Shown one piece after another: positions 1-56,705 of a DNA stretch of 56,705 nucleotides. A program made the position numbers and the translations under genes. The notes beneath the pieces were generated by a model. It was not told where the DNA came from, searched no databases, and saw only the letters and a list, made by a program, of their open reading frames with translations. How positions within the stretch are numbered: the first letter of the stretch is position 1; the number at the start of each line of letters is the position of its first letter. Source of the DNA: Desulfobacteraceae bacterium (GTDB lineage Bacteria > Desulfobacterota > Desulfobacteria > Desulfobacterales > JAABSP01); contig JAABSZ010000006.1 in NCBI GenBank assembly GCA_011390135.1, positions 1 to 56,705 on the forward strand. Reading direction: 5' to 3'.

Positions 1-192
1 AAGCTACCGAGCAAGTCACCCCGGAAGTTACCACGGAGGCTACCACGGAAGCTACCGAGCAAGTCACCCCGGAAGTTACCACGGAGGCTACCACGGAAGC
101 TACCGAGCAAGTCACCCCGGAAGTTACCACGGAGGCTACCACGGAGTACCGAGCAAGTTACCGAGCAAGTTACCGAGCAAGTTACCACGGAG
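1..192 (+). repeat. 48-bp tandem repeat (3 copies) followed by 12-bp accgagcaagtt repeats
   Basis: Unit gctaccgagcaagtcaccccggaagttaccacggaggctaccacgga(a/g) at 3, 51 and 99; then accgagcaagtt x3 from 148. Confidence 0.95.
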
Positions 193-417
193 GCTGAGGA
201 GAAAGCAGAAAGGGTAAAAAAAATAATAGAATTTTGCCAGACGCCGAAGAGCAGCAAAGAAATACAGAAACATATTGGAATCAGAAACAGTGAATATTTC
301 AGGAAATACATCCTCCGACCATTATTGGAGAAAGAGATTCTAGCCCCCACGATTCCGGACAAGCCAAGCAGCCCGAACCAAAAATACTACGCCCCAAACG
401 GACACCCCCCGAAATGA
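1..417 (+). CDS. 3' end of a Fic/RecG-C-type protein with TEQV-like repeats and a C-terminal HTH (partial, apparent frame break near 147)
   Basis: Frame +1 from 148 reads TEQVTEQVTEQVTTEAEEKAERVKKIIEFCQTPKSSKEIQKHIGIRNSEYFRKYILRPLLEKEILAPTIPDKPSSPNQKYY, the typical 'TIPDKPxSxxQKY' tail of Fic/RecG-C HTH proteins. The TGA at 415-417 overlaps the hsdM ATG. Confidence 0.7.
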   Translation, partial: KLPSKSPRKLPRRLPRKLPSKSPRKLPRRLPRKLPSKSPRKLPRRLPRSTEQVTEQVTEQVTTEAEEKAERVKKIIEFCQTPKSSKEIQKHIGIRNSEYFRKYILRPLLEKEILAPTIPDKPSSPNQKYYAPNGHPPK

Positions 418-1895
418 ACGACACCGCAACCATCATCTCGAAAGTCTGGAGCTTCTGCCACACCCTCAGAGACGACGGCGTGGGCTACGGCGATTATCTG
501 GAGCAGCTCACCTATCTGCTCTTTCTCAAGATGGCCGACGAATACAGCCGGATCTACAAAAAAGAGGTCGGCATTCCCCCGGAATACAACTGGGAGAGCC
601 TGAAGAGCAAAAAGGGCCCGGACCTCGAAACCCACTACATCAAAACCCTCCGGGAGCTGGGGAGACAAAAGGGGATGATCGGCCAGATCTTCGTCAAATC
701 CCAGAACCAGATCCAGGACCCGGCAAAACTCTACAAGATCATCCACATGATCGACGCGGAGGACTGGGTCATGATGGGCGCGGACGTAAAGGGCGACATC
801 TATGAGGGCCTCCTGGAGAAGAACGCGGAGGATGTGAAGAGCGGCGCCGGCCAGTACTTCACCCCCAGAGCCCTGATCCGCGCGATGGTCCAATGCATCC
901 GCCCCGAACCCAGCAAGACCATCGCGGACCCCGCGTGCGGCACCGGCGGCTTCTTTCTCGCGGCCTACGACTTCCTGATCGAAAACTACAGCCTGGACCG
1001 GGACCAGAAAATCTTTTTGAAAAACCGCACCTTCTTTGGAAACGAGATCGTGGCCAACGCGCGGCGGATGGCGCTCATGAACATGTTTCTGCACAACATC
1101 GGCGAGATCACCGGAGAGCCGGCCATCTCCGCCAACGATGCCCTGATCGCAGACACCGGAGCCCGGTACGACTACGTCCTCACCAACCCGCCCTTCGGCA
1201 AGAAGAGCAGCATCACCATCACCAACGGCGAAGGCAAACAGGAGAAAGAGGATCTCAAGTACAACCGGCAGGACTTCTGGGCCACCACCTCCAACAAGCA
1301 GCTCAATTTCGTCCAGCACGTCCGCACCCTGCTCAGGACAACCGGAGCCGCGGCCGTGGTGGTTCCCGACAACGTCCTCTTCGAAGGCGGCGCAGGAGAG
1401 ACGGTCCGGCGAAAGCTGATCCAGACCACGGATCTGCATACCATCCTCCGCCTGCCCACCGGCATCTTCTATGCACAGGGCGTGAAGGCCAACGTCATAT
1501 TCTTCGAAAACCGGCCGGCCGCCAAAGACCCCTGGACAAAAGAGATATGGTTTTACGACTTCCGCACCAACATCCACTTCACCAAAAAGAAGAACCAGAT
1601 GACCTACGAAGACCTCAAGGAGTTCATCGAGTGTTACAATCCGGGAAACCGCCATAACCGCACCCAGACCTGGTCCGAAACCGACCCGGATGGCCGATGG
1701 CGCAGATTTCCCCGGGAGGAGATCCTGGCAAGGGACAAGACAAGCCTCGACATCTTCTGGATCAGAGACAAAAGCCTTGCGGACCTGGAGAACCTGCCGG
1801 ACCCGGATCTGCTGGCCGAATCGATCATCGAAAACCTGGAGGCGGGGCTGGAGAGCTTCAAGCAGATTGTGGAAGCGATCAACGGGGCAGAATGA
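414..1895 (+). CDS. hsdM: Type I restriction-modification methyltransferase subunit M
   Basis: 493 aa; GQYFTP, motif I DPACGTGGF, motif IV NPPF, HsdM N-terminal domain. Confidence 0.95.
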   Translation: MNDTATIISKVWSFCHTLRDDGVGYGDYLEQLTYLLFLKMADEYSRIYKKEVGIPPEYNWESLKSKKGPDLETHYIKTLRELGRQKGMIGQIFVKSQNQIQDPAKLYKIIHMIDAEDWVMMGADVKGDIYEGLLEKNAEDVKSGAGQYFTPRALIRAMVQCIRPEPSKTIADPACGTGGFFLAAYDFLIENYSLDRDQKIFLKNRTFFGNEIVANARRMALMNMFLHNIGEITGEPAISANDALIADTGARYDYVLTNPPFGKKSSITITNGEGKQEKEDLKYNRQDFWATTSNKQLNFVQHVRTLLRTTGAAAVVVPDNVLFEGGAGETVRRKLIQTTDLHTILRLPTGIFYAQGVKANVIFFENRPAAKDPWTKEIWFYDFRTNIHFTKKKNQMTYEDLKEFIECYNPGNRHNRTQTWSETDPDGRWRRFPREEILARDKTSLDIFWIRDKSLADLENLPDPDLLAESIIENLEAGLESFKQIVEAINGAE

Positions 1896-1911
1896 TCACA
1901 GGAGAATCACC

Positions 1912-2187
1912 ATGAAAGAAAGAACGGTCGATATCTGTTTTCCGATAGATGAAAATATACTGTTGTCTGCCAGACAATCAAAAGAAGAATTCAAAAAAGA
2001 GATTCTCTATTTAACGGCCTTGCATTTCTATCGGAAAAGAAGACTCTCGCTGGGAAAGGCCGCTGAGCTTGCGGGATATAGGCGGATGGAATTTATCGAG
2101 AAGCTGCAGCGGGAAAAGGAGTACATCTTTGATTATACCGATGCGGAAATCGAAGAGATATTTGAAGATGCGGATAAAATCGAATGA
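1912..2187 (+). CDS. UPF0175-family predicted antitoxin
   Basis: 91 aa from the ATG at 1912 with RBS ggag; LSLGKAAELAG..RMEFIEKL signature. Confidence 0.85.
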   Translation: MKERTVDICFPIDENILLSARQSKEEFKKEILYLTALHFYRKRRLSLGKAAELAGYRRMEFIEKLQREKEYIFDYTDAEIEEIFEDADKIE

Positions 2188-2264
2188 TGGTGCTCAAATC
2201 CAATATCGGAGATTACAACGAGTGCATTTCCACAAAACCGGCATTCAGCCAGAGCCGATGAAGC
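2188..2264 (+). repeat. Direct-repeat copy of the 3' end of the Cys-rich repeat gene (matches 3427-3503)
   Basis: 77 bp with 5 mismatches, including the stop codon and the bases just after it. Confidence 0.92.
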
Positions 2265-2282
2265 CTGCCCATAGGATCAGAT

Positions 2283-2528
2283 ATGTCAATCAAAGAACAA
2301 CTCAAAGACGAAATCGATCACCTTGATGAACATTATCTGGAGCTGCTTCATAAAATCATCCGCCAGTTTCCCCATGCTCCGGAAAAGCATCAGGAAGAAA
2401 AGAGCGGTAAAAAAGTTGCGGCCCTTTTTAAGGAGATCGCCGACGCGGGGGACATCGGGATTCGAAATCCGGAGAAATGGCAGCAGGAAAATCGGAAAGA
2501 TCGACCTTTGCCATTCAGAGAGCAATAA
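2283..2528 (+). CDS. Small hypothetical protein, probable DUF2281-like antitoxin
   Basis: 81 aa: MSIKEQLKDEIDHL...IRNPEKWQQENRKDRPLPFRE. Its stop overlaps the ATG of a PIN-like stub. Confidence 0.6.
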   Translation: MSIKEQLKDEIDHLDEHYLELLHKIIRQFPHAPEKHQEEKSGKKVAALFKEIADAGDIGIRNPEKWQQENRKDRPLPFREQ

Positions 2529-2566
2529 TGGTACTGGACAGCTTTTCTTTCAATATCAACCTGTAG
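2528..2566 (+). pseudogene. Possible 5' stub of a PIN/VapC toxin
   Basis: TAATG coupling, then MVLDS (PIN N-terminal 'xxLDS/TN' motif), diverging and stopping after 12 codons. Confidence 0.4.
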
Positions 2567-2594
2567 TATTTTTCAACAGAATGGAGGATTTCCC

Positions 2595-3500
2595 ATGAAA
2601 AGAGCAAGCTGGATCTGCACAATATCGGCCTTCCTTCTGGCATCAACAATTTCAACCGCATCAATGGCCGGTTCCTTATGCACCTGCGAGGACTGGGACA
2701 AGGACGGCCGATATGGCGTCGTGCTGAACCGAGACGGGAAAAAGAGCGTTTTGCAGTCCAACAGAGGGGATTACAGCGAGTGCATGGGGATTCTGGCAAC
2801 CCTAGAGCAGTGCCAAACCGTCCCTGTCTCGGAGCCGAATGCCTCCCTATGCACCTGCGAGGACTGGGACAAGGACGGCCGATATGGTGTTGTGCTCAAC
2901 AGCGACGGCAAAAAGAGCGTCTTGAAATCCAACAGGGGGGATTACAACCAGTGCATGGAGGTTCTCGCGACATTGGATCAGTGCCAAACAGCGCCTGCCC
3001 CGGATCTGAATGCATCCCCATGCACCTGCGAGGACTGGGACAAGGACGGCAGATACGGTGTCGTGTTCAACAGCGATGGCAAAAAGAGCGTACTGAAATC
3101 CAACAGGGGGGATTACAGCCAGTGCATGGCGGTTCTGGCGACCCTGGATCAGTGCAAACCTGCCCCTGCCCCGGATCTGGCCGGCTCCATCTGCACCTGC
3201 GAGGATTGGGACAAGGACGGCCGCTTCGGTCTCGTACTCTATCAGGCTCGAAAAGAGAGGCCAAAGGTGTTGAAATCGAACGTGGGGGATTATTATAAGT
3301 GCAACGCCTTCAAATCGAACCTGGATAAGTGCAGCCAAGCGGGAAACCTCTGTGCCTGTGAGGACTGGGACAAGGATGGCCGTTTCGGTGTGGTCTTGTA
3401 CCAGGGCGTCGGCGCGGAAAAGCCTGTGGTGCTCAAATCCAATATTGGAGATTACAACGAGTGCATTTCCGCCAAACCGGCATTCAACCAGTGCCGATGA
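2595..3500 (+). CDS. Secreted cysteine-rich repeat protein (5 x CxCEDWDKDGRxGxV...KSNxGDYxxC...C)
   Basis: RBS ggagg, signal-peptide-like N-terminus, repeats starting at 2679, 2850, 3021, 3192 and 3351. Confidence 0.85.
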   Translation: MKRASWICTISAFLLASTISTASMAGSLCTCEDWDKDGRYGVVLNRDGKKSVLQSNRGDYSECMGILATLEQCQTVPVSEPNASLCTCEDWDKDGRYGVVLNSDGKKSVLKSNRGDYNQCMEVLATLDQCQTAPAPDLNASPCTCEDWDKDGRYGVVFNSDGKKSVLKSNRGDYSQCMAVLATLDQCKPAPAPDLAGSICTCEDWDKDGRFGLVLYQARKERPKVLKSNVGDYYKCNAFKSNLDKCSQAGNLCACEDWDKDGRFGVVLYQGVGAEKPVVLKSNIGDYNECISAKPAFNQCR

Positions 3501-3534
3501 AGCTCGGTCATAGAAGAGGAGATTTTTCATCAAG

Positions 3535-4317
3535 ATGGCAACAAAAAAGAAGAAAAAGAGAAAACGAAATCCAAAAAGAAAAACCCTGAAAGCCAAACTT
3601 GCAGAAAAGAAGGGGATAAACCCCATTGCCTTTACCACCACCGGCGAAGCCTTTCAGCCCGTCCGCATACATTATGAAGTCTCCGACCCGGAGACCCTGC
3701 AGAAGCGGTTTTCGGAGATGGAGTGCATGGATTACGACCCGAATGAAAAGCGGTGGGTCTGGGGGTATACCGGAGAGGCCGAAAAACTGGAATTCGAACA
3801 GCGGCCCATCACGGAAAACCCGATCGTGCTGGGGGAGTTCATCGCCTCAGATGGCGGGGAGTATGTTCTGAATCTCCGATCACCGGAGAGAGCCGTCAAA
3901 GCGATCCAATTCTTCGACGAATATGTTCCCCGCTCCGCGGCCCAAGCCACCCATGTTTCCGCCAGCTATAAATTGTTCAGCCTGGCGGAAGCGACTGCAT
4001 TGCCCTCATTGCACCAGTTTTTCGAAAAAGGAGAACTGAACGTAAAAGACCCTGAAAAGATCACCCGGAAACTCATCGAACTGAAAGCCAGTACGGATGA
4101 TGAAGCAGAGCAGAAAAGAGTCGTCGATCAATATATTGAAGAACTCGCAAATGAAAAAATCCCGGAGATCGAAAAATTTTCGATACACTATTATGAGGAC
4201 GGAATCGAAGCGCTGCAATTCTCTCTGTCGATCCATAAACGGGTGGCTTTGGAACACTGGAAAGGGAATACCGGCTATACACCAATGAATGCGGTACAGG
4301 ACATGACAAGATTATGA
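3535..4317 (+). CDS. Hypothetical protein
   Basis: 260-aa ORF with RBS gaggag and a Lys-rich N-terminus; no recognised motif. Confidence 0.75.
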   Translation: MATKKKKKRKRNPKRKTLKAKLAEKKGINPIAFTTTGEAFQPVRIHYEVSDPETLQKRFSEMECMDYDPNEKRWVWGYTGEAEKLEFEQRPITENPIVLGEFIASDGGEYVLNLRSPERAVKAIQFFDEYVPRSAAQATHVSASYKLFSLAEATALPSLHQFFEKGELNVKDPEKITRKLIELKASTDDEAEQKRVVDQYIEELANEKIPEIEKFSIHYYEDGIEALQFSLSIHKRVALEHWKGNTGYTPMNAVQDMTRL

Positions 4318-4401
4318 TGATCAGATCCGATACATGGGGATCTGGCCGTGGACATATCCGCCTTTTCCACAAAGTGCCACAATTATTGCGGAGGTGATTT
4401 G

Positions 4402-4707
4402 ATGAGCAAAGAAATCCTTACGCCCGAGAGGCTTCGAACCCTGCTGGCGAGCTTCAAAAAGGAACACGGAAAGGAGTATCGCCTGCGCATGATCGGCTAT
4501 TTCGGCTCTTATGCCAAAAATACCGCTAATTTTGAAAGCGATGTGGATATCGTATTCGATACGGACGCCCCCAATCTGTTCATGACCGTAATGATGAAAC
4601 AGGATCTGGAAAATTGGCTGGGAAGACCGGTGGATGTGCTGCAGTTGCGGGGCTTGAGCAATCCCCGGCTAAAGGCGAGAATCGAGAAGGAGGCAGTGTA
4701 TGTATGA
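4402..4707 (+). CDS. Minimal nucleotidyltransferase (MNT) antitoxin
   Basis: RBS ggaggtg; FGSYA...ESDVD and RPVDV motifs. Confidence 0.9.
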   Translation: MSKEILTPERLRTLLASFKKEHGKEYRLRMIGYFGSYAKNTANFESDVDIVFDTDAPNLFMTVMMKQDLENWLGRPVDVLQLRGLSNPRLKARIEKEAVYV

Positions 4708-4866
4708 CCCGGAGGTGCTGGTCGATAAGCTGAAAACAGTGCTGGATGCCCTGGAAAGAATGCCGAGCAGTTGTTCGATATCTGCGAGAAAGATATTCCG
4801 GACTTGATCGAAACGATCAGGAGAATGATCAAGGACATTGAAAGTTCAGCCGATAAAAACCCTTAA
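4700..4866 (+). pseudogene. HEPN/DUF86 toxin with a large internal deletion and frameshift
   Basis: N-terminus MYDPEVLVDKLKTVLDALER is fused out of frame near 4760 to the C-terminus NAEQLFDICEKDIPDLIETIRRMIKDI. No RxxxxH motif remains. Confidence 0.8.
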
Positions 4867-4888
4867 AATCATAATCGCAGGCAAATAA

Positions 4889-4921
4889 CAAGCCCCGCAT
4901 CCAAAAAGAACGCGGGGCTTG
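4889..4921. terminator. Probable bidirectional intrinsic terminator
   Basis: caagccccgc...gcggggcttg stem between convergent genes. Confidence 0.7.
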
Positions 4922-4979
4922 CTGTATTAAAGGGTTTTGTTTTCAGCGGACGATCAACAGCATCGCCGCCTGAGAATGA

Positions 4980-6953
4980 TCAATAGACGGTCGTCGGCTC
5001 CATCACGATGACCGGCTCGACATTCGCGTCGCTTTTCAGCTCCAGACGGAACTTGCTCTTGCCGACCTTTGCGCCCTTGGCCGTCACGTTCCAGGAGAAC
5101 ACCTCGCCCGGCGGCAGGGACTTGATGGTCGCGAAATCGACATTCTGGCCTTTTGCGCTCACCTTGGTGTCGCCTTCGCCGCTCACAAAGGTGAGTTCCG
5201 GCGGCAGCTTTCCGACCAGCTTGATATTCAGATCCTCGGCCGAGCCCTGATTCTTCACCCTGATCTCGTAGACCGTCTCCTGCCCAACCTTCACCGGATC
5301 GACCCGGTCAATGGTCTCGATGAGGATTGCGGGGATACCGAGGACATTGGTGGTGACCTTTGCGACCCTGGCCATTGCGCAGTAGGCATTGGCCGCAGCC
5401 TCGATGGTCAGCTTGCCGATATCGGTCGCGTCATAGGTGACGGAGAATTCCCGGGACTCGCCGCCATCCAGCCTGCCGATGTCGAACTGATCCCCCTCCA
5501 TCTCCACTTTCTGAGTGGAGGTGGTCATATTCTTGATGGGCTGGGGCAGACTCAGCTTCACCACGGTTTTAAAGGCCGGAATGTCGCTGGTGTTCTCCAG
5601 GCGGATCTTGTAGGTGAGGGAGCGGCCCAGATACTCCTTCATGGGGCCGTCCATGGAAAGAGCCAGCTCCGGCTTGACCAGACGGACCCCGCTTCTGTCG
5701 GAATGGACGGTCAGTTTCCCGGTGGTCGCGCTGGCCCGTCCTGAAAATTCTGTGGGCTCTCCGGCCTTGATCATGACCTGCTTTTCCACCTTCTGTCCGC
5801 TGCCCAGGGATTCCACGGGGATGGAGACATTTCCTTTCCCCTCCTGCGGGGAGATCCCCTCGGGAAGCTCCTCTTTGATGGTCGCCTTTCCGGTTTTGCC
5901 TGTTCCGGTGTTCTCCAGAGTATAGACCATGTTGACATCGTCGCAGACATAGGCGATGTCGATGGTCTCGCCCTCGGTGTTGACGATCTTCCGGGTCAGC
6001 TCCAGCTCAGGCTTCACAATGTTGAAGGTGTTGCACAAAGAGGGCTCGAAATCGACGATGATGCAGGATCGGGCCTCTCCCTGATCCTTGGCCACGGCCT
6101 GCACCTGGATGGTGCGGCTCTCACCCGCGGCGAGGGTTCCGAGCTTCCACTCGTTCCGGTAGGTCTTCTCCTCTTGTTTCCTATCCGATTTGTCGCCGTA
6201 GGTCTTAAGATCCTTCTTCTCATCCACAACGATCAGATCGACGCTCTCCACCTCGATGTTGTCGGTGAGGTACTCCTTGATCACTACCTCGTGGACCGGG
6301 TACTGGGTCTCGTTGGTGATCCGAAGCGTGTATTCATAGGATTCGTTTGCGCGAACCTGCTGCAGCCCCTCCCGCTCCAGAACGATCTGGCCGTCGCCCC
6401 CGGGTGCGGGAAAGGTGAGTGCCGATACCATTCTGTCACCTTCGCGATATTCACGCTGCTGCTCTCTTGTGCCATCTTTTTCCTGTCGCTGCTGCTGTGC
6501 TTCCTTTCGGGCCTGCTCCTCCTTCTGCCGGCTCTGCTGCTGCTGAGCCTCTTCATCTACGCTGACCACCCGATAGGTGCGCCGGATGTACTGCCGTGAT
6601 TCCCCCTCCTCATATTCCGGAAGGTTTTCGAGTTCCTCCTGGGTTCCGGCAAAGACCACATAGTCGATGCCGCGCTGCTGCAACTGATCGTAGGGCACGA
6701 TCACCTTGTCCTGGCCGAGCCCCAGAAATCCGCCGATCTCTAAAACCGCATAGATTTTTCCGTCCGGGGTGACGATGATGTTTTCCACATCGCCGACCTC
6801 CTCGCCCTGGACATCCCGGACCGCAAAGTCGACGATCTTCATGGCCTCGGACCGTTTGGCATTCTCCTGTCCGCTCTGGGCGAAAGCCAGGGGTAGCGCC
6901 AGCATCAGTACCATCAGAAAGATCACCAATTGAAATCCTCTTTTTCCTGCCAC
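4980..6953 (-). CDS. Secreted PRC-barrel + DUF11-repeat protein, OmcB-like
   Basis: GTG at 6953 with RBS aaggagg (alternative ATG at 7028); signal peptide; PRC-barrel (GEEVGDVENII..GGFLGLG); repeated YxIxVxNxG modules; C-terminus DPVKVGQETVYEIRVKNQGSAED...EPTTVY. Confidence 0.8.
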   Translation of the reverse strand: MAGKRGFQLVIFLMVLMLALPLAFAQSGQENAKRSEAMKIVDFAVRDVQGEEVGDVENIIVTPDGKIYAVLEIGGFLGLGQDKVIVPYDQLQQRGIDYVVFAGTQEELENLPEYEEGESRQYIRRTYRVVSVDEEAQQQQSRQKEEQARKEAQQQRQEKDGTREQQREYREGDRMVSALTFPAPGGDGQIVLEREGLQQVRANESYEYTLRITNETQYPVHEVVIKEYLTDNIEVESVDLIVVDEKKDLKTYGDKSDRKQEEKTYRNEWKLGTLAAGESRTIQVQAVAKDQGEARSCIIVDFEPSLCNTFNIVKPELELTRKIVNTEGETIDIAYVCDDVNMVYTLENTGTGKTGKATIKEELPEGISPQEGKGNVSIPVESLGSGQKVEKQVMIKAGEPTEFSGRASATTGKLTVHSDRSGVRLVKPELALSMDGPMKEYLGRSLTYKIRLENTSDIPAFKTVVKLSLPQPIKNMTTSTQKVEMEGDQFDIGRLDGGESREFSVTYDATDIGKLTIEAAANAYCAMARVAKVTTNVLGIPAILIETIDRVDPVKVGQETVYEIRVKNQGSAEDLNIKLVGKLPPELTFVSGEGDTKVSAKGQNVDFATIKSLPPGEVFSWNVTAKGAKVGKSKFRLELKSDANVEPVIVMEPTTVY

Positions 6954-7065
6954 GTTTGCCTCCTTTTGAATTGGGGTTGATGTTCTCTTCTGCCGCTTGT
7001 GGAATTGTGCATGTTCCTGCTTATCCATGTTACACTTCCCCCTCCATATGGATATACGGCCCAAT

Positions 7066-7080
7066 GCTTATTCTCAGCCA
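7066..7080 (-). promoter_or_regulatory. Possible sigma-54 promoter of the OmcB-like gene
   Basis: Minus strand TGGCTGAGAATAAGC has correct GG-N10-GC spacing but a weak consensus. Confidence 0.3.
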
Positions 7081-7272
7081 TTGATGAAGGTATATTGCCG
7101 TGCCGATTCCTGAAAGCGGACCGTAGCGTATGGGAGCGGTTTGAAGATACGGTTTTTTTCCGGGAAAAATACCTTACTCCACTAGTTGATCCTTTTTAAA
7201 ACCTGGGGCAGAATAGGTGCAGGAAATGGTTTATGGGAATAGTGGCGTGATTTTTTAAAACGGGAGAATGCA

Positions 7273-8193
7273 ATGAAATTTAGAGGTCTTTCCAACCTTT
7301 GCCCATATCTTTGCTCATTTCTGGCAGGCTTTCTGCTGCTGGGAATGGCCGGTGTTCAAACCCTGCAATTCAAAGAGTCCTTTTCGCTGATGAATGTGCT
7401 GCTGCTGCTTGTAATCCTTTTGGCCTCCGGCGTCGGGATCTTCCGGGAGATCTGGGATGACAGAGAAGAGACCCTGGTGAGAACTTCCCGGGGGATGCGC
7501 TCCTCAGCACACTTGTTGAAGGGGGCCTTACAGACGGTGATCGCGACCGGGGAAGCCCAGGTCGAGGAGGGGCTGGAAGAGATCGAAAAGGCCGAGGATG
7601 CAACAAGGCAATTGAAAAAGGCTGGGCTTTATGCCCACCAGATCCGTTCGGATCTCAAACAGTTCAGTTGGCTCTGGCAGCGAATCTCCCGGAACATCTA
7701 TCAGTTTGAAAATGCCAAAAAGGATCGAGCGGTTCCATTTGAAACCGATGAACTGGCATCGGAGATGGACAAGACCCTGCGGTCTATGGAAAAGCATTTT
7801 ATTCTGCAGACCGACAAGATCTCGGCCGCATCCCGAACCTTAGTAGCATGGAGAGGCAATGCCAGAAGGCGGACATCGGCCGCAAGAATCGGTGCAAAGC
7901 GGTTCGAGCGGATGGATTACCACATGGATCTTTTTGCTGAATATGCGGATCAGATCATTGCGCTCTTTGGCGGCGGCCGAGAGGAGGGCCCGGAAGGGGA
8001 ACGGCTCCAGCGATTTTTCCAAGAGCCGAACCCCTTTACCGGATTTGCATGGGGGGAGGGCCGCTATGCAGCTCCGGACCGTATCTTGTCCGGAGATGAT
8101 CTGCAAGGCGGAGAATCGGACGGAAACCGAGGCCCCGGCGCAGAGTGCGACGCCAACGTGATCTTCTTAGACCTGCGGCGGCTCGAAAACTGA
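7273..8193 (+). CDS. Hypothetical membrane-anchored protein
   Basis: 306 aa, RBS gggag, two N-terminal hydrophobic helices followed by a helical region. Confidence 0.65.
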   Translation: MKFRGLSNLCPYLCSFLAGFLLLGMAGVQTLQFKESFSLMNVLLLLVILLASGVGIFREIWDDREETLVRTSRGMRSSAHLLKGALQTVIATGEAQVEEGLEEIEKAEDATRQLKKAGLYAHQIRSDLKQFSWLWQRISRNIYQFENAKKDRAVPFETDELASEMDKTLRSMEKHFILQTDKISAASRTLVAWRGNARRRTSAARIGAKRFERMDYHMDLFAEYADQIIALFGGGREEGPEGERLQRFFQEPNPFTGFAWGEGRYAAPDRILSGDDLQGGESDGNRGPGAECDANVIFLDLRRLEN

Positions 8194-8730
8194 CCGCCAC
8201 CGGCAGAATCGCTCCACCTGATCCTTTCCGTGGGGTGCGAGTTCTTCTATCACCTCTTGGGCCGGCTTCTCGCGGATGCTCTTTTTGGTGAAAAATTTGT
8301 CGGCATAGCAGACGATCTCCTCCTCCAGAGTTCGGGGGAGCATATCCCGATGGGGCAGGGGAAGGTTATGCCGGCCGATCTCCGCAAGCGAAATCCCCGC
8401 GCCCACATGGCGCTCGCAGACCAGCCCGTGGCGGGGAAACCCCTCCTGTTCCAGAATCTCCCTCCCCAGTATCCCGTGGCAGATATAGGGCAGCTTTCCC
8501 CGGCATCCGATGCCGGGCGCGTCTGTCTTGAAGATCCCGATGTCGTGGAGCAGCGCGGCCTCCCGGATGAATTCCCTGTCCGGATGGAGATGGGAGAGTC
8601 GATCTGCGATCCTGAGAGCTTTCTCCGCAACCAGCCTGCTGTGGCGGATCAGAATCATCCGGGTGATGGGATCATCATAATATTTGTAAATGATGGCCAT
8701 CGGGTCGATGGCGTTTGTGCTCATGCTCAT
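8167..8730 (-). CDS. HD (HDIG) domain phosphohydrolase
   Basis: HS...LLHDIG...HG...ERHVG...YADKF. Confidence 0.9.
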   Translation of the reverse strand: MSMSTNAIDPMAIIYKYYDDPITRMILIRHSRLVAEKALRIADRLSHLHPDREFIREAALLHDIGIFKTDAPGIGCRGKLPYICHGILGREILEQEGFPRHGLVCERHVGAGISLAEIGRHNLPLPHRDMLPRTLEEEIVCYADKFFTKKSIREKPAQEVIEELAPHGKDQVERFCRWRSVFEPPQV

Positions 8731-8732
8731 AT

Positions 8733-9834
8733 TCAGCGGCTCTGCCTGGCCAGCAGCACATCCCGGATAAAGGAGTCGATACCGCCATCGAGTACGTCGT
8801 TGACATTTCCGACCTCCTTGTTGATCCGGTGATCCTTGACCATCTGGTACGGGTGCAGCACATAGGAGCGGATCTGGCTGCCCCAGGCGATATCATCCTT
8901 GCTGTCATGGATCTCCTGCATCTTCTCCTCCTGCATCTCCTTTTCCCGCTGGTAGAGCCGCGATTTCAAAACCTTCATGGCCATATCCCGGTTCCGGTGC
9001 TGGGATTTTTCCTGCTGGCACTGGACCACGATGCCGGAGGGCATATGCGTGATCCGGACCGCGCTGCTGGTCTTGTTGACGTGCTGGCCACCCGCGCCGC
9101 TGGCTCTGAAGACATCGATGCGGATATCCTTCTCGTCCACATCCACCAGGATCTCATTGTCCAGCTCCGGATAGACAAAGACCGAGGCAAAGGATGTGTG
9201 GCGTTTGCCGCTCGCGTTGAAGGGAGAGATCCGCACCAGCCGGTGAACCCCGTTTTCGGTCTTGAGATAGCCGAACGCGTTGGGGCCTTGGGCCGTGAAG
9301 GTGACGCTCTTGATGCCGGCTTCGTCGCCGGGCTGGTAGTCGATGATCTCGGATCTGTAGTCGTTGCGCTCCACCCATCGGGCATACATCCGGAAGAGCA
9401 TTTCGGCCCAGTCCTGAGCCTCGGTTCCCCCGGCCCCCGCATTGATGGAGATGATCGCGTTCCTGTCATCATCGGGGCCCGAGAGCATCAGATCCAGGGT
9501 GATCCGCTGCATCTGATCGTCGAGCGCATCCAACTGCTTTGCCACCTCTGAAAAGGTCTGCTCGTCCGACTCCTCGATGGCAAGATCGAGAAAGATCTCA
9601 CTCTCCTCCAGATCCTTTTTCAGGGACGCGAATGCCTCGACTTTGTCTATGAGCCGGGTCCGCTCTTTCAGCAGCGGGGCCGCGTCATCAGGATTGTCCC
9701 AGAAGTCGGATCTGCCGATCTGCTTTTCGATCTCTGCGAGACGGTTCTGTTTGGCCCCTAAGTCAAAGATAGCCCCTGAGGGTTTCGAGTTTCTCCTGCT
9801 GCTCCTTCAGGGTATTTTTCAGTTCAATGCTCAT
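8733..9834 (-). CDS. prfB: Peptide chain release factor 2 (programmed +1 frameshift)
   Basis: 23-codon first frame MSIELKNTLKEQQEKLETLRGYL, then CTT TGA C; the second frame has the SPF and GGQ motifs. Confidence 0.97.
9762..9777 (-). promoter_or_regulatory. prfB frameshift site with internal Shine-Dalgarno
   Basis: Minus strand AGGGGCTATCTTTGAC. Confidence 0.95.
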
Positions 9835-9879
9835 GGTCTCCTCCTTTTTCTAATTTTTTTAAATGGTTGGATCGAAATG

Positions 9880-11490
9880 CTACAGGATTGCGCTTTTCGA
9901 TTCGGGGCCTGCCGATTTTCTATAATAATTTACCATGCAGCCGACCCAGAAGGCAAGACCCGTGAAGAGACAGAGAGCGCCAAAGATGTCTCCGGTGCGC
10001 GCGTAGAGGGTCATCTCCCGGATCAGGGGGACTTTTCGGGTGGCCACAGCTTCGGTAAAGAGGTCCGTTGTCTGGTGGGGCAGGCCAGTGGGATCGATAA
10101 AGCCGGAGATACCGGTGTTGGCCGATCGGATCAGTGCTCTTCTCGTCTCGACCGCGCGGAAGACGGCCTGGGCAAAATGCTGATCGGGCGCGCTGGTCCG
10201 GCCGTACCAGGCATCGTTGGTGATGTTGACCAGAAGATCCGCGCCTGATCGGACCGCGGCCCGGGAGAGGTAGGGGAAGATGATCTCATAGCAGATCAGT
10301 ACCCCCAAGCGGTTCTCACCCAAGTGCAGGGTCTTTCCGGGGGTTCCCCGGTCAAAATCCCCGGCCGCGGCCACCAGCTTTTCGATAAAGGGCATATATT
10401 TCTGAAACGGCACATACTCCCCATAGGGGACCAGATGGGCCTTGTCATACCGGCCCGCGACCGTGCCATCGGGCAGGATCAGAAATGCGCTGTTGAAAAG
10501 GGATCTCTCATTTTCGTCTTCCCGCCGGAAAAATGGGCTTCCGGTGAGAAGGGAGATCTCCATTTCAAAGGCCGCATCGAGTACAAACCGGGTGTAGGGC
10601 TGGGAATAGCCGAAATAAAAGGGCGTGGCGGTCTCGGGCCAGACCACCAGATCCGGATTTTCGGCCGCGGCCGAACGGGTCAGGTCGATATATTTTTCCG
10701 TGGTGGCCCGCCGGAGGGCCGGGTCCCATTTGATCTCCTGGCTGATGTTGCCCTGCACCAGGGACGCGCGCAGGGAGGGGGCATCTTTCATGGCCGTCTC
10801 CGTCTTTTCGATCCGCCAGAGGCCGTAGCCTGCCAGAAGGCAGAGCCCGAGAAATGCTGCAGCAGATCCTCCGGCAACAAGTCGGCCCGAGACTTGAATC
10901 CCTTTCCAGGAGACCTTCTTCCACCAGAGCAGCAGCAGAAAGAGCGCGCCGTTTACCATGACGATCAGCCCGGAGAGCGCGTATGGCCCCAGTAGATCCG
11001 AGATCTGGATCAGCGGCAGTTGCCGGGATTGGGAATAGGCCAGAAGCCCCCAGGGAAAGCCCGAGAGCAGAAAGGAGCGGAGATACTCCAGCCCGGCCCA
11101 GAGGATCGGCATCAGGAGGAAAAGGGAGAGTGGCGATCGGCAGCGGCTGATGATCCCGCAGAAGAGGGCAGGATAGAGCGCGAGATACGCGCAGAGCAGA
11201 AAGAGAACCGGAACGGCCAGGAAGACCGGGAGATGGCCGAAGGTCATCATGGTGTAGACGATCCAGTAGATGAGGCTCAGGAAATGGGCGAGGCCCATGA
11301 CAAAGCCGGTGCGGAAAGCCTTTCCCCCGGACTGATCCCTGACGGCCCATAAGAGCGGAACCAGCGCAATCCATGCCAGAAACCAGAGACCGGTTCTGGG
11401 AAAGGCGCCGGTCAGCAGCAGACCGCCGGCAATTGCCGGGGCCAGCTCTTTGGCCTCGATCCCGAAGCGTTTGACAATTCTCTGAAGCAT
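9880..11490 (-). CDS. lnt: Apolipoprotein N-acyltransferase
   Basis: Multiple TM segments; VWPETA, YDKAHLVPYGEY and ICYE nitrilase triad; QGNI; TNDAWYG. Confidence 0.95.
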   Translation of the reverse strand: MLQRIVKRFGIEAKELAPAIAGGLLLTGAFPRTGLWFLAWIALVPLLWAVRDQSGGKAFRTGFVMGLAHFLSLIYWIVYTMMTFGHLPVFLAVPVLFLLCAYLALYPALFCGIISRCRSPLSLFLLMPILWAGLEYLRSFLLSGFPWGLLAYSQSRQLPLIQISDLLGPYALSGLIVMVNGALFLLLLWWKKVSWKGIQVSGRLVAGGSAAAFLGLCLLAGYGLWRIEKTETAMKDAPSLRASLVQGNISQEIKWDPALRRATTEKYIDLTRSAAAENPDLVVWPETATPFYFGYSQPYTRFVLDAAFEMEISLLTGSPFFRREDENERSLFNSAFLILPDGTVAGRYDKAHLVPYGEYVPFQKYMPFIEKLVAAAGDFDRGTPGKTLHLGENRLGVLICYEIIFPYLSRAAVRSGADLLVNITNDAWYGRTSAPDQHFAQAVFRAVETRRALIRSANTGISGFIDPTGLPHQTTDLFTEAVATRKVPLIREMTLYARTGDIFGALCLFTGLAFWVGCMVNYYRKSAGPESKSAIL

Positions 11491-11529
11491 CCGAATCCGC
11501 GTTTCGACTCTCTTCTATTTGATTTTCTT

Positions 11530-12180
11530 TTACAGGATCACGAACTTCTTGACGGTCCGGACGATCTCCTCGGGATCATCGATCACCTGGAGGATATCGA
11601 GATCATCGGCCGAGATCCGGCCATCCTGGATGAGCCGGTCTTTGACCCAGTCCATGAGCCCGCCCCAGAACTCGGAGCCGACCAGGATCAGGGGAAAGGG
11701 CTTGATCCGCCGGGTCTGGATCAGGGTCACGGCCTCGAAGAGTTCATCCAGGGTTCCGTATCCGCCCGGCATGATGATATAGGCATTGGCATACTTGACC
11801 AGCATCACCTTCCGGACAAAGAAGTACCGGAAGTCGAGCCGGATATTGGCATAGGGGTTGGGCTGCTGCTCAAAGGGGAGCATGATGTTGAGCCCCACCG
11901 ATTTTCCCCCGGCCTCGGCCGCGCCTTTGTTGGCCGCCTCCATGATGCCCCCGCCCCCGCCCGTGAGCACGCCGAAGCCGTTTTTGGCAAAAAGCGAGGC
12001 GATACGAACCGTTTTGACGTAGATGGGATCATCGGGCGTCATCCGGGCCGATCCAAAGATGCTCACGGCCGGCCCCACATCGTTCAAGGTCTCCACTCCC
12101 TGGACAAACTCTCCGATGATTCGGAACAGACGCCAGGATTCTCCCTGTTGAAACTCATCGATCACATACTGTTTTTCCAT
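11530..12180 (-). CDS. LOG family (TIGR00730) nucleotide phosphoribohydrolase
   Basis: FGSAR, GGGGGIMEA, FFVRK and PGGYGTLDE motifs. Confidence 0.92.
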   Translation of the reverse strand: MEKQYVIDEFQQGESWRLFRIIGEFVQGVETLNDVGPAVSIFGSARMTPDDPIYVKTVRIASLFAKNGFGVLTGGGGGIMEAANKGAAEAGGKSVGLNIMLPFEQQPNPYANIRLDFRYFFVRKVMLVKYANAYIIMPGGYGTLDELFEAVTLIQTRRIKPFPLILVGSEFWGGLMDWVKDRLIQDGRISADDLDILQVIDDPEEIVRTVKKFVIL

Positions 12181-12311
12181 TTTTTCTCTTCCGATTCCAT
12201 TTTTTCTCATCCGATTTTCCTTATCCGGTTTTCCTCATCCGGTTTTCCTGGTCCGGATGGCGCGTGCAATTTATCGGAAAGCGCCAAGGCTTTGGCTGCA
12301 AAATCCTGCTC

Positions 12312-12379
12312 TCTTTATCAGGAACAGGTGCGCTTGTCAATCTTTTCGGATTGACAGAAGGGAGCGTTATTGGTACAAA
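12312..12379. promoter_or_regulatory. Back-to-back sigma-70 promoters (LOG/lnt/prfB leftward; ptsH rightward)
   Basis: TTGACA at 12351-12356 + 17 bp + TACAAA with an extended TG; minus-strand TTGACA at 12340-12335 + 17 bp + TAAAGA. Confidence 0.55.
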
Positions 12380-12471
12380 AAGAGATTTCATGCACTTGTT
12401 GACATCTAAAGCCCCCAGGCGTGGCAGAAGAACGCAGAGGCAACGGGGCAGGACATTATAAAAAGGCAGGG

Positions 12472-12783
12472 ATGGCCATACCGGCATCGGTAATGAACGA
12501 CGGCAGAACGGAATTACTTGCAAAAGAGGTGACCATCACCAACGAGCTGGGTCTTCATGCCAGATCCGCGGCACAGATTGCCGGGATCGCCAGAGAGGGA
12601 AAGGGAGGCGTGTGGCTGATCAAAGAGGATATGGTCGTGGATGCCGCCAGCGTCATCGATATTCTGACCCTTGCCTGCGGACAGGGTTCCGGCATCACCG
12701 TCCGGGTGGACTGCCCTGAAGACCTGCCGGTGCTCGATCGGATCATGGCGCTTGTGGAGCAGAAGTTCGGAGAAGAGAATTAA
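12472..12783 (+). CDS. ptsH: Phosphocarrier protein HPr
   Basis: GLHARSAA (His15) and DAASVIDILTL (Ser46 region); start uncertain (12472 or 12493). Confidence 0.9.
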   Translation: MAIPASVMNDGRTELLAKEVTITNELGLHARSAAQIAGIAREGKGGVWLIKEDMVVDAASVIDILTLACGQGSGITVRVDCPEDLPVLDRIMALVEQKFGEEN

Positions 12784-14553
12784 ATGACAGTCAAGGAGCA
12801 GCAGGAGATCATCCTGAAGGGCATCGGCGCCTCCCCGGGCATCTGCATCGGCAAGGCCTATCTGGTGGACCGGGGGACCGTGGATGTCGTCAAGAAATAT
12901 ATCATCCGGAAAGAGGATCTGGAAAAGGAGAAGAACCGGTTCAAGGCATCGGTGCAGCGGGCCAAGGAGGAGCTTCATCAGATCATTGAAAAGACCCCTG
13001 AAGAGTACCGGGAGCATGCCAATATCCTCGAGACCCATGTGGTGCTGTTGAAGGACAAGATGCTCTATGGGAAGACCATCGAGACCATCGAAAGTGAGCG
13101 GGTCAATGCAGAGTGGGCCCTCCGGAAGGTGGTGGCCCGGCTCAAGGATATCTTCCGGGACATGGCCGACCCCTATTTCCGGGAGCGGGGTTCCGACATC
13201 GTTCATGTCTCCAACCGGATCATGAGAAATCTTTCGGGCGCAGATCATGTGAGCATCAAAGATATCGACAAGCGGGTGATCCTGGTGGCAGAGGATCTCT
13301 CCCCGGCCGATACGAGCCAGATCCAACTGGAGCGGGTAAAGGGATTTGTCACGGACGCGGGCGGCATGGCCTCCCACACCGGCATCATCGCCAGAACCCT
13401 GCAGATCCCCGCAGTTCTCGGCGCGGATCGGGCCACCAAAACCATCCGCAACGACGATCTTCTGGTGGTGGACGGAACAAACGGCCTGCTCATCATCCAC
13501 CCTTCGGAATCGACCCTCATCGAATATGAGGAGCGCCGGGCCCGCCACGAGATCCGGATCGCCAGCATCACCCGGGGCGCGGACGCGCCGGCCGTCACCA
13601 CCGACGGGGTCCGGGTGGAGGTGATGGGCAACATCGAGCTTCCTGAAGAGGTGGTCGCGGTTCGGGATTTCGGCGGGGACGGCATCGGCCTCTACAGGAG
13701 CGAATTCCAGTACCTGAGCCGCACCACCTTTCCCTCCGAAGATGATCTTTTCGACAAATATAAAGATGTTGTCGAGGTGATGGCCCCCCGACCCGTGGTG
13801 ATCCGGACCCTGGACATCAACGGAGACAAGGCCGTCTCCTATCTGTCGGTCGTAGATGAGGCCAATCCCGCGCTGGGGCTGCGGGCCATCCGGTACTGCC
13901 TGCAAAAGCCCGAGGTCTTCAAGGTTCAGCTCCGGGCAATCCTGCGGGCCGCGGCCTTTGGAAACGTCCGCATCCTGATCCCCATGATCTCCGACTATGA
14001 AGAGGTTGTCCAGGTGAAGCAACTGCTGGATGAATCGGCCATCGAACTGGAGCGGCGGGGGGTCCCCTACAGACGGGAGATCGATCTGGGGATTATGGTG
14101 GAGGTCCCGTCTGCGGTGGTGATGATCGATACCATAGCCAAGGCGGCCGATTTCTTCAGCATCGGCACGAATGACCTGGTGCAGTATGCCATGGCCATCG
14201 ACCGGCAGAACCGGCAGGTGGCCCATCTCTTCAATCCGCTCCATCCGGCCATCATCCGGATGGTCAAGCGGGTCTCGGATGTTGCCCGTGATGAGGGGGT
14301 GCGCCTGGCTATGTGCGGCGAGATGGCGGCCTATCCGCTCCATATCCCTGTGCTGCTGGGCTTGTGCATCGACGAGCTTAGCATGAACCCCCAGTCGATC
14401 CCACTGGTGAAGCGGGCCGTCCGGACTTTGAGCGCATCAGATACCCGATCATTTATGGAGAGCCTTCTCAAGCAGGTGAGGGCTTCGGATGTCAATGCGC
14501 TGCTCCGGGAGGCCTATGAGGAGCATATGACCCGGCACGTTCATACGGAATAG
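12784..14553 (+). CDS. ptsI: PEP-protein phosphotransferase (PTS enzyme I)
   Basis: GGMASHTGIIAR, GIGLYRSEF, NPALGLRAIR, SIGTNDL, CGEMA. Confidence 0.96.
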   Translation: MTVKEQQEIILKGIGASPGICIGKAYLVDRGTVDVVKKYIIRKEDLEKEKNRFKASVQRAKEELHQIIEKTPEEYREHANILETHVVLLKDKMLYGKTIETIESERVNAEWALRKVVARLKDIFRDMADPYFRERGSDIVHVSNRIMRNLSGADHVSIKDIDKRVILVAEDLSPADTSQIQLERVKGFVTDAGGMASHTGIIARTLQIPAVLGADRATKTIRNDDLLVVDGTNGLLIIHPSESTLIEYEERRARHEIRIASITRGADAPAVTTDGVRVEVMGNIELPEEVVAVRDFGGDGIGLYRSEFQYLSRTTFPSEDDLFDKYKDVVEVMAPRPVVIRTLDINGDKAVSYLSVVDEANPALGLRAIRYCLQKPEVFKVQLRAILRAAAFGNVRILIPMISDYEEVVQVKQLLDESAIELERRGVPYRREIDLGIMVEVPSAVVMIDTIAKAADFFSIGTNDLVQYAMAIDRQNRQVAHLFNPLHPAIIRMVKRVSDVARDEGVRLAMCGEMAAYPLHIPVLLGLCIDELSMNPQSIPLVKRAVRTLSASDTRSFMESLLKQVRASDVNALLREAYEEHMTRHVHTE

Positions 14554-14575
14554 GGTCGGAAAAGAGGAGGTTCTC

Positions 14576-15043
14576 ATGGCAAAAGCGCATGTCAAAAAAA
14601 TTGCGGAAAACCGAAAGGCCCGCTTCAACTACACCATCGAAGACGAGTTCGAGGCCGGCATCGTACTCCAGGGCACCGAGGTCAAATCCCTTCGACAGGG
14701 AAGGGCCAATCTGAAGGATTCCTATGCAAAGGTCCGGCAGGGCGAGATCTTTCTCCACCAGCTCCATATAAGCCCCTACACCCATGCCCACTATGACAAT
14801 CACGATCCCGAGCGGCCCAGAAAGCTGCTGCTTCACAATTACGAGATCAAGCGGCTCATCGGCAAGATCAACGAGCGGGGCTATACCCTGATTCCTTTGC
14901 GCCTCTATTTCAAGGAGGGGAAGGTGAAAGTCACGCTGGCACTGGGCAAGGGGAAGAAGACCGTGGACAAGCGGGAGACCATCCGCCAGCGGGATCAGAA
15001 TCGGGAGATGGATCGCATCCGCAAGAACATGAAGAATATGTAG
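14576..15043 (+). CDS. smpB: SsrA-binding protein
   Basis: NRKARFNY, EAGIVLQGTEVKSLR, RKLLLH, GKK..DKR. Confidence 0.97.
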   Translation: MAKAHVKKIAENRKARFNYTIEDEFEAGIVLQGTEVKSLRQGRANLKDSYAKVRQGEIFLHQLHISPYTHAHYDNHDPERPRKLLLHNYEIKRLIGKINERGYTLIPLRLYFKEGKVKVTLALGKGKKTVDKRETIRQRDQNREMDRIRKNMKNM

Positions 15044-15058
15044 CCGGAGCCGGAGACC

Positions 15059-16306
15059 ATGAATTTCATTGCTGTGATCATTCTGGTTGCGCTGCTGATC
15101 GACTACGGGCTCAACCTCGCGGCCGATCTGCTCAACCTCTCCCGGTTGGAGAAAAAACTTCCCCCGGAATATGCGGATATCTACGACCCGGACCGGTATG
15201 AAAAATCGCAAAAATATCTGAAGGTCAACACCCGGTTTGGCTGGGTGACAGGAACCTTCGATCTGCTGGTGGTGCTGATCTTCTGGTTTGCCGGCGGATT
15301 TGCGCTGCTGGATGTGTGGGTGCGGGGGCTGGGCCATGGGCCCGTGATTTCAGGCCTGATCTTCATCGGGGTTCTGGTCGCCTTCAAATCCCTCTTCTCC
15401 CTTCCCTTTGAGATCTATTCCACCTTTGTCATCGAGGAGCGGTTCGGCTTCAACCGCACGACCCCTTCCACCTTTGTGATGGACCGGGTAAAGGGAATTC
15501 TGCTGGGGATTCTGCTGGGTGGGCCTTTATTGGCCGCGATCCTCGGGTTTTTCGCCTATGCCGGCACTGGGGCCTGGCTCTACTGCTGGATTGCCGCGAC
15601 CCTCTACCTGCTGGGGGTACAGTATATCGCGCCCAACTGGATCATGCCGCTCTTCAACAAATACAAGCCTCTGGAAGAGGGGGAGCTGCGAATGGCCATC
15701 ATGGATTACTCGGCATCCCAGGATTTCTCCCTGACCAACGTCTTTGTGATCGACGGCTCCCGAAGGTCCGACAAGCCCAACGCCTTTTTCACAGGCTTTG
15801 GCCGGAACAAGCGGGTGGCCCTCTTTGACACGCTGATTTCGGAATTGAATGTGGCCGAACTGGTGGCCGTACTGGCCCACGAGATCGGCCACTACAAGAA
15901 GAAGCACATCCTTCAGTCACTGCTCATCGGCATACTCCACATGGGCGTCACCTTTTTTCTGCTGTCGCTCTTTCTCACCTATGAGCCGCTCTTCTTTGCG
16001 TTCTATGTGGATACGCCGTCGGTCTATGCGGGGCTGCTCTTCTTCGGGCTACTGCTGGCCCCCATCGATCTTTTCCTGGGGATCTTCATCTCCATGCTCT
16101 CCCGGAGAAACGAGCATGCTGCCGACCGGTTTGCGGTCCGCACCACAAAAACGCCCGGTGCAATGGCCAATGCCCTGAAAAAGCTCTCTTCCAAAAGCCT
16201 CTCCAACCTCTTCCCCCACCCCTTCTACGTCTTTTTGCACTATTCCCATCCGCCCCTGAGCCGGCGGCTGGCGCAGATCGAGGTCGAGGGCCGGAACCAG
16301 CGTTAG
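15059..16306 (+). CDS. Ste24-type M48 zinc metalloprotease
   Basis: HEIGH, NAFFTG, E..AD and YSHPP motifs; several TM segments. Confidence 0.93.
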   Translation: MNFIAVIILVALLIDYGLNLAADLLNLSRLEKKLPPEYADIYDPDRYEKSQKYLKVNTRFGWVTGTFDLLVVLIFWFAGGFALLDVWVRGLGHGPVISGLIFIGVLVAFKSLFSLPFEIYSTFVIEERFGFNRTTPSTFVMDRVKGILLGILLGGPLLAAILGFFAYAGTGAWLYCWIAATLYLLGVQYIAPNWIMPLFNKYKPLEEGELRMAIMDYSASQDFSLTNVFVIDGSRRSDKPNAFFTGFGRNKRVALFDTLISELNVAELVAVLAHEIGHYKKKHILQSLLIGILHMGVTFFLLSLFLTYEPLFFAFYVDTPSVYAGLLFFGLLLAPIDLFLGIFISMLSRRNEHAADRFAVRTTKTPGAMANALKKLSSKSLSNLFPHPFYVFLHYSHPPLSRRLAQIEVEGRNQR

Positions 16307-17046
16307 ATCCGGTGGCCCCCGTCCACCTCCATGACCCTGCCGTTGAAGAAGTCGCACTCGATGATAAAGCGGACCGCGTGTGAGATCTCGCTCATCTCGC
16401 CCAATCTGCCCACGGGGATCTGGGCGGTGATCTTGTCGATCACTGAGCTGTCGATCTTGGCCACCATCTCGGTGTTGATGTAGCCAGGTGCGATGGCTCC
16501 CACCCGGATGTTGTTTCGGGCGAGTTCCTTGGCCCAGGAGACTGTCATGGCCGCGACCCCGGCCTTGGAGGCTGAATAGTTGGTCTGGCCGAAGTTGCCG
16601 GCCCGGCTGATGGAGGAGATGTTGATGATCACGCCCTTGACCTCGTGATCCACCATCTGGGCTGCCGCCTCTCTGCCGCAGAGAAAGACCCCGGTGAGAT
16701 TGACATCGATCACCTTCTGCCAGGCCGACATGGAGAATTTTTTCATCTCCTCCCCTTTTTTCCGCACAAAGAGGCCGTCTGCGGTGATGCCCGCGTTATT
16801 GATCAGCACGTCTGGAGGGCCGTTCTTGTCGGTATATTCTTTGAAGAACGAAACCACCTGATTCTCGTCCGTCACATCCACCACCCTGCCTGAAATCCCC
16901 ATCTCCTTTTCCAGCTCATCGATGTTCTCCTGCAAGACATCGAGAACATAGGGTTTGGCCCCAATCTTCTGCATGTCCACGGCAAACTGTCTGCCCATCC
17001 CTCTTGCGCCGCCTGTGATAATGATCCGCTTGCCTTTGATCTCCAT
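16303..17046 (-). CDS. Short-chain dehydrogenase/reductase (FabG-like)
   Basis: TGGARGMG, NNAG, YSASK. Confidence 0.93.
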   Translation of the reverse strand: MEIKGKRIIITGGARGMGRQFAVDMQKIGAKPYVLDVLQENIDELEKEMGISGRVVDVTDENQVVSFFKEYTDKNGPPDVLINNAGITADGLFVRKKGEEMKKFSMSAWQKVIDVNLTGVFLCGREAAAQMVDHEVKGVIINISSISRAGNFGQTNYSASKAGVAAMTVSWAKELARNNIRVGAIAPGYINTEMVAKIDSSVIDKITAQIPVGRLGEMSEISHAVRFIIECDFFNGRVMEVDGGHRI

Positions 17047-17067
17047 TCCTTTTCTCCTTTCTGTAAG

Positions 17068-17994
17068 TCAGAGGTTATGGTCGCACTCTTCCTCGGGAAG
17101 CGCAGCCTCCTCAGGGTCCACATGAACGATGACATCAACCACATCTCCCCGGGCCGCGATGATCCGCTCCCGGACGTTCTCCGCGATATCGTGCCCCTCC
17201 ATCACACTGATCTTTCCATCTACGACAATATGCATGTCGACCATCAGTCCGCTGCTGAGATATCGGGTTCGGATGCGGTGGACTTGCTTGACAGGTTCTT
17301 CCCGGTTCGCAATCGATTTGATCCGCTCGCAGGTCTCTTTGGACGCGCCCGAGTCGACCAGTTCCCGAATCCCGGGCCAGACAATGCCGAAGGCCGAATA
17401 GATGATAAGAACCGAAACCAGAATCGCGCCAAGGCAATCGAGAAATGCCCACGAGGGGATGATGATCGCGCCGCCCACGGCCACCAGCGCGGGAATCGAA
17501 CTGAAGGCGTCCAGGCGATGATGCCAGGCATTGGCCAGCAGTGCGGGGCTTCGGATCTTCTGCCCCACCCGATAGGTCCACTGATAGAGGCTCTCTTTGC
17601 AGAGTACTGAAATGGCCGCGGCAAGGGCTGCCACAACACCGGGGGTGGTTTTTCTTCCCTGGAAGAGCATCTTGACAGATTCCCACCCGATGCCGATCCC
17701 GGCCGCCATCAGGACAAAGCCGATGAAGATGGTCACAACCGTCTCGATGCGCCGATGTCCGTATGGGTGATCCTGGTCCGCGGGCTTGTACCAGAAATAG
17801 GAGCCGACGATCACGGCAAGGTCCGTGGTGCTGTCGGAGAGGCTGTGAACCGCGTCGGCCGTAACCGCGTGGCTGGAACCGAGAACCCCGGCGACAAACT
17901 TGATGCCCGAGAGCAGCAGGTTGATGATCAGTCCGATCCAGGTGATCTTTCGGATCTTCTTTTCCTTCCCCTCATGGATCTGCCGGTTCTCCAT
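17068..17994 (-). CDS. Cation diffusion facilitator transporter
   Basis: ADAVHSLSD, HPYGH and WHHRLD metal sites; C-terminal dimerisation domain VHVDP. Confidence 0.93.
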   Translation of the reverse strand: MENRQIHEGKEKKIRKITWIGLIINLLLSGIKFVAGVLGSSHAVTADAVHSLSDSTTDLAVIVGSYFWYKPADQDHPYGHRRIETVVTIFIGFVLMAAGIGIGWESVKMLFQGRKTTPGVVAALAAAISVLCKESLYQWTYRVGQKIRSPALLANAWHHRLDAFSSIPALVAVGGAIIIPSWAFLDCLGAILVSVLIIYSAFGIVWPGIRELVDSGASKETCERIKSIANREEPVKQVHRIRTRYLSSGLMVDMHIVVDGKISVMEGHDIAENVRERIIAARGDVVDVIVHVDPEEAALPEEECDHNL

Positions 17995-18169
17995 CCGCTT
18001 TCTGTCGATCCTCTCTGCCGCTAGTGCCCCTTCTTACAACCCAGTCTCTGCGGGCTGAATTCCGTTCCGCCAGTATCCAAAGCGCCGATATACCGGTTTA
18101 GATGATATGAGAAAAAATCAAGATATGCAAATAGAAAACTCGAAGGGATGAAAAGATGTGGGGGATGAG

Positions 18170-18379
18170 TCATTCGGTTTTCAGGCGGCGGCGATTCTTG
18201 TCGCTCTTTGCCCATTGAACCGCCTCCCGGGTGACGCTGTTGAGTTCGCACTCATAGAGTTTATAGTAGTGGGGATCGATATTGATGATCTCCCATGCCC
18301 TCTCCTGGCAGTCGAAGACGCCGACGAGTCTGCCGCTGCCCTGATGATCATAGACCACATATAGCTTCATGCTTCTCAT
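18170..18379 (-). CDS. Small hypothetical protein
   Basis: 69-aa ORF directly downstream of the LysM gene, with plausible composition. Confidence 0.5.
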   Translation of the reverse strand: MRSMKLYVVYDHQGSGRLVGVFDCQERAWEIINIDPHYYKLYECELNSVTREAVQWAKSDKNRRRLKTE

Positions 18380-18408
18380 TCGGCGTCAAAGGGAAGAAGT
18401 CTGCTGCT

Positions 18409-19512
18409 TTACGGACTCCGGAAGTAATCGCCCGGGTGAACCGCTTTTCTCGATTGAGTTATCAGTACCGTGGCTGTGTTCGGCTCTGTATGGATAACGA
18501 GGAACTGCCCGTAAATCACCGGCGGCAGGGTCACTTCCTCATGGGTGAATTCATCGAGAACCGCCTTCTCCTGTGAGAAGATGTGATAGATCTGCCCCTT
18601 GGCGATGCCGTCCTTTTTGCCCTTGTCGATAAAGATGATGCTGTGTTCGCCCATGATCTCCTCTCCCTCTTCGGAGATGATGATCCGTCCCTCTATGTTC
18701 TCCGGGCTCTGTGCCCATTCGATCATGGGAGAGCGATCCTGATAGGGTATAAGCTTATGGCCGGTTCGTATCGTTCGAAAGGATCTGTTCACCCGTCCTA
18801 CCGAGAATTCCTCCTCCTTCTGAATGATTTCGATAACGCCGGTAAGATAGTGCTGATATCCGACCTTTCTCCCTGTAGGCTGGTCTATGACAGGGCCGAT
18901 CAGACGATAGACGCTGTAGTATTTTCCATCAACCAGATTGGTCATGCCCTGGGGTTTGATATAGACCATATCGCCTTTGGAGATCAGCTCATGGTCGCCG
19001 TAAACCTTGAAGATCTCGCCGTGGGGGGTGATGGGCTCGTCTCTGAGAAAGCCGACCTTGTTGATGGGGGGATAGTTGTATTCATTCTCTCTTCGGTTTC
19101 GATAGAGATCTCCCTCAAAAGTTTCGGGCCCCCCCGGTTCTATCTCAAGAGGGATCTCCTCCCGGGCCGGCGGGGTGTATTGTGGGCCTGAGGGCGGCGC
19201 TGTGGAGAAGACCGGTTCCATTCCGGCTTTTGGATAGATCCGGAGGCGCTGCCCCGGATAGATGAGATGGGGGTTGGTAATATCGGCCTGATTCCGCTCC
19301 CAGAGGGTGGGCCATCGCCAGGGGGAATCGAGAAAGCGCTGTGAGATGTCCCAGAGGGTATCTCCTTTCTGAACGGTGTAGTAATACTTGCCATTCTCTC
19401 CGGAGACCGGAAGCGGCTCCTGTGCCCGGACCCGCAGGGTGCAGAAGAGGAGAAACGTCAGGACAAAAAGCCACAGGACAATGATATTTCGATAATTTTT
19501 TGCCACCTGCAT
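18409..19512 (-). CDS. LysM peptidoglycan-binding protein (TsaP-like)
   Basis: Signal peptide; YTVQKGDTLWDIS...NPHLIYPGQRL; IFIDKG..DG. Confidence 0.9.
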   Translation of the reverse strand: MQVAKNYRNIIVLWLFVLTFLLFCTLRVRAQEPLPVSGENGKYYYTVQKGDTLWDISQRFLDSPWRWPTLWERNQADITNPHLIYPGQRLRIYPKAGMEPVFSTAPPSGPQYTPPAREEIPLEIEPGGPETFEGDLYRNRRENEYNYPPINKVGFLRDEPITPHGEIFKVYGDHELISKGDMVYIKPQGMTNLVDGKYYSVYRLIGPVIDQPTGRKVGYQHYLTGVIEIIQKEEEFSVGRVNRSFRTIRTGHKLIPYQDRSPMIEWAQSPENIEGRIIISEEGEEIMGEHSIIFIDKGKKDGIAKGQIYHIFSQEKAVLDEFTHEEVTLPPVIYGQFLVIHTEPNTATVLITQSRKAVHPGDYFRSP

Positions 19513-19628
19513 AAATCCTCCGCTGTTATGGATCGAAACGGTTCTCTATACGAAGAAGTACCCTTTTTATCGCTCTGTTGTCAAGCTTTTCGGGAGATGA
19601 GGCCGATGCAAAAAGCCTTTGTTGCGGT

Positions 19629-21569
19629 TCATGCCCGAAGCAGGAGCGTTATGGTGCAGCCGGGGCCGTCGTTGTTTGCCGCGATGACCCGCCCCTTGGC
19701 CAGTTGCATCACCTTGCTGACAAAGGCCAGACCGATACCTGTCCCCCGGATGGCCCCGGAGGTTGCGGGTTCGGCCCGATAGAAGTCGTGGAAGACCTTT
19801 TTCAGGGCATGTCTGGGAATGCCGGGCCCCGTGTCCGATACGTCGATGCGGACCCAACGCCCTTCATGACGGACCCTGATCCTGATCCTTTTCTCCTTTC
19901 CGTCCCGTCCGAACTTCATGCAGTTTTCAATCAGATTGACGAGCACCTGGACCATCACCTCCCGGTCATAGAAGAATGGCCTTTCAATATGATGATCCGT
20001 TTCGATGAGAAAGTTCTCCCGCCGCGCCTTTGCGCCCATGATCTCCACGGTCTCATCAAGCACTTCGGCAAAATTTCCCGATTCCGGCTGCAGCTTGAAC
20101 TGCCTCTTTTCGAGTTTGGAATACTCGAGCACATTGTTGATGAGCCTCGACAGGCGCGCGCTCTCGGAGCCCAAAATCCTGAAGTATTCGGCCTCCCGCT
20201 CCGGGGTGCGTGCGATCCCCTGCTCCAGCATTTCGATGTACATCCGGATATTGGTCAGCGGCGTCTTCAGCTCGTGGGTGACGGAGGAGACGAATTTTGC
20301 CCGGCGCTCGGAGTGGTCCACCACCACCCGTGCGCTGTGGTAGATGGCAAAGAGGCCGATGAGCATGATTCCCCCCAGGACCGCGATCATCAGGCTCAAT
20401 GTAGCCCGGTTTTCCGATGGCGGGATCTTCTGGCTCACCAGGGAGGCCCTCAGAAAGGAGAAGGGGCGGGGAAATCCCCGTTCCAGAGCGAATCGGGGCT
20501 GGGCAACAGATGCCCCTGCGGAGACCGATGCAAGGGATGGCTCGCCGTTCGATGCAGAGAGGCTGAGCCGGGTGAAGTGCGCGATGGGCTGATCACGGAA
20601 ATGGCGGTCTGCAAGGTGATCGAGAAATGGCCGGGTCCAAATCACAAGCCCCTGGCGGTAGATCTGGTTGCCGATCATCACCCGCCGAAAGATGAAGATC
20701 TTTTCCGGATCGATAAAGACGGACTGGATCGGCGCGACTTCGGCCTGGAGCTTTCGGCCGATGGCCGGCTCGGGCCACGGAAATCGATCCCTGGGCTGGG
20801 GCGCGTTCTCCGTTTTTCCCAAAGAAGGAATTCCTTCCCATGAATCCCTTCCGGCTCTCTCCGATGACCTTTCAGAATAGACTTCCGGACTCGGGGCCGG
20901 TGCGGAAGGCCGGATATTTGACAGAAGGCGGCTTTCCGATCTGTCTGTTTCCATCTCGTCGCTCTCGGCCATCTCTTTGGCCTGATTCATGTTGAGGGCC
21001 TGGGCCACGGTGATCTCCTCCACCCGCTTCTTCTCCTGTCCCAGATGCGCCTTCTGCCGGCGGGGACGGGAGAGGAATTTATCGGCAAACCCGGAAGGCT
21101 CCTGCCCGATCTCCCGGAAACTGGCCCGGGGCTCGATTTCATAGGTTGCAGATGCGGCCGTCCGTTTGCTGTTGAAGGCTCCATTTGCCGATTGGAGCTG
21201 CTGAACTACGGGTTCGATATCTGGCTTCATGCCCGATTCCTTGTCCGAAGAGACCGGCATTGTGTCGGAGAGATGGGGGGTCTGAAACGATCCGTCCGGG
21301 TTGTTCTGAAAATAGCCGAGGATGTAATCCTCTGCGGGAAGGGCAGCAAGTCCGGAGCCGGGGTTGTATTCGTCCACGGCCCGGGCCTCCTCCCGCACCA
21401 CCAGTTGCGCCAGTTCGCTTTCCATATCGGAAAACAGGGTCTCGGCAAAGAATCGGAGCCGTGCCATCTCCTCCTGCTCCAGGCTCCCGTAGCTTCCGAG
21501 AATGAAATAGCCCAGCGGGATCGACAACATCAGCCCGAAGATCAGAATCAGTGTGGTCAGCCGTTTCAT
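19629..21569 (-). CDS. Sensor histidine kinase
   Basis: Two TM segments, H-box VTHELKTPL, N-box NLIEN, DTGPG and GTGIGL. Confidence 0.93.
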   Translation of the reverse strand: MKRLTTLILIFGLMLSIPLGYFILGSYGSLEQEEMARLRFFAETLFSDMESELAQLVVREEARAVDEYNPGSGLAALPAEDYILGYFQNNPDGSFQTPHLSDTMPVSSDKESGMKPDIEPVVQQLQSANGAFNSKRTAASATYEIEPRASFREIGQEPSGFADKFLSRPRRQKAHLGQEKKRVEEITVAQALNMNQAKEMAESDEMETDRSESRLLSNIRPSAPAPSPEVYSERSSERAGRDSWEGIPSLGKTENAPQPRDRFPWPEPAIGRKLQAEVAPIQSVFIDPEKIFIFRRVMIGNQIYRQGLVIWTRPFLDHLADRHFRDQPIAHFTRLSLSASNGEPSLASVSAGASVAQPRFALERGFPRPFSFLRASLVSQKIPPSENRATLSLMIAVLGGIMLIGLFAIYHSARVVVDHSERRAKFVSSVTHELKTPLTNIRMYIEMLEQGIARTPEREAEYFRILGSESARLSRLINNVLEYSKLEKRQFKLQPESGNFAEVLDETVEIMGAKARRENFLIETDHHIERPFFYDREVMVQVLVNLIENCMKFGRDGKEKRIRIRVRHEGRWVRIDVSDTGPGIPRHALKKVFHDFYRAEPATSGAIRGTGIGLAFVSKVMQLAKGRVIAANNDGPGCTITLLLRA

Positions 21570-22264
21570 GGGTCCATCTCCAGTCGATATCCCTCTCCCC
21601 GCACTGTGGTGATGAAGGGGGCATCTCCGATCAGCACAGCGATCTTCTTCCGCAGCTTCAGGATATGGATGTCAACGGTTCTCGTCTCGATCTCCGGGTC
21701 CGTATAGTGCCAGACCTCGAGCAGCAGATCCTTTTTGGAGACGATCCGATCCCGGTGGCGGTTGAGATAGAAGATGATCTCCATCTCCCGGCGGGTCAGC
21801 TCCTGACTTTCCGCGCCGCAACTCGCGGTCAGATTCTTTCCGTCGAACGCGATGCCCCGGATCTCAACCGTCTCGTCCCCGAGCATCCTTCCGCTTCTTC
21901 TGAGTACCGCCTCGACCCGGACCATCAGCTCCCGCAGAGAGAAAGGCTTGCTCACATAGTCGTCGGCCCCGGCCTTGAAGCCGGTCACCACATCATCTTC
22001 TGCGCCTTTTGCCGTCAGGATGATGATCCCCTGTTTCGGCTTCTCCTTCCGCACCTGCCGGCAGATGGTAAAGCCGTCCATCGAAGGCAGCATCACATCC
22101 AGCAGGATAAGATCCCACTCGCCCTCCTGTGCGGCCTCCAGCCCCTCCGCGCCGTCTTCGACACCTCTGGCTTCGAATCCGTTGAAGACCAGAACATCGA
22201 GAAGGCCGTTTAAAATGGCCGGATCATCCTCCACCACCAGTATCTTTGCTTTGGGCGATTTCAT
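21566..22264 (-). CDS. OmpR-family response regulator
   Basis: VEDD, LLDVMLP, KPF and winged-helix TVRGEGY; ATG at 22264. Confidence 0.95.
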   Translation of the reverse strand: MKSPKAKILVVEDDPAILNGLLDVLVFNGFEARGVEDGAEGLEAAQEGEWDLILLDVMLPSMDGFTICRQVRKEKPKQGIIILTAKGAEDDVVTGFKAGADDYVSKPFSLRELMVRVEAVLRRSGRMLGDETVEIRGIAFDGKNLTASCGAESQELTRREMEIIFYLNRHRDRIVSKKDLLLEVWHYTDPEIETRTVDIHILKLRKKIAVLIGDAPFITTVRGEGYRLEMDP

Positions 22265-22284
22265 CACTTTATCCGCTCTCCCTA

Positions 22285-22334
22285 GTTCGATTGAATCCGA
22301 TTGGGTTCTATTGAGTCCGATTCGGTTCGATTTG
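22285..22334. repeat. Five imperfect 10-bp tandem repeats upstream of the response regulator
   Basis: gttcgattga/atccgattgg/gttctattga/gtccgattcg/gttcgatttg. Confidence 0.8.
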
Positions 22335-22474
22335 GTGGAAATGTACCATGCCGCGGCAGCGGATGAAAAGCAAAAGTTATGTAAAAAAGCCATTGGATTA
22401 TTTTACATTTCTTTGAATTGCATCTCTTCTGTACGTGCGATAGGCTGGAATCGAAGGCAGAAAATGAAGAGCCG

Positions 22475-22548
22475 TTTACCGGCAAACGGATTTACCGGCA
22501 AACGGATTTACCGGCAAACGGATTTACCGGCAAAAGGATTCACCGGCA
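22475..22548 (+). repeat. 16-bp tandem repeat (about 4.6 copies) in the vWA gene leader
   Basis: tttaccggcaaacgga x3, tttaccggcaaaagga, ttcaccggca. Confidence 0.95.
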
Positions 22549-22566
22549 TAAAAAAAGGAGGCAGCC

Positions 22567-23985
22567 ATGAAAAGAAAGCAAGTGACATCATTTATCGGAA
22601 TCGGGGTTCTGATCCTCATCACCTGTGCGGGCCTGGCATATTCGACCCGGCCAAAAACAGACCCGCCCCCCCCTGTCGCGACAGCCAAAAGCGGAGATAT
22701 CCGCCTCTCTGCGCAGTTGAGCCAGAGCAAAGTAGCCATGAACGGAGACGGAACCGTATCCCTGGAGCTGACCGTTTCGGCCGATTCAATCGCTCCGCCC
22801 GAGGGTTCAGATGCCCGGGGCGCGGACATGGTGATCGTCCTGGATCGAAGCGGCTCCATGTCGGGCCAGAAGATCGAAGACGCCCGCCGCGCGGTTCTCC
22901 AGCTCCTGTCGAATCTCACCGAAAGGGATCGCTTCTCACTGGTGAGCTATTCCGACGGCGTCACCTCCCATTTCCCCCTCTCTTTGATCACCGATTCGAG
23001 CCGCAGACGATTTAGAGCCGAAGTCCGATCGGTCATGCCGGGCGGAGCGACCAATCTGGGCGCAGGTCTTGAAACCGGCATCCGGATCCTGACCGCGGCC
23101 GAAAGCATCGGGAATACGGGCCGTGTGATCCTGATCTCAGACGGCCTGGCCAACCGGGGAGTGGTCGATCCCGCGGCACTGGGAACCATGGCCTCTGCCG
23201 CTCCCCAAGGAGAGTTTGCGGTCAGCACCGTAGGCGTTGGCCTCGACTTCAACGAATCCGTGATGACCGCGATCGCGGACCGGGGCACAGGCCGCTACTA
23301 TTTCATGGAAAATCCGGGCGCGTTTGCCGAGGTCTTTCAAAAGGAGTTCCAGGATGCCCGGATCGTCGTCGGCAGCGGGGTCGAAGTGCGGATTCCGCTG
23401 CCCGAAGGGGTCCGGCTGACCAGCGCATCCGGCTATCCCGTCACGATCAAAGACGGCTACGGCCGCTTCTATCCCGGAGACATCCTTTCCGGCCAGACCC
23501 GGAAGTTCTTTCTTACCCTTACCCTGCCCACGAACCGGGAACAGGCATTCGATATGGGAAAGATTATCGTTGCCTTTCAGAAGAAGAACGAACCTTTTAG
23601 CGTAAAGCTCGATGAGCCCCTAATCATCGCCTGCGTAGCTGATGCAGACGAAGCCCTCTCCTCCATCGACAAAAAGGTCTGGGAGAAGAAGGTGATTTTA
23701 GAGGACTACAACCGGCTCAAAGAGGATGTAGCCGGCTTCATCCGCAAGGGGGAAAAGGGGGAAGCCCTCCGCCGCATCGAAACCTACCAGCAGACACAGC
23801 GGACTGCCAATGCGCCGATCAAATCTGAGGCTGTTACGGAAAACATCGAAAAAGATGCCGATGCCCTGAAGCAGCAGGTGGAAGAGGTCTTTGCCGCACC
23901 GGCCCCGGAGATGGAGCGGGTCCAGAAGAAGGCGGCCAAGGATATGCAGTACGAGGGGTATTCGGGCCGCCGGATGAACAAATAA
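22567..23985 (+). CDS. Exported/membrane-anchored von Willebrand factor A domain protein
   Basis: N-terminal hydrophobic helix; MIDAS LDRSGSM, T in GGATNL, D in ISDGLAN. Confidence 0.92.
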   Translation: MKRKQVTSFIGIGVLILITCAGLAYSTRPKTDPPPPVATAKSGDIRLSAQLSQSKVAMNGDGTVSLELTVSADSIAPPEGSDARGADMVIVLDRSGSMSGQKIEDARRAVLQLLSNLTERDRFSLVSYSDGVTSHFPLSLITDSSRRRFRAEVRSVMPGGATNLGAGLETGIRILTAAESIGNTGRVILISDGLANRGVVDPAALGTMASAAPQGEFAVSTVGVGLDFNESVMTAIADRGTGRYYFMENPGAFAEVFQKEFQDARIVVGSGVEVRIPLPEGVRLTSASGYPVTIKDGYGRFYPGDILSGQTRKFFLTLTLPTNREQAFDMGKIIVAFQKKNEPFSVKLDEPLIIACVADADEALSSIDKKVWEKKVILEDYNRLKEDVAGFIRKGEKGEALRRIETYQQTQRTANAPIKSEAVTENIEKDADALKQQVEEVFAAPAPEMERVQKKAAKDMQYEGYSGRRMNK

Positions 23986-24000
23986 AAAATTTTCAACAGC

Positions 24001-24052
24001 GTCCATTGAGTCCACTTAGTCCACTAGGTCCACTAAGTCTATTTAGTCCACT
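24001..24052. repeat. Six imperfect 9-bp tandem repeats between vWA and pspA-like genes
   Basis: gtccattga/gtccactta/gtccactag/gtccactaa/gtctattta/gtccact. Confidence 0.85.
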
Positions 24053-24088
24053 GCTTAAAGTAAAGATCTGACGGAAAGGAGAGTAACC

Positions 24089-24664
24089 ATGAGCATCATG
24101 ACAAGATTTGTCCGGCTATTTCAAGCCGATGTCCACGGGGTGATGGATAGTCTGGAGGACAAGACCCTGGTCCTGAAGCAGTCCCTGCGGGAGATGGAGG
24201 CGATAATAGATGATCAGAACCGGCACTTGAAGAAGATGAAAGCCGAGCGGGACGCGGCCGCAGAAGAACTCGCGCGCTATAAAAAAGAGAACGATGCGGC
24301 CGAGGCGGACCTGGAGATGGCCGTGCAAAAGGAGAGAGACGACATCGCCCGGTTTCTGATCCGGAAACAGAAGAACCTCCTGCGCCACCGGGATCATCTC
24401 CAAAGCCGGTTGGAGAACCTCGAAGCGGAGATCGGAAAGCTGAAAGAGGAGATCGAGGAGCGGCGGCGCCAGTACGACGATCTTCGCCTCCGTGCAAAGA
24501 CATATCTGAGCCGCCAGGATATCCGCAGACAGCGAACTGATGATTTCGACAACGGCTTTCCCGATGCCCCCGGCATCAGCGACGAAGAGGTGGAGCTGGA
24601 ACTGCTGCGGCGCAAGGAGCGGATGGAAGGCCATAAAAGAGGGGAAGAAAGGGGGGCCCAATGA
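24089..24664 (+). CDS. PspA/IM30 family protein
   Basis: MSIMTRFVRLFQADVHGVMDSLED amphipathic start, LKQSLREME, long coiled coil, 'RDDIAR'. Confidence 0.88.
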   Translation: MSIMTRFVRLFQADVHGVMDSLEDKTLVLKQSLREMEAIIDDQNRHLKKMKAERDAAAEELARYKKENDAAEADLEMAVQKERDDIARFLIRKQKNLLRHRDHLQSRLENLEAEIGKLKEEIEERRRQYDDLRLRAKTYLSRQDIRRQRTDDFDNGFPDAPGISDEEVELELLRRKERMEGHKRGEERGAQ

Positions 24665-25203
24665 TTCGGTTAAGCGTTCGCACCACCATCGTTTTCGGAC
24701 TGGGGGCCGGCCTCTTCTTCATCCCGGCCCGCGCGGTCATCTCCGTTTTTCTCTATGAGCCCCTGGCCTTCCGGCTGACCCTGTGGCTCTGCCTCGCCTT
24801 TTATGCGCTGCTCATGACCCGCTGGAGCCGAAAGGGAACCGCCGCGTTGATCTTTCCCATGCTGCTTCTGCTGATCCCTGCGGTCTGGGGCAGCCCGGTA
24901 CTCTTCCTGCTCCTCTCTCTTGCGGTTCTGAGCTGGCTGCGAAGCGGCCTCTTTTTTCCGGGAAGACTTGCGGCAAAGATCCCGGCCGAACTCTGCCTCA
25001 CCCTGGGCGGTGCGGCCCTGGTCGATTATTTTTCCCCTCATACGCCCCTCTCCTGGGCATTGGGAATCTGGCTCTTTTTTCTGGTGCAGGGGCTCTACTT
25101 CCTGATTTTTGCCGAAGAAGGTCGGCGCGGGAAAGAGGATCAAACATCCGCATTCGAACGGGCTCGAAGGGAGAGCGAAGAGATCCTGTCGGGCCAGCAG
25201 TGA
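24661..25203 (+). CDS. Hypothetical integral membrane protein
   Basis: About 6 hydrophobic segments; ATGA overlap with the pspA-like gene. Confidence 0.8.
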   Translation: MIRLSVRTTIVFGLGAGLFFIPARAVISVFLYEPLAFRLTLWLCLAFYALLMTRWSRKGTAALIFPMLLLLIPAVWGSPVLFLLLSLAVLSWLRSGLFFPGRLAAKIPAELCLTLGGAALVDYFSPHTPLSWALGIWLFFLVQGLYFLIFAEEGRRGKEDQTSAFERARRESEEILSGQQ

Positions 25204-25238
25204 AGCTGATTTTCCTTGATGTTGACGCGAAAAAGCTC

Positions 25239-25269
25239 TGTAAGCGCATCAAATTCTGATGCGTTTACA
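25239..25269. terminator. Probable bidirectional terminator
   Basis: tgtaagcgcatca-aattc-tgatgcgtttaca hairpin between convergent genes. Confidence 0.7.
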
Positions 25270-25279
25270 GGCGTCTCTT

Positions 25280-26200
25280 TCAGGACATCCCCACCACCTC
25301 ATAGAGAGTATGCTCCCCGGCCTTGCCCCGGATGTGGATCTTTGCCGTGATGCCGGTTTGGAGACGGTCTTTGAGGAGGTTGTAGACCTTCTCTGAAATG
25401 AGAAAGGATGTCCCCAGATCCTTGTTGGCCGATTCGATCCGGCTGGCTAGGTTGACCGCATCTCCGATGATGGTCTGCTTGCAGTCCTTCTTGGTTCCCA
25501 CGGTTCCGGCCACCACCATGCCGCAATGGAGTCCGATACCGATTTTAAATTCCCGGTTCCAGTTTTCGGCAACATAGGGAGCCATCCGCTCCTTTACCTC
25601 TTTGAGCATCTCGATCCCCGCACGAACCGAGCCATATGCCCCTGCCAAGGGATCTTCAGACTCGAAAAGCGCCATGAGCCCGTCGCCCATATAGTTGTCG
25701 ATAAATCCCCCGTAGTTTTCGATGATCCGGTTCATCCGGTGGAAATACCGCTTGAGCAGATGGATCACGTCATAGGGCAGCAGCGCCTCGGAGAGCGAGG
25801 TGAATCCCCGGATATCGGCAAAGAGGATGAAGAGGAATTTCTCGGTTCCTGCGATGTTCCATTCGGGCCCATTGACAAAGAGGCTGGTGATTTCGATATC
25901 CGCTTCATCCTGCACCAGCCGGCGCAGGGTGATATCTCCGCTGCCCCGGATATGGGTCTGGCAGGAGAGGCGGATCTCCGGCGGAAAGGCCATCTTCTCT
26001 GCAATGGCCGTTTCGGCAATGGTTCGGGGGGAACAGTGATCCAATCCCTCCCGGATCATCACCCGGCAGGTGCTGCAGCGCCCCCGCCCCCCGCAGATAC
26101 GTGTCAGGGGTATGTCGTGACGCTCTGCGGCCTTTAAAAGGGTTTCATCGGGGTCGGCTTCGATGGCTCTGCGGTCAGGTGCAAAAAAGATTTTCGGCAT
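25280..26200 (-). CDS. 2Fe-2S ferredoxin-fused class III nucleotidyl cyclase
   Basis: CGGRGRCSTC...RLSC; FADIRGFT, MGDG, IGDAVNLASRIE. Confidence 0.92.
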   Translation of the reverse strand: MPKIFFAPDRRAIEADPDETLLKAAERHDIPLTRICGGRGRCSTCRVMIREGLDHCSPRTIAETAIAEKMAFPPEIRLSCQTHIRGSGDITLRRLVQDEADIEITSLFVNGPEWNIAGTEKFLFILFADIRGFTSLSEALLPYDVIHLLKRYFHRMNRIIENYGGFIDNYMGDGLMALFESEDPLAGAYGSVRAGIEMLKEVKERMAPYVAENWNREFKIGIGLHCGMVVAGTVGTKKDCKQTIIGDAVNLASRIESANKDLGTSFLISEKVYNLLKDRLQTGITAKIHIRGKAGEHTLYEVVGMS

Positions 26201-26271
26201 CTCACTTCTCTCTCGTTTAAAAAAGATATCCCGAAGAACGGATACCACATCAGAGGAAAAAGCGCAATGAT

Positions 26272-27183
26272 TCAGATTGGTTCATTAATGGTTTCAAACC
26301 GAAAATCCTTTTCCGCCGCAAGATTGAGCGCCAATCCGAGCTTTTCCTCCGCGATTCCCGCAGCCAGCCCCAGAAGCTGCGGCAGATACAGCACGGAAAT
26401 ATGAAGATCCTCCTCCGCAAGGCGCGATGCCCGATTCTGATAGGCCTCCAGGTTGATCTGGCACATGGGGCAGACGGTCACCAGCAGATCCGCGCCTTTT
26501 GCGGCCTTCAGGATATCCGTGACCAGCGAGATGCCCACTTCAGGGTGGGTATTCATATGGGCTGCGCCGCAGCAGCGGGCCGACAGATTCCAGGGGAAGA
26601 CGTGGGCCCCTGCGGCCCGGATCAGCGGGTTCATTGTTCCGGGGATCTCCGGGTCATCAAAGACCGCATATGGCCGCAGGCATTGGCATCCGTAATAGGG
26701 GGCCACCTGCAGGCCCGAGAGGGGATTTGTGACCGCATGCCCAACGCGGGAAGCGCCGATGTCTTTGGCCAGCACATCCAGCAGATGACGGCTCTGGACT
26801 CCGCCCTTGTATTGCAGATCCTTTTCCGCGAGCACGGCATTGACCCGGGCCCTCAGAGCCGGGTTTCGGGCCGTCTCCGCCTCGGCGCGCTTCAGGTTAA
26901 GATAGCACGCGCTGCAAGGGGACAGGATGTCCCATGCCGCTGTCGATTTCGATGCTTGGGCCGCTGCCTCCGCCTTGGCCAGATTGAGGGCCGGCAGCGC
27001 CAGGGAGAGCAGCTCTCCTTGGGCCGCGGCCGCGCTGGCCCCGCAGCAGTTCCAGTCCGGTATGTCCGTCAGCTCGATTTCCAGAGCGGCCATCAGTGAG
27101 CGGGTGGAGATGTCATACTCTTTGGCCGTGCCCTCCAGAGAGCAGCCGGGATAGTAGAAGTAGCGATGGGTGAAATTCTTCAT
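26272..27183 (-). CDS. hdrB: Heterodisulfide reductase subunit B-like
   Basis: YYPGC, WNCCGA, CSACY, YYGC, CCG, CPMC (two CCG domains). Confidence 0.92.
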   Translation of the reverse strand: MKNFTHRYFYYPGCSLEGTAKEYDISTRSLMAALEIELTDIPDWNCCGASAAAAQGELLSLALPALNLAKAEAAAQASKSTAAWDILSPCSACYLNLKRAEAETARNPALRARVNAVLAEKDLQYKGGVQSRHLLDVLAKDIGASRVGHAVTNPLSGLQVAPYYGCQCLRPYAVFDDPEIPGTMNPLIRAAGAHVFPWNLSARCCGAAHMNTHPEVGISLVTDILKAAKGADLLVTVCPMCQINLEAYQNRASRLAEEDLHISVLYLPQLLGLAAGIAEEKLGLALNLAAEKDFRFETINEPI

Positions 27184-27785
27184 GATGACGCCTCCAGTTC
27201 CCTGGCTTTTTGGAAGATCGGGTCCAGCGCGCCGTTGCCGGCCGAGGGAAATCCGGGCTTAACTTTGCCCTTGGCCATCAGGCGGATGGCAAGAGGCGCG
27301 AAGGAGAATGGCAGAAACGGGTTTTTCATGGACAGAAAAAAGAGGGTCATGAATTCGGTCTCCCGCACTCTTCCGTGGCGGCGGACGCTCTCGAGAAAGC
27401 TGGCGTAGAAGTGGATGTTCTTTTTCGCCTTTTCCGGATAATGGCGGGTCTGGATGCGCTTCAATGCTTGGATGGCGTCTGTGAGCGGCAGGCCCCGGGG
27501 GCAGCGCAGGGTGCAGGTGTAACAGGATGAACAGAGGGTGAAGGTTTTTGTGTTGAAGAGTTCTTCTGCGATCTTTTCATCTTCTCCCATGATGACCATC
27601 CGCCACATGCCGCGGGGAGAGATGTCCATGGCAAAGGCGTTGGGGCAGGAGCCGGTGCAGGTGCCGCACTGGATGCAGGCTTGGATCATTTCTCGGACCG
27701 GGGCGAGGATGTCCGGCGGGTTGGTTGGGGTTTTGTGGACCGAGTGGACAGAGTGGGCTGGGGGATTTTTTTGAGCTGTTTTCAT
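27180..27785 (-). CDS. hdrC: Heterodisulfide reductase subunit C-like
   Basis: CIQCGTCTGSCP and CSSCYTCTLRCPRG; ATG at 27785 overlaps the upstream stop. Confidence 0.9.
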   Translation of the reverse strand: MKTAQKNPPAHSVHSVHKTPTNPPDILAPVREMIQACIQCGTCTGSCPNAFAMDISPRGMWRMVIMGEDEKIAEELFNTKTFTLCSSCYTCTLRCPRGLPLTDAIQALKRIQTRHYPEKAKKNIHFYASFLESVRRHGRVRETEFMTLFFLSMKNPFLPFSFAPLAIRLMAKGKVKPGFPSAGNGALDPIFQKARELEASS

Positions 27786-30700
27786 TGGGCCGCCTCCTCT
27801 TTCTGAGCGGTTCGGCCGGCGCCGTCTTCGGCTTCGGTTGCCGCGTCGATGGCAGCCAGCATTCCGGCCAGGGTGAAGCCCTCGAGTACGGCTGCGCTGT
27901 TGGGGCAGATGGCCGCGCAGGCCCCGCACCCCTGACACATGGCCGGGTGGATGATGATCTGGTCTGTTTCCGGGTTCAGGGTTCGGGCGCCGTAGGGGCA
28001 GGCGTCGATGCACTGGCCGCATCGGGCGCAGTAGGCGTGGCGCACCTTGGCCGTCACCCGGGCCGGGGTCAGATGGGGCCGGCAGAGTATCCGCAGGGCA
28101 CGGTGGGCCGCGGCCTCGGCTGTGGCAATGGTCTCGGGAACCGATCGGGGGGCCTGGGTCAGGCCGCAGGCAAAAATACCCTCCTTCAGGGCATCCACGG
28201 GCCGCCATTTGGCGTCGGCCTCCTGGAAGAAGCCGTTGGTGTCGATCTGGGCGCCGTATCCCGCGGCCAGTTCCGGCGGCAAGTCTGGGGTGATGCCGGT
28301 GGCCAGCACCAGCAGATCGGTTTCGATTTCCAGGGGCCGGCCGATCACCGGCTCATGAACTTTCACGATGAGGCCCGCTTCCGTAAACTCGACTTCGGGC
28401 TTTGCCGTCACCTCGTAGGAGATGAAGATCACTCCGGAACGGCGGGCCCGGGTGTAGTAGGTCTCCAGGAATCCGTAGGCCATCATGTCCCGGTAGAGGA
28501 CATAGACGGCCGTTTCGGGATTCTCCTCCCGGATGCGCAGTGCGTGCTTCAAAGAACCCGCGCAGCAGACCCGGCTGCAGTAATTGCGCGGGGCCTCCCT
28601 GGAGCCGACGCACTGGATCATCACAACAGAGCCGAGCTTTCCGATGTCGATTTCGCCCTTCTTCAGCCGGGTCTCCAGCTCCTTTTGCGTCACCACGGCA
28701 TCGGATGTTCCGTGGCCGTAGGCGGTTGTCTCGGCCTCCCGGCCGCCGGCGGCCAGGATCACCGCGCCATGTTCAAGGGTTTCATGTTTGGGGCTTTCAT
28801 GTTTGGGAGATTCGGGGCAGTCTTCGGCCGTTTCGATCACGCTGACGAAATCTCCGGCCTCGCCGGATGCACCGATAACCGTTGCACGGGTCCGGACCTC
28901 GATTTTCGGATGGGTCGTCACTTTCTCCGACATCTCCTCCAGCAGGGGGCTGAAGGGGTCCCCCTCGATGGTCCGTTCCAGCCAGTTCAGATTGCCCCCG
29001 AGTTTTTCAGAGCGCTCCACCAGATCCACGGGAAAACCGTGATCCGCGATGGCCAGGGCAGCGGTCATCCCCGCTATGCCGCCTCCCACCACCAGCGCAC
29101 GCTGATGGTTCGGAAGGCTCGGTTCCCTTTCCGGTTCCACCCGCTTGAGCCGCTCCGCGGCCATGGTCAGCAGGTGGCGGGGCAGTCCGGCTCCCCGGAT
29201 GTCAACCGCCTCCATATAGATAGGGTCAAGCCCCGTCTCCCGCGCCAGCGCTTTCAGACGCCGGGCATGAATAAAGGGCAGACAGGCCCCCACCAGCACC
29301 CGGTTGGGAGCGGATTCCCTTATTCTCTTGCAGAGCCCATTCCAGCCGGCTTCGGTACAGAGGGCATCAAAGCTTCTCACTTCGGCCACCTCCGGGTCGG
29401 CTTTGAGCCGGGCCGCGGCATCCGGGTTATTCTCCAATGGGTTCGATTCGAAGCAGTTGCAGAGGGCGGCCATGATCCTCGGTGTCTCCGAAGCCACATC
29501 CCGGTATTCTTCTGTTTCGGATACGGCCTCCCCCAGCCCGCCCCCGGTGCTGTGGATGACCCGGGAGGCGCGGTTGGCCGCGGCCCCGGCCCGGATCAGG
29601 GTCTCGTTGATATCCATGATCCCGCCGAAGGAGCCGCCGATAAAGATCCCCTCCCGCTCGGTCCGGGTGAGGGAGAGGGGTTTGGTGGCCATGTATCCCC
29701 ACGGGTTGAGGGGGATGTCGAGCATCTCGGCCATCTCGGCCATGCCGGTCATGGGCCGATGGCCTGCCGAGAGTACGGCCATGTCGAAATGGTCGTCGTG
29801 GCCCACGGATTCGTAGTCCGAATTTCTCACAATCAGGTCGCCTGATTCTTCTTCCCGAAAGATCGAATGGACCCGGGCCCGGCGGAATTTCACGCCCATC
29901 TCCTCGGCCTTGTCCCGATACTGCTGATACGGTTTGCCGTAGGTTCTAAGATCCATGTAGAAGATGGACGCGTCGATCTGCCCCCCGCTCTTCTCTTTTG
30001 CCAGCATGGCCTGCTTGAGCGCGAACATGCAGCAGATGGAGGAGCAGAAATCGGCTTCGATCTGCAGGTTGCGCGATCCGACACACTGCATCCACGCGAT
30101 CCGCTCGACAGGCTTGCCGTCGGCCCGCACCAGGGGCCCGCCGGAAAGGGGGCCCGTGCCGGAAAGGAGCCGCTCGAACTCGATGGCCGTCACCACGTTG
30201 GGAATCACGCCGTGGCCCCACAGATTTCGGCCTTGGGCCGGAGAGAAAAGGCGGGTGCCGCCGCAGAGGACCACCGCGCCCACCAAAAGCTCGTCGGCCG
30301 GGTCCGCGTCCAGATCCCCGTAGATGGAGACGATCCTGGGAATTAGAACGTCCGTCTCAAAGGGCTTGATCAGGTAGTCCAGGGCCCCGATCTTCATGGC
30401 CTCGACCGCGGTATCCACGGCCGCGTATGCGGTCATCATCACCACGCAGATCTCCGGATCGATCTCCTTGGCCCGGCGCAGGGCCTCCACGCCGTCCATC
30501 TCCGGCATCTTGATGTCCAGCAGCATCAGCCGGTACGGCGATTCGGCCTCGGCCATCTTCGTCAGGGCCTCGGGGCCCGAGGCTGCCGTCTCCACACCAA
30601 AGCCCTCCTCTTCGTGGAGCCACTCCTTCAGCGATTCCCGCACGATCTCCTCATCATCCACCACCAGGATGCGGAAGGCCTCCCGGCGCTTCGACATCAG

Positions 30701-31249
30701 GCGGATGGCTCCGGTGGTACAGGCGTCCAGGCAGGCGCCGCACCGGTTGCAGGCGTCGGTGTCGATGACATAGGGGGCGCAGGCCGCGTGGGGCACGGGG
30801 CGGTAGATCGCCTTCCTTTGGCTCAATCCCGCGTTGAAGGCGTCCGGAACCGAGACTGGGCATACTTCCGCGCACGCGCCGCACCCGATGCATCGGGAGG
30901 GGTCCACCAGCGCGGGCCGGCGGCGAAGCGAGGCCGTGAAATTCCCGGCATCGCCCGAAAGCTCCGCCAGCTCCGTTCCCGGCAGGATTTCGATGTTGTC
31001 GTGATAGAAGCCCCGGCGCAGGCACTGCTGGGAGCCGGCGTCCCGATCCATCAGGGGCAGCATCCTGCACATGCCGCACCGGTCCGACGGGAACTGGTGA
31101 TCCAGTTGGGTCAGAATCCCGCCGATGTAGGGGGAGCGGTCGATGAGCGTCACCCGGACCCCGGTCTCGGCCAGATCCAGCGCTGCCCGGATGCCGCCGA
31201 TGCCGGCGCCCACCACCAGGCCCCTTCCGATCTTGGTCGGCAATCTCAT
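27782..31249 (-). CDS. hdrA: Tandem HdrA-like FAD/FeS protein with an internal response-regulator receiver domain
   Basis: Two FAD modules (GAGIGG, GGGIAG), two QCVGSR/CSxxCC motifs and ferredoxin motifs; REC at about 30320-30675. Confidence 0.9.
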   Translation of the reverse strand: MRLPTKIGRGLVVGAGIGGIRAALDLAETGVRVTLIDRSPYIGGILTQLDHQFPSDRCGMCRMLPLMDRDAGSQQCLRRGFYHDNIEILPGTELAELSGDAGNFTASLRRRPALVDPSRCIGCGACAEVCPVSVPDAFNAGLSQRKAIYRPVPHAACAPYVIDTDACNRCGACLDACTTGAIRLMSKRREAFRILVVDDEEIVRESLKEWLHEEEGFGVETAASGPEALTKMAEAESPYRLMLLDIKMPEMDGVEALRRAKEIDPEICVVMMTAYAAVDTAVEAMKIGALDYLIKPFETDVLIPRIVSIYGDLDADPADELLVGAVVLCGGTRLFSPAQGRNLWGHGVIPNVVTAIEFERLLSGTGPLSGGPLVRADGKPVERIAWMQCVGSRNLQIEADFCSSICCMFALKQAMLAKEKSGGQIDASIFYMDLRTYGKPYQQYRDKAEEMGVKFRRARVHSIFREEESGDLIVRNSDYESVGHDDHFDMAVLSAGHRPMTGMAEMAEMLDIPLNPWGYMATKPLSLTRTEREGIFIGGSFGGIMDINETLIRAGAAANRASRVIHSTGGGLGEAVSETEEYRDVASETPRIMAALCNCFESNPLENNPDAAARLKADPEVAEVRSFDALCTEAGWNGLCKRIRESAPNRVLVGACLPFIHARRLKALARETGLDPIYMEAVDIRGAGLPRHLLTMAAERLKRVEPEREPSLPNHQRALVVGGGIAGMTAALAIADHGFPVDLVERSEKLGGNLNWLERTIEGDPFSPLLEEMSEKVTTHPKIEVRTRATVIGASGEAGDFVSVIETAEDCPESPKHESPKHETLEHGAVILAAGGREAETTAYGHGTSDAVVTQKELETRLKKGEIDIGKLGSVVMIQCVGSREAPRNYCSRVCCAGSLKHALRIREENPETAVYVLYRDMMAYGFLETYYTRARRSGVIFISYEVTAKPEVEFTEAGLIVKVHEPVIGRPLEIETDLLVLATGITPDLPPELAAGYGAQIDTNGFFQEADAKWRPVDALKEGIFACGLTQAPRSVPETIATAEAAAHRALRILCRPHLTPARVTAKVRHAYCARCGQCIDACPYGARTLNPETDQIIIHPAMCQGCGACAAICPNSAAVLEGFTLAGMLAAIDAATEAEDGAGRTAQKEEAAQ

Positions 31250-32436
31250 GAGGCCACCTCCTTCCCGGGTTTTGGAATCGGGGCGATGCCCACCACCTCC
31301 GGGAACTCCTTCTCTTTGAAGACGGTCAGAGGCGGGGGCTCGTCAATGCTTCGGCCCGCCTCGTAGTCGAAAGCGGCCTGGGTTCGATGGGCCACGGTTT
31401 TGAATATCTCCATTACCGGGATATCGTTGGGGCAGGCGTTGGTGCATTGGCCGCACCCGACACACGCGGTGCTCATGTGGGCAAGGCGGGTGAGATGGTA
31501 GAAAACGGTATCCGTGGGCAGCTTTACCGCGCCCTTGCGATTGGCCCAGTTCATGTACCGGATCGGCTCATGGTTGAAGACATCGGTGGCAAAAACGCAC
31601 TCCCGGCAGTAGCAGACAGGGCAGGCGACACGGCAGTTGTAGCAGTTGACGCAGGCTGCGAAATGGGCCGCTAGCTGATCCGGATTCGAAAGAATCTGAT
31701 CGGTTTCTGCAAACATCTTGTCCCGATGGGCGATTCTTTTCTCTAACAGCGCGGTCACGGCCTCCCCGGATGGGGGCTCGGCCTCGGGCAGGTTCAATGC
31801 CTTCAGCAGGTTTTCCCCCTTCCCGGTCTGGGCTAGAGCGAAGATTTCCTTTTTGGGGTCTGCGCCGAAGAGGGCGATGCGGATGTCCGCGCCATCGGGT
31901 ACAGGGTGGTCGCAGGATCGGCAGGCCGGGGCGATCTCTGTTCCGTCTATATCGGTTTCTCCCTCCTGGAGAAAGCGGTCCCAGAACCGCCGGGTCAGAT
32001 CCGGGCCGTCATGGCCGGCCAGCCGGCCGTAATCCCGGTTTCCGAACGCGCCGGGACAGTCCAGGCCGATGATCACCAGCTCGTCCATGCTGCCCTGCCG
32101 GAGCTTCACCAGCTCGATGAATGCCCGGATCTCACAGGGTCGCAGCACCGCGGCCACGGTCCTGCCGATGGGCTTTGCCGTGAGCCGGGAGACGAGCCGG
32201 GCTCCGTTCAGGGGAAAGGCGGGGGCCAAAGGATCGACCCTCTCCATCCGGTCCGGGGCCTCATTCGAGCTGTGGATAAGCCCCGGCATGATCCGCACCC
32301 CCGAGGGGAGGCGGCAGGGGGCCAGCAGCGCGTCGATTCCCTCTGCGGATAGAGCAGATCCCAGAAATCCCCGCAGGGCTGCCGGCAGATCCGCGGACGC
32401 GGTTTGGATTTTTGCGGTATATCGTGTTGCGCTCAT
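31246..32436 (-). CDS. FdhB/FrhB-like iron-sulfur subunit
   Basis: LRPCEIRA, IGLDCPG, CVNCYNCRVACPVCYC, CVGCGQCTNACP. Confidence 0.85.
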   Translation of the reverse strand: MSATRYTAKIQTASADLPAALRGFLGSALSAEGIDALLAPCRLPSGVRIMPGLIHSSNEAPDRMERVDPLAPAFPLNGARLVSRLTAKPIGRTVAAVLRPCEIRAFIELVKLRQGSMDELVIIGLDCPGAFGNRDYGRLAGHDGPDLTRRFWDRFLQEGETDIDGTEIAPACRSCDHPVPDGADIRIALFGADPKKEIFALAQTGKGENLLKALNLPEAEPPSGEAVTALLEKRIAHRDKMFAETDQILSNPDQLAAHFAACVNCYNCRVACPVCYCRECVFATDVFNHEPIRYMNWANRKGAVKLPTDTVFYHLTRLAHMSTACVGCGQCTNACPNDIPVMEIFKTVAHRTQAAFDYEAGRSIDEPPPLTVFKEKEFPEVVGIAPIPKPGKEVAS

Positions 32437-32470
32437 GGGAACCTCCTTGCCAATGCGCTGATAAATTCGG

Positions 32471-32890
32471 TTAGATGGCCATCTCCAGGGGCCGGTTGGG
32501 CCCCAGTTCCCGAACCTGGTCCGCCAGCTCCCGCATGATCTGCGCGAACTGGATGCCGTCACTGGCGCCGATCCAGGTAAGCCGCAGCCGCTCCGGGGCC
32601 ACACCGAACCGGGGCAGGATCTCCTTGAGCAGCCGGATGCGCCGCCGGGCCTTGTAATTGCCGTTGATGTAATGGCAGTCGCCGGGATGGCAGCCGCTCA
32701 CCAGCACCGCGTCGGCCCCGTCCATGAAGGCCTTGATCACATACTGGGGATCCACCATGCCGGTACACATCACCCGGATCAGCCGCGTATTGGGCGGATA
32801 GGAGAGCCGGGATGTGCCGGCCAGGTCGGCCGCGGTGTAGGTACACCAGTTGCAGACAAATGCGATGATGAAGGGTTCAAAATCCTGCAT
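32471..32890 (-). CDS. mvhD: MvhD-like 2Fe-2S hydrogenase delta subunit
   Basis: FVCNWCTY, RVMCTG, GCHPGDCHY. Confidence 0.95.
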   Translation of the reverse strand: MQDFEPFIIAFVCNWCTYTAADLAGTSRLSYPPNTRLIRVMCTGMVDPQYVIKAFMDGADAVLVSGCHPGDCHYINGNYKARRRIRLLKEILPRFGVAPERLRLTWIGASDGIQFAQIMRELADQVRELGPNRPLEMAI

Positions 32891-32959
32891 GGCGCCTCCT
32901 TGCGGATCGGATTGTTTCAATGGAATGTTTTGATCTTTTTCAGGCTTCATTTTCATCTA

Positions 32960-35900
32960 TTATCGGCCCACCGCATAGAGCGCGTCCATGATCCCCTCGA
33001 ACTCGGCAAAGACCTGCTCCTTGCGGAAATGGCGAATCCGGGCCGCGCCGCTGGGACATGCCCCCGCGCAGCTTCCGCACCCCTTGCAGACCGCCTCGTT
33101 GACCACGGATATGCCCCGCCGGGCCTCAAAGGTGATGGCTCCGTAGGGGCAGAGCCCCACACACATCTGACACCCCGCGCAGATGTCCGGGTCGATCCAG
33201 GAGATGGCCGACGGAACCGTCACCCGTCCCCGGGTCGCGAGGGAGAGCGCCTTTGCGGCCGCGCCCGATGCCTGGGAGACCGTGTCCGGAATATCCTTGG
33301 GGGACTGGCATGCGCCCGCGATAAAGACCCCGTCCGTTGCGGTGTTGAGGGGGCCCAGCTTGGGATGCTCCTCCAGAAAAAAGCCGTCCGCGCCCTGGTT
33401 CACTCCGAAGATCCGGCCCACGTCGGCCGTCTCCTTCCGTGGCTCCATGGCCGCGCACAGGACAACCATATCGACCGGGATTCGGAGGGTTCGCCCCAAA
33501 AGGGTATCCTCCGCGATGCAGATCAGCTTGCCGGTTTCGGCCGGGGTTCTGGCATGGTCCGTGATCTCGGCCACCTTTCCCCGGATGAAGATGGTTCCCT
33601 CCTCCTGACACCGACGGTAGAACTCCTCATACCCCTCGCCGAAGCAGCGCATGTCGATGTAGAAGTCATACACTTTGGCATGGTGTCCCACCTTCTCCTT
33701 GATGAGATGGGAATACTTTAGGGCATACATGCAGCAGACCCGGGAGCAGTATTCATGATACCGAACGTCCCGGCTGCCGATGCAGTGGAGCAGGGCCACG
33801 CTCCGGGGGGGATGTGAGAATCGCCCGTTTTCATCCCGCATCAGGATCTTGCCGCCGGTGGGGCCTGTGGCGTTGCTCAATCGCTCGAACTCCAGGCTGG
33901 TGAAGACGTTGGAATAGCGGCCGTAGCCGAATGGCTTCATGGGGGTAGGGTCCATCTGGTCGTATCCGGTGGCCAGGATGATGCCGCCCACCTTTACCTC
34001 GTCTCTGGCTTCGACCATGTCATGTTCCACAGCCCTGGCCTCACAGGCGTTCACGCACTCCATGCACTCGCAGCATCCGCCGCAGTTGAGGCATCGCTCT
34101 GCTTCGGCTTTGGCATCGGCCTCGGAAAGGCCCGTATCCGCCTCTGCAAAGGTTCCCGCACGCGCTTCCGGGGCCAGATGGGCCGGAGCCCGGCGGGGGG
34201 ACAGGGGCAGATCCCTGGGGATGGGCAGGTAGTCGAACTCGGCCCCATCGGCTTCGGCTCCGGTTTCACCAGTTGTCTCCGCATCTTCGGCGCCCGGCAT
34301 CCGCGCGGTTCCTGTGGTAAGATACCGGTCCATTGCAGATGCAGCCCGATGGCCCGCGGCCACGGCCGCCACCACGGTCGCCGGCCCGCTCACCGCATCT
34401 CCGCCGGCAAAGAGATAGGGAAGGCCGGTCTGGAGGGTCTCCGGGTCCGTTTCGATCAGACCCCGACGGCTCCAGGCCATCTCCGGAATCTCTTTGGCCC
34501 AGGGCGCGTCGGTTCGCTGGCCGATGGCCGGGATCACCCGGTCGCACCAAAGCACATACTCGGAACCGTCCACCGGCACCGGCCGGCGCCGGCCGCTCTC
34601 ATCGGGCGGCCCCAGCTTATTGACCACGCATTCCAGCCCCGTCACCCGGCCCTCTTCTATCAAAATCCGGACCGGCGCGGTGAGAAAGGCAAATTCGATC
34701 CCCTCCTCCCGTGCGGCTCTGATCTCCTCCGGGTAGGCCGGCATCTCGGCCTCGGAGCGGCGATAGACCAGCGTCACCTTTTCCGCGCCCAGCCGCAGGG
34801 CAACCCGCGCCGCGTCAATGGCCACATTCCCGCCGCCGATAACGGCCGCCGATTTTCCGATCTTTCCGGCCCACGTCTCTTCCCTCAGATTGACCTCCGG
34901 CAGATTGACCTCCCGCAGGAATCGGACTGCGTCCACTACCCCGTCCGCTTGGTCCTCTCCGGGAATATTGAGCCGCAGCGCACCATGGGCCCCGATACCC
35001 ATAAAAACAGCCTCATATCCGGCCTCCTTCAGATTTCCAATAGAGCGATCCGCGCCGAACCGCACCCCGGTCTCGACTTCTATCCCCAGCCGCAGGATCG
35101 CGTCGATCTCCGCATCCAGGATCTCCGGGGGCAGCCGATAGTCCGGAATTCCGGCCCGCAGCATCCCTCCCAGCCGGGGCAGGGCCTCGAAGATCGTCAC
35201 GCGGTATCCCTTCAATCGCAGATCGTGGGCCGCGGTCAGTCCGGCCGGCCCCGAGCCGATCACCGCCACTTTTTTGCCGTTCTCCTCGATCTCAGGAATG
35301 GGCAGGGCCGAAACGTCGATCCGGTCGGCCGCAAACCGCTTCAGCTCCCGGATCGCAATCGGATCATCCACCTCGCTCCGCCGGCAGGCATCCTCGCACG
35401 GATGGGGGCAGACCCGGCCCAGCACCCCGGGAAAAGGGAGCCGCTCCCGGATGATCTCATAGGCCCGCGCGTAGTTGCCGGTCTTCACCATCTGCACATA
35501 CCCCTGCACATTCACCCCTGCGGGACACGCGCCCCGACAGGGGGCCCGATCCCGCTTGTCGATGCAGTAGGTGATGGGCACGGCCTGGGGAAAGGCGCGG
35601 TAGATGGCCTTTCGCTCCCCCAGCCCCTGATCCCATTCGCTGGGAATCGTCACGGGGCAGACCTTGGCGCACTCGCCGCATCCGGTGCATTTAACCCCGT
35701 TCACATACCGGGGCTTCTGCAGGATGGTCGCGATGTAGTTGCCGATATACCCTGAGACATCCGTCACCTCGCTGTAGGCCAGAAGCGTAATGTTCGGGTT
35801 CTGGGCCACCTCCACCATCTTGGGAGTTCCGATGCAGGCAGCGCAGTCCAGGGTGGGAAAGGTCTTGTCGAACTGGAGCATGTGGCCGCCGATGGTGGTA

Positions 35901-36418
35901 TCCTTCTCCACCAGATAGACCCGATGCCCCGAGTTGCCGATATCGAGCGCGGCCTGCATCCCCGCGATGCCGCCGCCCACCACCAGCACATCCGGATGCA
36001 CCGAAACCTCCCGTGTGGAGAGCCGGTCATGGCGCCGCACCCGGCTGATGGCCCCGGCCACCAGGGTCTTGGCCTTGCGTGTGGCTGCGGTCTCATCCAG
36101 CGTCACCCACGAGACCTGCTCCCTCACCGATGCCATCTGAAAGAGATACGGGTTGAGATCGGCCCGCTCGCAGGCCCCCCGGAAGGTCTTTTCATGCAGC
36201 CGGGGCGAACAGGAGGCCACCACCACCCGGTTGAGGCCGTAATTCCTGATATCGGTCTCGATCATCTCCTGCCCCGGGTCCGAGCACATGAACTTATAAT
36301 CCCGCGCCACAGCCACGCCATCCAGCCCGCGCGCGAAGTCCGCAACCTCGGCCACATCGACCTTGTAGGCGATATTGATGCCGCAGTGGCAGATATAAAA
36401 TCCGATTCGGATCGACAT
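32960..36418 (-). CDS. hdrA: HdrA with an inserted GltD/NfnB-like NAD(P)H oxidoreductase module (HdrL-type)
   Basis: CHCGINI, ASCSP, TFPTLDCAAC, HCIGSR; insert with APCRGACP, GRVCPHPCE, GSGPAG, GGGNVAID, EAERCLNC. Confidence 0.92.
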   Translation of the reverse strand: MSIRIGFYICHCGINIAYKVDVAEVADFARGLDGVAVARDYKFMCSDPGQEMIETDIRNYGLNRVVVASCSPRLHEKTFRGACERADLNPYLFQMASVREQVSWVTLDETAATRKAKTLVAGAISRVRRHDRLSTREVSVHPDVLVVGGGIAGMQAALDIGNSGHRVYLVEKDTTIGGHMLQFDKTFPTLDCAACIGTPKMVEVAQNPNITLLAYSEVTDVSGYIGNYIATILQKPRYVNGVKCTGCGECAKVCPVTIPSEWDQGLGERKAIYRAFPQAVPITYCIDKRDRAPCRGACPAGVNVQGYVQMVKTGNYARAYEIIRERLPFPGVLGRVCPHPCEDACRRSEVDDPIAIRELKRFAADRIDVSALPIPEIEENGKKVAVIGSGPAGLTAAHDLRLKGYRVTIFEALPRLGGMLRAGIPDYRLPPEILDAEIDAILRLGIEVETGVRFGADRSIGNLKEAGYEAVFMGIGAHGALRLNIPGEDQADGVVDAVRFLREVNLPEVNLREETWAGKIGKSAAVIGGGNVAIDAARVALRLGAEKVTLVYRRSEAEMPAYPEEIRAAREEGIEFAFLTAPVRILIEEGRVTGLECVVNKLGPPDESGRRRPVPVDGSEYVLWCDRVIPAIGQRTDAPWAKEIPEMAWSRRGLIETDPETLQTGLPYLFAGGDAVSGPATVVAAVAAGHRAASAMDRYLTTGTARMPGAEDAETTGETGAEADGAEFDYLPIPRDLPLSPRRAPAHLAPEARAGTFAEADTGLSEADAKAEAERCLNCGGCCECMECVNACEARAVEHDMVEARDEVKVGGIILATGYDQMDPTPMKPFGYGRYSNVFTSLEFERLSNATGPTGGKILMRDENGRFSHPPRSVALLHCIGSRDVRYHEYCSRVCCMYALKYSHLIKEKVGHHAKVYDFYIDMRCFGEGYEEFYRRCQEEGTIFIRGKVAEITDHARTPAETGKLICIAEDTLLGRTLRIPVDMVVLCAAMEPRKETADVGRIFGVNQGADGFFLEEHPKLGPLNTATDGVFIAGACQSPKDIPDTVSQASGAAAKALSLATRGRVTVPSAISWIDPDICAGCQMCVGLCPYGAITFEARRGISVVNEAVCKGCGSCAGACPSGAARIRHFRKEQVFAEFEGIMDALYAVGR

Positions 36419-36432
36419 GGATTCCTCCTCCC

Positions 36433-36852
36433 TTATCCTGTTGTCCCGCCGGCCAGCTCCGACACGATGGCCAGCAGCTCCGCGGCCTCGGGCGGCTTGT
36501 TCAGAAAGGCCTCGGGCGGTGTCGGCGCACTGTCGGCCTGGGTCTTTTGAATCTTTTCAAAATGGTGATAGGTCTGCCAGTCCACCGAAGAGAGCAGCAC
36601 CACCGGAATCGTGCAAAGCTCCTTATGGCACTTGAGCCTGCGGAACATCACCGCCCCTCCCTGCATGGGCAGCGTGGCATCCAGAATGATCAATGCAGGC
36701 CGAATCCGCTCTGCGGTATCCAGCCCCTCGGCGCCGCTCCCGGCAACCACGGGCTTAAACCCTGCGGATTCCAGCAGCGTGGAGAGGAAGACCTGCATCT
36801 CGAGTTCCTCGTCCACGATCAAGACTGTTTTGTTCCCGGTTTGCGGAGACAC
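36433..36852 (-). CDS. Stand-alone response regulator receiver protein
   Basis: LIVDEE, ILD, LLSS, NKPP; probable GTG start at 36852 with RBS gaggag. Confidence 0.85.
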   Translation of the reverse strand: MSPQTGNKTVLIVDEELEMQVFLSTLLESAGFKPVVAGSGAEGLDTAERIRPALIILDATLPMQGGAVMFRRLKCHKELCTIPVVLLSSVDWQTYHHFEKIQKTQADSAPTPPEAFLNKPPEAAELLAIVSELAGGTTG

Positions 36853-36937
36853 TTTTTGGGCTCCTCTGGGGTTGGGTTGGTTGATCGCGCCTTTGCCCTT
36901 TTCCGGCAGATGGGGGCGCACGCTGTTTTATGAGATA

Positions 36938-36952
36938 GCATAAAGTGTGCCA
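36938..36952 (-). promoter_or_regulatory. Sigma-54 promoter of the hdr operon
   Basis: Minus strand TGGCACACTTTATGC matches TGGCAC-N5-TTGC spacing. Confidence 0.8.
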
Positions 36953-37121
36953 TATGGCGGTATATTGAGTCTTATTTGTTGTTATAACCGATGTTTAAAG
37001 TTGAAATATGGGGCGGTGCTGAAAAACGGCAGGGGGGGATAGCTGTTGCGGATGGAGAAATGAGAGGATGAGGAGAGAGGAAAATTCCTGCTGAAACGGG
37101 CCGATAGGCGGAGTGCCGGGG

Positions 37122-37146
37122 CGTTGTGCAACGGTTTGTGCAACGG
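37122..37146. promoter_or_regulatory. Candidate upstream activator site (ttgtgcaacgg x2)
   Basis: Direct repeat with 12-bp period, about 176-188 bp from the -24 element. Confidence 0.5.
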
Positions 37147-37282
37147 GGGGCGCGACGGACCGACTCTCTTTCTCATTTGAAAACCGATTGAAAAACGGCT
37201 ATGATGAAAGTCATAATTCGTAAACAGCCACAATTTGGAAAATTGGCTGGCGAATCAACTTAATTTGTAAGGTAAAGCAGAA

Positions 37283-37516
37283 ATGAATACCGCAAGTGAT
37301 CGTATTGTTGATGAAGCATTGTCCCTTCCGGTAGAGGAGAGGCTGAATCTGGTGGAAAAGCTCCTGATGAGTTTGAACCTTCCCATTGATGATGAAATCG
37401 ATCGTCTCTGGGCCGAAGAGGCCGAACGTCGCGTTTCTGAGATCGAAGAAGGGAAGGTGACACCGATACCAGGGGAAGCGGTTTTTGCCAGAATCTGGGA
37501 AAAGTATGGCAGATGA
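37283..37516 (+). CDS. Addiction module antitoxin (TIGR02574-like)
   Basis: ALSLPVEERLNLVEKLLMSL...WAEEAERR...IPGEAVF. Confidence 0.88.
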   Translation: MNTASDRIVDEALSLPVEERLNLVEKLLMSLNLPIDDEIDRLWAEEAERRVSEIEEGKVTPIPGEAVFARIWEKYGR

Positions 37517-37803
37517 ACTTCTATTTTCACGCAGATGCCGAAAGGGAATTTGACAAAGCTGTCGAATATTATGAATTTTGCCGTTCCGGTCTTGGCCTTG
37601 AATTCTCCTTTGAGGTTTATGCAGCGATCCACCGCATTCTGAAATATCCCGAGGCATGGACGCCGCTATCGGAAAATACCAGACGCTGTCTCGTAAAGCG
37701 TTTTCCCTTCGGCGTTGTCTATCAGATGAAGTCGGATCGAGCATACATCATCGCGGTTGCCGATCTTCGAAGGCGTCCGGATTATTGGTTGAAGCGGCTA
37801 TAA
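37513..37803 (+). CDS. RelE/ParE family toxin
   Basis: AEREF..AVEYY....GLG..F, RRCLVKRFPFGVVY, RRRPDYW; ATGA coupling. Confidence 0.9.
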   Translation: MNFYFHADAEREFDKAVEYYEFCRSGLGLEFSFEVYAAIHRILKYPEAWTPLSENTRRCLVKRFPFGVVYQMKSDRAYIIAVADLRRRPDYWLKRL

Positions 37804-37809
37804 AATCCC

Positions 37810-39594
37810 TCATCCCTCGATCCCATACCGTTTCATCTTCCGCCACAAAGTGGTCCGATCCATCCCCAGGGCCTTCGCGGTCTGCTCCCGCCGGCCGTCA
37901 TGCTCGCGCAGGGCAGCGATAATCCGCTCCTTTTCTTCGGCTTCTTCGTCTTCCGACTTGCCTCCGGCCCGGTGATGGCCATGATTCCGGGCCGCCATCC
38001 GGTTCATGACCGTCGACGGCAGGTGGCGGGGCTCGATACTATCCTCCTGACAGATGATCAGTGCATGCTCCAGCACATTCTCCAGCTCCCGGACATTGCC
38101 CGGATAGTCGTAGTTGAGCAGCACACCCATGGCCGCTTCCGAGATAGCCGGAGCCCGTTTTTCGCTGGCCGCGCAGAGACGGCGCATGATGTGGCGGATG
38201 AGCAGGGGCAGGTCTCCGGTGCGGTGCTTCAGCAGGGGCAGCTCGAAGTGGAGGACGTTGAGGCGGTAGAAGAGGTCTTCTCTGAACTGGCGACTGGCCA
38301 CGAGCTGATCCAGGCCCCGGTTCGTGGCCGCGATGATCCGCACATCGACCTTTGTGATTCTGCGGCTTCCCAAGGGGTAGAACTCCCGGGCCTCCAGCAC
38401 CCGCAAAAGCTTGGCCTGCAGCGACAGGGGCAGATCCCCGATCTCGTCCAGAAAGATCGTGCCGCGGTCGGCCTCCTGAAAACGACCCGGCTTGTCCCGG
38501 TCTGCGCCCGTGAATGCGCCCTTTACATAGCCGAACAGCTCCGATTCCAGAAGTGTGGCAGGCAGGGCCGCACAGTTGACCTTGATCAAAGACTTCTTGG
38601 ACCGCCGGCCGCAGGAATGGATCGCCTTTGCGACCATGTCCTTGCCCGTGCCCGTGGCCCCTTCGATGAGTACGGTCGCGTCGCTGTCGGCCACTGCCCG
38701 CACCTTTTCGAAGACGGCCTGCATGGCAGGGTCTCTGCCCACGATGTGGTGAAAGGAGAAGCGCTGCTGCATCACCGCGTCCAGGTGGTGTGCGAAGGTC
38801 AGATCTTTGATGGCCGCGATTCCCCCGACGATCTCGTTGGCTTCGTTGCGCAGGGCCATGTAGTCGGCCCGCACCGGTATCACCTCGCCGTCCCGGGTGG
38901 TCATCCGGCCCTTGTGGCTGGTGCGGGAGCGGCCGTCATTCATGGAATCGACCAGCAGATTCAGGTCGTGGATGGCGCCGCCGCCCAGGATCTCCTTGAA
39001 GGGCTTGCCGATCACCTCCCGCCGGTTGTAGCCGGAGATCATCTCCGCGGCCCGGTTGAAGAAGGTGATGTGGCCGCCCCGGTTTGCGGTGAAGACGCCG
39101 ATGTCGAGGTTGTCCAGGATGATCTTGAGGCTCCGCTCCTCGTACCGCACCCGGTTTATGAGGCCGGCGATCGGGGAGTGATCCTGCAGCAGGGTGAGAC
39201 ATCCGATCAGCACCTGGTCCGGGCCGTAGAGGGGCGCAGAAACCCTTGTGACCAGGTGGCGGGAGCGGTTCTGATCCAAAATTTCCACATCCTCATCCAC
39301 CGATTCCAGGCCGTTCTTTCCGCCAAAGGGGCACTGGGCATAGCAGGGAATGCCCTTGAAGACCTCGTGGCAGTCCAGGCCGATCACCGAGGATTCGCTC
39401 ACGCCGATGATGGTCTGCGCGCTCCGGTTGAAGGAGGTGATCCTCCGGGACCGGTCAATGGTGAACGCGCCGATGTCCATCCGATCGAGCAGATCGATCC
39501 ATTCCTGACGCCGGAGGCTCGATTCAGCTTCCGGATGCGCTTCCTTCCCTTTTTTTCGAGGGGTCTTGGACGGACCCTTTGCCGCGTGCCGCAT
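37810..39594 (-). CDS. PAS-PAS sigma-54-dependent transcriptional activator (Fis-type HTH)
   Basis: GATGTGKD, ESELFG, GAFTGA, FLDEIG, PGNVREL, C-terminal HTH; no REC domain. Confidence 0.95.
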   Translation of the reverse strand: MRHAAKGPSKTPRKKGKEAHPEAESSLRRQEWIDLLDRMDIGAFTIDRSRRITSFNRSAQTIIGVSESSVIGLDCHEVFKGIPCYAQCPFGGKNGLESVDEDVEILDQNRSRHLVTRVSAPLYGPDQVLIGCLTLLQDHSPIAGLINRVRYEERSLKIILDNLDIGVFTANRGGHITFFNRAAEMISGYNRREVIGKPFKEILGGGAIHDLNLLVDSMNDGRSRTSHKGRMTTRDGEVIPVRADYMALRNEANEIVGGIAAIKDLTFAHHLDAVMQQRFSFHHIVGRDPAMQAVFEKVRAVADSDATVLIEGATGTGKDMVAKAIHSCGRRSKKSLIKVNCAALPATLLESELFGYVKGAFTGADRDKPGRFQEADRGTIFLDEIGDLPLSLQAKLLRVLEAREFYPLGSRRITKVDVRIIAATNRGLDQLVASRQFREDLFYRLNVLHFELPLLKHRTGDLPLLIRHIMRRLCAASEKRAPAISEAAMGVLLNYDYPGNVRELENVLEHALIICQEDSIEPRHLPSTVMNRMAARNHGHHRAGGKSEDEEAEEKERIIAALREHDGRREQTAKALGMDRTTLWRKMKRYGIEG

Positions 39595-41188
39595 CTCCCC
39601 TCCCTTCTGCCGCCCCATTCGGATTTTCCGCGGGCAGCGTGATTATGAATTCGGTTCCTCGGCCAGTTCTGTCCGTTCTGTCCGTTCTGTTCCGGGCCCG
39701 GATCGTTCCCCGGTGGCGTTCGACAATGCCGTAGGCCGTGGAGAGGCCCAATCCTACGCCGTATCCCTCCTTTTTGGTGGTGAAGAAGGGCTCGAAGATC
39801 CGCTCCATCTGATCCTCGGGAATGCCCCTGCCCGTGTCGGAGACGGTCATATGAATCTGTTTCCCTTCGGGATCATGACGGGCGCGGATGATCAGCCGCC
39901 CCCCCTCAGGCATCGCGTCGATCCCGTTGAAGATCAGGTTGATAACGCACTGCTGCAGGCTGTTGGCATCTCCGGGGATCGGGGGCAGGTTTTCTGGAAT
40001 GTCGGTTTCCAGTTTGATGTTCTGCAGCTCCAGTTTGTGGCGGCTCAGGAGGATGGACCGCTTCAGCACCTCGTCGATTCGGACCGTGCCGAAGACCGGG
40101 GGCGATTTCCGGGAGAAGGTGAGGAGGCCCGAGATGATCTCCGAGCAGCGGGCCGTCTCCTTTTCCACGATATCCAGATATCCCGAGAACTTCTCCTGCC
40201 GGGCCTCCGAGAGAGTTCCCCGGCCCATGATCCGGCTCATGAGGCGCAGATAGTTCAAAATGCCCGACAGCGGATTGTTGATCTCATGCACAACGCTGGC
40301 CGCCAGCCGGCCCAATGACATCATCTTGTCCTGATGCAGGATCCGGGCCTGGTCGGCCATCTCCTGCTCCAGACGCCGGATCTCCCGCAGATCCCGCAGG
40401 ATCAGAACCATGCCCGCGGTTCCGTTCTCTTCGGGAAGAAGGGTCGCGGAGAGCTGCACCGGAACGGCTGTCTCGTTTTTTCCCCGCAGTTGGGTTTCAT
40501 GCAGAAAGAGCCGATCCTTTCCGCCCGCGCCCGTCTCCCCGAGGGCTTCCTTGAGCCGGGCCATCTCATCGGCCTTGAAAAATCGCGAAAGTTTCCATCC
40601 CGACAGCACTTGGGACGGATCGTATCCGGTGATGGCTCCCATGCTCCGGTTGAAGACCGCGATCCGCTCGGCCCCGTCGCAGGCCATGATACCGTCCAGA
40701 GAGCTTTCGATCAGGTTGTTCCGGAAGGTGACGGAGCGGATCAGCTCCGCGAGTGTCCGGGCATGGGAGCGCTCCAGCAGCGCAGTGTACTCCTTGAGCT
40801 GCTTTCGGCCATTGTACCGGTCCCGGGCCCGCTGCAGGGCCAGGTGAAGGGCTTCGTTTGCGATGGGCTTGGTGATGAAATCCGATGCATCGAGCCGCAG
40901 GGCCGCAATGGCCGTATCCATCTCACCAAAGGCCGTCACCACGATCACCTCCACTTCGGGCCGCCGCTCCTTCAGCGCCGCCAGCACCGCGAGTCCGTCC
41001 ACCTTGGGCATCCGGATGTCGGTGATGACGATCCGGGGGGAGACACGCTCACACAGGGCCAGGCCCTCCGCGCCGTCTGGGGCCGTATGAACCCGGTATC
41101 CGGCATCCTCCAGGGTGATCGCGGTGATCTCCCGGATGTCGGCCTCGTCATCCATCAATACGATGGTCCACTCTCCCGCGTCTTCCAT
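39524..41188 (-). CDS. Hybrid REC-PAS histidine kinase
   Basis: MDDE..ITDIRMP..TKP; PAS; VVHEINNPL; FFTTK, GLGLS. Confidence 0.94.
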   Translation of the reverse strand: MEDAGEWTIVLMDDEADIREITAITLEDAGYRVHTAPDGAEGLALCERVSPRIVITDIRMPKVDGLAVLAALKERRPEVEVIVVTAFGEMDTAIAALRLDASDFITKPIANEALHLALQRARDRYNGRKQLKEYTALLERSHARTLAELIRSVTFRNNLIESSLDGIMACDGAERIAVFNRSMGAITGYDPSQVLSGWKLSRFFKADEMARLKEALGETGAGGKDRLFLHETQLRGKNETAVPVQLSATLLPEENGTAGMVLILRDLREIRRLEQEMADQARILHQDKMMSLGRLAASVVHEINNPLSGILNYLRLMSRIMGRGTLSEARQEKFSGYLDIVEKETARCSEIISGLLTFSRKSPPVFGTVRIDEVLKRSILLSRHKLELQNIKLETDIPENLPPIPGDANSLQQCVINLIFNGIDAMPEGGRLIIRARHDPEGKQIHMTVSDTGRGIPEDQMERIFEPFFTTKKEGYGVGLGLSTAYGIVERHRGTIRARNRTDRTDRTGRGTEFIITLPAENPNGAAEGRGDAARGKGSVQDPSKKREGSASGS

Positions 41189-41271
41189 TTGGCCTGCCCG
41201 ATGAATAAAGAGATTAAGGTGAATTGTGGGATTTTGATTCCAGAAAATCGCCTAAAAGAAATTAAATGGAT

Positions 41272-42819
41272 TCAGGATTCCGATGATGATGCCCCTGCGC
41301 CGAAGCGGGGCATCTCCACCCGCATCCGGGTCCCTTGCCCCGGCCTCGATTCAGTTGAAATGGTTCCCCCGTGCTGCTCCACGATCTTACGCGCGATGAA
41401 AAGCCCCAGCCCGGTCCCCTTCTCGCCTTTGCCCGAGAAGAAGAGATCGAAGATCCCCCGCCGGGTGGCCTCGTCCATGCCGATGCCGTTATCGACAATC
41501 TCGAACCGGATCAACTCCCCCTTTGACTCTACAATGAAATCGATCCGATGGGAAGTCTTGGCATGATCTTCCGCGCAGGCATCCAGCGCATTCTCCAGAA
41601 TGTTGATGAGCGCAGACCGGAGAAAGCCGGTATCGGCCTCGAAATCGCCCCCGGCTTCTTCTGTCTTCAGCACGAATTCTATGCCGCCGCTTTTTGCCTT
41701 TTCCAGAATGCCCGATGCCAGATCTTCCGCGAACCCGGCCCCGTCGATCCGCTCCAGCTTCAGATCCCGGTCCTTGGCATAGAAGAGGATGTCCAGCACC
41801 ATCTTCCGAATCCGGCCTACCATCTGCTTGACCGTATCCAGCCCCTCCCGGATCTGATGCTCATTCTCCTTTGCAAGGCCGCTGTCCAGCAGATAGACCC
41901 CGCCGTCCAGCCCCGTGAGCATCCCCTTGATGCCGTGGGAGACCGAGCCGACCATCAGCCCCAGGCTTGTCAGGTGATTCTGGAGGTCCAGCACATACCG
42001 GATGTCCGTGGACATGGAAAGCACCTGCTGGATCCGGCCCCGGCTGTCCCGGATGGGAGAGGTCATCACCAGCAGGTTGCACCGGGAGCGATCCGGCAGC
42101 AGCCATTCCATCTCGGTCTGGCAGGATCGGCCCGTATCAAAGGTCTCCATCACCGGGCATTCGGGGCAGATGTCGGCCCTCCCACGGCAGATCCGGTAAC
42201 AGGGTCTTGCCGCCGGCTCCCCGAAATCGGCCTTGAAGCGGCTGTTGACTGCGGTGTAGGCCAGATCCTCCCCCTGAACCGTAACATAGCAGGGGAGATG
42301 GTCAAAGGCCGTGCTGAAGCGGTCTGAAAACGCGGCCGGACTTGTCTGGAGGCCCCTCTCTTCGATCTGCTCCCGGGCCGCGGCCAACTGCTTCGATTTC
42401 TCATAGGCCAGCGATTCCAGATGGTGGGTGTAATCCTGCAGCTTCTCCCGGATCAGGATCTTCTCATAGGCCCGGCGCAGGGAGACCTGGAGCGCATCGA
42501 TATCGATGGGCTTGGTGATGAAATCGACAGCCTCGTCCTTGAAGCTCTGTACCGCCAGATCCATGTCGCCGTGGCCAGTGATCATGATCACCTCGACCTC
42601 CGGGTCCTCGGCCTTGATCCGCCGGAGCAGCTCGATGCCGTCCATTCCGGGCATTTTGATGTCCGTGAGCACCACCGGAGGCCGCAGCGCCTTGAAGGCC
42701 CGCAGTCCCTCCTCCCCGTTTTCGGCCGTATGCACCGTATATCCGATCCCCTCCAGGGATATGCACAGCACCTCACGGATATCCTCTTCATCATCCACCA
42801 GCAGGAGCATCTTATCCAT
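41272..42819 (-). CDS. Hybrid REC-PAS histidine kinase
   Basis: VDDE..LTDIKMP..TKP; Cys-containing PAS; H-box VSHGIKG; DNGIG, GTGLGL. Confidence 0.92.
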   Translation of the reverse strand: MDKMLLLVDDEEDIREVLCISLEGIGYTVHTAENGEEGLRAFKALRPPVVLTDIKMPGMDGIELLRRIKAEDPEVEVIMITGHGDMDLAVQSFKDEAVDFITKPIDIDALQVSLRRAYEKILIREKLQDYTHHLESLAYEKSKQLAAAREQIEERGLQTSPAAFSDRFSTAFDHLPCYVTVQGEDLAYTAVNSRFKADFGEPAARPCYRICRGRADICPECPVMETFDTGRSCQTEMEWLLPDRSRCNLLVMTSPIRDSRGRIQQVLSMSTDIRYVLDLQNHLTSLGLMVGSVSHGIKGMLTGLDGGVYLLDSGLAKENEHQIREGLDTVKQMVGRIRKMVLDILFYAKDRDLKLERIDGAGFAEDLASGILEKAKSGGIEFVLKTEEAGGDFEADTGFLRSALINILENALDACAEDHAKTSHRIDFIVESKGELIRFEIVDNGIGMDEATRRGIFDLFFSGKGEKGTGLGLFIARKIVEQHGGTISTESRPGQGTRMRVEMPRFGAGASSSES

Positions 42820-42855
42820 ATCCACACCTTAAAAATTGCAGATCCGCAGATTTTT

Positions 42856-45237
42856 TTACAGATCCGACATGAGTTTTTCCCGCAGCAGGTCCCCGTTTCG
42901 CCGGTGTTCCGCTGGGGGCGGCTCCGATACTGGAAAGCGGAGAATGAAGCATGCCCCCCGGCCCGGCTCGGACCGGGCCTCGATTCGGCCCCCGCAGTCC
43001 CGGATGATGCCGTAGGAGATGGAAAGGCCAAGCCCTGTTCCCTTACCCACCTCCTTGGTGGTGAAAAAGGGCTCGAAGACCTTCTCCAGGATCTCTGGGG
43101 GAATCCCGCCCCCGGTGTCGCAGATCTCCATTCTCACCTGATCCTTCTCCCGCTTCACCCGCAGATCGATCCGTTTTTCCCATGGGGACCCTTCGGCTCC
43201 GGCATACTGCCCCTCCCGCTCCTCGATGGCATCCCTTGCATTGATGAGCAGGTTGATGAAGACCTGCTCCAGCCGGTCCGTATCGGCCATGATCCGGGGA
43301 AGATCGGCCTCCATATCCCAGTAAATCTCGATGCCCCGCACCTTGAGCTGCTGGCTGAAGAACTCGCACGCCTTCAGAAGGATCTTGTCGGGCTGCACCC
43401 GGGCCAGATGCATCTCTGATTTGCGCGCGAACTGGCGCATGTGGTTGATGATCTTCGAGGCCCTGTCCACATTGCTGTCCACCTTCCGGAGCATTTTGTT
43501 CAGCAGTTCCTCAGCCACAGGCTCTTTCCGGTCCATCTTCAGCAGACAGAAGGAGCTTGCGGTCTTGATCACCGACAGGGGCTGGTTCAACTCGTGGGCC
43601 ACGCCTGTCGCCATCTCGCCCAGGGTGGCCAGTTTGCCGGCCTGGATCAACTGGCTCTCCGACTCCAGCCGCTGGGTGATGTCGCTGGCGGTGACCAGGA
43701 TCACGGGACGGCCCGATGACTCGGACGGGGAGAGGCGGAGATTGACGAAGATGGTCCGGTTCTCCCGGGTCAGATGGCGCGCCTTGTTGATCACGTACTC
43801 GCTCCGGATCTGCCCGATCTTCTCCTTCCGGTCCTTCTCGTGGAAGAGGGAGGGAAATGGCTGCTCGATCATCTCCGAAGGCTCATAGCCATAGACATCT
43901 CTCACCCGCTCGTTGCAGTCGGTGATGACAAGGCTTTCGGAATCGAGGACAAAGACCGGGTTGGGGATGTTGTTGAAGATCGCCTGGTACTTCATCTCGG
44001 AGCGGATCAGCTTCTCCTCGAGCTGCTTGATGGGGGTGATATCGAGACTCATCTCGATCGCGGCCTCGATCTCGCCCCGCGCGTTCTTCACGGGCGCGGT
44101 CTTGAAGATCCAGTGGGTGACGCTGCCGTCCCGATTCCGTCCCACCTCTTCGCCCGAGTGGGACTGGCCGTCCTCAAAGGTGATCTCCACGGGACAGTCC
44201 TCGCACCGCTCATCCCGGCCTTTGTAGGCATGATAGCAGCAGTCTCCGGGCTCGGGCCGGAACTTTTCCGCGAACTCCCGGTTGTACCGGAGGATCTTGA
44301 AGCTTCGGTCCTGCACCGTGATGAAGCAGGGAACCAGCTCGAAGAGATTCTGGTACTCGTCCTTCTGCTTGTTCAGCTCCGCCTGCTTCTCCTCGATCCG
44401 CTCCCCCATCCGTTTGATGGCCAGGGCCAACTGACCGATCTCATCCTTTCGATGGGTGGGCCGATGGGCCGGCCGATGGGTGTGCTGATGAGCCGGCGCG
44501 GGCGGATCGTATTCGCCTCTGGCGATCCTCCGGGTGCTTTCGATGAGGCTCTTGATGGGATGGCTGACCGATCGAACCATGAAGATCGACATGATCGCGG
44601 AAGTGAGCAGAAAGACCACCACGCCGAAAAAGAGAATGCCGTTTTCAAAGCGTCGGATATCCCGGTCCGTCTCCCCCAGAGATACCACCAGATCAAGAGC
44701 CCCCAATATCTTCTTGTTCTGCGGATGGACATGGCACTCATCTGTCGCGCATCCCGGCTCGTTGCAGATGGGGCTGATGATCCCCAGAAAGCGCCGTCCC
44801 CCGTCCGATTGAAAGATCCGGGCCCGCTCTTCCAGTTCCAGCTCCGACACGGGCGGGTCCCGGTCGTGGCAGATATAGCAGGCCTCGGCCTTGATGTTGG
44901 TGACGGCCTCCACCTCGTCAGGATGGTTGGAGTACTTGATCTGGCCGTCCTTGTTGTAGATCCGGATGTTTTCGATCTCCTTCTGCCGGCCGATGTTGTT
45001 GATGATCTGGTTGATCTCGTCGCGGGAGTTGAGCATCATGGCATAGTGGGTTCCCAGCTTGATGGTGTTGCCGAGCCGGTCGGCCCCCACCATGATCTCG
45101 TCCATCCGCTTGTGGCGCTGATACCGGATGTTATAGAAGGCCCATGTGGTGATGCTGACCAGAAAGATCAGCTCCACGGTGAGGATCAGTTTGACCACAA
45201 GGCTGTTTCGGAGCGATTGAATGCGTTCGAGGATCAT
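42856..45237 (-). CDS. Membrane sensor histidine kinase (periplasmic CxxCH, HAMP, PAS, PAS)
   Basis: ATG at 45237; two TM segments; CYICH and CATDECHVH in the sensor loop; VAHELNQPL; FFTTK. Confidence 0.93.
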
Positions 45238-45286
45238 TTCTACACTTCCCTTTCGATGCAGAGTGCGTGTACAATAAAATTGGAAA

Positions 45287-45301
45287 GCATAAATAATGCC
45301 A
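45287..45301 (-). promoter_or_regulatory. Sigma-54 promoter of the kinase/activator operon
   Basis: Minus strand TGGCATTATTTATGC, 50 bp upstream of the ATG at 45237. Confidence 0.75.
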
Positions 45302-45452
45302 TCGCATGAAATTTGAAATTCAAAGGATTTCAGGTGATTGGAGCGGAAGGGTGAAATCGGGATGTTGCACTCCATTGACAAGAGGGGAAAAGGGAACCAT
45401 TCAAAAAATCGAGACTTTCGGCAAATCAGAAGATCATCAGGATGTTGACCGG

Positions 45453-45498
45453 ATGTTGCGCGACCGGTTATGCAACATAGGCTGCAACATTTACAACA
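45453..45498. promoter_or_regulatory. Candidate upstream activator site (tgcaacat x2 plus inverted atgttgc)
   Basis: tgcaac at 45471 and 45483 (12-bp period), 171-183 bp from the -24 element. Confidence 0.5.
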
Positions 45499-45686
45499 AA
45501 AGAATCGGACCGTACAATGCCTTTTGGTCCCTTGACACCTGTCCCATATGAGGCTACGAGTATTCTGGAATGGTTCGACCAATCTTCAGTTGAACCCGTT
45601 TCAGCCTGGAAAATGGCAAATCTCCAATTCCAGAACTTCCGGAGAAAACCTTTAAAAACCCCATCTTGTCAATCATCAGGTGTAAT

Positions 45687-48539
45687 ATGTTACAAAAAAA
45701 TGAGGCCAAAGAGATGATGCCATTGCTGATTCTCATCTGTGCCGGCCTGCTGGGCAACATCTTCGGCCTCGATCTTCTTCTGGGAATCGATATCCTGTTC
45801 GGCAGTGTTTTTACGCTGATCCTTCTTAGATTCTACCGATTGCGTACAGCCGTCACAGCTTCCTTTATTGCAGGAAGTTATACGATCGTGCTGTGGGCCC
45901 AGCCCTATGCGATGATCATCCTTGGGGCCGAGGCGCTCTTTGTGGGGTTGATGCTTCAAAAGTTCAGCGACAGCGAAATTGTTTTCCTGGATATGGTCTA
46001 CTGGCTGGTGATGGGAATGCCCCTGGTCTGGATCTTCTATCGGTTCGGCGTCGGGATGAATCAGCAGGCCACCCTTGTGGTGATGCTCAAACAGGCAACC
46101 AACGGCATCTTCAATGCCACATTGGCCTCCATCATCCTTCAGTATACCCCCATCGCGGCATTCATCAGAAGTCGGCGGTTTTCCTCCGGGGGGGGTGTGG
46201 GCAAACAGGCACTCCGGTCAACGATCTTTCAGCCGGTCATCTGCGGGATCATATTGACTATGTTTGTCTTTCTCTACATCAACGGCAGAGACCAGTTCCT
46301 CCATATCGAAAATGGGATACAGGAAAAACTGGAAAAGAATTCAATGTATCTTATCGACACCTATGAAATCTGGATCGACAGCCACAAGGCGGTGGTACAG
46401 ATGGTGGCGGCCGAGGCGGCCCGATTGGGGGGGAGATCGACTCCGGAGCTGGATGAGATTTTAACCATCCTGAGAAGATATGGTGATGATTTTCTGGTTC
46501 TGACCGTTGGTGATGCAACCGGAAAGCTCATGGCCGCTTCCCCCGAGATCGGTCGGAACGATCAGTCGTCCATCGGATTGAGTGTTGCGGATCGAAACTA
46601 TTTTCAGGAGGTCAAATTCCGGAAAAAAACCGTTGTATCCGAAGTCCTGATGGGCAGAATCAGCCATCAGCCCATTGTCCTGATCGCTGCCCCCATCATG
46701 GTCAACAGCAGATTTACCGGGTTCGTGCTCGGCTCAATCTCTTTAAAGCGGATCCAGGAAGTTATCATCGGCAGCGCGGATCAGACCTTCGAGATGTTCA
46801 CACTCATCGATCATCACGGCAATGTCGTAGCCTCATCCAATCCGGAACTGCAGTTCAATGAAATATTTCCCGATCCATCCCCTTATCCGGTTCGCCGGTT
46901 TACGGACAACTTCTATTTACGGATGCCGGAGCCCAACCTGAAAAATCCGATGCTGCGCTGGTCCGAATCCGTCTATGTCATGGAAACTCCGGTCGGAAAG
47001 GATTCCGGATGGATCTTGATCGGTGAATATTCGGCCGCTCCCTATCAGGCCCGGCTTTATGCCTACTATATTTCCGATCTGATCCTGGCCCTGAGCACCA
47101 TTCTGATCATGGTCTGCCTGACCGCAGTGGTGAGCCGTCGGATCGCCGCCTCCATTGTGCGGCTGAACACTCTCACAGCCGATATACCCAAAAATATGGG
47201 AAAACAGGTTCTGCCCAGCCACTATCCCCAGAGCGCGATTGCCGAGATCGATTCGCTTTCCAGAAGCTTTGAGAACATGGAGATCCTGCTCCGGGAGAAG
47301 TTCGATCAAGAGCGACGGATCAAGGCCGATATGCAGAGGGCCAAAGAGGAGGCGGAAAAAGCCAATAGAGTCAAAAGCGAGTTTCTGGCCAATATGAGCC
47401 ATGAGATCCGAACCCCCATCAACGTGATCATCGGAATGTCCCAGTTGCTGATGGACTCCCGGCTGACCCAGCAGCAGAAAGAGCAGGCTGAGGCTGTCTC
47501 CTCTTCATCCGAATCTCTGCTTGCGTTGATCAATGATATCCTGGATCTCTCCAGAATCGAAGCCGGAAAGATGCATCTGGAGATCATCGATTTCGATCTG
47601 AGAGATCTGATCTGCAATACCGTGAAGATGCTGGACATCAAAGCCCGGGAAAAGGGGCTCGATCTCTCCTGCCATATTGGCGAAGGCGTGCCGTTGCATC
47701 TGAAGGGCGATCCCCATCGGCTTCGGCAGATTCTCTTCAATCTCATCGGCAACGGCGTGAAGTTTACCAACTCGGGAGAGGTGAAGATAGAGGTCTCTGC
47801 CGAAGGAGATGACGATGAAAAGGCCATTCTCCGTTTTGAAGTATCAGATACCGGCATCGGCATTCCAAAAGATCGGATCGACCGGCTTTTCCGATATTTT
47901 TCTCAGGTCGATGCCTCGGTCAGCCGGGAATTCGGGGGAACGGGTCTCGGGCTGGCCATTTCCCAAAAGCTGGTCCAACAGATGGGCGGAGAGATCGGTC
48001 TCAGAAGCGAGGCGGAAAAAGGAGCCACCTTCTGGTTTACGGCCGGTTTTGAAAAGCTGTCCGCGGAACAGGTCGTCAAAAAGGGCTCGGATGCATCAAA
48101 ATTCTCAGCCATAAAGAAGGATTCGCCCCTGTCGGACGCCTTTCGATCATCTGTCAAGCTGCTGCTGGTGGAGGACAACCTCTTCAATCAAAAGCTGGCC
48201 GTCACTCTGCTCGATCGGATGGGCTTTTCCGCGGATATCGCAGCCAACGGTGAAGAGGCTCTTCAAAAGCTGGAAACCGAAACCTACCACCTCATCCTCA
48301 TGGATGTCCAGATGCCTGTGATGGACGGGTTTCAGGCCACCCGGACCATCCGAAGCAATTCAAACGGCCGGTTCGATCCGGATATCCCCATCATCGCCAT
48401 GACCGCCAATGCCATGTCCGGGGATCGGGAGGCGTGCATCGAAGCGGGAATGGATGATTATATCTCAAAACCCATCTATCCGGAGAAGCTGCTGGCGGTG
48501 ATTGAAAGGCAATTGTCGATGAAGTACGATGAAGGTTAG
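45687..48539 (+). CDS. Hybrid sensor kinase (multi-TM, Cache-like, HisKA, HATPase, REC)
   Basis: [29 protein letters not shown]; start uncertain (45666-45714). Confidence 0.93.
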
Positions 48540-48609
48540 GAGAACATTCAACTTCTCATATAACAATTTCAGGAAGATAGTTCAATCATAAACTGTTGAG
48601 GGTTGCCAA

Positions 48610-49248
48610 TTGAAGTATAAGCATAAGAAGGATGAAAAATACAGACTCTCCTTCACCACCGGCGGCCTCTTTCATCCGGAATCGGTAACGCTTGCCATGC
48701 GGTTTAAAATAACCCAGGACTGGAAAGCGGTTCGCGATCAGACCCTTTTGGAAAACCTGCTGCAGGCCAGAACCCATAACAGCGCAAAGCGGATCTGCAG
48801 CGAGGTCATCTCCCGTCTCAAAACCCTTACAACCGATGAACTCGATCTGCTGATAAGCGGAACCCCCCGGGAGCAGGAATCTCTTCTCTGGATCGGGGTC
48901 TGCCGGCGCTACCGGTTGATCGCGGACTTTGCCGTCGAAGTGCTTCGGGAGCGGTATATAAGCCTGAGAGACGATCTGAGCCCGGCCGATTTCGATGCCT
49001 TTTTCAACCGAAAGGCCGAATGGCATCCGGAGCTGGAGAAGATCCGGCCCGGGACCCGGCAAAAGCTGCGGCAGGTTCTGTTCAAGATGATGCGGGAGGC
49101 CGGCCTCTTGGCCATTTTGGCCGGGGAATACCGGATCCGCGCACCGGCCCTGACGCCGAAGATTCTCTCTGCCCTTCCCCGGGAGCGGCCGGAGGATCTC
49201 GGCTTTTTTCCGGTCTTTGCAGAGGAGCTGAAAAGAGGAGGTTCATGA
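48610..49248 (+). CDS. brxA: BREX protein BrxA (DUF1819)
   Basis: YRLSFTTGGLF..ES, NLLQAR, KLRQVLFKMMREAG; first gene of the BREX operon. Confidence 0.88.
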   Translation: MKYKHKKDEKYRLSFTTGGLFHPESVTLAMRFKITQDWKAVRDQTLLENLLQARTHNSAKRICSEVISRLKTLTTDELDLLISGTPREQESLLWIGVCRRYRLIADFAVEVLRERYISLRDDLSPADFDAFFNRKAEWHPELEKIRPGTRQKLRQVLFKMMREAGLLAILAGEYRIRAPALTPKILSALPRERPEDLGFFPVFAEELKRGGS

Positions 49249-49856
49249 ACGTCGATACAGGTACGAAAACCCTGCAGGAGCGATTCGATCATCTGGTCAG
49301 TGTGATCTCCGGAGAGCGGTTTTTGAAAAAAGAGGGGCTGGGCAACGAGATCCCCTTTTTCATCTGCCCCTTCAGACCCGAAGAGGCCGTGGAGATGGCG
49401 GGGCTGCAGCGGCAGCTCGTCCATCGTCTGGAACAGGACGGCCTTCTGATTCTGGAGATCGATCTCTATGACCTTTCCGTGGAGATCCTCAAAGAGCGGG
49501 GGATCTGGAAGCAGATCCTGGCCCTGGAACCGACCGTGGAGAAGGATCAGCTCAGGGAACTGCTTCAGGGGGTGCTGGACCCGGAGTCCCATCTGGTGCC
49601 GGCAATCGCCCGGATGCTGGAAGCAAAACCCTTTGATGTCCTCTTTCTGAGCGGCGTCGGGGAGGTCTTCCCCTGTATCCGCTCCCACAACGTGCTGAAC
49701 AACCTGCAGCGGGTCGCCAAAACAAGGCCCACCCTGATGTTCTTTCCCGGGGAATACACCCATTCTCTGGAATCGGGCGCGTCTTTGGACCTCTTCGGCA
49801 GGCTGCATGATGACAAGTATTACCGGGCCTTCAATATTTTTCACTGTGAACCCTGA
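49245..49856 (+). CDS. brxB: BREX protein BrxB (DUF1788)
   Basis: GLGNEIPFFI, GVGEVFP.IRSHNVLNNLQ, FFPGEY, DDKYYRAFN. Confidence 0.93.
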   Translation: MNVDTGTKTLQERFDHLVSVISGERFLKKEGLGNEIPFFICPFRPEEAVEMAGLQRQLVHRLEQDGLLILEIDLYDLSVEILKERGIWKQILALEPTVEKDQLRELLQGVLDPESHLVPAIARMLEAKPFDVLFLSGVGEVFPCIRSHNVLNNLQRVAKTRPTLMFFPGEYTHSLESGASLDLFGRLHDDKYYRAFNIFHCEP

Positions 49857-49872
49857 CCGAAAGAGAGTACAG

Positions 49873-52800
49873 ATGCCGCTGAAATCCATTTTCCAAAAGC
49901 CGGTGGACCGGCCCATCGAAGGGGTCATCAAGGCTGATGACGAGGCGAGCCTTCAGTTGGAGATCGAAGAGTATGTGCTGACCAATGAGGTCCGAAAGCG
50001 CATGGAGGCATTTCTGGATGCCTACAACCATTATACGGGGGCCAACGGGGCCTGGATCTCGGGATTCTTCGGATCGGGAAAGTCCCATCTGCTGAAGATG
50101 CTGGCGCTGCTGCTGGAGAACCGGGAGATCGACGGTGTTCCCGCGCTGGAGATATTTTTGCCCAAATGAGGGGATGACGAGATCTTTCGCGGGGATCTCA
50201 AAAAGGCCGGGGCCGTTCCCGCCAAAAGCATCCTCTTCAACATCGACCAGAAGGCCGACGTGATCAGCAAGACCCAGATCGACGCCCTCCTTGCGGTATT
50301 CGTGAAGGTCTTCGACGAGATGTGCGGCTACTACGGCAAGCAGGGGCACATCGCGCAGTTCGAGCGGGATCTGGACGGCCGGGGGCTGTACGGGAAATTC
50401 CAAAGCGCGTATGAAGGGATTGCGGGCCGCCTCTGGAAAGAGGGGCGGGAGCAAGCTCTGCTGGAATCGAAGAATATCGCGGATGCCTATGCCGAGGTCT
50501 CGGGGGATGATCCGGCTTCGGCCATGGGGATTCTGGACAGGTACCGGGCCGAGTACCATGTCTCGATCGAGGATTTTGCCGAGCGGATCAGAGCCTGGAT
50601 CGACCGGCAGGGGCCCGATTTCCGGCTCAATTTCTTTGTGGACGAGGTGGGGCAGTATATCGCAGACAATGTGAAGCTGATGACCAACCTCCAGACCATT
50701 GCCGAAAGCCTGGCCACCAAGTGCCGGGGCCGGGCCTGGATCGTCGTCACCTCCCAAAACGAGATGAGCCTGATCATAGGGGAGATGAACCGGGGGCAGC
50801 GGAATGATTTTTCAAAGATCACGGACCGGTTTCTCACGAAGATGCTGCTGACCAGCACCAATGTCGCGGAGGTGATTCAAAAGAGACTGCTGCCCAAGAC
50901 CGATGCGGGGGCAGAGGAGCTTCGGAACCTGTATGCCGCGGAGAGCAACAATTTCGGTACACTCTTCGGCTTTGGAGACGGGGCCAGAAGCTACAGGCCA
51001 TATAAGGATGAAGCCGATTTCATCGCCACCTATCCTTTTGTGCCCTACCAGTTCGAACTCTTCCAGTCGGCCATCGAGAATCTCTCCCGCCACAATGCGT
51101 TCGAGGGCCGGCACAGCTCTGTGGGGGAGCGCTCCATGCTGGGGGTCTTTCAGCAGGTGGTGGTGAAGATCAGGGATTACGAGATCGGGCAGCTTGCCAC
51201 CTTCGATCTGATGTTCGAGGGGATTCAGACCGCGCTCAAGGCCCAGACCCAGCGGGCGATCCTCGCGGCTCAGCGCCAGTTGGGGGATGTTTTTGCCCTG
51301 AAGGTACTGAAGGCGCTCTTCATCGTCAAGTATGTAAAGGAGTTCAAGGCCACGGCCCGGAACTTATGTGTGCTGATGCTCGCAGGTTTCCGCCAGGATC
51401 TTGCAGGGCTGCGCAGGGATGTGGAGGAGGCCCTCAATCTGCTGGAGCAGGAGACCTACATCCAGCGGGCCGGGGAGGTCTGTGAGTATCTGACGGACGA
51501 GGAGAAGGATGTCGAGCAGGAGATCAAAGAGACCGATGTGGAACCGGCCGATGTGGCCGAAGAGCTGGAGAAGATCCTCTTCGACCATGTCATCCGAACC
51601 CGGAAGATCCGGCACGCCGAGACAAAGCAGGACTATCCCTTTTCCAGAAAGCTCGATGACCGCCTCTACGGCCGGGAGTATGAGCTGGCGATCCATCTGG
51701 TCACGCCTCTTCATGAAAATGCAGAGGATGAATTCATCCTTCAGTCCAGGTCTCTGGGCCGGGATGAGCTGCTGGTGGTTCTGCCTCCGGATGCACGGCT
51801 GGTGAGCGACGGCTATATGTACAAGCGGACTGAGAAGTACATCGGCCGGAACATCTCCGCGACCCAGCGGGATACGGTAAAACGGATACTGGAGGGGAAA
51901 CGGCTGCGGAACCAGGAGCTGTATGCAGAGCTGCAGCAGCGGGTGAAGGATCTGCTGGCCCAAGCAAAGTTCTATGTCGCGGGCACTCCCGCGGAGGTGC
52001 GGGGGGAGGATGCCCAGGCGCGGATCGTCCGGGCCTTTCATGAGCTGGTCAACCGGACCTATCCGAACCTCCGGATGCTGCGGGGCGTCTTTTACACTGA
52101 AAATGACATCGCCGGCTGTCTCGATCGGTCCAAAGACGGCCTCTTCGGAACCGATGCCGCGGGGCTTGCCGAGTCGGAGCAGGAGGTGCTGGCCTTTATC
52201 CGGGGCAATCAGCGGGGCGGGGTGCGAACCACCTTGAAAAGCCTGGTGGAGCGGTTCGAGCGGAAGCCCTATGGGTGGCCATATGCGGCTCTGCTCTGCA
52301 CCCTGGCCAATCTCTGTGCCCGGGCGCGGGTCGAGGTGAAAAATGACGGGGATCTTCTGGAGGGGGATGGGCTGGAAAAGGCCTTGCGGAATACGCGCGG
52401 CCACGGCAATCTGGTGCTGGAGCCCCAGGTGGAGTTCACCGCGTCCCAGGTGCGGGGCCTGAAGGAGTTCTATGCTGATTTCTTTGACGAGCCCCCGCCT
52501 CCGGGCGAGGCAAAGGTGCTGGGGATGGCTGCGGCCCATGCGCTGCAGAAGAGGGTCGAAAAGCTGAAGGAGCTGGTTCGGCAGGAGGATCGTTATCCCT
52601 TTCTGAATGGGCTGAAGCCGGTTCTGGAGCGGCTCGAAGGGATTGCTGGGAAGCCTTATGCATGGTATCTGACCGAGCTTTCCCGGCAGGAGGATGATCT
52701 GCTCGACATGAAGGAGAACCTGATCGATCCGATCCTCAGGTTTATGGCGGGGCCACAGAAACGGATCTATGATGATGCCCGGGAGTTTGTTCGGGCACAG

Positions 52801-53496
52801 GAGCCGAATTTCGGCTATATCGGGGATGCAGGGCCGGAGGATTCCGGGGTGCGGGAGCCCGGGGCAAAACTTCCCAAGCCCGCGGATCTGGCCGAGGCGC
52901 TGACGGACCCGGAGTGTTTCCGGGGGAATCGGATGCAGGAAATCAAGGGGCTGGTGGATACTCTGGCGGGGGCCGTCAATGCGCGGATCGAGGCGGAGAT
53001 TCAAAAGGCCGGAGATGCGGTCAGCGCATTGAAGGAGCGGCTTTGCGGCATGGCGGAATTCGGCGCGCTGACCCCGGAACAGCAGGCGGAAATTGTCGGA
53101 CCGTTTGACCTTTTTCCCGAAAAGGTTCAGAATCAGGAGCTGATCGCGGTTGTCCGGGATACGCTTCGGCGCTTCGAGGAGACCGATTATCAGCGGCTGG
53201 TTTCGCAGGTGGTGGAATGGGCAGAGGCCGGGCGGGTCGAGCCGGTTCCGGTCTCCATTAAAGGGGAGAAGACCGGGGAGGGTGAGGATTTCGGTTCCGC
53301 GGGAAAAAGAGAAGAGAAGGGAGAAGAGAAGGAAAAAAAGCCTCTGCCCAGGGTTGAAAGTGTTCCCATCCGGGAGGTTCGGGTTTCCTTCGACAAGGCC
53401 TGGATTGCCGATGAAGCGGATGTGGAGAAATATGTTGAGGCCATGCGGGATGCTTTGCTGGCGGAAATCGGGAAAGGTAGACGGATTCATATTTAG
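49873..53496 (+). pseudogene. brxC: BREX ATPase BrxC interrupted by a single in-frame TGA (50167-50169)
   Basis: RPIEGVIKADD, Walker A GFFGSGKS, then FLPK*GDDEIFRGDL continuing in the same frame to Walker B FFVDEVGQY, YPFVPYQF, PYGWP. Confidence 0.88.
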
Positions 53497-53511
53497 GAGT
53501 GAAGTGCGATA

Positions 53512-54897
53512 ATGAAATTGCTGATCAAAAATATCGGGCCCATCGACCGGGCGACGTTTACCCTTGGAGATTTGACCATCATTTGCGGCGGCAACAGTGC
53601 CGGAAAGACGACTGCGGCATATGTGGTGTACGGCTTTTTCTCTTTCTGGAACGATATCTATTCCATCAGAATCGACCCCAAAGATCCGTACCGGCTGATC
53701 GATGAGGGGGCAGTGGAACTGGATCTTCAGGAATTTATCGACAACGCATCCGATATTATTGAAGATGCCTGCGAGGATTTTACGGAAGAACTGCCGGATG
53801 TCTTTGCCGCTTCCGAAAACCATTTCAAAGGCAGCCGGTTCAGAGTGGAACTGGAGCCGGGGGATCTTCCTTCGACACCCATGTTCGACTCGGATATTGG
53901 GGGGATGGGAAATGATCTCGTTACCATCACCGCAATGGCCGATTCTTCAGTGGTGAGATTTACATTGCGGGAGGAAAAGAAGAATGAACAGATTACCGGG
54001 TTAACCATTGAAAGGATCATCAGGCAAGTGGTCAAGGAGATGGTTTTCGGCCTCCTGTTATCCAGGCCGTTCATCACCAGTGGGGAAAGAACCGGGGCGG
54101 CGATCTTCAGGAAAGATGTCAATTCCGCTCGGATCAGGGCTGCGGAGAATCTGGATTTCCAGAAGGGGAATATTTTTGGCTTGCTGGCATCCGTATCCAA
54201 GAACCATTCAATGCCGGTGAATTCGGATCTTAAAATCGCGATGCGATATGAAGAATCCGCTGGAACGGAGAGTTTTATCAAAAGGAAACATCCGGATATT
54301 TTGAAGGATTTCGAAGCGATTTCCGGCGGAAAATATGTGCTGGGGGAAAGGTCGGGAAGGCAGGAATTTTTTTTCATTCCGGAAGGGAAGCAGACCCGGC
54401 TGTTGTTGAATGAGAGTGCCGGCTCGGTCTGTTCACTTTTGAGCCTGGACTATTATCTGCGCCATGCCGCGCTTCCCGGCAATCTGCTGATCATCGACAT
54501 GCCGGAGCTGTATCTGCATCCGGAGAACCATCGGCGGATGGCAAGGCTCTTTGCCCGGCTGGTCAATGCCGGGATAAGGGTCCTCATCACCACCCACAGC
54601 GACTATATCATCAAAGAGACGAATACGCTGATCATGCTCCGCCATGAGAAGCCGCACTTCAAGAGAATCGTTGAACGGGAAGGGTATCGGAAAGATGAGT
54701 TGCTCTCTGCCGATCAGATCCGGGTCTATACTGCTGAGAGAACAATGGTGAGGGACAAGGGGGCCAAGCGGAAAAAGGCCTGCAATACTCTGGTTCCGAA
54801 CGATATCGATCCGGAGCTGGGTATCGAGGTGGGCACATTTGACAAGGTGATCGGTAAAATGAATGAGATTCAGGAAGAGATTGTCTGGGGAGAATGA
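53512..54897 (+). CDS. ABC/AAA-type ATPase (AAA_15/AAA_21-like) inserted in BREX
   Basis: IKNIGPI, Walker A GGNSAGKT, Walker B variant LLIIDMPE.YLHP, H-loop ITTHS. Confidence 0.85.
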   Translation: MKLLIKNIGPIDRATFTLGDLTIICGGNSAGKTTAAYVVYGFFSFWNDIYSIRIDPKDPYRLIDEGAVELDLQEFIDNASDIIEDACEDFTEELPDVFAASENHFKGSRFRVELEPGDLPSTPMFDSDIGGMGNDLVTITAMADSSVVRFTLREEKKNEQITGLTIERIIRQVVKEMVFGLLLSRPFITSGERTGAAIFRKDVNSARIRAAENLDFQKGNIFGLLASVSKNHSMPVNSDLKIAMRYEESAGTESFIKRKHPDILKDFEAISGGKYVLGERSGRQEFFFIPEGKQTRLLLNESAGSVCSLLSLDYYLRHAALPGNLLIIDMPELYLHPENHRRMARLFARLVNAGIRVLITTHSDYIIKETNTLIMLRHEKPHFKRIVEREGYRKDELLSADQIRVYTAERTMVRDKGAKRKKACNTLVPNDIDPELGIEVGTFDKVIGKMNEIQEEIVWGE

Positions 54898-56705
54898 CGG
54901 GCATGGACACAGGAAAACTCAAAAAATTCGCCCAACACGCCCGCCGGGCCCTCATGGAACAGGTCACCGCAAAGCTCGACCGGGTGCTCGAGAAAGAGAG
55001 CGCGGCCCGTCGGGAGAATCCCAAGGCCGTGGATGCCTTGGAAGTCGGCATCCGGGATCAGGGCCGGGAGCGGATCATCGAGCGGGTCGCCTATACCTGG
55101 TTCAACCGGTTCTGTGCCCTGCGCTTCATGGATGTCAACCGGTACAACAGCATCGGGGTGGTGTCGCCCGGGGAGGGGCAGTCTCAGCCGGAGATCCTCG
55201 CGGATGCCAAGATGGGGCATATCGACGAGGAGATGGTTTCGGAAAAGATCCGGGGGCAGATTTTCGACCTGCTGGAGGGGCGGGCTCCGAGTCCTGATCC
55301 TCAGGGGGAAGCCTATCGCCTGCTGCTGGTTGCGGTCTGCAATTACTGGCATCAATTCATGGATTTTCTGTTCGAGCGGATCGACGACTATACCGAGCTT
55401 TTGATGCCCGATGATCTGCTTTCCGAGAGTTCCATTCTGACCCGCACCCGGGAGGCCATGACCGAACAGACCTGCGCGGATGTGGAGGTGATCGGCTGGC
55501 TCTATCAGTTCTACATCTCGGAGAAGAAGGACGCGGTCTTCGAGGGGCTGAAGAAGAACCAAAAGATCACGCCGGAGAACATTCCCGCGGCCACCCAGTT
55601 GTTCACCCCGCACTGGATTGTGCGGTATCTGGTGGAGAATTCCCTGGGGCGCTTGTGGATGCTCAACCGGCCCGAATCGGGGTTGGCGGCGCGGATGGAT
55701 TACTACATCCGGCCCGAGACCCCGGAGACCGACTTTCTGCGCATCGAAAATCCGGAGGAGATCCGAATCTGCGATCCGGCCTGCGGCTCGGGGCATATGC
55801 TGGTGTATGCCTTCGAGATCCTCTATGCCATCTATGAGGAGGAGGGGGTTGAAGCGGCCGGGATTCCCAGGAAGATTCTGGAGAAAAATCTCTTCGGGGT
55901 CGAGATCGACGAACGGGCGGGGGGGCTTGCCGCTTTTGCGCTGATGCACCACTACCCATATTTGTTGATTCTCTCTATCAAATGAAAGTTATTTTAGGTT
56001 CAATGAATTCAAAAGTTATGTCTGGAGCGATTAATTCCTTATCTCCAACTTTAAATTTTGAAGTTAGTCATGTTGCAAACTTTCCTATACCTGAAAAACT
56101 TTTAAATAAAAATGTTAGCGATTTAAATGCCATAGATAAATTGATTGAAATTTCTGAAGTAGACTGGAACTCCTACGAAACCTCTTGGAACTTCACGGAT
56201 CTCCCATTACTATATTCAGACTACCGTAAACCTAAGCTTAGAGATAGCTATCAAATACTCCGCGTCTACTGGAAAGAAATGACGATGGAGACTCAACGCC
56301 TCGAAGAAGAAAACAACCGCATCTTCATCGAAGCCTACAACCTCCAAGACGAACTCACCCCCCAAGTCCCCCTGAACGAAATCACCCTCACCTGCAACCC
56401 CCACTACCGCTACAGCGGCAGCAAAACCGAAGAAGAGCTGGAAACCCTCCTCCTTGCCGACACCATGAAGGAGTTCATCTCTTACGCGGTCGGCTGCATG
56501 TTCGGCCGCTACGCGCTGGAAAAGCCCGGCCTGATCCTCGCCAACCAGGGCGAAACCTTCGAAGACTATCTCAAACAGATCCCGAACCCCGGCTTTCCCG
56601 CAGACGAAGACAACGTCATCCCCATGCTGGACGGCGACTGGTTCGCAGACGACATCTCCGAACGGTTCCGCCAGTTCCTCCGCATCACCTTCGGCAAAGA
56701 AGATT
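54894..56705 (+). pseudogene. pglX: BREX adenine methyltransferase PglX, internally deleted and split over two frames; runs off the window
   Basis: 54894-55946 encodes the N-part (AYTWFNRF, TQLFTPHWIV, DPACGSGH). From 55943 another frame reads ...SPTLNFEV...DWNSYETSWNF...LEEENNRIFI...ITLTCNP...SYAVGCMFGRY. No NPPY motif lies between them. Confidence 0.88.

What the first reader, a model, noticed from the sequence alone, without database searches (positions are those of the whole stretch)
27782..31249. Heterodisulfide reductase A carrying an intact phospho-receiver domain: candidate kinase-switched electron bifurcation
Seen: a complete REC domain (about 30320-30675: ILVVDDE, LLDIKMP, MMTAY, LIKPF) with acidic pocket, phospho-Asp, Thr and Lys intact. 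It is inserted in frame right after the ferredoxin insert of the first HdrA module. Established: HdrA is the flavin-based electron-bifurcating subunit, and REC domains are allosteric switches set by histidine kinases. Inference: the neighbouring kinases phosphorylate the enzyme itself and gate electron flow post-translationally. I know of no characterised example, although such fusions may exist in annotations.
Basis: partly seen in the sequence, partly recalled or inferred. Interest (0 to 1): 0.85.

Follow-up and report, generated by a model that had tools for sequence, protein, structure and literature searches.

The report
Phospho-receiver domain inside HdrA flavoprotein
A large iron-sulfur flavoprotein of sulfate-reducing bacteria, related to the enzyme subunit that splits electron pairs, carries a complete two-component receiver switch next to its low-potential electron exit, so sensor kinases may switch the enzyme itself; the design is widespread but untested.

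Summary
ORF 27782-31249 (-) encodes a 1155-aa fused double HdrA. A canonical REC domain (aa 194-305, Pfam E 9e-28) sits exactly between HdrA residues 308 and 309 of PDB 5ODC, at the end of the inserted ferredoxin domain.

It is not a chimera. The acidic pocket, phospho-Asp D245, T273, Y292 and K295 are invariant in 121 of 121 relatives. At least 127 of 300 genomes of the same order carry the fusion. On a tree it has essentially one origin.

REC is among the best-conserved parts of the protein, and its output helix alpha4 is almost invariant. The cluster hdrL-mvhD-frhB-like-hdrA(REC)-hdrC-hdrB is conserved in 18-19 of 20 loci. A HAMP-PAS kinase lies directly downstream in at least 62 genomes.

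Phosphorylation and gating remain inference. The same kinase/sigma54-activator cassette also occurs elsewhere in this genome without HdrA, so it may mainly control transcription.

The closest characterised relative by description is BamE, the fused HdrA of class II benzoyl-CoA reductase. My searches found no paper describing the fusion. This scan had already noted the same design on seven other genomes.

Verdict: a real, widespread, uncharacterised new variant; interest 0.7.

The parts
27782..31249 (-). Gene for the 1155-aa fused double HdrA-like flavoprotein with an inserted receiver domain (P0001)
   Evidence: ORF and translation; Pfam and NCBIfam; PDB phmmer against 5odc_A; AF2 model pLDDT 91.8, Foldseek TMt 0.75-0.91 to HdrA chains
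30920..31249 (-). Module 1, first part of the thioredoxin-reductase-like FAD domain (aa 1-110): GxGxxG at 14-19 and the Cys pair C58/C61 (C61 aligns with Cys197 of 5ODC HdrA)
   Evidence: C58 and C61 invariant in 121/121
30683..30919 (-). Inserted ferredoxin domain (aa 111-189) with two CxxCxxCxxxC motifs; in HdrA and BamE this is the low-potential exit
   Evidence: Fer4 hits; the eight Cys are invariant in 121/121; role taken from passages of PMC9012536 and the BamE preprint
30335..30670 (-). Receiver (REC) domain, aa 194-305, with helix alpha5 running on to about aa 314. The phospho-acceptor D245 is the codon at 30515-30517
   Evidence: PF00072 E 9e-28; D198, D199, D245, T273, K295 in 121/121 and Y292 in 121/121; (beta-alpha)5 fold in the AF2 model; alpha4 mean column identity 0.95
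29525..30304 (-). Module 1, remainder of the FAD domain (aa 316-575), with cluster Cys C389/C402/C406/C407 and K412
   Evidence: aligns to 5ODC HdrA 309-512; the Cys invariant in 121/121; K412 in 121/121
29150..29488 (-). HdrA N-terminal-type domain (aa 588-700) of module 2, with Cys C597, C599, C631, C656
   Evidence: aligns to 5ODC HdrA 2-101; the Cys invariant in 121/121
28070..29107 (-). Module 2 FAD domain (aa 715-1060). It has no inserted ferredoxin and no Cys197 equivalent. GxGxxG at 722-727, cluster Cys C880/C891/C895/C896, K901
   Evidence: K901 in 120/121
27875..28069 (-). C-terminal 2x[4Fe-4S] ferredoxin domain (aa 1061-1125)
   Evidence: Fer4_7 at 1074-1118; aligns to 5ODC HdrA 469-638
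27180..27803 (-). HdrC-like 2x[4Fe-4S] protein
   Evidence: Fer4_8/Fer4_9; directly downstream of hdrA(REC) in 18 of 20 related loci
26272..27183 (-). HdrB-like protein with two CCG domains
   Evidence: PF02754, 2 stretches; conserved downstream in 18 of 20 loci
31246..32436 (-). FrhB/FdhB-like iron-sulfur protein; its stop overlaps the hdrA(REC) start codon
   Evidence: FrhB_FdhB_C plus Fer4; conserved upstream in 19 of 20 loci
32471..32956 (-). MvhD-type [2Fe-2S] adaptor
   Evidence: FlpD PF02662 E 5e-54; 19 of 20 loci
32960..36418 (-). HdrL: an HdrA with a GltD/NfnB-like NAD(P)H module inserted at the equivalent hinge
   Evidence: HdrA2 profile 1-300 on aa 4-298 and HdrA profile 291-653 on aa 772-1146; PRK12771 NAD(P)-binding on aa 288-809; 19 of 20 loci
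36433..36852 (-). Stand-alone receiver protein (about 139 aa from the GTG at 36852) that keeps Asp, Ser and Lys
   Evidence: PF00072 E 3e-10; sequence; found upstream of hdrL in 13 of 20 loci
36937..36952 (-). Sigma54-type -24/-12 element TGGCAC-N5-ATGCT in front of the REC-hdrL-...-hdrB genes
   Evidence: one mismatch to the consensus; a similar element upstream of hdrL in 6 of 19 loci. The window-wide count is not above chance
37810..39618 (-). PAS-PAS-sigma54 AAA+ activator with an HTH and no receiver domain
   Evidence: orthologue at 52% identity or more near the operon in 7 of 20 loci
39524..41188 (-). REC-PAS-HisKA-HATPase hybrid kinase
   Evidence: upstream of the operon in 10 of 20 loci
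41272..42825 (-). REC-PAS-HATPase kinase-like protein
42856..45582 (-). Membrane HAMP-PAS-HisKA-HATPase sensor kinase. The true start is probably near aa 110 of this frame
   Evidence: directly downstream of hdrB or hdrA in 10 of 20 loci and, by hand count, in at least 62 of the 300 genomes searched

Best explanation
P0001 is the flavoprotein subunit of a soluble HdrL-MvhD-FrhB-like-HdrA-HdrCB redox complex of sulfate-reducer-type bacteria. It is a fused pseudo-dimer of two HdrA modules, laid out like BamE. Module 1 keeps the Cys pair C58/C61 and the inserted ferredoxin domain, which is the low-potential exit. Module 2 keeps the N-terminal and C-terminal cluster domains.

Once in the history of this family, a canonical CheY-type receiver was spliced into the hinge where the inserted ferredoxin domain returns to the FAD domain. 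I propose that a kinase encoded in the cluster, most likely the HAMP-PAS kinase that follows the operon in many genomes, phosphorylates D245. The resulting change of the alpha4-beta5-alpha5 face, with alpha5 running straight into the FAD domain, would alter the position or mobility of the ferredoxin arm or the docking of its low-potential partner. Electron flow through the complex would thus be switched after translation, alongside sigma54-dependent control of its synthesis.

Shown: the anatomy, the insertion site, the intact and invariant phospho-site, the conservation, the single origin and the synteny. Inferred: bifurcation by this complex, phosphorylation of D245, which kinase does it, and the effect on the arm. 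Confidence is about 0.5 that phosphorylation controls the enzyme's electron transfer, and about 0.3 for the specific ferredoxin-arm mechanism.
For: REC domain: E 9e-28. The insertion lies exactly between 5ODC HdrA residues 308 and 309. D198, D199, D245, T273, K295 and P296 are invariant in 121/121 relatives, and Y292 in 121/121.

Conservation: mean pairwise identity of REC is 0.77, against 0.68 and 0.66 for the two FAD domains. Within REC, helix alpha4 (0.95), the beta4-alpha4 loop (0.98) and the beta3-alpha3 loop (0.96) are nearly invariant, while alpha2 (0.64) and alpha5 (0.67) vary. That points to a constrained output face.

Distribution: at least 127 of 300 same-order genomes and 7 genomes of other orders in a phylum sample of 401 carry the fusion. 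REC-bearing sequences form one clade, 57 of 58 members, on a tree built without the REC columns.

Synteny: the operon is conserved in 18-19 of 20 loci and a kinase lies within 20 kb in 15 of 20. The HAMP-PAS kinase lies within 3.5 kb downstream on the same strand in at least 62 genomes, and abuts hdrA in about 12 of them (hand count). The cluster's sigma54 activator has no REC and the cluster has no DNA-binding response regulator. The only terminal receivers are therefore HdrA-REC and the small REC protein.

Mechanistic context: in BamE the inserted ferredoxin domain (clusters E5/E6) is the low-potential exit, and a conformational change that shortens E3-E5 from 23 to 12 A promotes that transfer (passages of bioRxiv 10.64898/2026.04.10.717634). 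The same hinge carries a GltD/NfnB-like module in HdrL of this operon and in 1491-aa tandem HdrAs. So it is a permissive site where functional modules are added.
Against: There is no biochemical evidence for phosphorylation, and I found no RNA or protein data for this organism. A paralogous cassette of HAMP-PAS kinase, REC-kinase and PAS-sigma54 activator stands on another contig of the same genome without any HdrA. Kinases of this type occur in about 45 of the 300 genomes in which REC-HdrA was not found with my query (hand count). So the kinase family is not dedicated to HdrA-REC, and the synteny could reflect transcriptional control alone. In 5 of 20 loci no kinase was seen within 20 kb, and in the 8.03-Mb genome G145 the nearest kinase of this type is about 88 kb away. 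I could not measure where REC sits relative to FAD and the clusters, because model coordinates are not exposed. One REC-less member (P0127) nests inside the REC clade, so the enzyme can do without the domain. The protein scores below the NCBIfam HdrA cut-offs (620 against 1100 bits), and its substrates are unknown.
Confidence: 0.5

Rival explanations
1. Phosphorylation of REC does not gate internal electron transfer. Instead it drives assembly: REC-REC dimerisation through alpha4-beta5-alpha5, or recruitment and release of a partner such as the FrhB-like protein, a ferredoxin, DsrC or the small REC protein. This would change which complex forms or where it sits.
For: Alpha4 and the neighbouring loops are nearly invariant. 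Many receivers use this face for dimerisation or partner binding (recalled knowledge of the family). Solved HdrA complexes are dimers of heterotrimers (passages of PMC9012536). REC is more conserved than the catalytic domains, as expected for a binding surface.
Against: No partner has been identified. The fused double HdrA already supplies the HdrA dimer interface within one chain. No experiment has been done.
Confidence: 0.2
2. Information flows the other way, or sideways. The HdrA-like redox body is a sensor, and its REC is a phosphate sink or connector. The redox state of the flavin and clusters would alter REC's phosphorylation half-life or its interaction with the hybrid kinases or the sigma54 activator. 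This would tune transcription of the operon rather than the enzyme's own rate.
For: The cluster holds a multi-kinase relay with two REC-kinase hybrids and a sigma54 activator that lacks a REC. A sigma54-type promoter precedes the operon. The same signalling cassette exists without HdrA elsewhere in the genome, so the relay has an output of its own.
Against: All cluster-binding Cys, both FAD motifs, and the MvhD, HdrB and HdrC partners are conserved as in a working enzyme. In Syntrophobacter fumaroxidans a cluster of the same gene order, HdrABC/HdrL (Sfum_0819-0824), gives abundant proteins when sulfate is present (passages of PMC5947623). That fits a catalyst better than a sensor, but I could not establish that that HdrA carries a REC.
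Confidence: 0.15
3. The REC is a structural pseudo-receiver that is never phosphorylated. It would be a domain recruited as a spacer or docking module for the ferredoxin arm.
For: Receiver-like domains with non-phosphorylation roles exist (recalled). No phosphorylation data exist for this protein.
Against: Every residue needed for phosphoryl transfer and for the switch is invariant in 121/121 sequences that are otherwise only about 55-60% identical to the window protein. Pseudo-receivers usually lose some of these residues (recalled). Kinase genes are syntenic.
Confidence: 0.08
4. The fusion is an assembly or gene-calling artefact.
For: The window comes from a 343-contig metagenome-assembled genome.
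Against: The same architecture appears in 120 of the 120 best database relatives from several sources, including a closed 8.03-Mb Desulfonema magnum chromosome. A second search gave 120 further clusters. It is present in at least 127 of 300 genomes. Contigs of public run X1 bridge both REC junctions, and a run of a second study bridges the C-terminal one. X1 may be the source sample.
Confidence: 0.01

Closest known systems
BamE, the fused-HdrA subunit of class II benzoyl-CoA reductase of Geobacter metallireducens (bioRxiv 10.64898/2026.04.10.717634; passages read)
   Same: One chain holds two HdrA-like thioredoxin-reductase modules with permuted accessory domains. The first module carries a Cys pair at positions 59/62 (C58/C61 here) and an inserted ferredoxin domain that is the low-potential exit. 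Both work with an MvhD-type adaptor and an HdrBC-like high-potential module. A second bifurcation-type module is coupled in the same system: BamGHI there, HdrL here.
   Different: BamE is described without any receiver domain. Its second FAD site has Gln768, whereas module 2 here keeps Lys (K901, 120/121), if the positions are equivalent. No BamB/BamC tungsten module is encoded near P0001. I could not compare sequences or coordinates, because BamE was not in the PDB copies searched and none of the 10 REC-less relatives I looked up by name carries that name.
HdrA of methanogen HdrABC-MvhAGD and related complexes (PDB 5ODC, 8RVY/8RVU, 7BKB/7BKD, 9SFI)
   Same: Fold and cofactor motifs match (phmmer E 5e-107; Foldseek TMt 0.75-0.91). 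It has the FAD domain, the CxGSRD...CSxxCC cluster motif, the inserted and C-terminal ferredoxin domains and the N-terminal cluster domain, and it has MvhD, HdrB and HdrC neighbours.
   Different: Here there are two modules in one chain with complementary domain loss, and a REC is inserted between residues 308 and 309. The protein scores below the NCBIfam HdrA and HdrA2 cut-offs. The host is bacterial, so CoM-S-S-CoB is unlikely to be the substrate (inference).
Fused or tandem HdrA of ANME archaea (HdrA3/4) and of the Moorella MetFV-HdrABC-MvhD complex (PMC9012536; passages read)
   Same: Complementary presence and absence of the N-terminal cluster domain and of Cys197 in the two halves, which implies an obligate asymmetric pseudo-dimer.
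   Different: The order of the halves is reversed: here the Cys197-bearing half comes first. No receiver is reported in those proteins.
HdrABC/HdrL cluster of Syntrophobacter fumaroxidans (Sfum_0819-0824; PMC5947623, passages) and locus VIII of Desulfobacterium autotrophicum HRM2 (PMC2702500, passages)
   Same: Same gene set and order: hdrL, mvhD, an FdhB/FrhB-like FeS protein, and hdrA with hdrB and hdrC. The HRM2 figure legend lists a response regulator, a histidine kinase and a CheY-like regulator among neighbouring genes. The S. fumaroxidans proteins were detected only when sulfate was present.
   Different: The passages I read in neither paper mention a receiver domain inside HdrA. I could not check whether those HdrA proteins carry one.
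Response regulators with enzymatic outputs, such as CheB, PleD/WspR and RpfG (recalled, no call)
   Same: A CheY-type receiver controls an enzyme in the same polypeptide through its alpha4-beta5-alpha5 face.
   Different: In those proteins REC is N-terminal and the outputs are signalling enzymes. Here REC is an internal insertion in a multi-cofactor redox enzyme of energy metabolism.

Membership tests
CheY-like receiver domain (Pfam PF00072) | Profile match above the curated cut-off | tested here: met
   97.1 bits against 30.2, E 9e-28, profile positions 1-109 of 111
CheY-like receiver domain (Pfam PF00072) | Acidic pocket, phospho-acceptor Asp, Thr/Ser, aromatic switch residue and Lys | tested here: met
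   D198, D199, D245, T273 and K295 invariant in 121/121; Y292 invariant in 121/121
CheY-like receiver domain (Pfam PF00072) | (beta-alpha)5 fold | tested here: met
   AF2 model: b1 193-197, a1 201-214, b2 218-222, a2 225-234, b3 241-245, a3 253-263, b4 268-273, a4 278-287, b5 289-294, a5 299-314; block pLDDT 87-98
CheY-like receiver domain (Pfam PF00072) | Phosphorylation of the Asp by a histidine kinase or a small phosphodonor | not testable with these tools
   Needs biochemistry. Only synteny with kinases is available
HdrA (heterodisulfide reductase subunit A) | Thioredoxin-reductase-like FAD domain with GxGxxG and the [4Fe-4S] Cys motif | tested here: met
   Present in both modules: G14-G19 with C389/402/406/407, and G722-G727 with C880/891/895/896; Foldseek TMt up to 0.91 to HdrA
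HdrA (heterodisulfide reductase subunit A) | All four domains (N-terminal cluster domain, FAD domain, inserted ferredoxin, C-terminal ferredoxin) in each protomer | tested here: not met
   The domains are split between the two modules: the inserted ferredoxin is only in module 1, and the N- and C-terminal domains only in module 2
HdrA (heterodisulfide reductase subunit A) | NCBIfam equivalog score for CoB-CoM HdrA or HdrA2 | tested here: not met
   620 bits against a cut-off of 1100 (HdrA2); 519 against 1400 (HdrA)
HdrA (heterodisulfide reductase subunit A) | Encoded with HdrB (CCG domains), HdrC and MvhD | tested here: met
   conserved in 18-19 of 20 loci
HdrA (heterodisulfide reductase subunit A) | Flavin-based electron bifurcation and heterodisulfide reduction | not testable with these tools
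   K412, which aligns with the Lys following the CCM motif of 5ODC HdrA, is invariant in 121/121. Activity and substrates are unknown
BamE-type fused HdrA dimer | Two TrxR-like modules in one chain, the first carrying the Cys pair near residue 60 and the inserted ferredoxin domain | tested here: met
   C58/C61 and the ferredoxin at aa 111-189 in module 1, second module from aa 715. Compared with the preprint's description only
BamE-type fused HdrA dimer | Second FAD site non-bifurcating (Gln in place of Lys) | tested here: inconclusive
   Module 2 keeps Lys K901 in 120/121, but equivalence to BamE Gln768 could not be checked without the BamE sequence
BamE-type fused HdrA dimer | Encoded with the BamB/BamC tungsten aromatic-ring reductase module | tested here: not met
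   No AOR-family gene among the operon's neighbours. It therefore works like BamE but is not an orthologue of it

The most novel reading that the evidence does not exclude
A two-component phosphorelay acts directly on a flavin-based electron-bifurcating enzyme. Phosphorylation of a receiver spliced into the hinge of the low-potential ferredoxin arm would open or close that branch. Sulfate reducers could then re-route electrons between NAD(P)H, ferredoxin and a disulfide acceptor within seconds, without new protein synthesis. This would be the first post-translational switch described for this enzyme class.
Probability: 0.4. Interest if true: 0.85.

Novelty: new variant of a known kind. Interest (0 to 1): 0.7.

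Why it matters
Flavin-based electron bifurcation sets the energy budget of anaerobes living near the thermodynamic limit. As far as I recall, its regulation is known only at the level of gene expression and of conformational gating intrinsic to the enzyme. A receiver domain built into the arm that delivers the low-potential electron would be an external, signal-controlled gate on that step.

The design is present in roughly four of ten species-level genomes of an abundant order of marine sulfate reducers, and in cultured strains such as Desulfonema magnum. It is therefore experimentally reachable and ecologically relevant.

It also shows that the hinge after the inserted ferredoxin domain of HdrA is a place where evolution adds modules: REC here, an NAD(P)H module in HdrL. 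That is useful for understanding and engineering these complexes.

Tried and rejected
Complex prediction. I sent REC (aa 190-315) against aa 1-189 and aa 316-715. The verdict was 'no answer' (score 0.01, mark 0.32). It is not used for or against anything.

RNA evidence. No RNA holder was listed among the 8 runs found.

Reads. Logan contigs are short. They only show that contigs bridge the REC junctions.

The search for related loci in genome contigs. One back-translated pattern lay in the REC, so 70 of the 80 kept loci matched only a REC segment. Ten matched most of the protein.

Sigma54 pattern. The window-wide count (11 hits with up to 2 mismatches) is below the shuffled mean of 22. Only the position of the single 1-mismatch site is suggestive.

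BamE by name. None of the 10 REC-less relatives I looked up is named BamE. The REC-less tandem HdrA paralogue in this genome (C303) is not in a Bam cluster; it has MvhD, FeS, HdrD-like and NrfD neighbours.

Syntrophobacter fumaroxidans. It was not among the named proteins in the best 120 relatives of a Syntrophobacterales orthologue. Whether its HdrABC/HdrL HdrA has a REC stays open.

Papers. Pereira et al. 2011 is not held. One search call failed on term length, and its replacement gave nothing relevant. The search for Desulfonema magnum plus Hdr gave nothing relevant.

Model coordinates are not exposed, so REC-to-cofactor distances could not be measured.

The chimera reading is rejected (see rival explanations).

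Full report
WHAT IS THERE. The minus-strand ORF 27782-31249 is open for 1155 aa. Pfam finds a response-regulator receiver at aa 194-305 (E 9e-28, 97.1 bits against a cut-off of 30.2). It also finds two FAD/NAD(P)-binding Rossmann starts (aa 11-48 and 718-756), a 2x[4Fe-4S] ferredoxin at aa 114-190 and another at aa 1067-1118. NCBIfam's best models are HdrA2 and HdrA, matched in four stretches, but below their cut-offs (620 against 1100 bits; 519 against 1400). The REC corresponds to window 30335-30670.

WHERE THE RECEIVER SITS. phmmer against all PDB chains aligns query 9-182 to residues 145-308 of HdrA from Methanothermococcus thermolithotrophicus (5odc_A), and query 312-514 to residues 309-512. 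REC is thus a clean insertion between two consecutive HdrA residues, at the point where the inserted ferredoxin domain returns to the FAD domain. Query 588-686 aligns to the HdrA N-terminal cluster domain (residues 2-101), and query 960-1126 to HdrA 469-638, which includes the C-terminal ferredoxin domain. The protein is therefore a fusion of two HdrA modules with complementary domains. Module 1 has the Cys pair C58/C61 and the inserted ferredoxin, but no N- or C-terminal domain; C61 aligns with Cys197. Module 2 has the N-terminal-type domain and the C-terminal ferredoxin, but no inserted ferredoxin and no Cys197 equivalent.

An AlphaFold2 model built on a 130-sequence alignment is confident (mean pLDDT 91.8, pTM 0.92). 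It gives a textbook (beta-alpha)5 receiver at aa 193-314, joined by less confident linkers (block pLDDT 80 before it and 75 after it). Foldseek matches the model to HdrA chains of 8RVY, 5ODC and 7BKD with TMt 0.75-0.91. Model coordinates are not exposed, so I could not measure how REC lies relative to FAD and the clusters.

NOT A CHIMERA, NOT UNIQUE. The best 120 database relatives are 1129-1177 aa long, 53-96% identical over 97-100% of the query, and come from NCBI, JGI, ENA and Logan. Sources call them 'response regulator', 'heterodisulfide reductase subunit A' or 'FAD-dependent oxidoreductase'. One is from the closed 8.03-Mb chromosome of Desulfonema magnum. In a MAFFT alignment of the window protein with these 120, several residues are invariant in 121/121: D198, D199, D245, T273, Y275, K295 and P296, and all cluster-binding Cys. 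Y292, the aromatic switch position, and K412 are also 121/121, and K901 is 120/121. A second search, started from a Syntrophobacterales orthologue, listed 120 further clusters, all with PF00072.

Among 300 genomes drawn evenly from the window's order, 288 have some HdrA-like match at E <= 1e-100. By my hand count of the 150 listed rows, 104 genomes have one alignment of 1000 bits or more that runs through the REC. A further 23 have a shorter alignment that runs through it, in frames of about 1130-1270 aa. That makes at least 127 of 300. Six more rows at 52-59% identity are cut by contig ends, and 421 rows were not listed. In a phylum-wide sample of 401 genomes, a 321-aa probe spanning ferredoxin, REC and FAD domain matched end to end in 11: the window's genome, 3 of its order and 7 of other orders. 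Contigs of public run X1 bridge both REC junctions, and a run from a second study bridges the C-terminal one. X1 may be the source sample, so this adds little.

EVOLUTION. In a library of 1.84 billion cluster representatives there are 1738 proteins at E <= 1e-30. The top ranks hold REC-bearing forms of about 1140-1175 aa. Below them come about 1000-1040-aa tandem HdrAs in which query 314-1138 follows directly after about 187 residues, so they have no REC. Forms of about 1480-1530 aa also appear. Pfam shows that P0127 (1021 aa) has nothing at the site. P0162 (1491 aa) has a GltD/NfnB-like NAD(P)H module there.

The HdrL encoded three genes upstream in this very operon also has its GltD-like module (aa 288-809) between HdrA profile positions of about 300 and 291-309. 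That is the same hinge. On a FastTree tree of 130 sequences built with the REC columns removed, the 57 REC-bearing sequences lie in one clade of 58. The label needs two changes, against a shuffled mean of 42.7, with 0 of 500 shuffles as low. The exception is REC-less P0127, nested beside P0125. This fits one gain and one loss. Support is SH-like only, and the root is not inferred.

THE RECEIVER IS UNDER STRONG CONSTRAINT. Mean pairwise identity over 400 random pairs of the 121 sequences is 0.77 for REC. The other domains score 0.68 (FAD domain 1, second part), 0.66 (FAD domain 2), 0.70 (inserted ferredoxin) and 0.73 (C-terminal ferredoxin). Only the first 110 residues are higher, at 0.83.

Within REC I used 129 sequences and the secondary structure of the model. 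Mean column identity is 0.95 for alpha4, 0.98 for the beta4-alpha4 loop, 0.96 for the beta3-alpha3 loop and 0.79 for alpha1. It is 0.64 for alpha2 and 0.67 for alpha5. From recalled knowledge of the family, alpha1 with the beta5-alpha5 loop is the kinase-docking side, and alpha4-beta5-alpha5 is the face that changes on phosphorylation. A nearly invariant alpha4 is unusual for receivers and suggests a fixed interaction surface.

SURROUNDINGS. All on the minus strand, in order, the window encodes:
- a HAMP-PAS-HisKA-HATPase membrane kinase (42856-45582)
- a REC-PAS-HATPase protein (41272-42825)
- a REC-PAS-HisKA-HATPase kinase (39524-41188)
- a PAS-PAS-sigma54-HTH activator without a receiver (37810-39618)
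- a small stand-alone receiver (36433-36852)
- HdrL (32960-36418)
- MvhD (32471-32956)
- an FrhB/FdhB-like FeS protein (31246-32436)
- HdrA(REC)
- an HdrC-like protein (27180-27803)
- an HdrB-like protein (26272-27183)
- a 2Fe-2S/nucleotidyl-cyclase fusion (25280-26248)
.

A sigma54-type -24/-12 element with one mismatch lies at 36937-36952, just upstream of the small receiver gene. A similar element lies upstream of hdrL in 6 of 19 related loci. The window-wide count of such matches is not above chance.

I fetched 20-kb stretches around the orthologue from 20 genomes of about 19 families and mapped the window's proteins on them with tblastn. The results were:
- hdrL (or an hdrA-like gene), mvhD and the frhB-like gene directly upstream: 19 of 20.
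- hdrC and hdrB directly downstream: 18 of 20.
- the small receiver upstream of hdrL: 13 of 20.
- the REC-PAS kinase upstream: 10 of 20.
- the PAS-sigma54 activator at 52% identity or more: 7 of 20.
- the HAMP-PAS kinase (51-60% identity) immediately after hdrB or hdrA: 10 of 20.
- any kinase within the stretch: 15 of 20.
- the cyclase fusion: at most 1 of 20.

I then searched the sensor part of the HAMP-PAS kinase in the same 300 genomes. It gave matches in 192 of 300 at E <= 1e-30. Comparing the listed coordinates by hand, at least 62 genomes have this kinase within 3.5 kb downstream of hdrA(REC) on the same strand. In about 12 of them it abuts hdrA with no hdrCB between. In 7 more it lies 6-11 kb away.

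Against a dedicated pairing, about 45 genomes (hand count) have such a kinase where my query found no REC-HdrA, and many genomes have two copies. The second copy in the window's own genome (contig C279) heads a cassette of HAMP-PAS kinase, REC-HATPase protein and PAS-sigma54 activator, with no HdrA on the 7-kb contig. The kinases and activator therefore form a signalling module with a life of its own, and its association with the hdr operon may serve transcription. The cluster still contains no DNA-binding response regulator. Its only receivers that are not part of kinases are HdrA-REC and the small REC protein.

WHAT THE ENZYME IS LIKE. From passages of Chadwick et al. [quoted passage not shown] The cluster of the N-terminal domain takes Cys197 from the partner protomer. 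Fused or tandem HdrAs show complementary loss of Cys197 and the N-terminal domain. P0001 shows the same complementarity with the halves in the opposite order.

From passages of the 2026 preprint on class II benzoyl-CoA reductase (bioRxiv 10.64898/2026.04.10.717634): BamE is a fused HdrA dimer in which the first module binds the bifurcating FAD, with Lys280 at N5. The second FAD (Gln768) is judged non-bifurcating. A Cys59-Cys62 pair forms a disulfide in one state. The inserted ferredoxin domain (clusters E5/E6) feeds the low-potential output module. A conformational change shortens E3-E5 from 23 to 12 A.

P0001 has C58/C61 at the matching positions and the same layout, so BamE is the closest characterised relative by description. 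It is not an orthologue, because there is no BamB/C module nearby. Module 2 here also keeps Lys where BamE may have Gln, but that equivalence is untested.

The operon itself has been seen before. It appears as HdrABC/HdrL (Sfum_0819-0824) in Syntrophobacter fumaroxidans, whose proteins were detected only when sulfate was present and were proposed to reduce DsrC (PMC5947623, passages). It also appears as locus VIII of Desulfobacterium autotrophicum HRM2 (PMC2702500, passages). Neither set of passages mentions a receiver in HdrA, and I could not check those proteins. Supplements are closed.

HOW IT MOST LIKELY WORKS. The following is inference. In the CheY fold, the start of beta1 and the end of alpha5 lie together, opposite the phosphorylation site (recalled). 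A receiver can therefore be inserted into a loop with its active site exposed to a kinase, and with alpha5 leading back into the host domain. Here alpha5 (aa 299-314) runs into the first strand of the FAD domain (aa 319-323). Phosphorylation of D245 would re-set T273, Y292 and the alpha4-beta5-alpha5 face. At this hinge, that could change the position or freedom of the ferredoxin arm that carries the low-potential electron, or the docking of its acceptor.

I put about 0.5 on phosphorylation controlling the enzyme's electron transfer, and about 0.3 on this specific arm mechanism. The rivals are phosphorylation-dependent assembly or partner recruitment (0.2), a sensing or phosphate-sink role that feeds the relay and the sigma54 activator (0.15), an unphosphorylated structural domain (0.08) and an artefact (0.01).

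IS IT KNOWN? I ran five full-text searches on this point: HdrA + 'receiver domain'; HdrA + 'response regulator' + Desulfobacter; HdrA + CheY; 'heterodisulfide reductase' + 'response regulator receiver'; 'receiver domain' + 'electron bifurcat'. None found a paper that describes the fusion. The library lacks most subscription journals, and supplements were closed. Database annotations do show the fusion; UniRef, for example, names the D. magnum protein a response-regulator-domain protein with an FAD/NAD(P)-binding domain.

This scan had already noted the same design on seven other genomes. Those notes gave me the BamE and fused-HdrA leads, which I checked in the papers. New here, as far as those notes show, are:
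- the residue-level conservation map of REC;
- the shared insertion hinge with HdrL;
- the single-clade tree;
- the counts of kinase adjacency;
- the finding that the kinase/activator cassette also exists without HdrA.

VERDICT. The finding is real, widespread and uncharacterised. It is a new variant that combines two known kinds, a receiver-controlled enzyme and a fused HdrA. The mechanism is plausible, with good comparative support, but it is untested and has a serious transcription-only alternative for the neighbouring kinases. Interest 0.7.

Noticed in passing
window 25280-26248 (-): The gene directly after hdrB encodes a 2Fe-2S ferredoxin domain fused to a class III adenylate/guanylate cyclase domain (Fer2 E 2.5e-11, Guanylate_cyc E 2.4e-22). 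It could be a redox-sensing nucleotide cyclase. It is not part of the conserved cluster: at most 1 weak partial hit in 20 related loci.
   Followed up: partly
G000 contig C279 (L115 432-5647, minus strand): A paralogous signalling cassette: a HAMP-PAS-PAS-HisKA-HATPase kinase (59% identical to the window's kinase in the sensor part), a REC-HATPase protein and a PAS-sigma54-HTH activator, with no HdrA on the 7-kb contig.
   Followed up: partly
G000 contig C303 (L113 8742-11843, +): A REC-less tandem HdrA paralogue (1033-aa frame with two in-frame TGA, probably selenocysteine). It is followed by an MvhD-type gene and FeS proteins, with an HdrD-like CCG protein and an NrfD-like membrane protein nearby. 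It is not a Bam cluster.
   Followed up: partly
related genomes, rows (e.g. G271:C70, G129:C79, G243:C2): Several orthologues of the REC-bearing HdrA have one or two in-frame TGA codons inside otherwise full-length matches. They are possibly selenocysteine variants. The positions were not examined.
   Followed up: no
window 37211-37744 (-): The 177-aa ORF between the sigma54 activator and the small receiver has no family match and an odd composition, and none of 20 related loci matches it. It is probably not a gene. The roughly 860-bp gap that holds it also holds the sigma54-type promoter.
   Followed up: partly
L095 (G045:C26), upstream of its hdrA(REC): The HdrL counterpart matches only aa 1-287 and 784-1150 of the window's HdrL. 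It lacks the GltD/NfnB-like insert and looks like a plain HdrA.
   Followed up: no
window 45666-48539 (+): A dCache-HisKA-HATPase-REC hybrid kinase is transcribed divergently from the HAMP-PAS kinase. An OmpR-type kinase/regulator pair lies at 19629-22393. The window is unusually rich in two-component genes, and the whole 4.1-Mb genome gave 152 matches to the query, most of them to its REC part.
   Followed up: no
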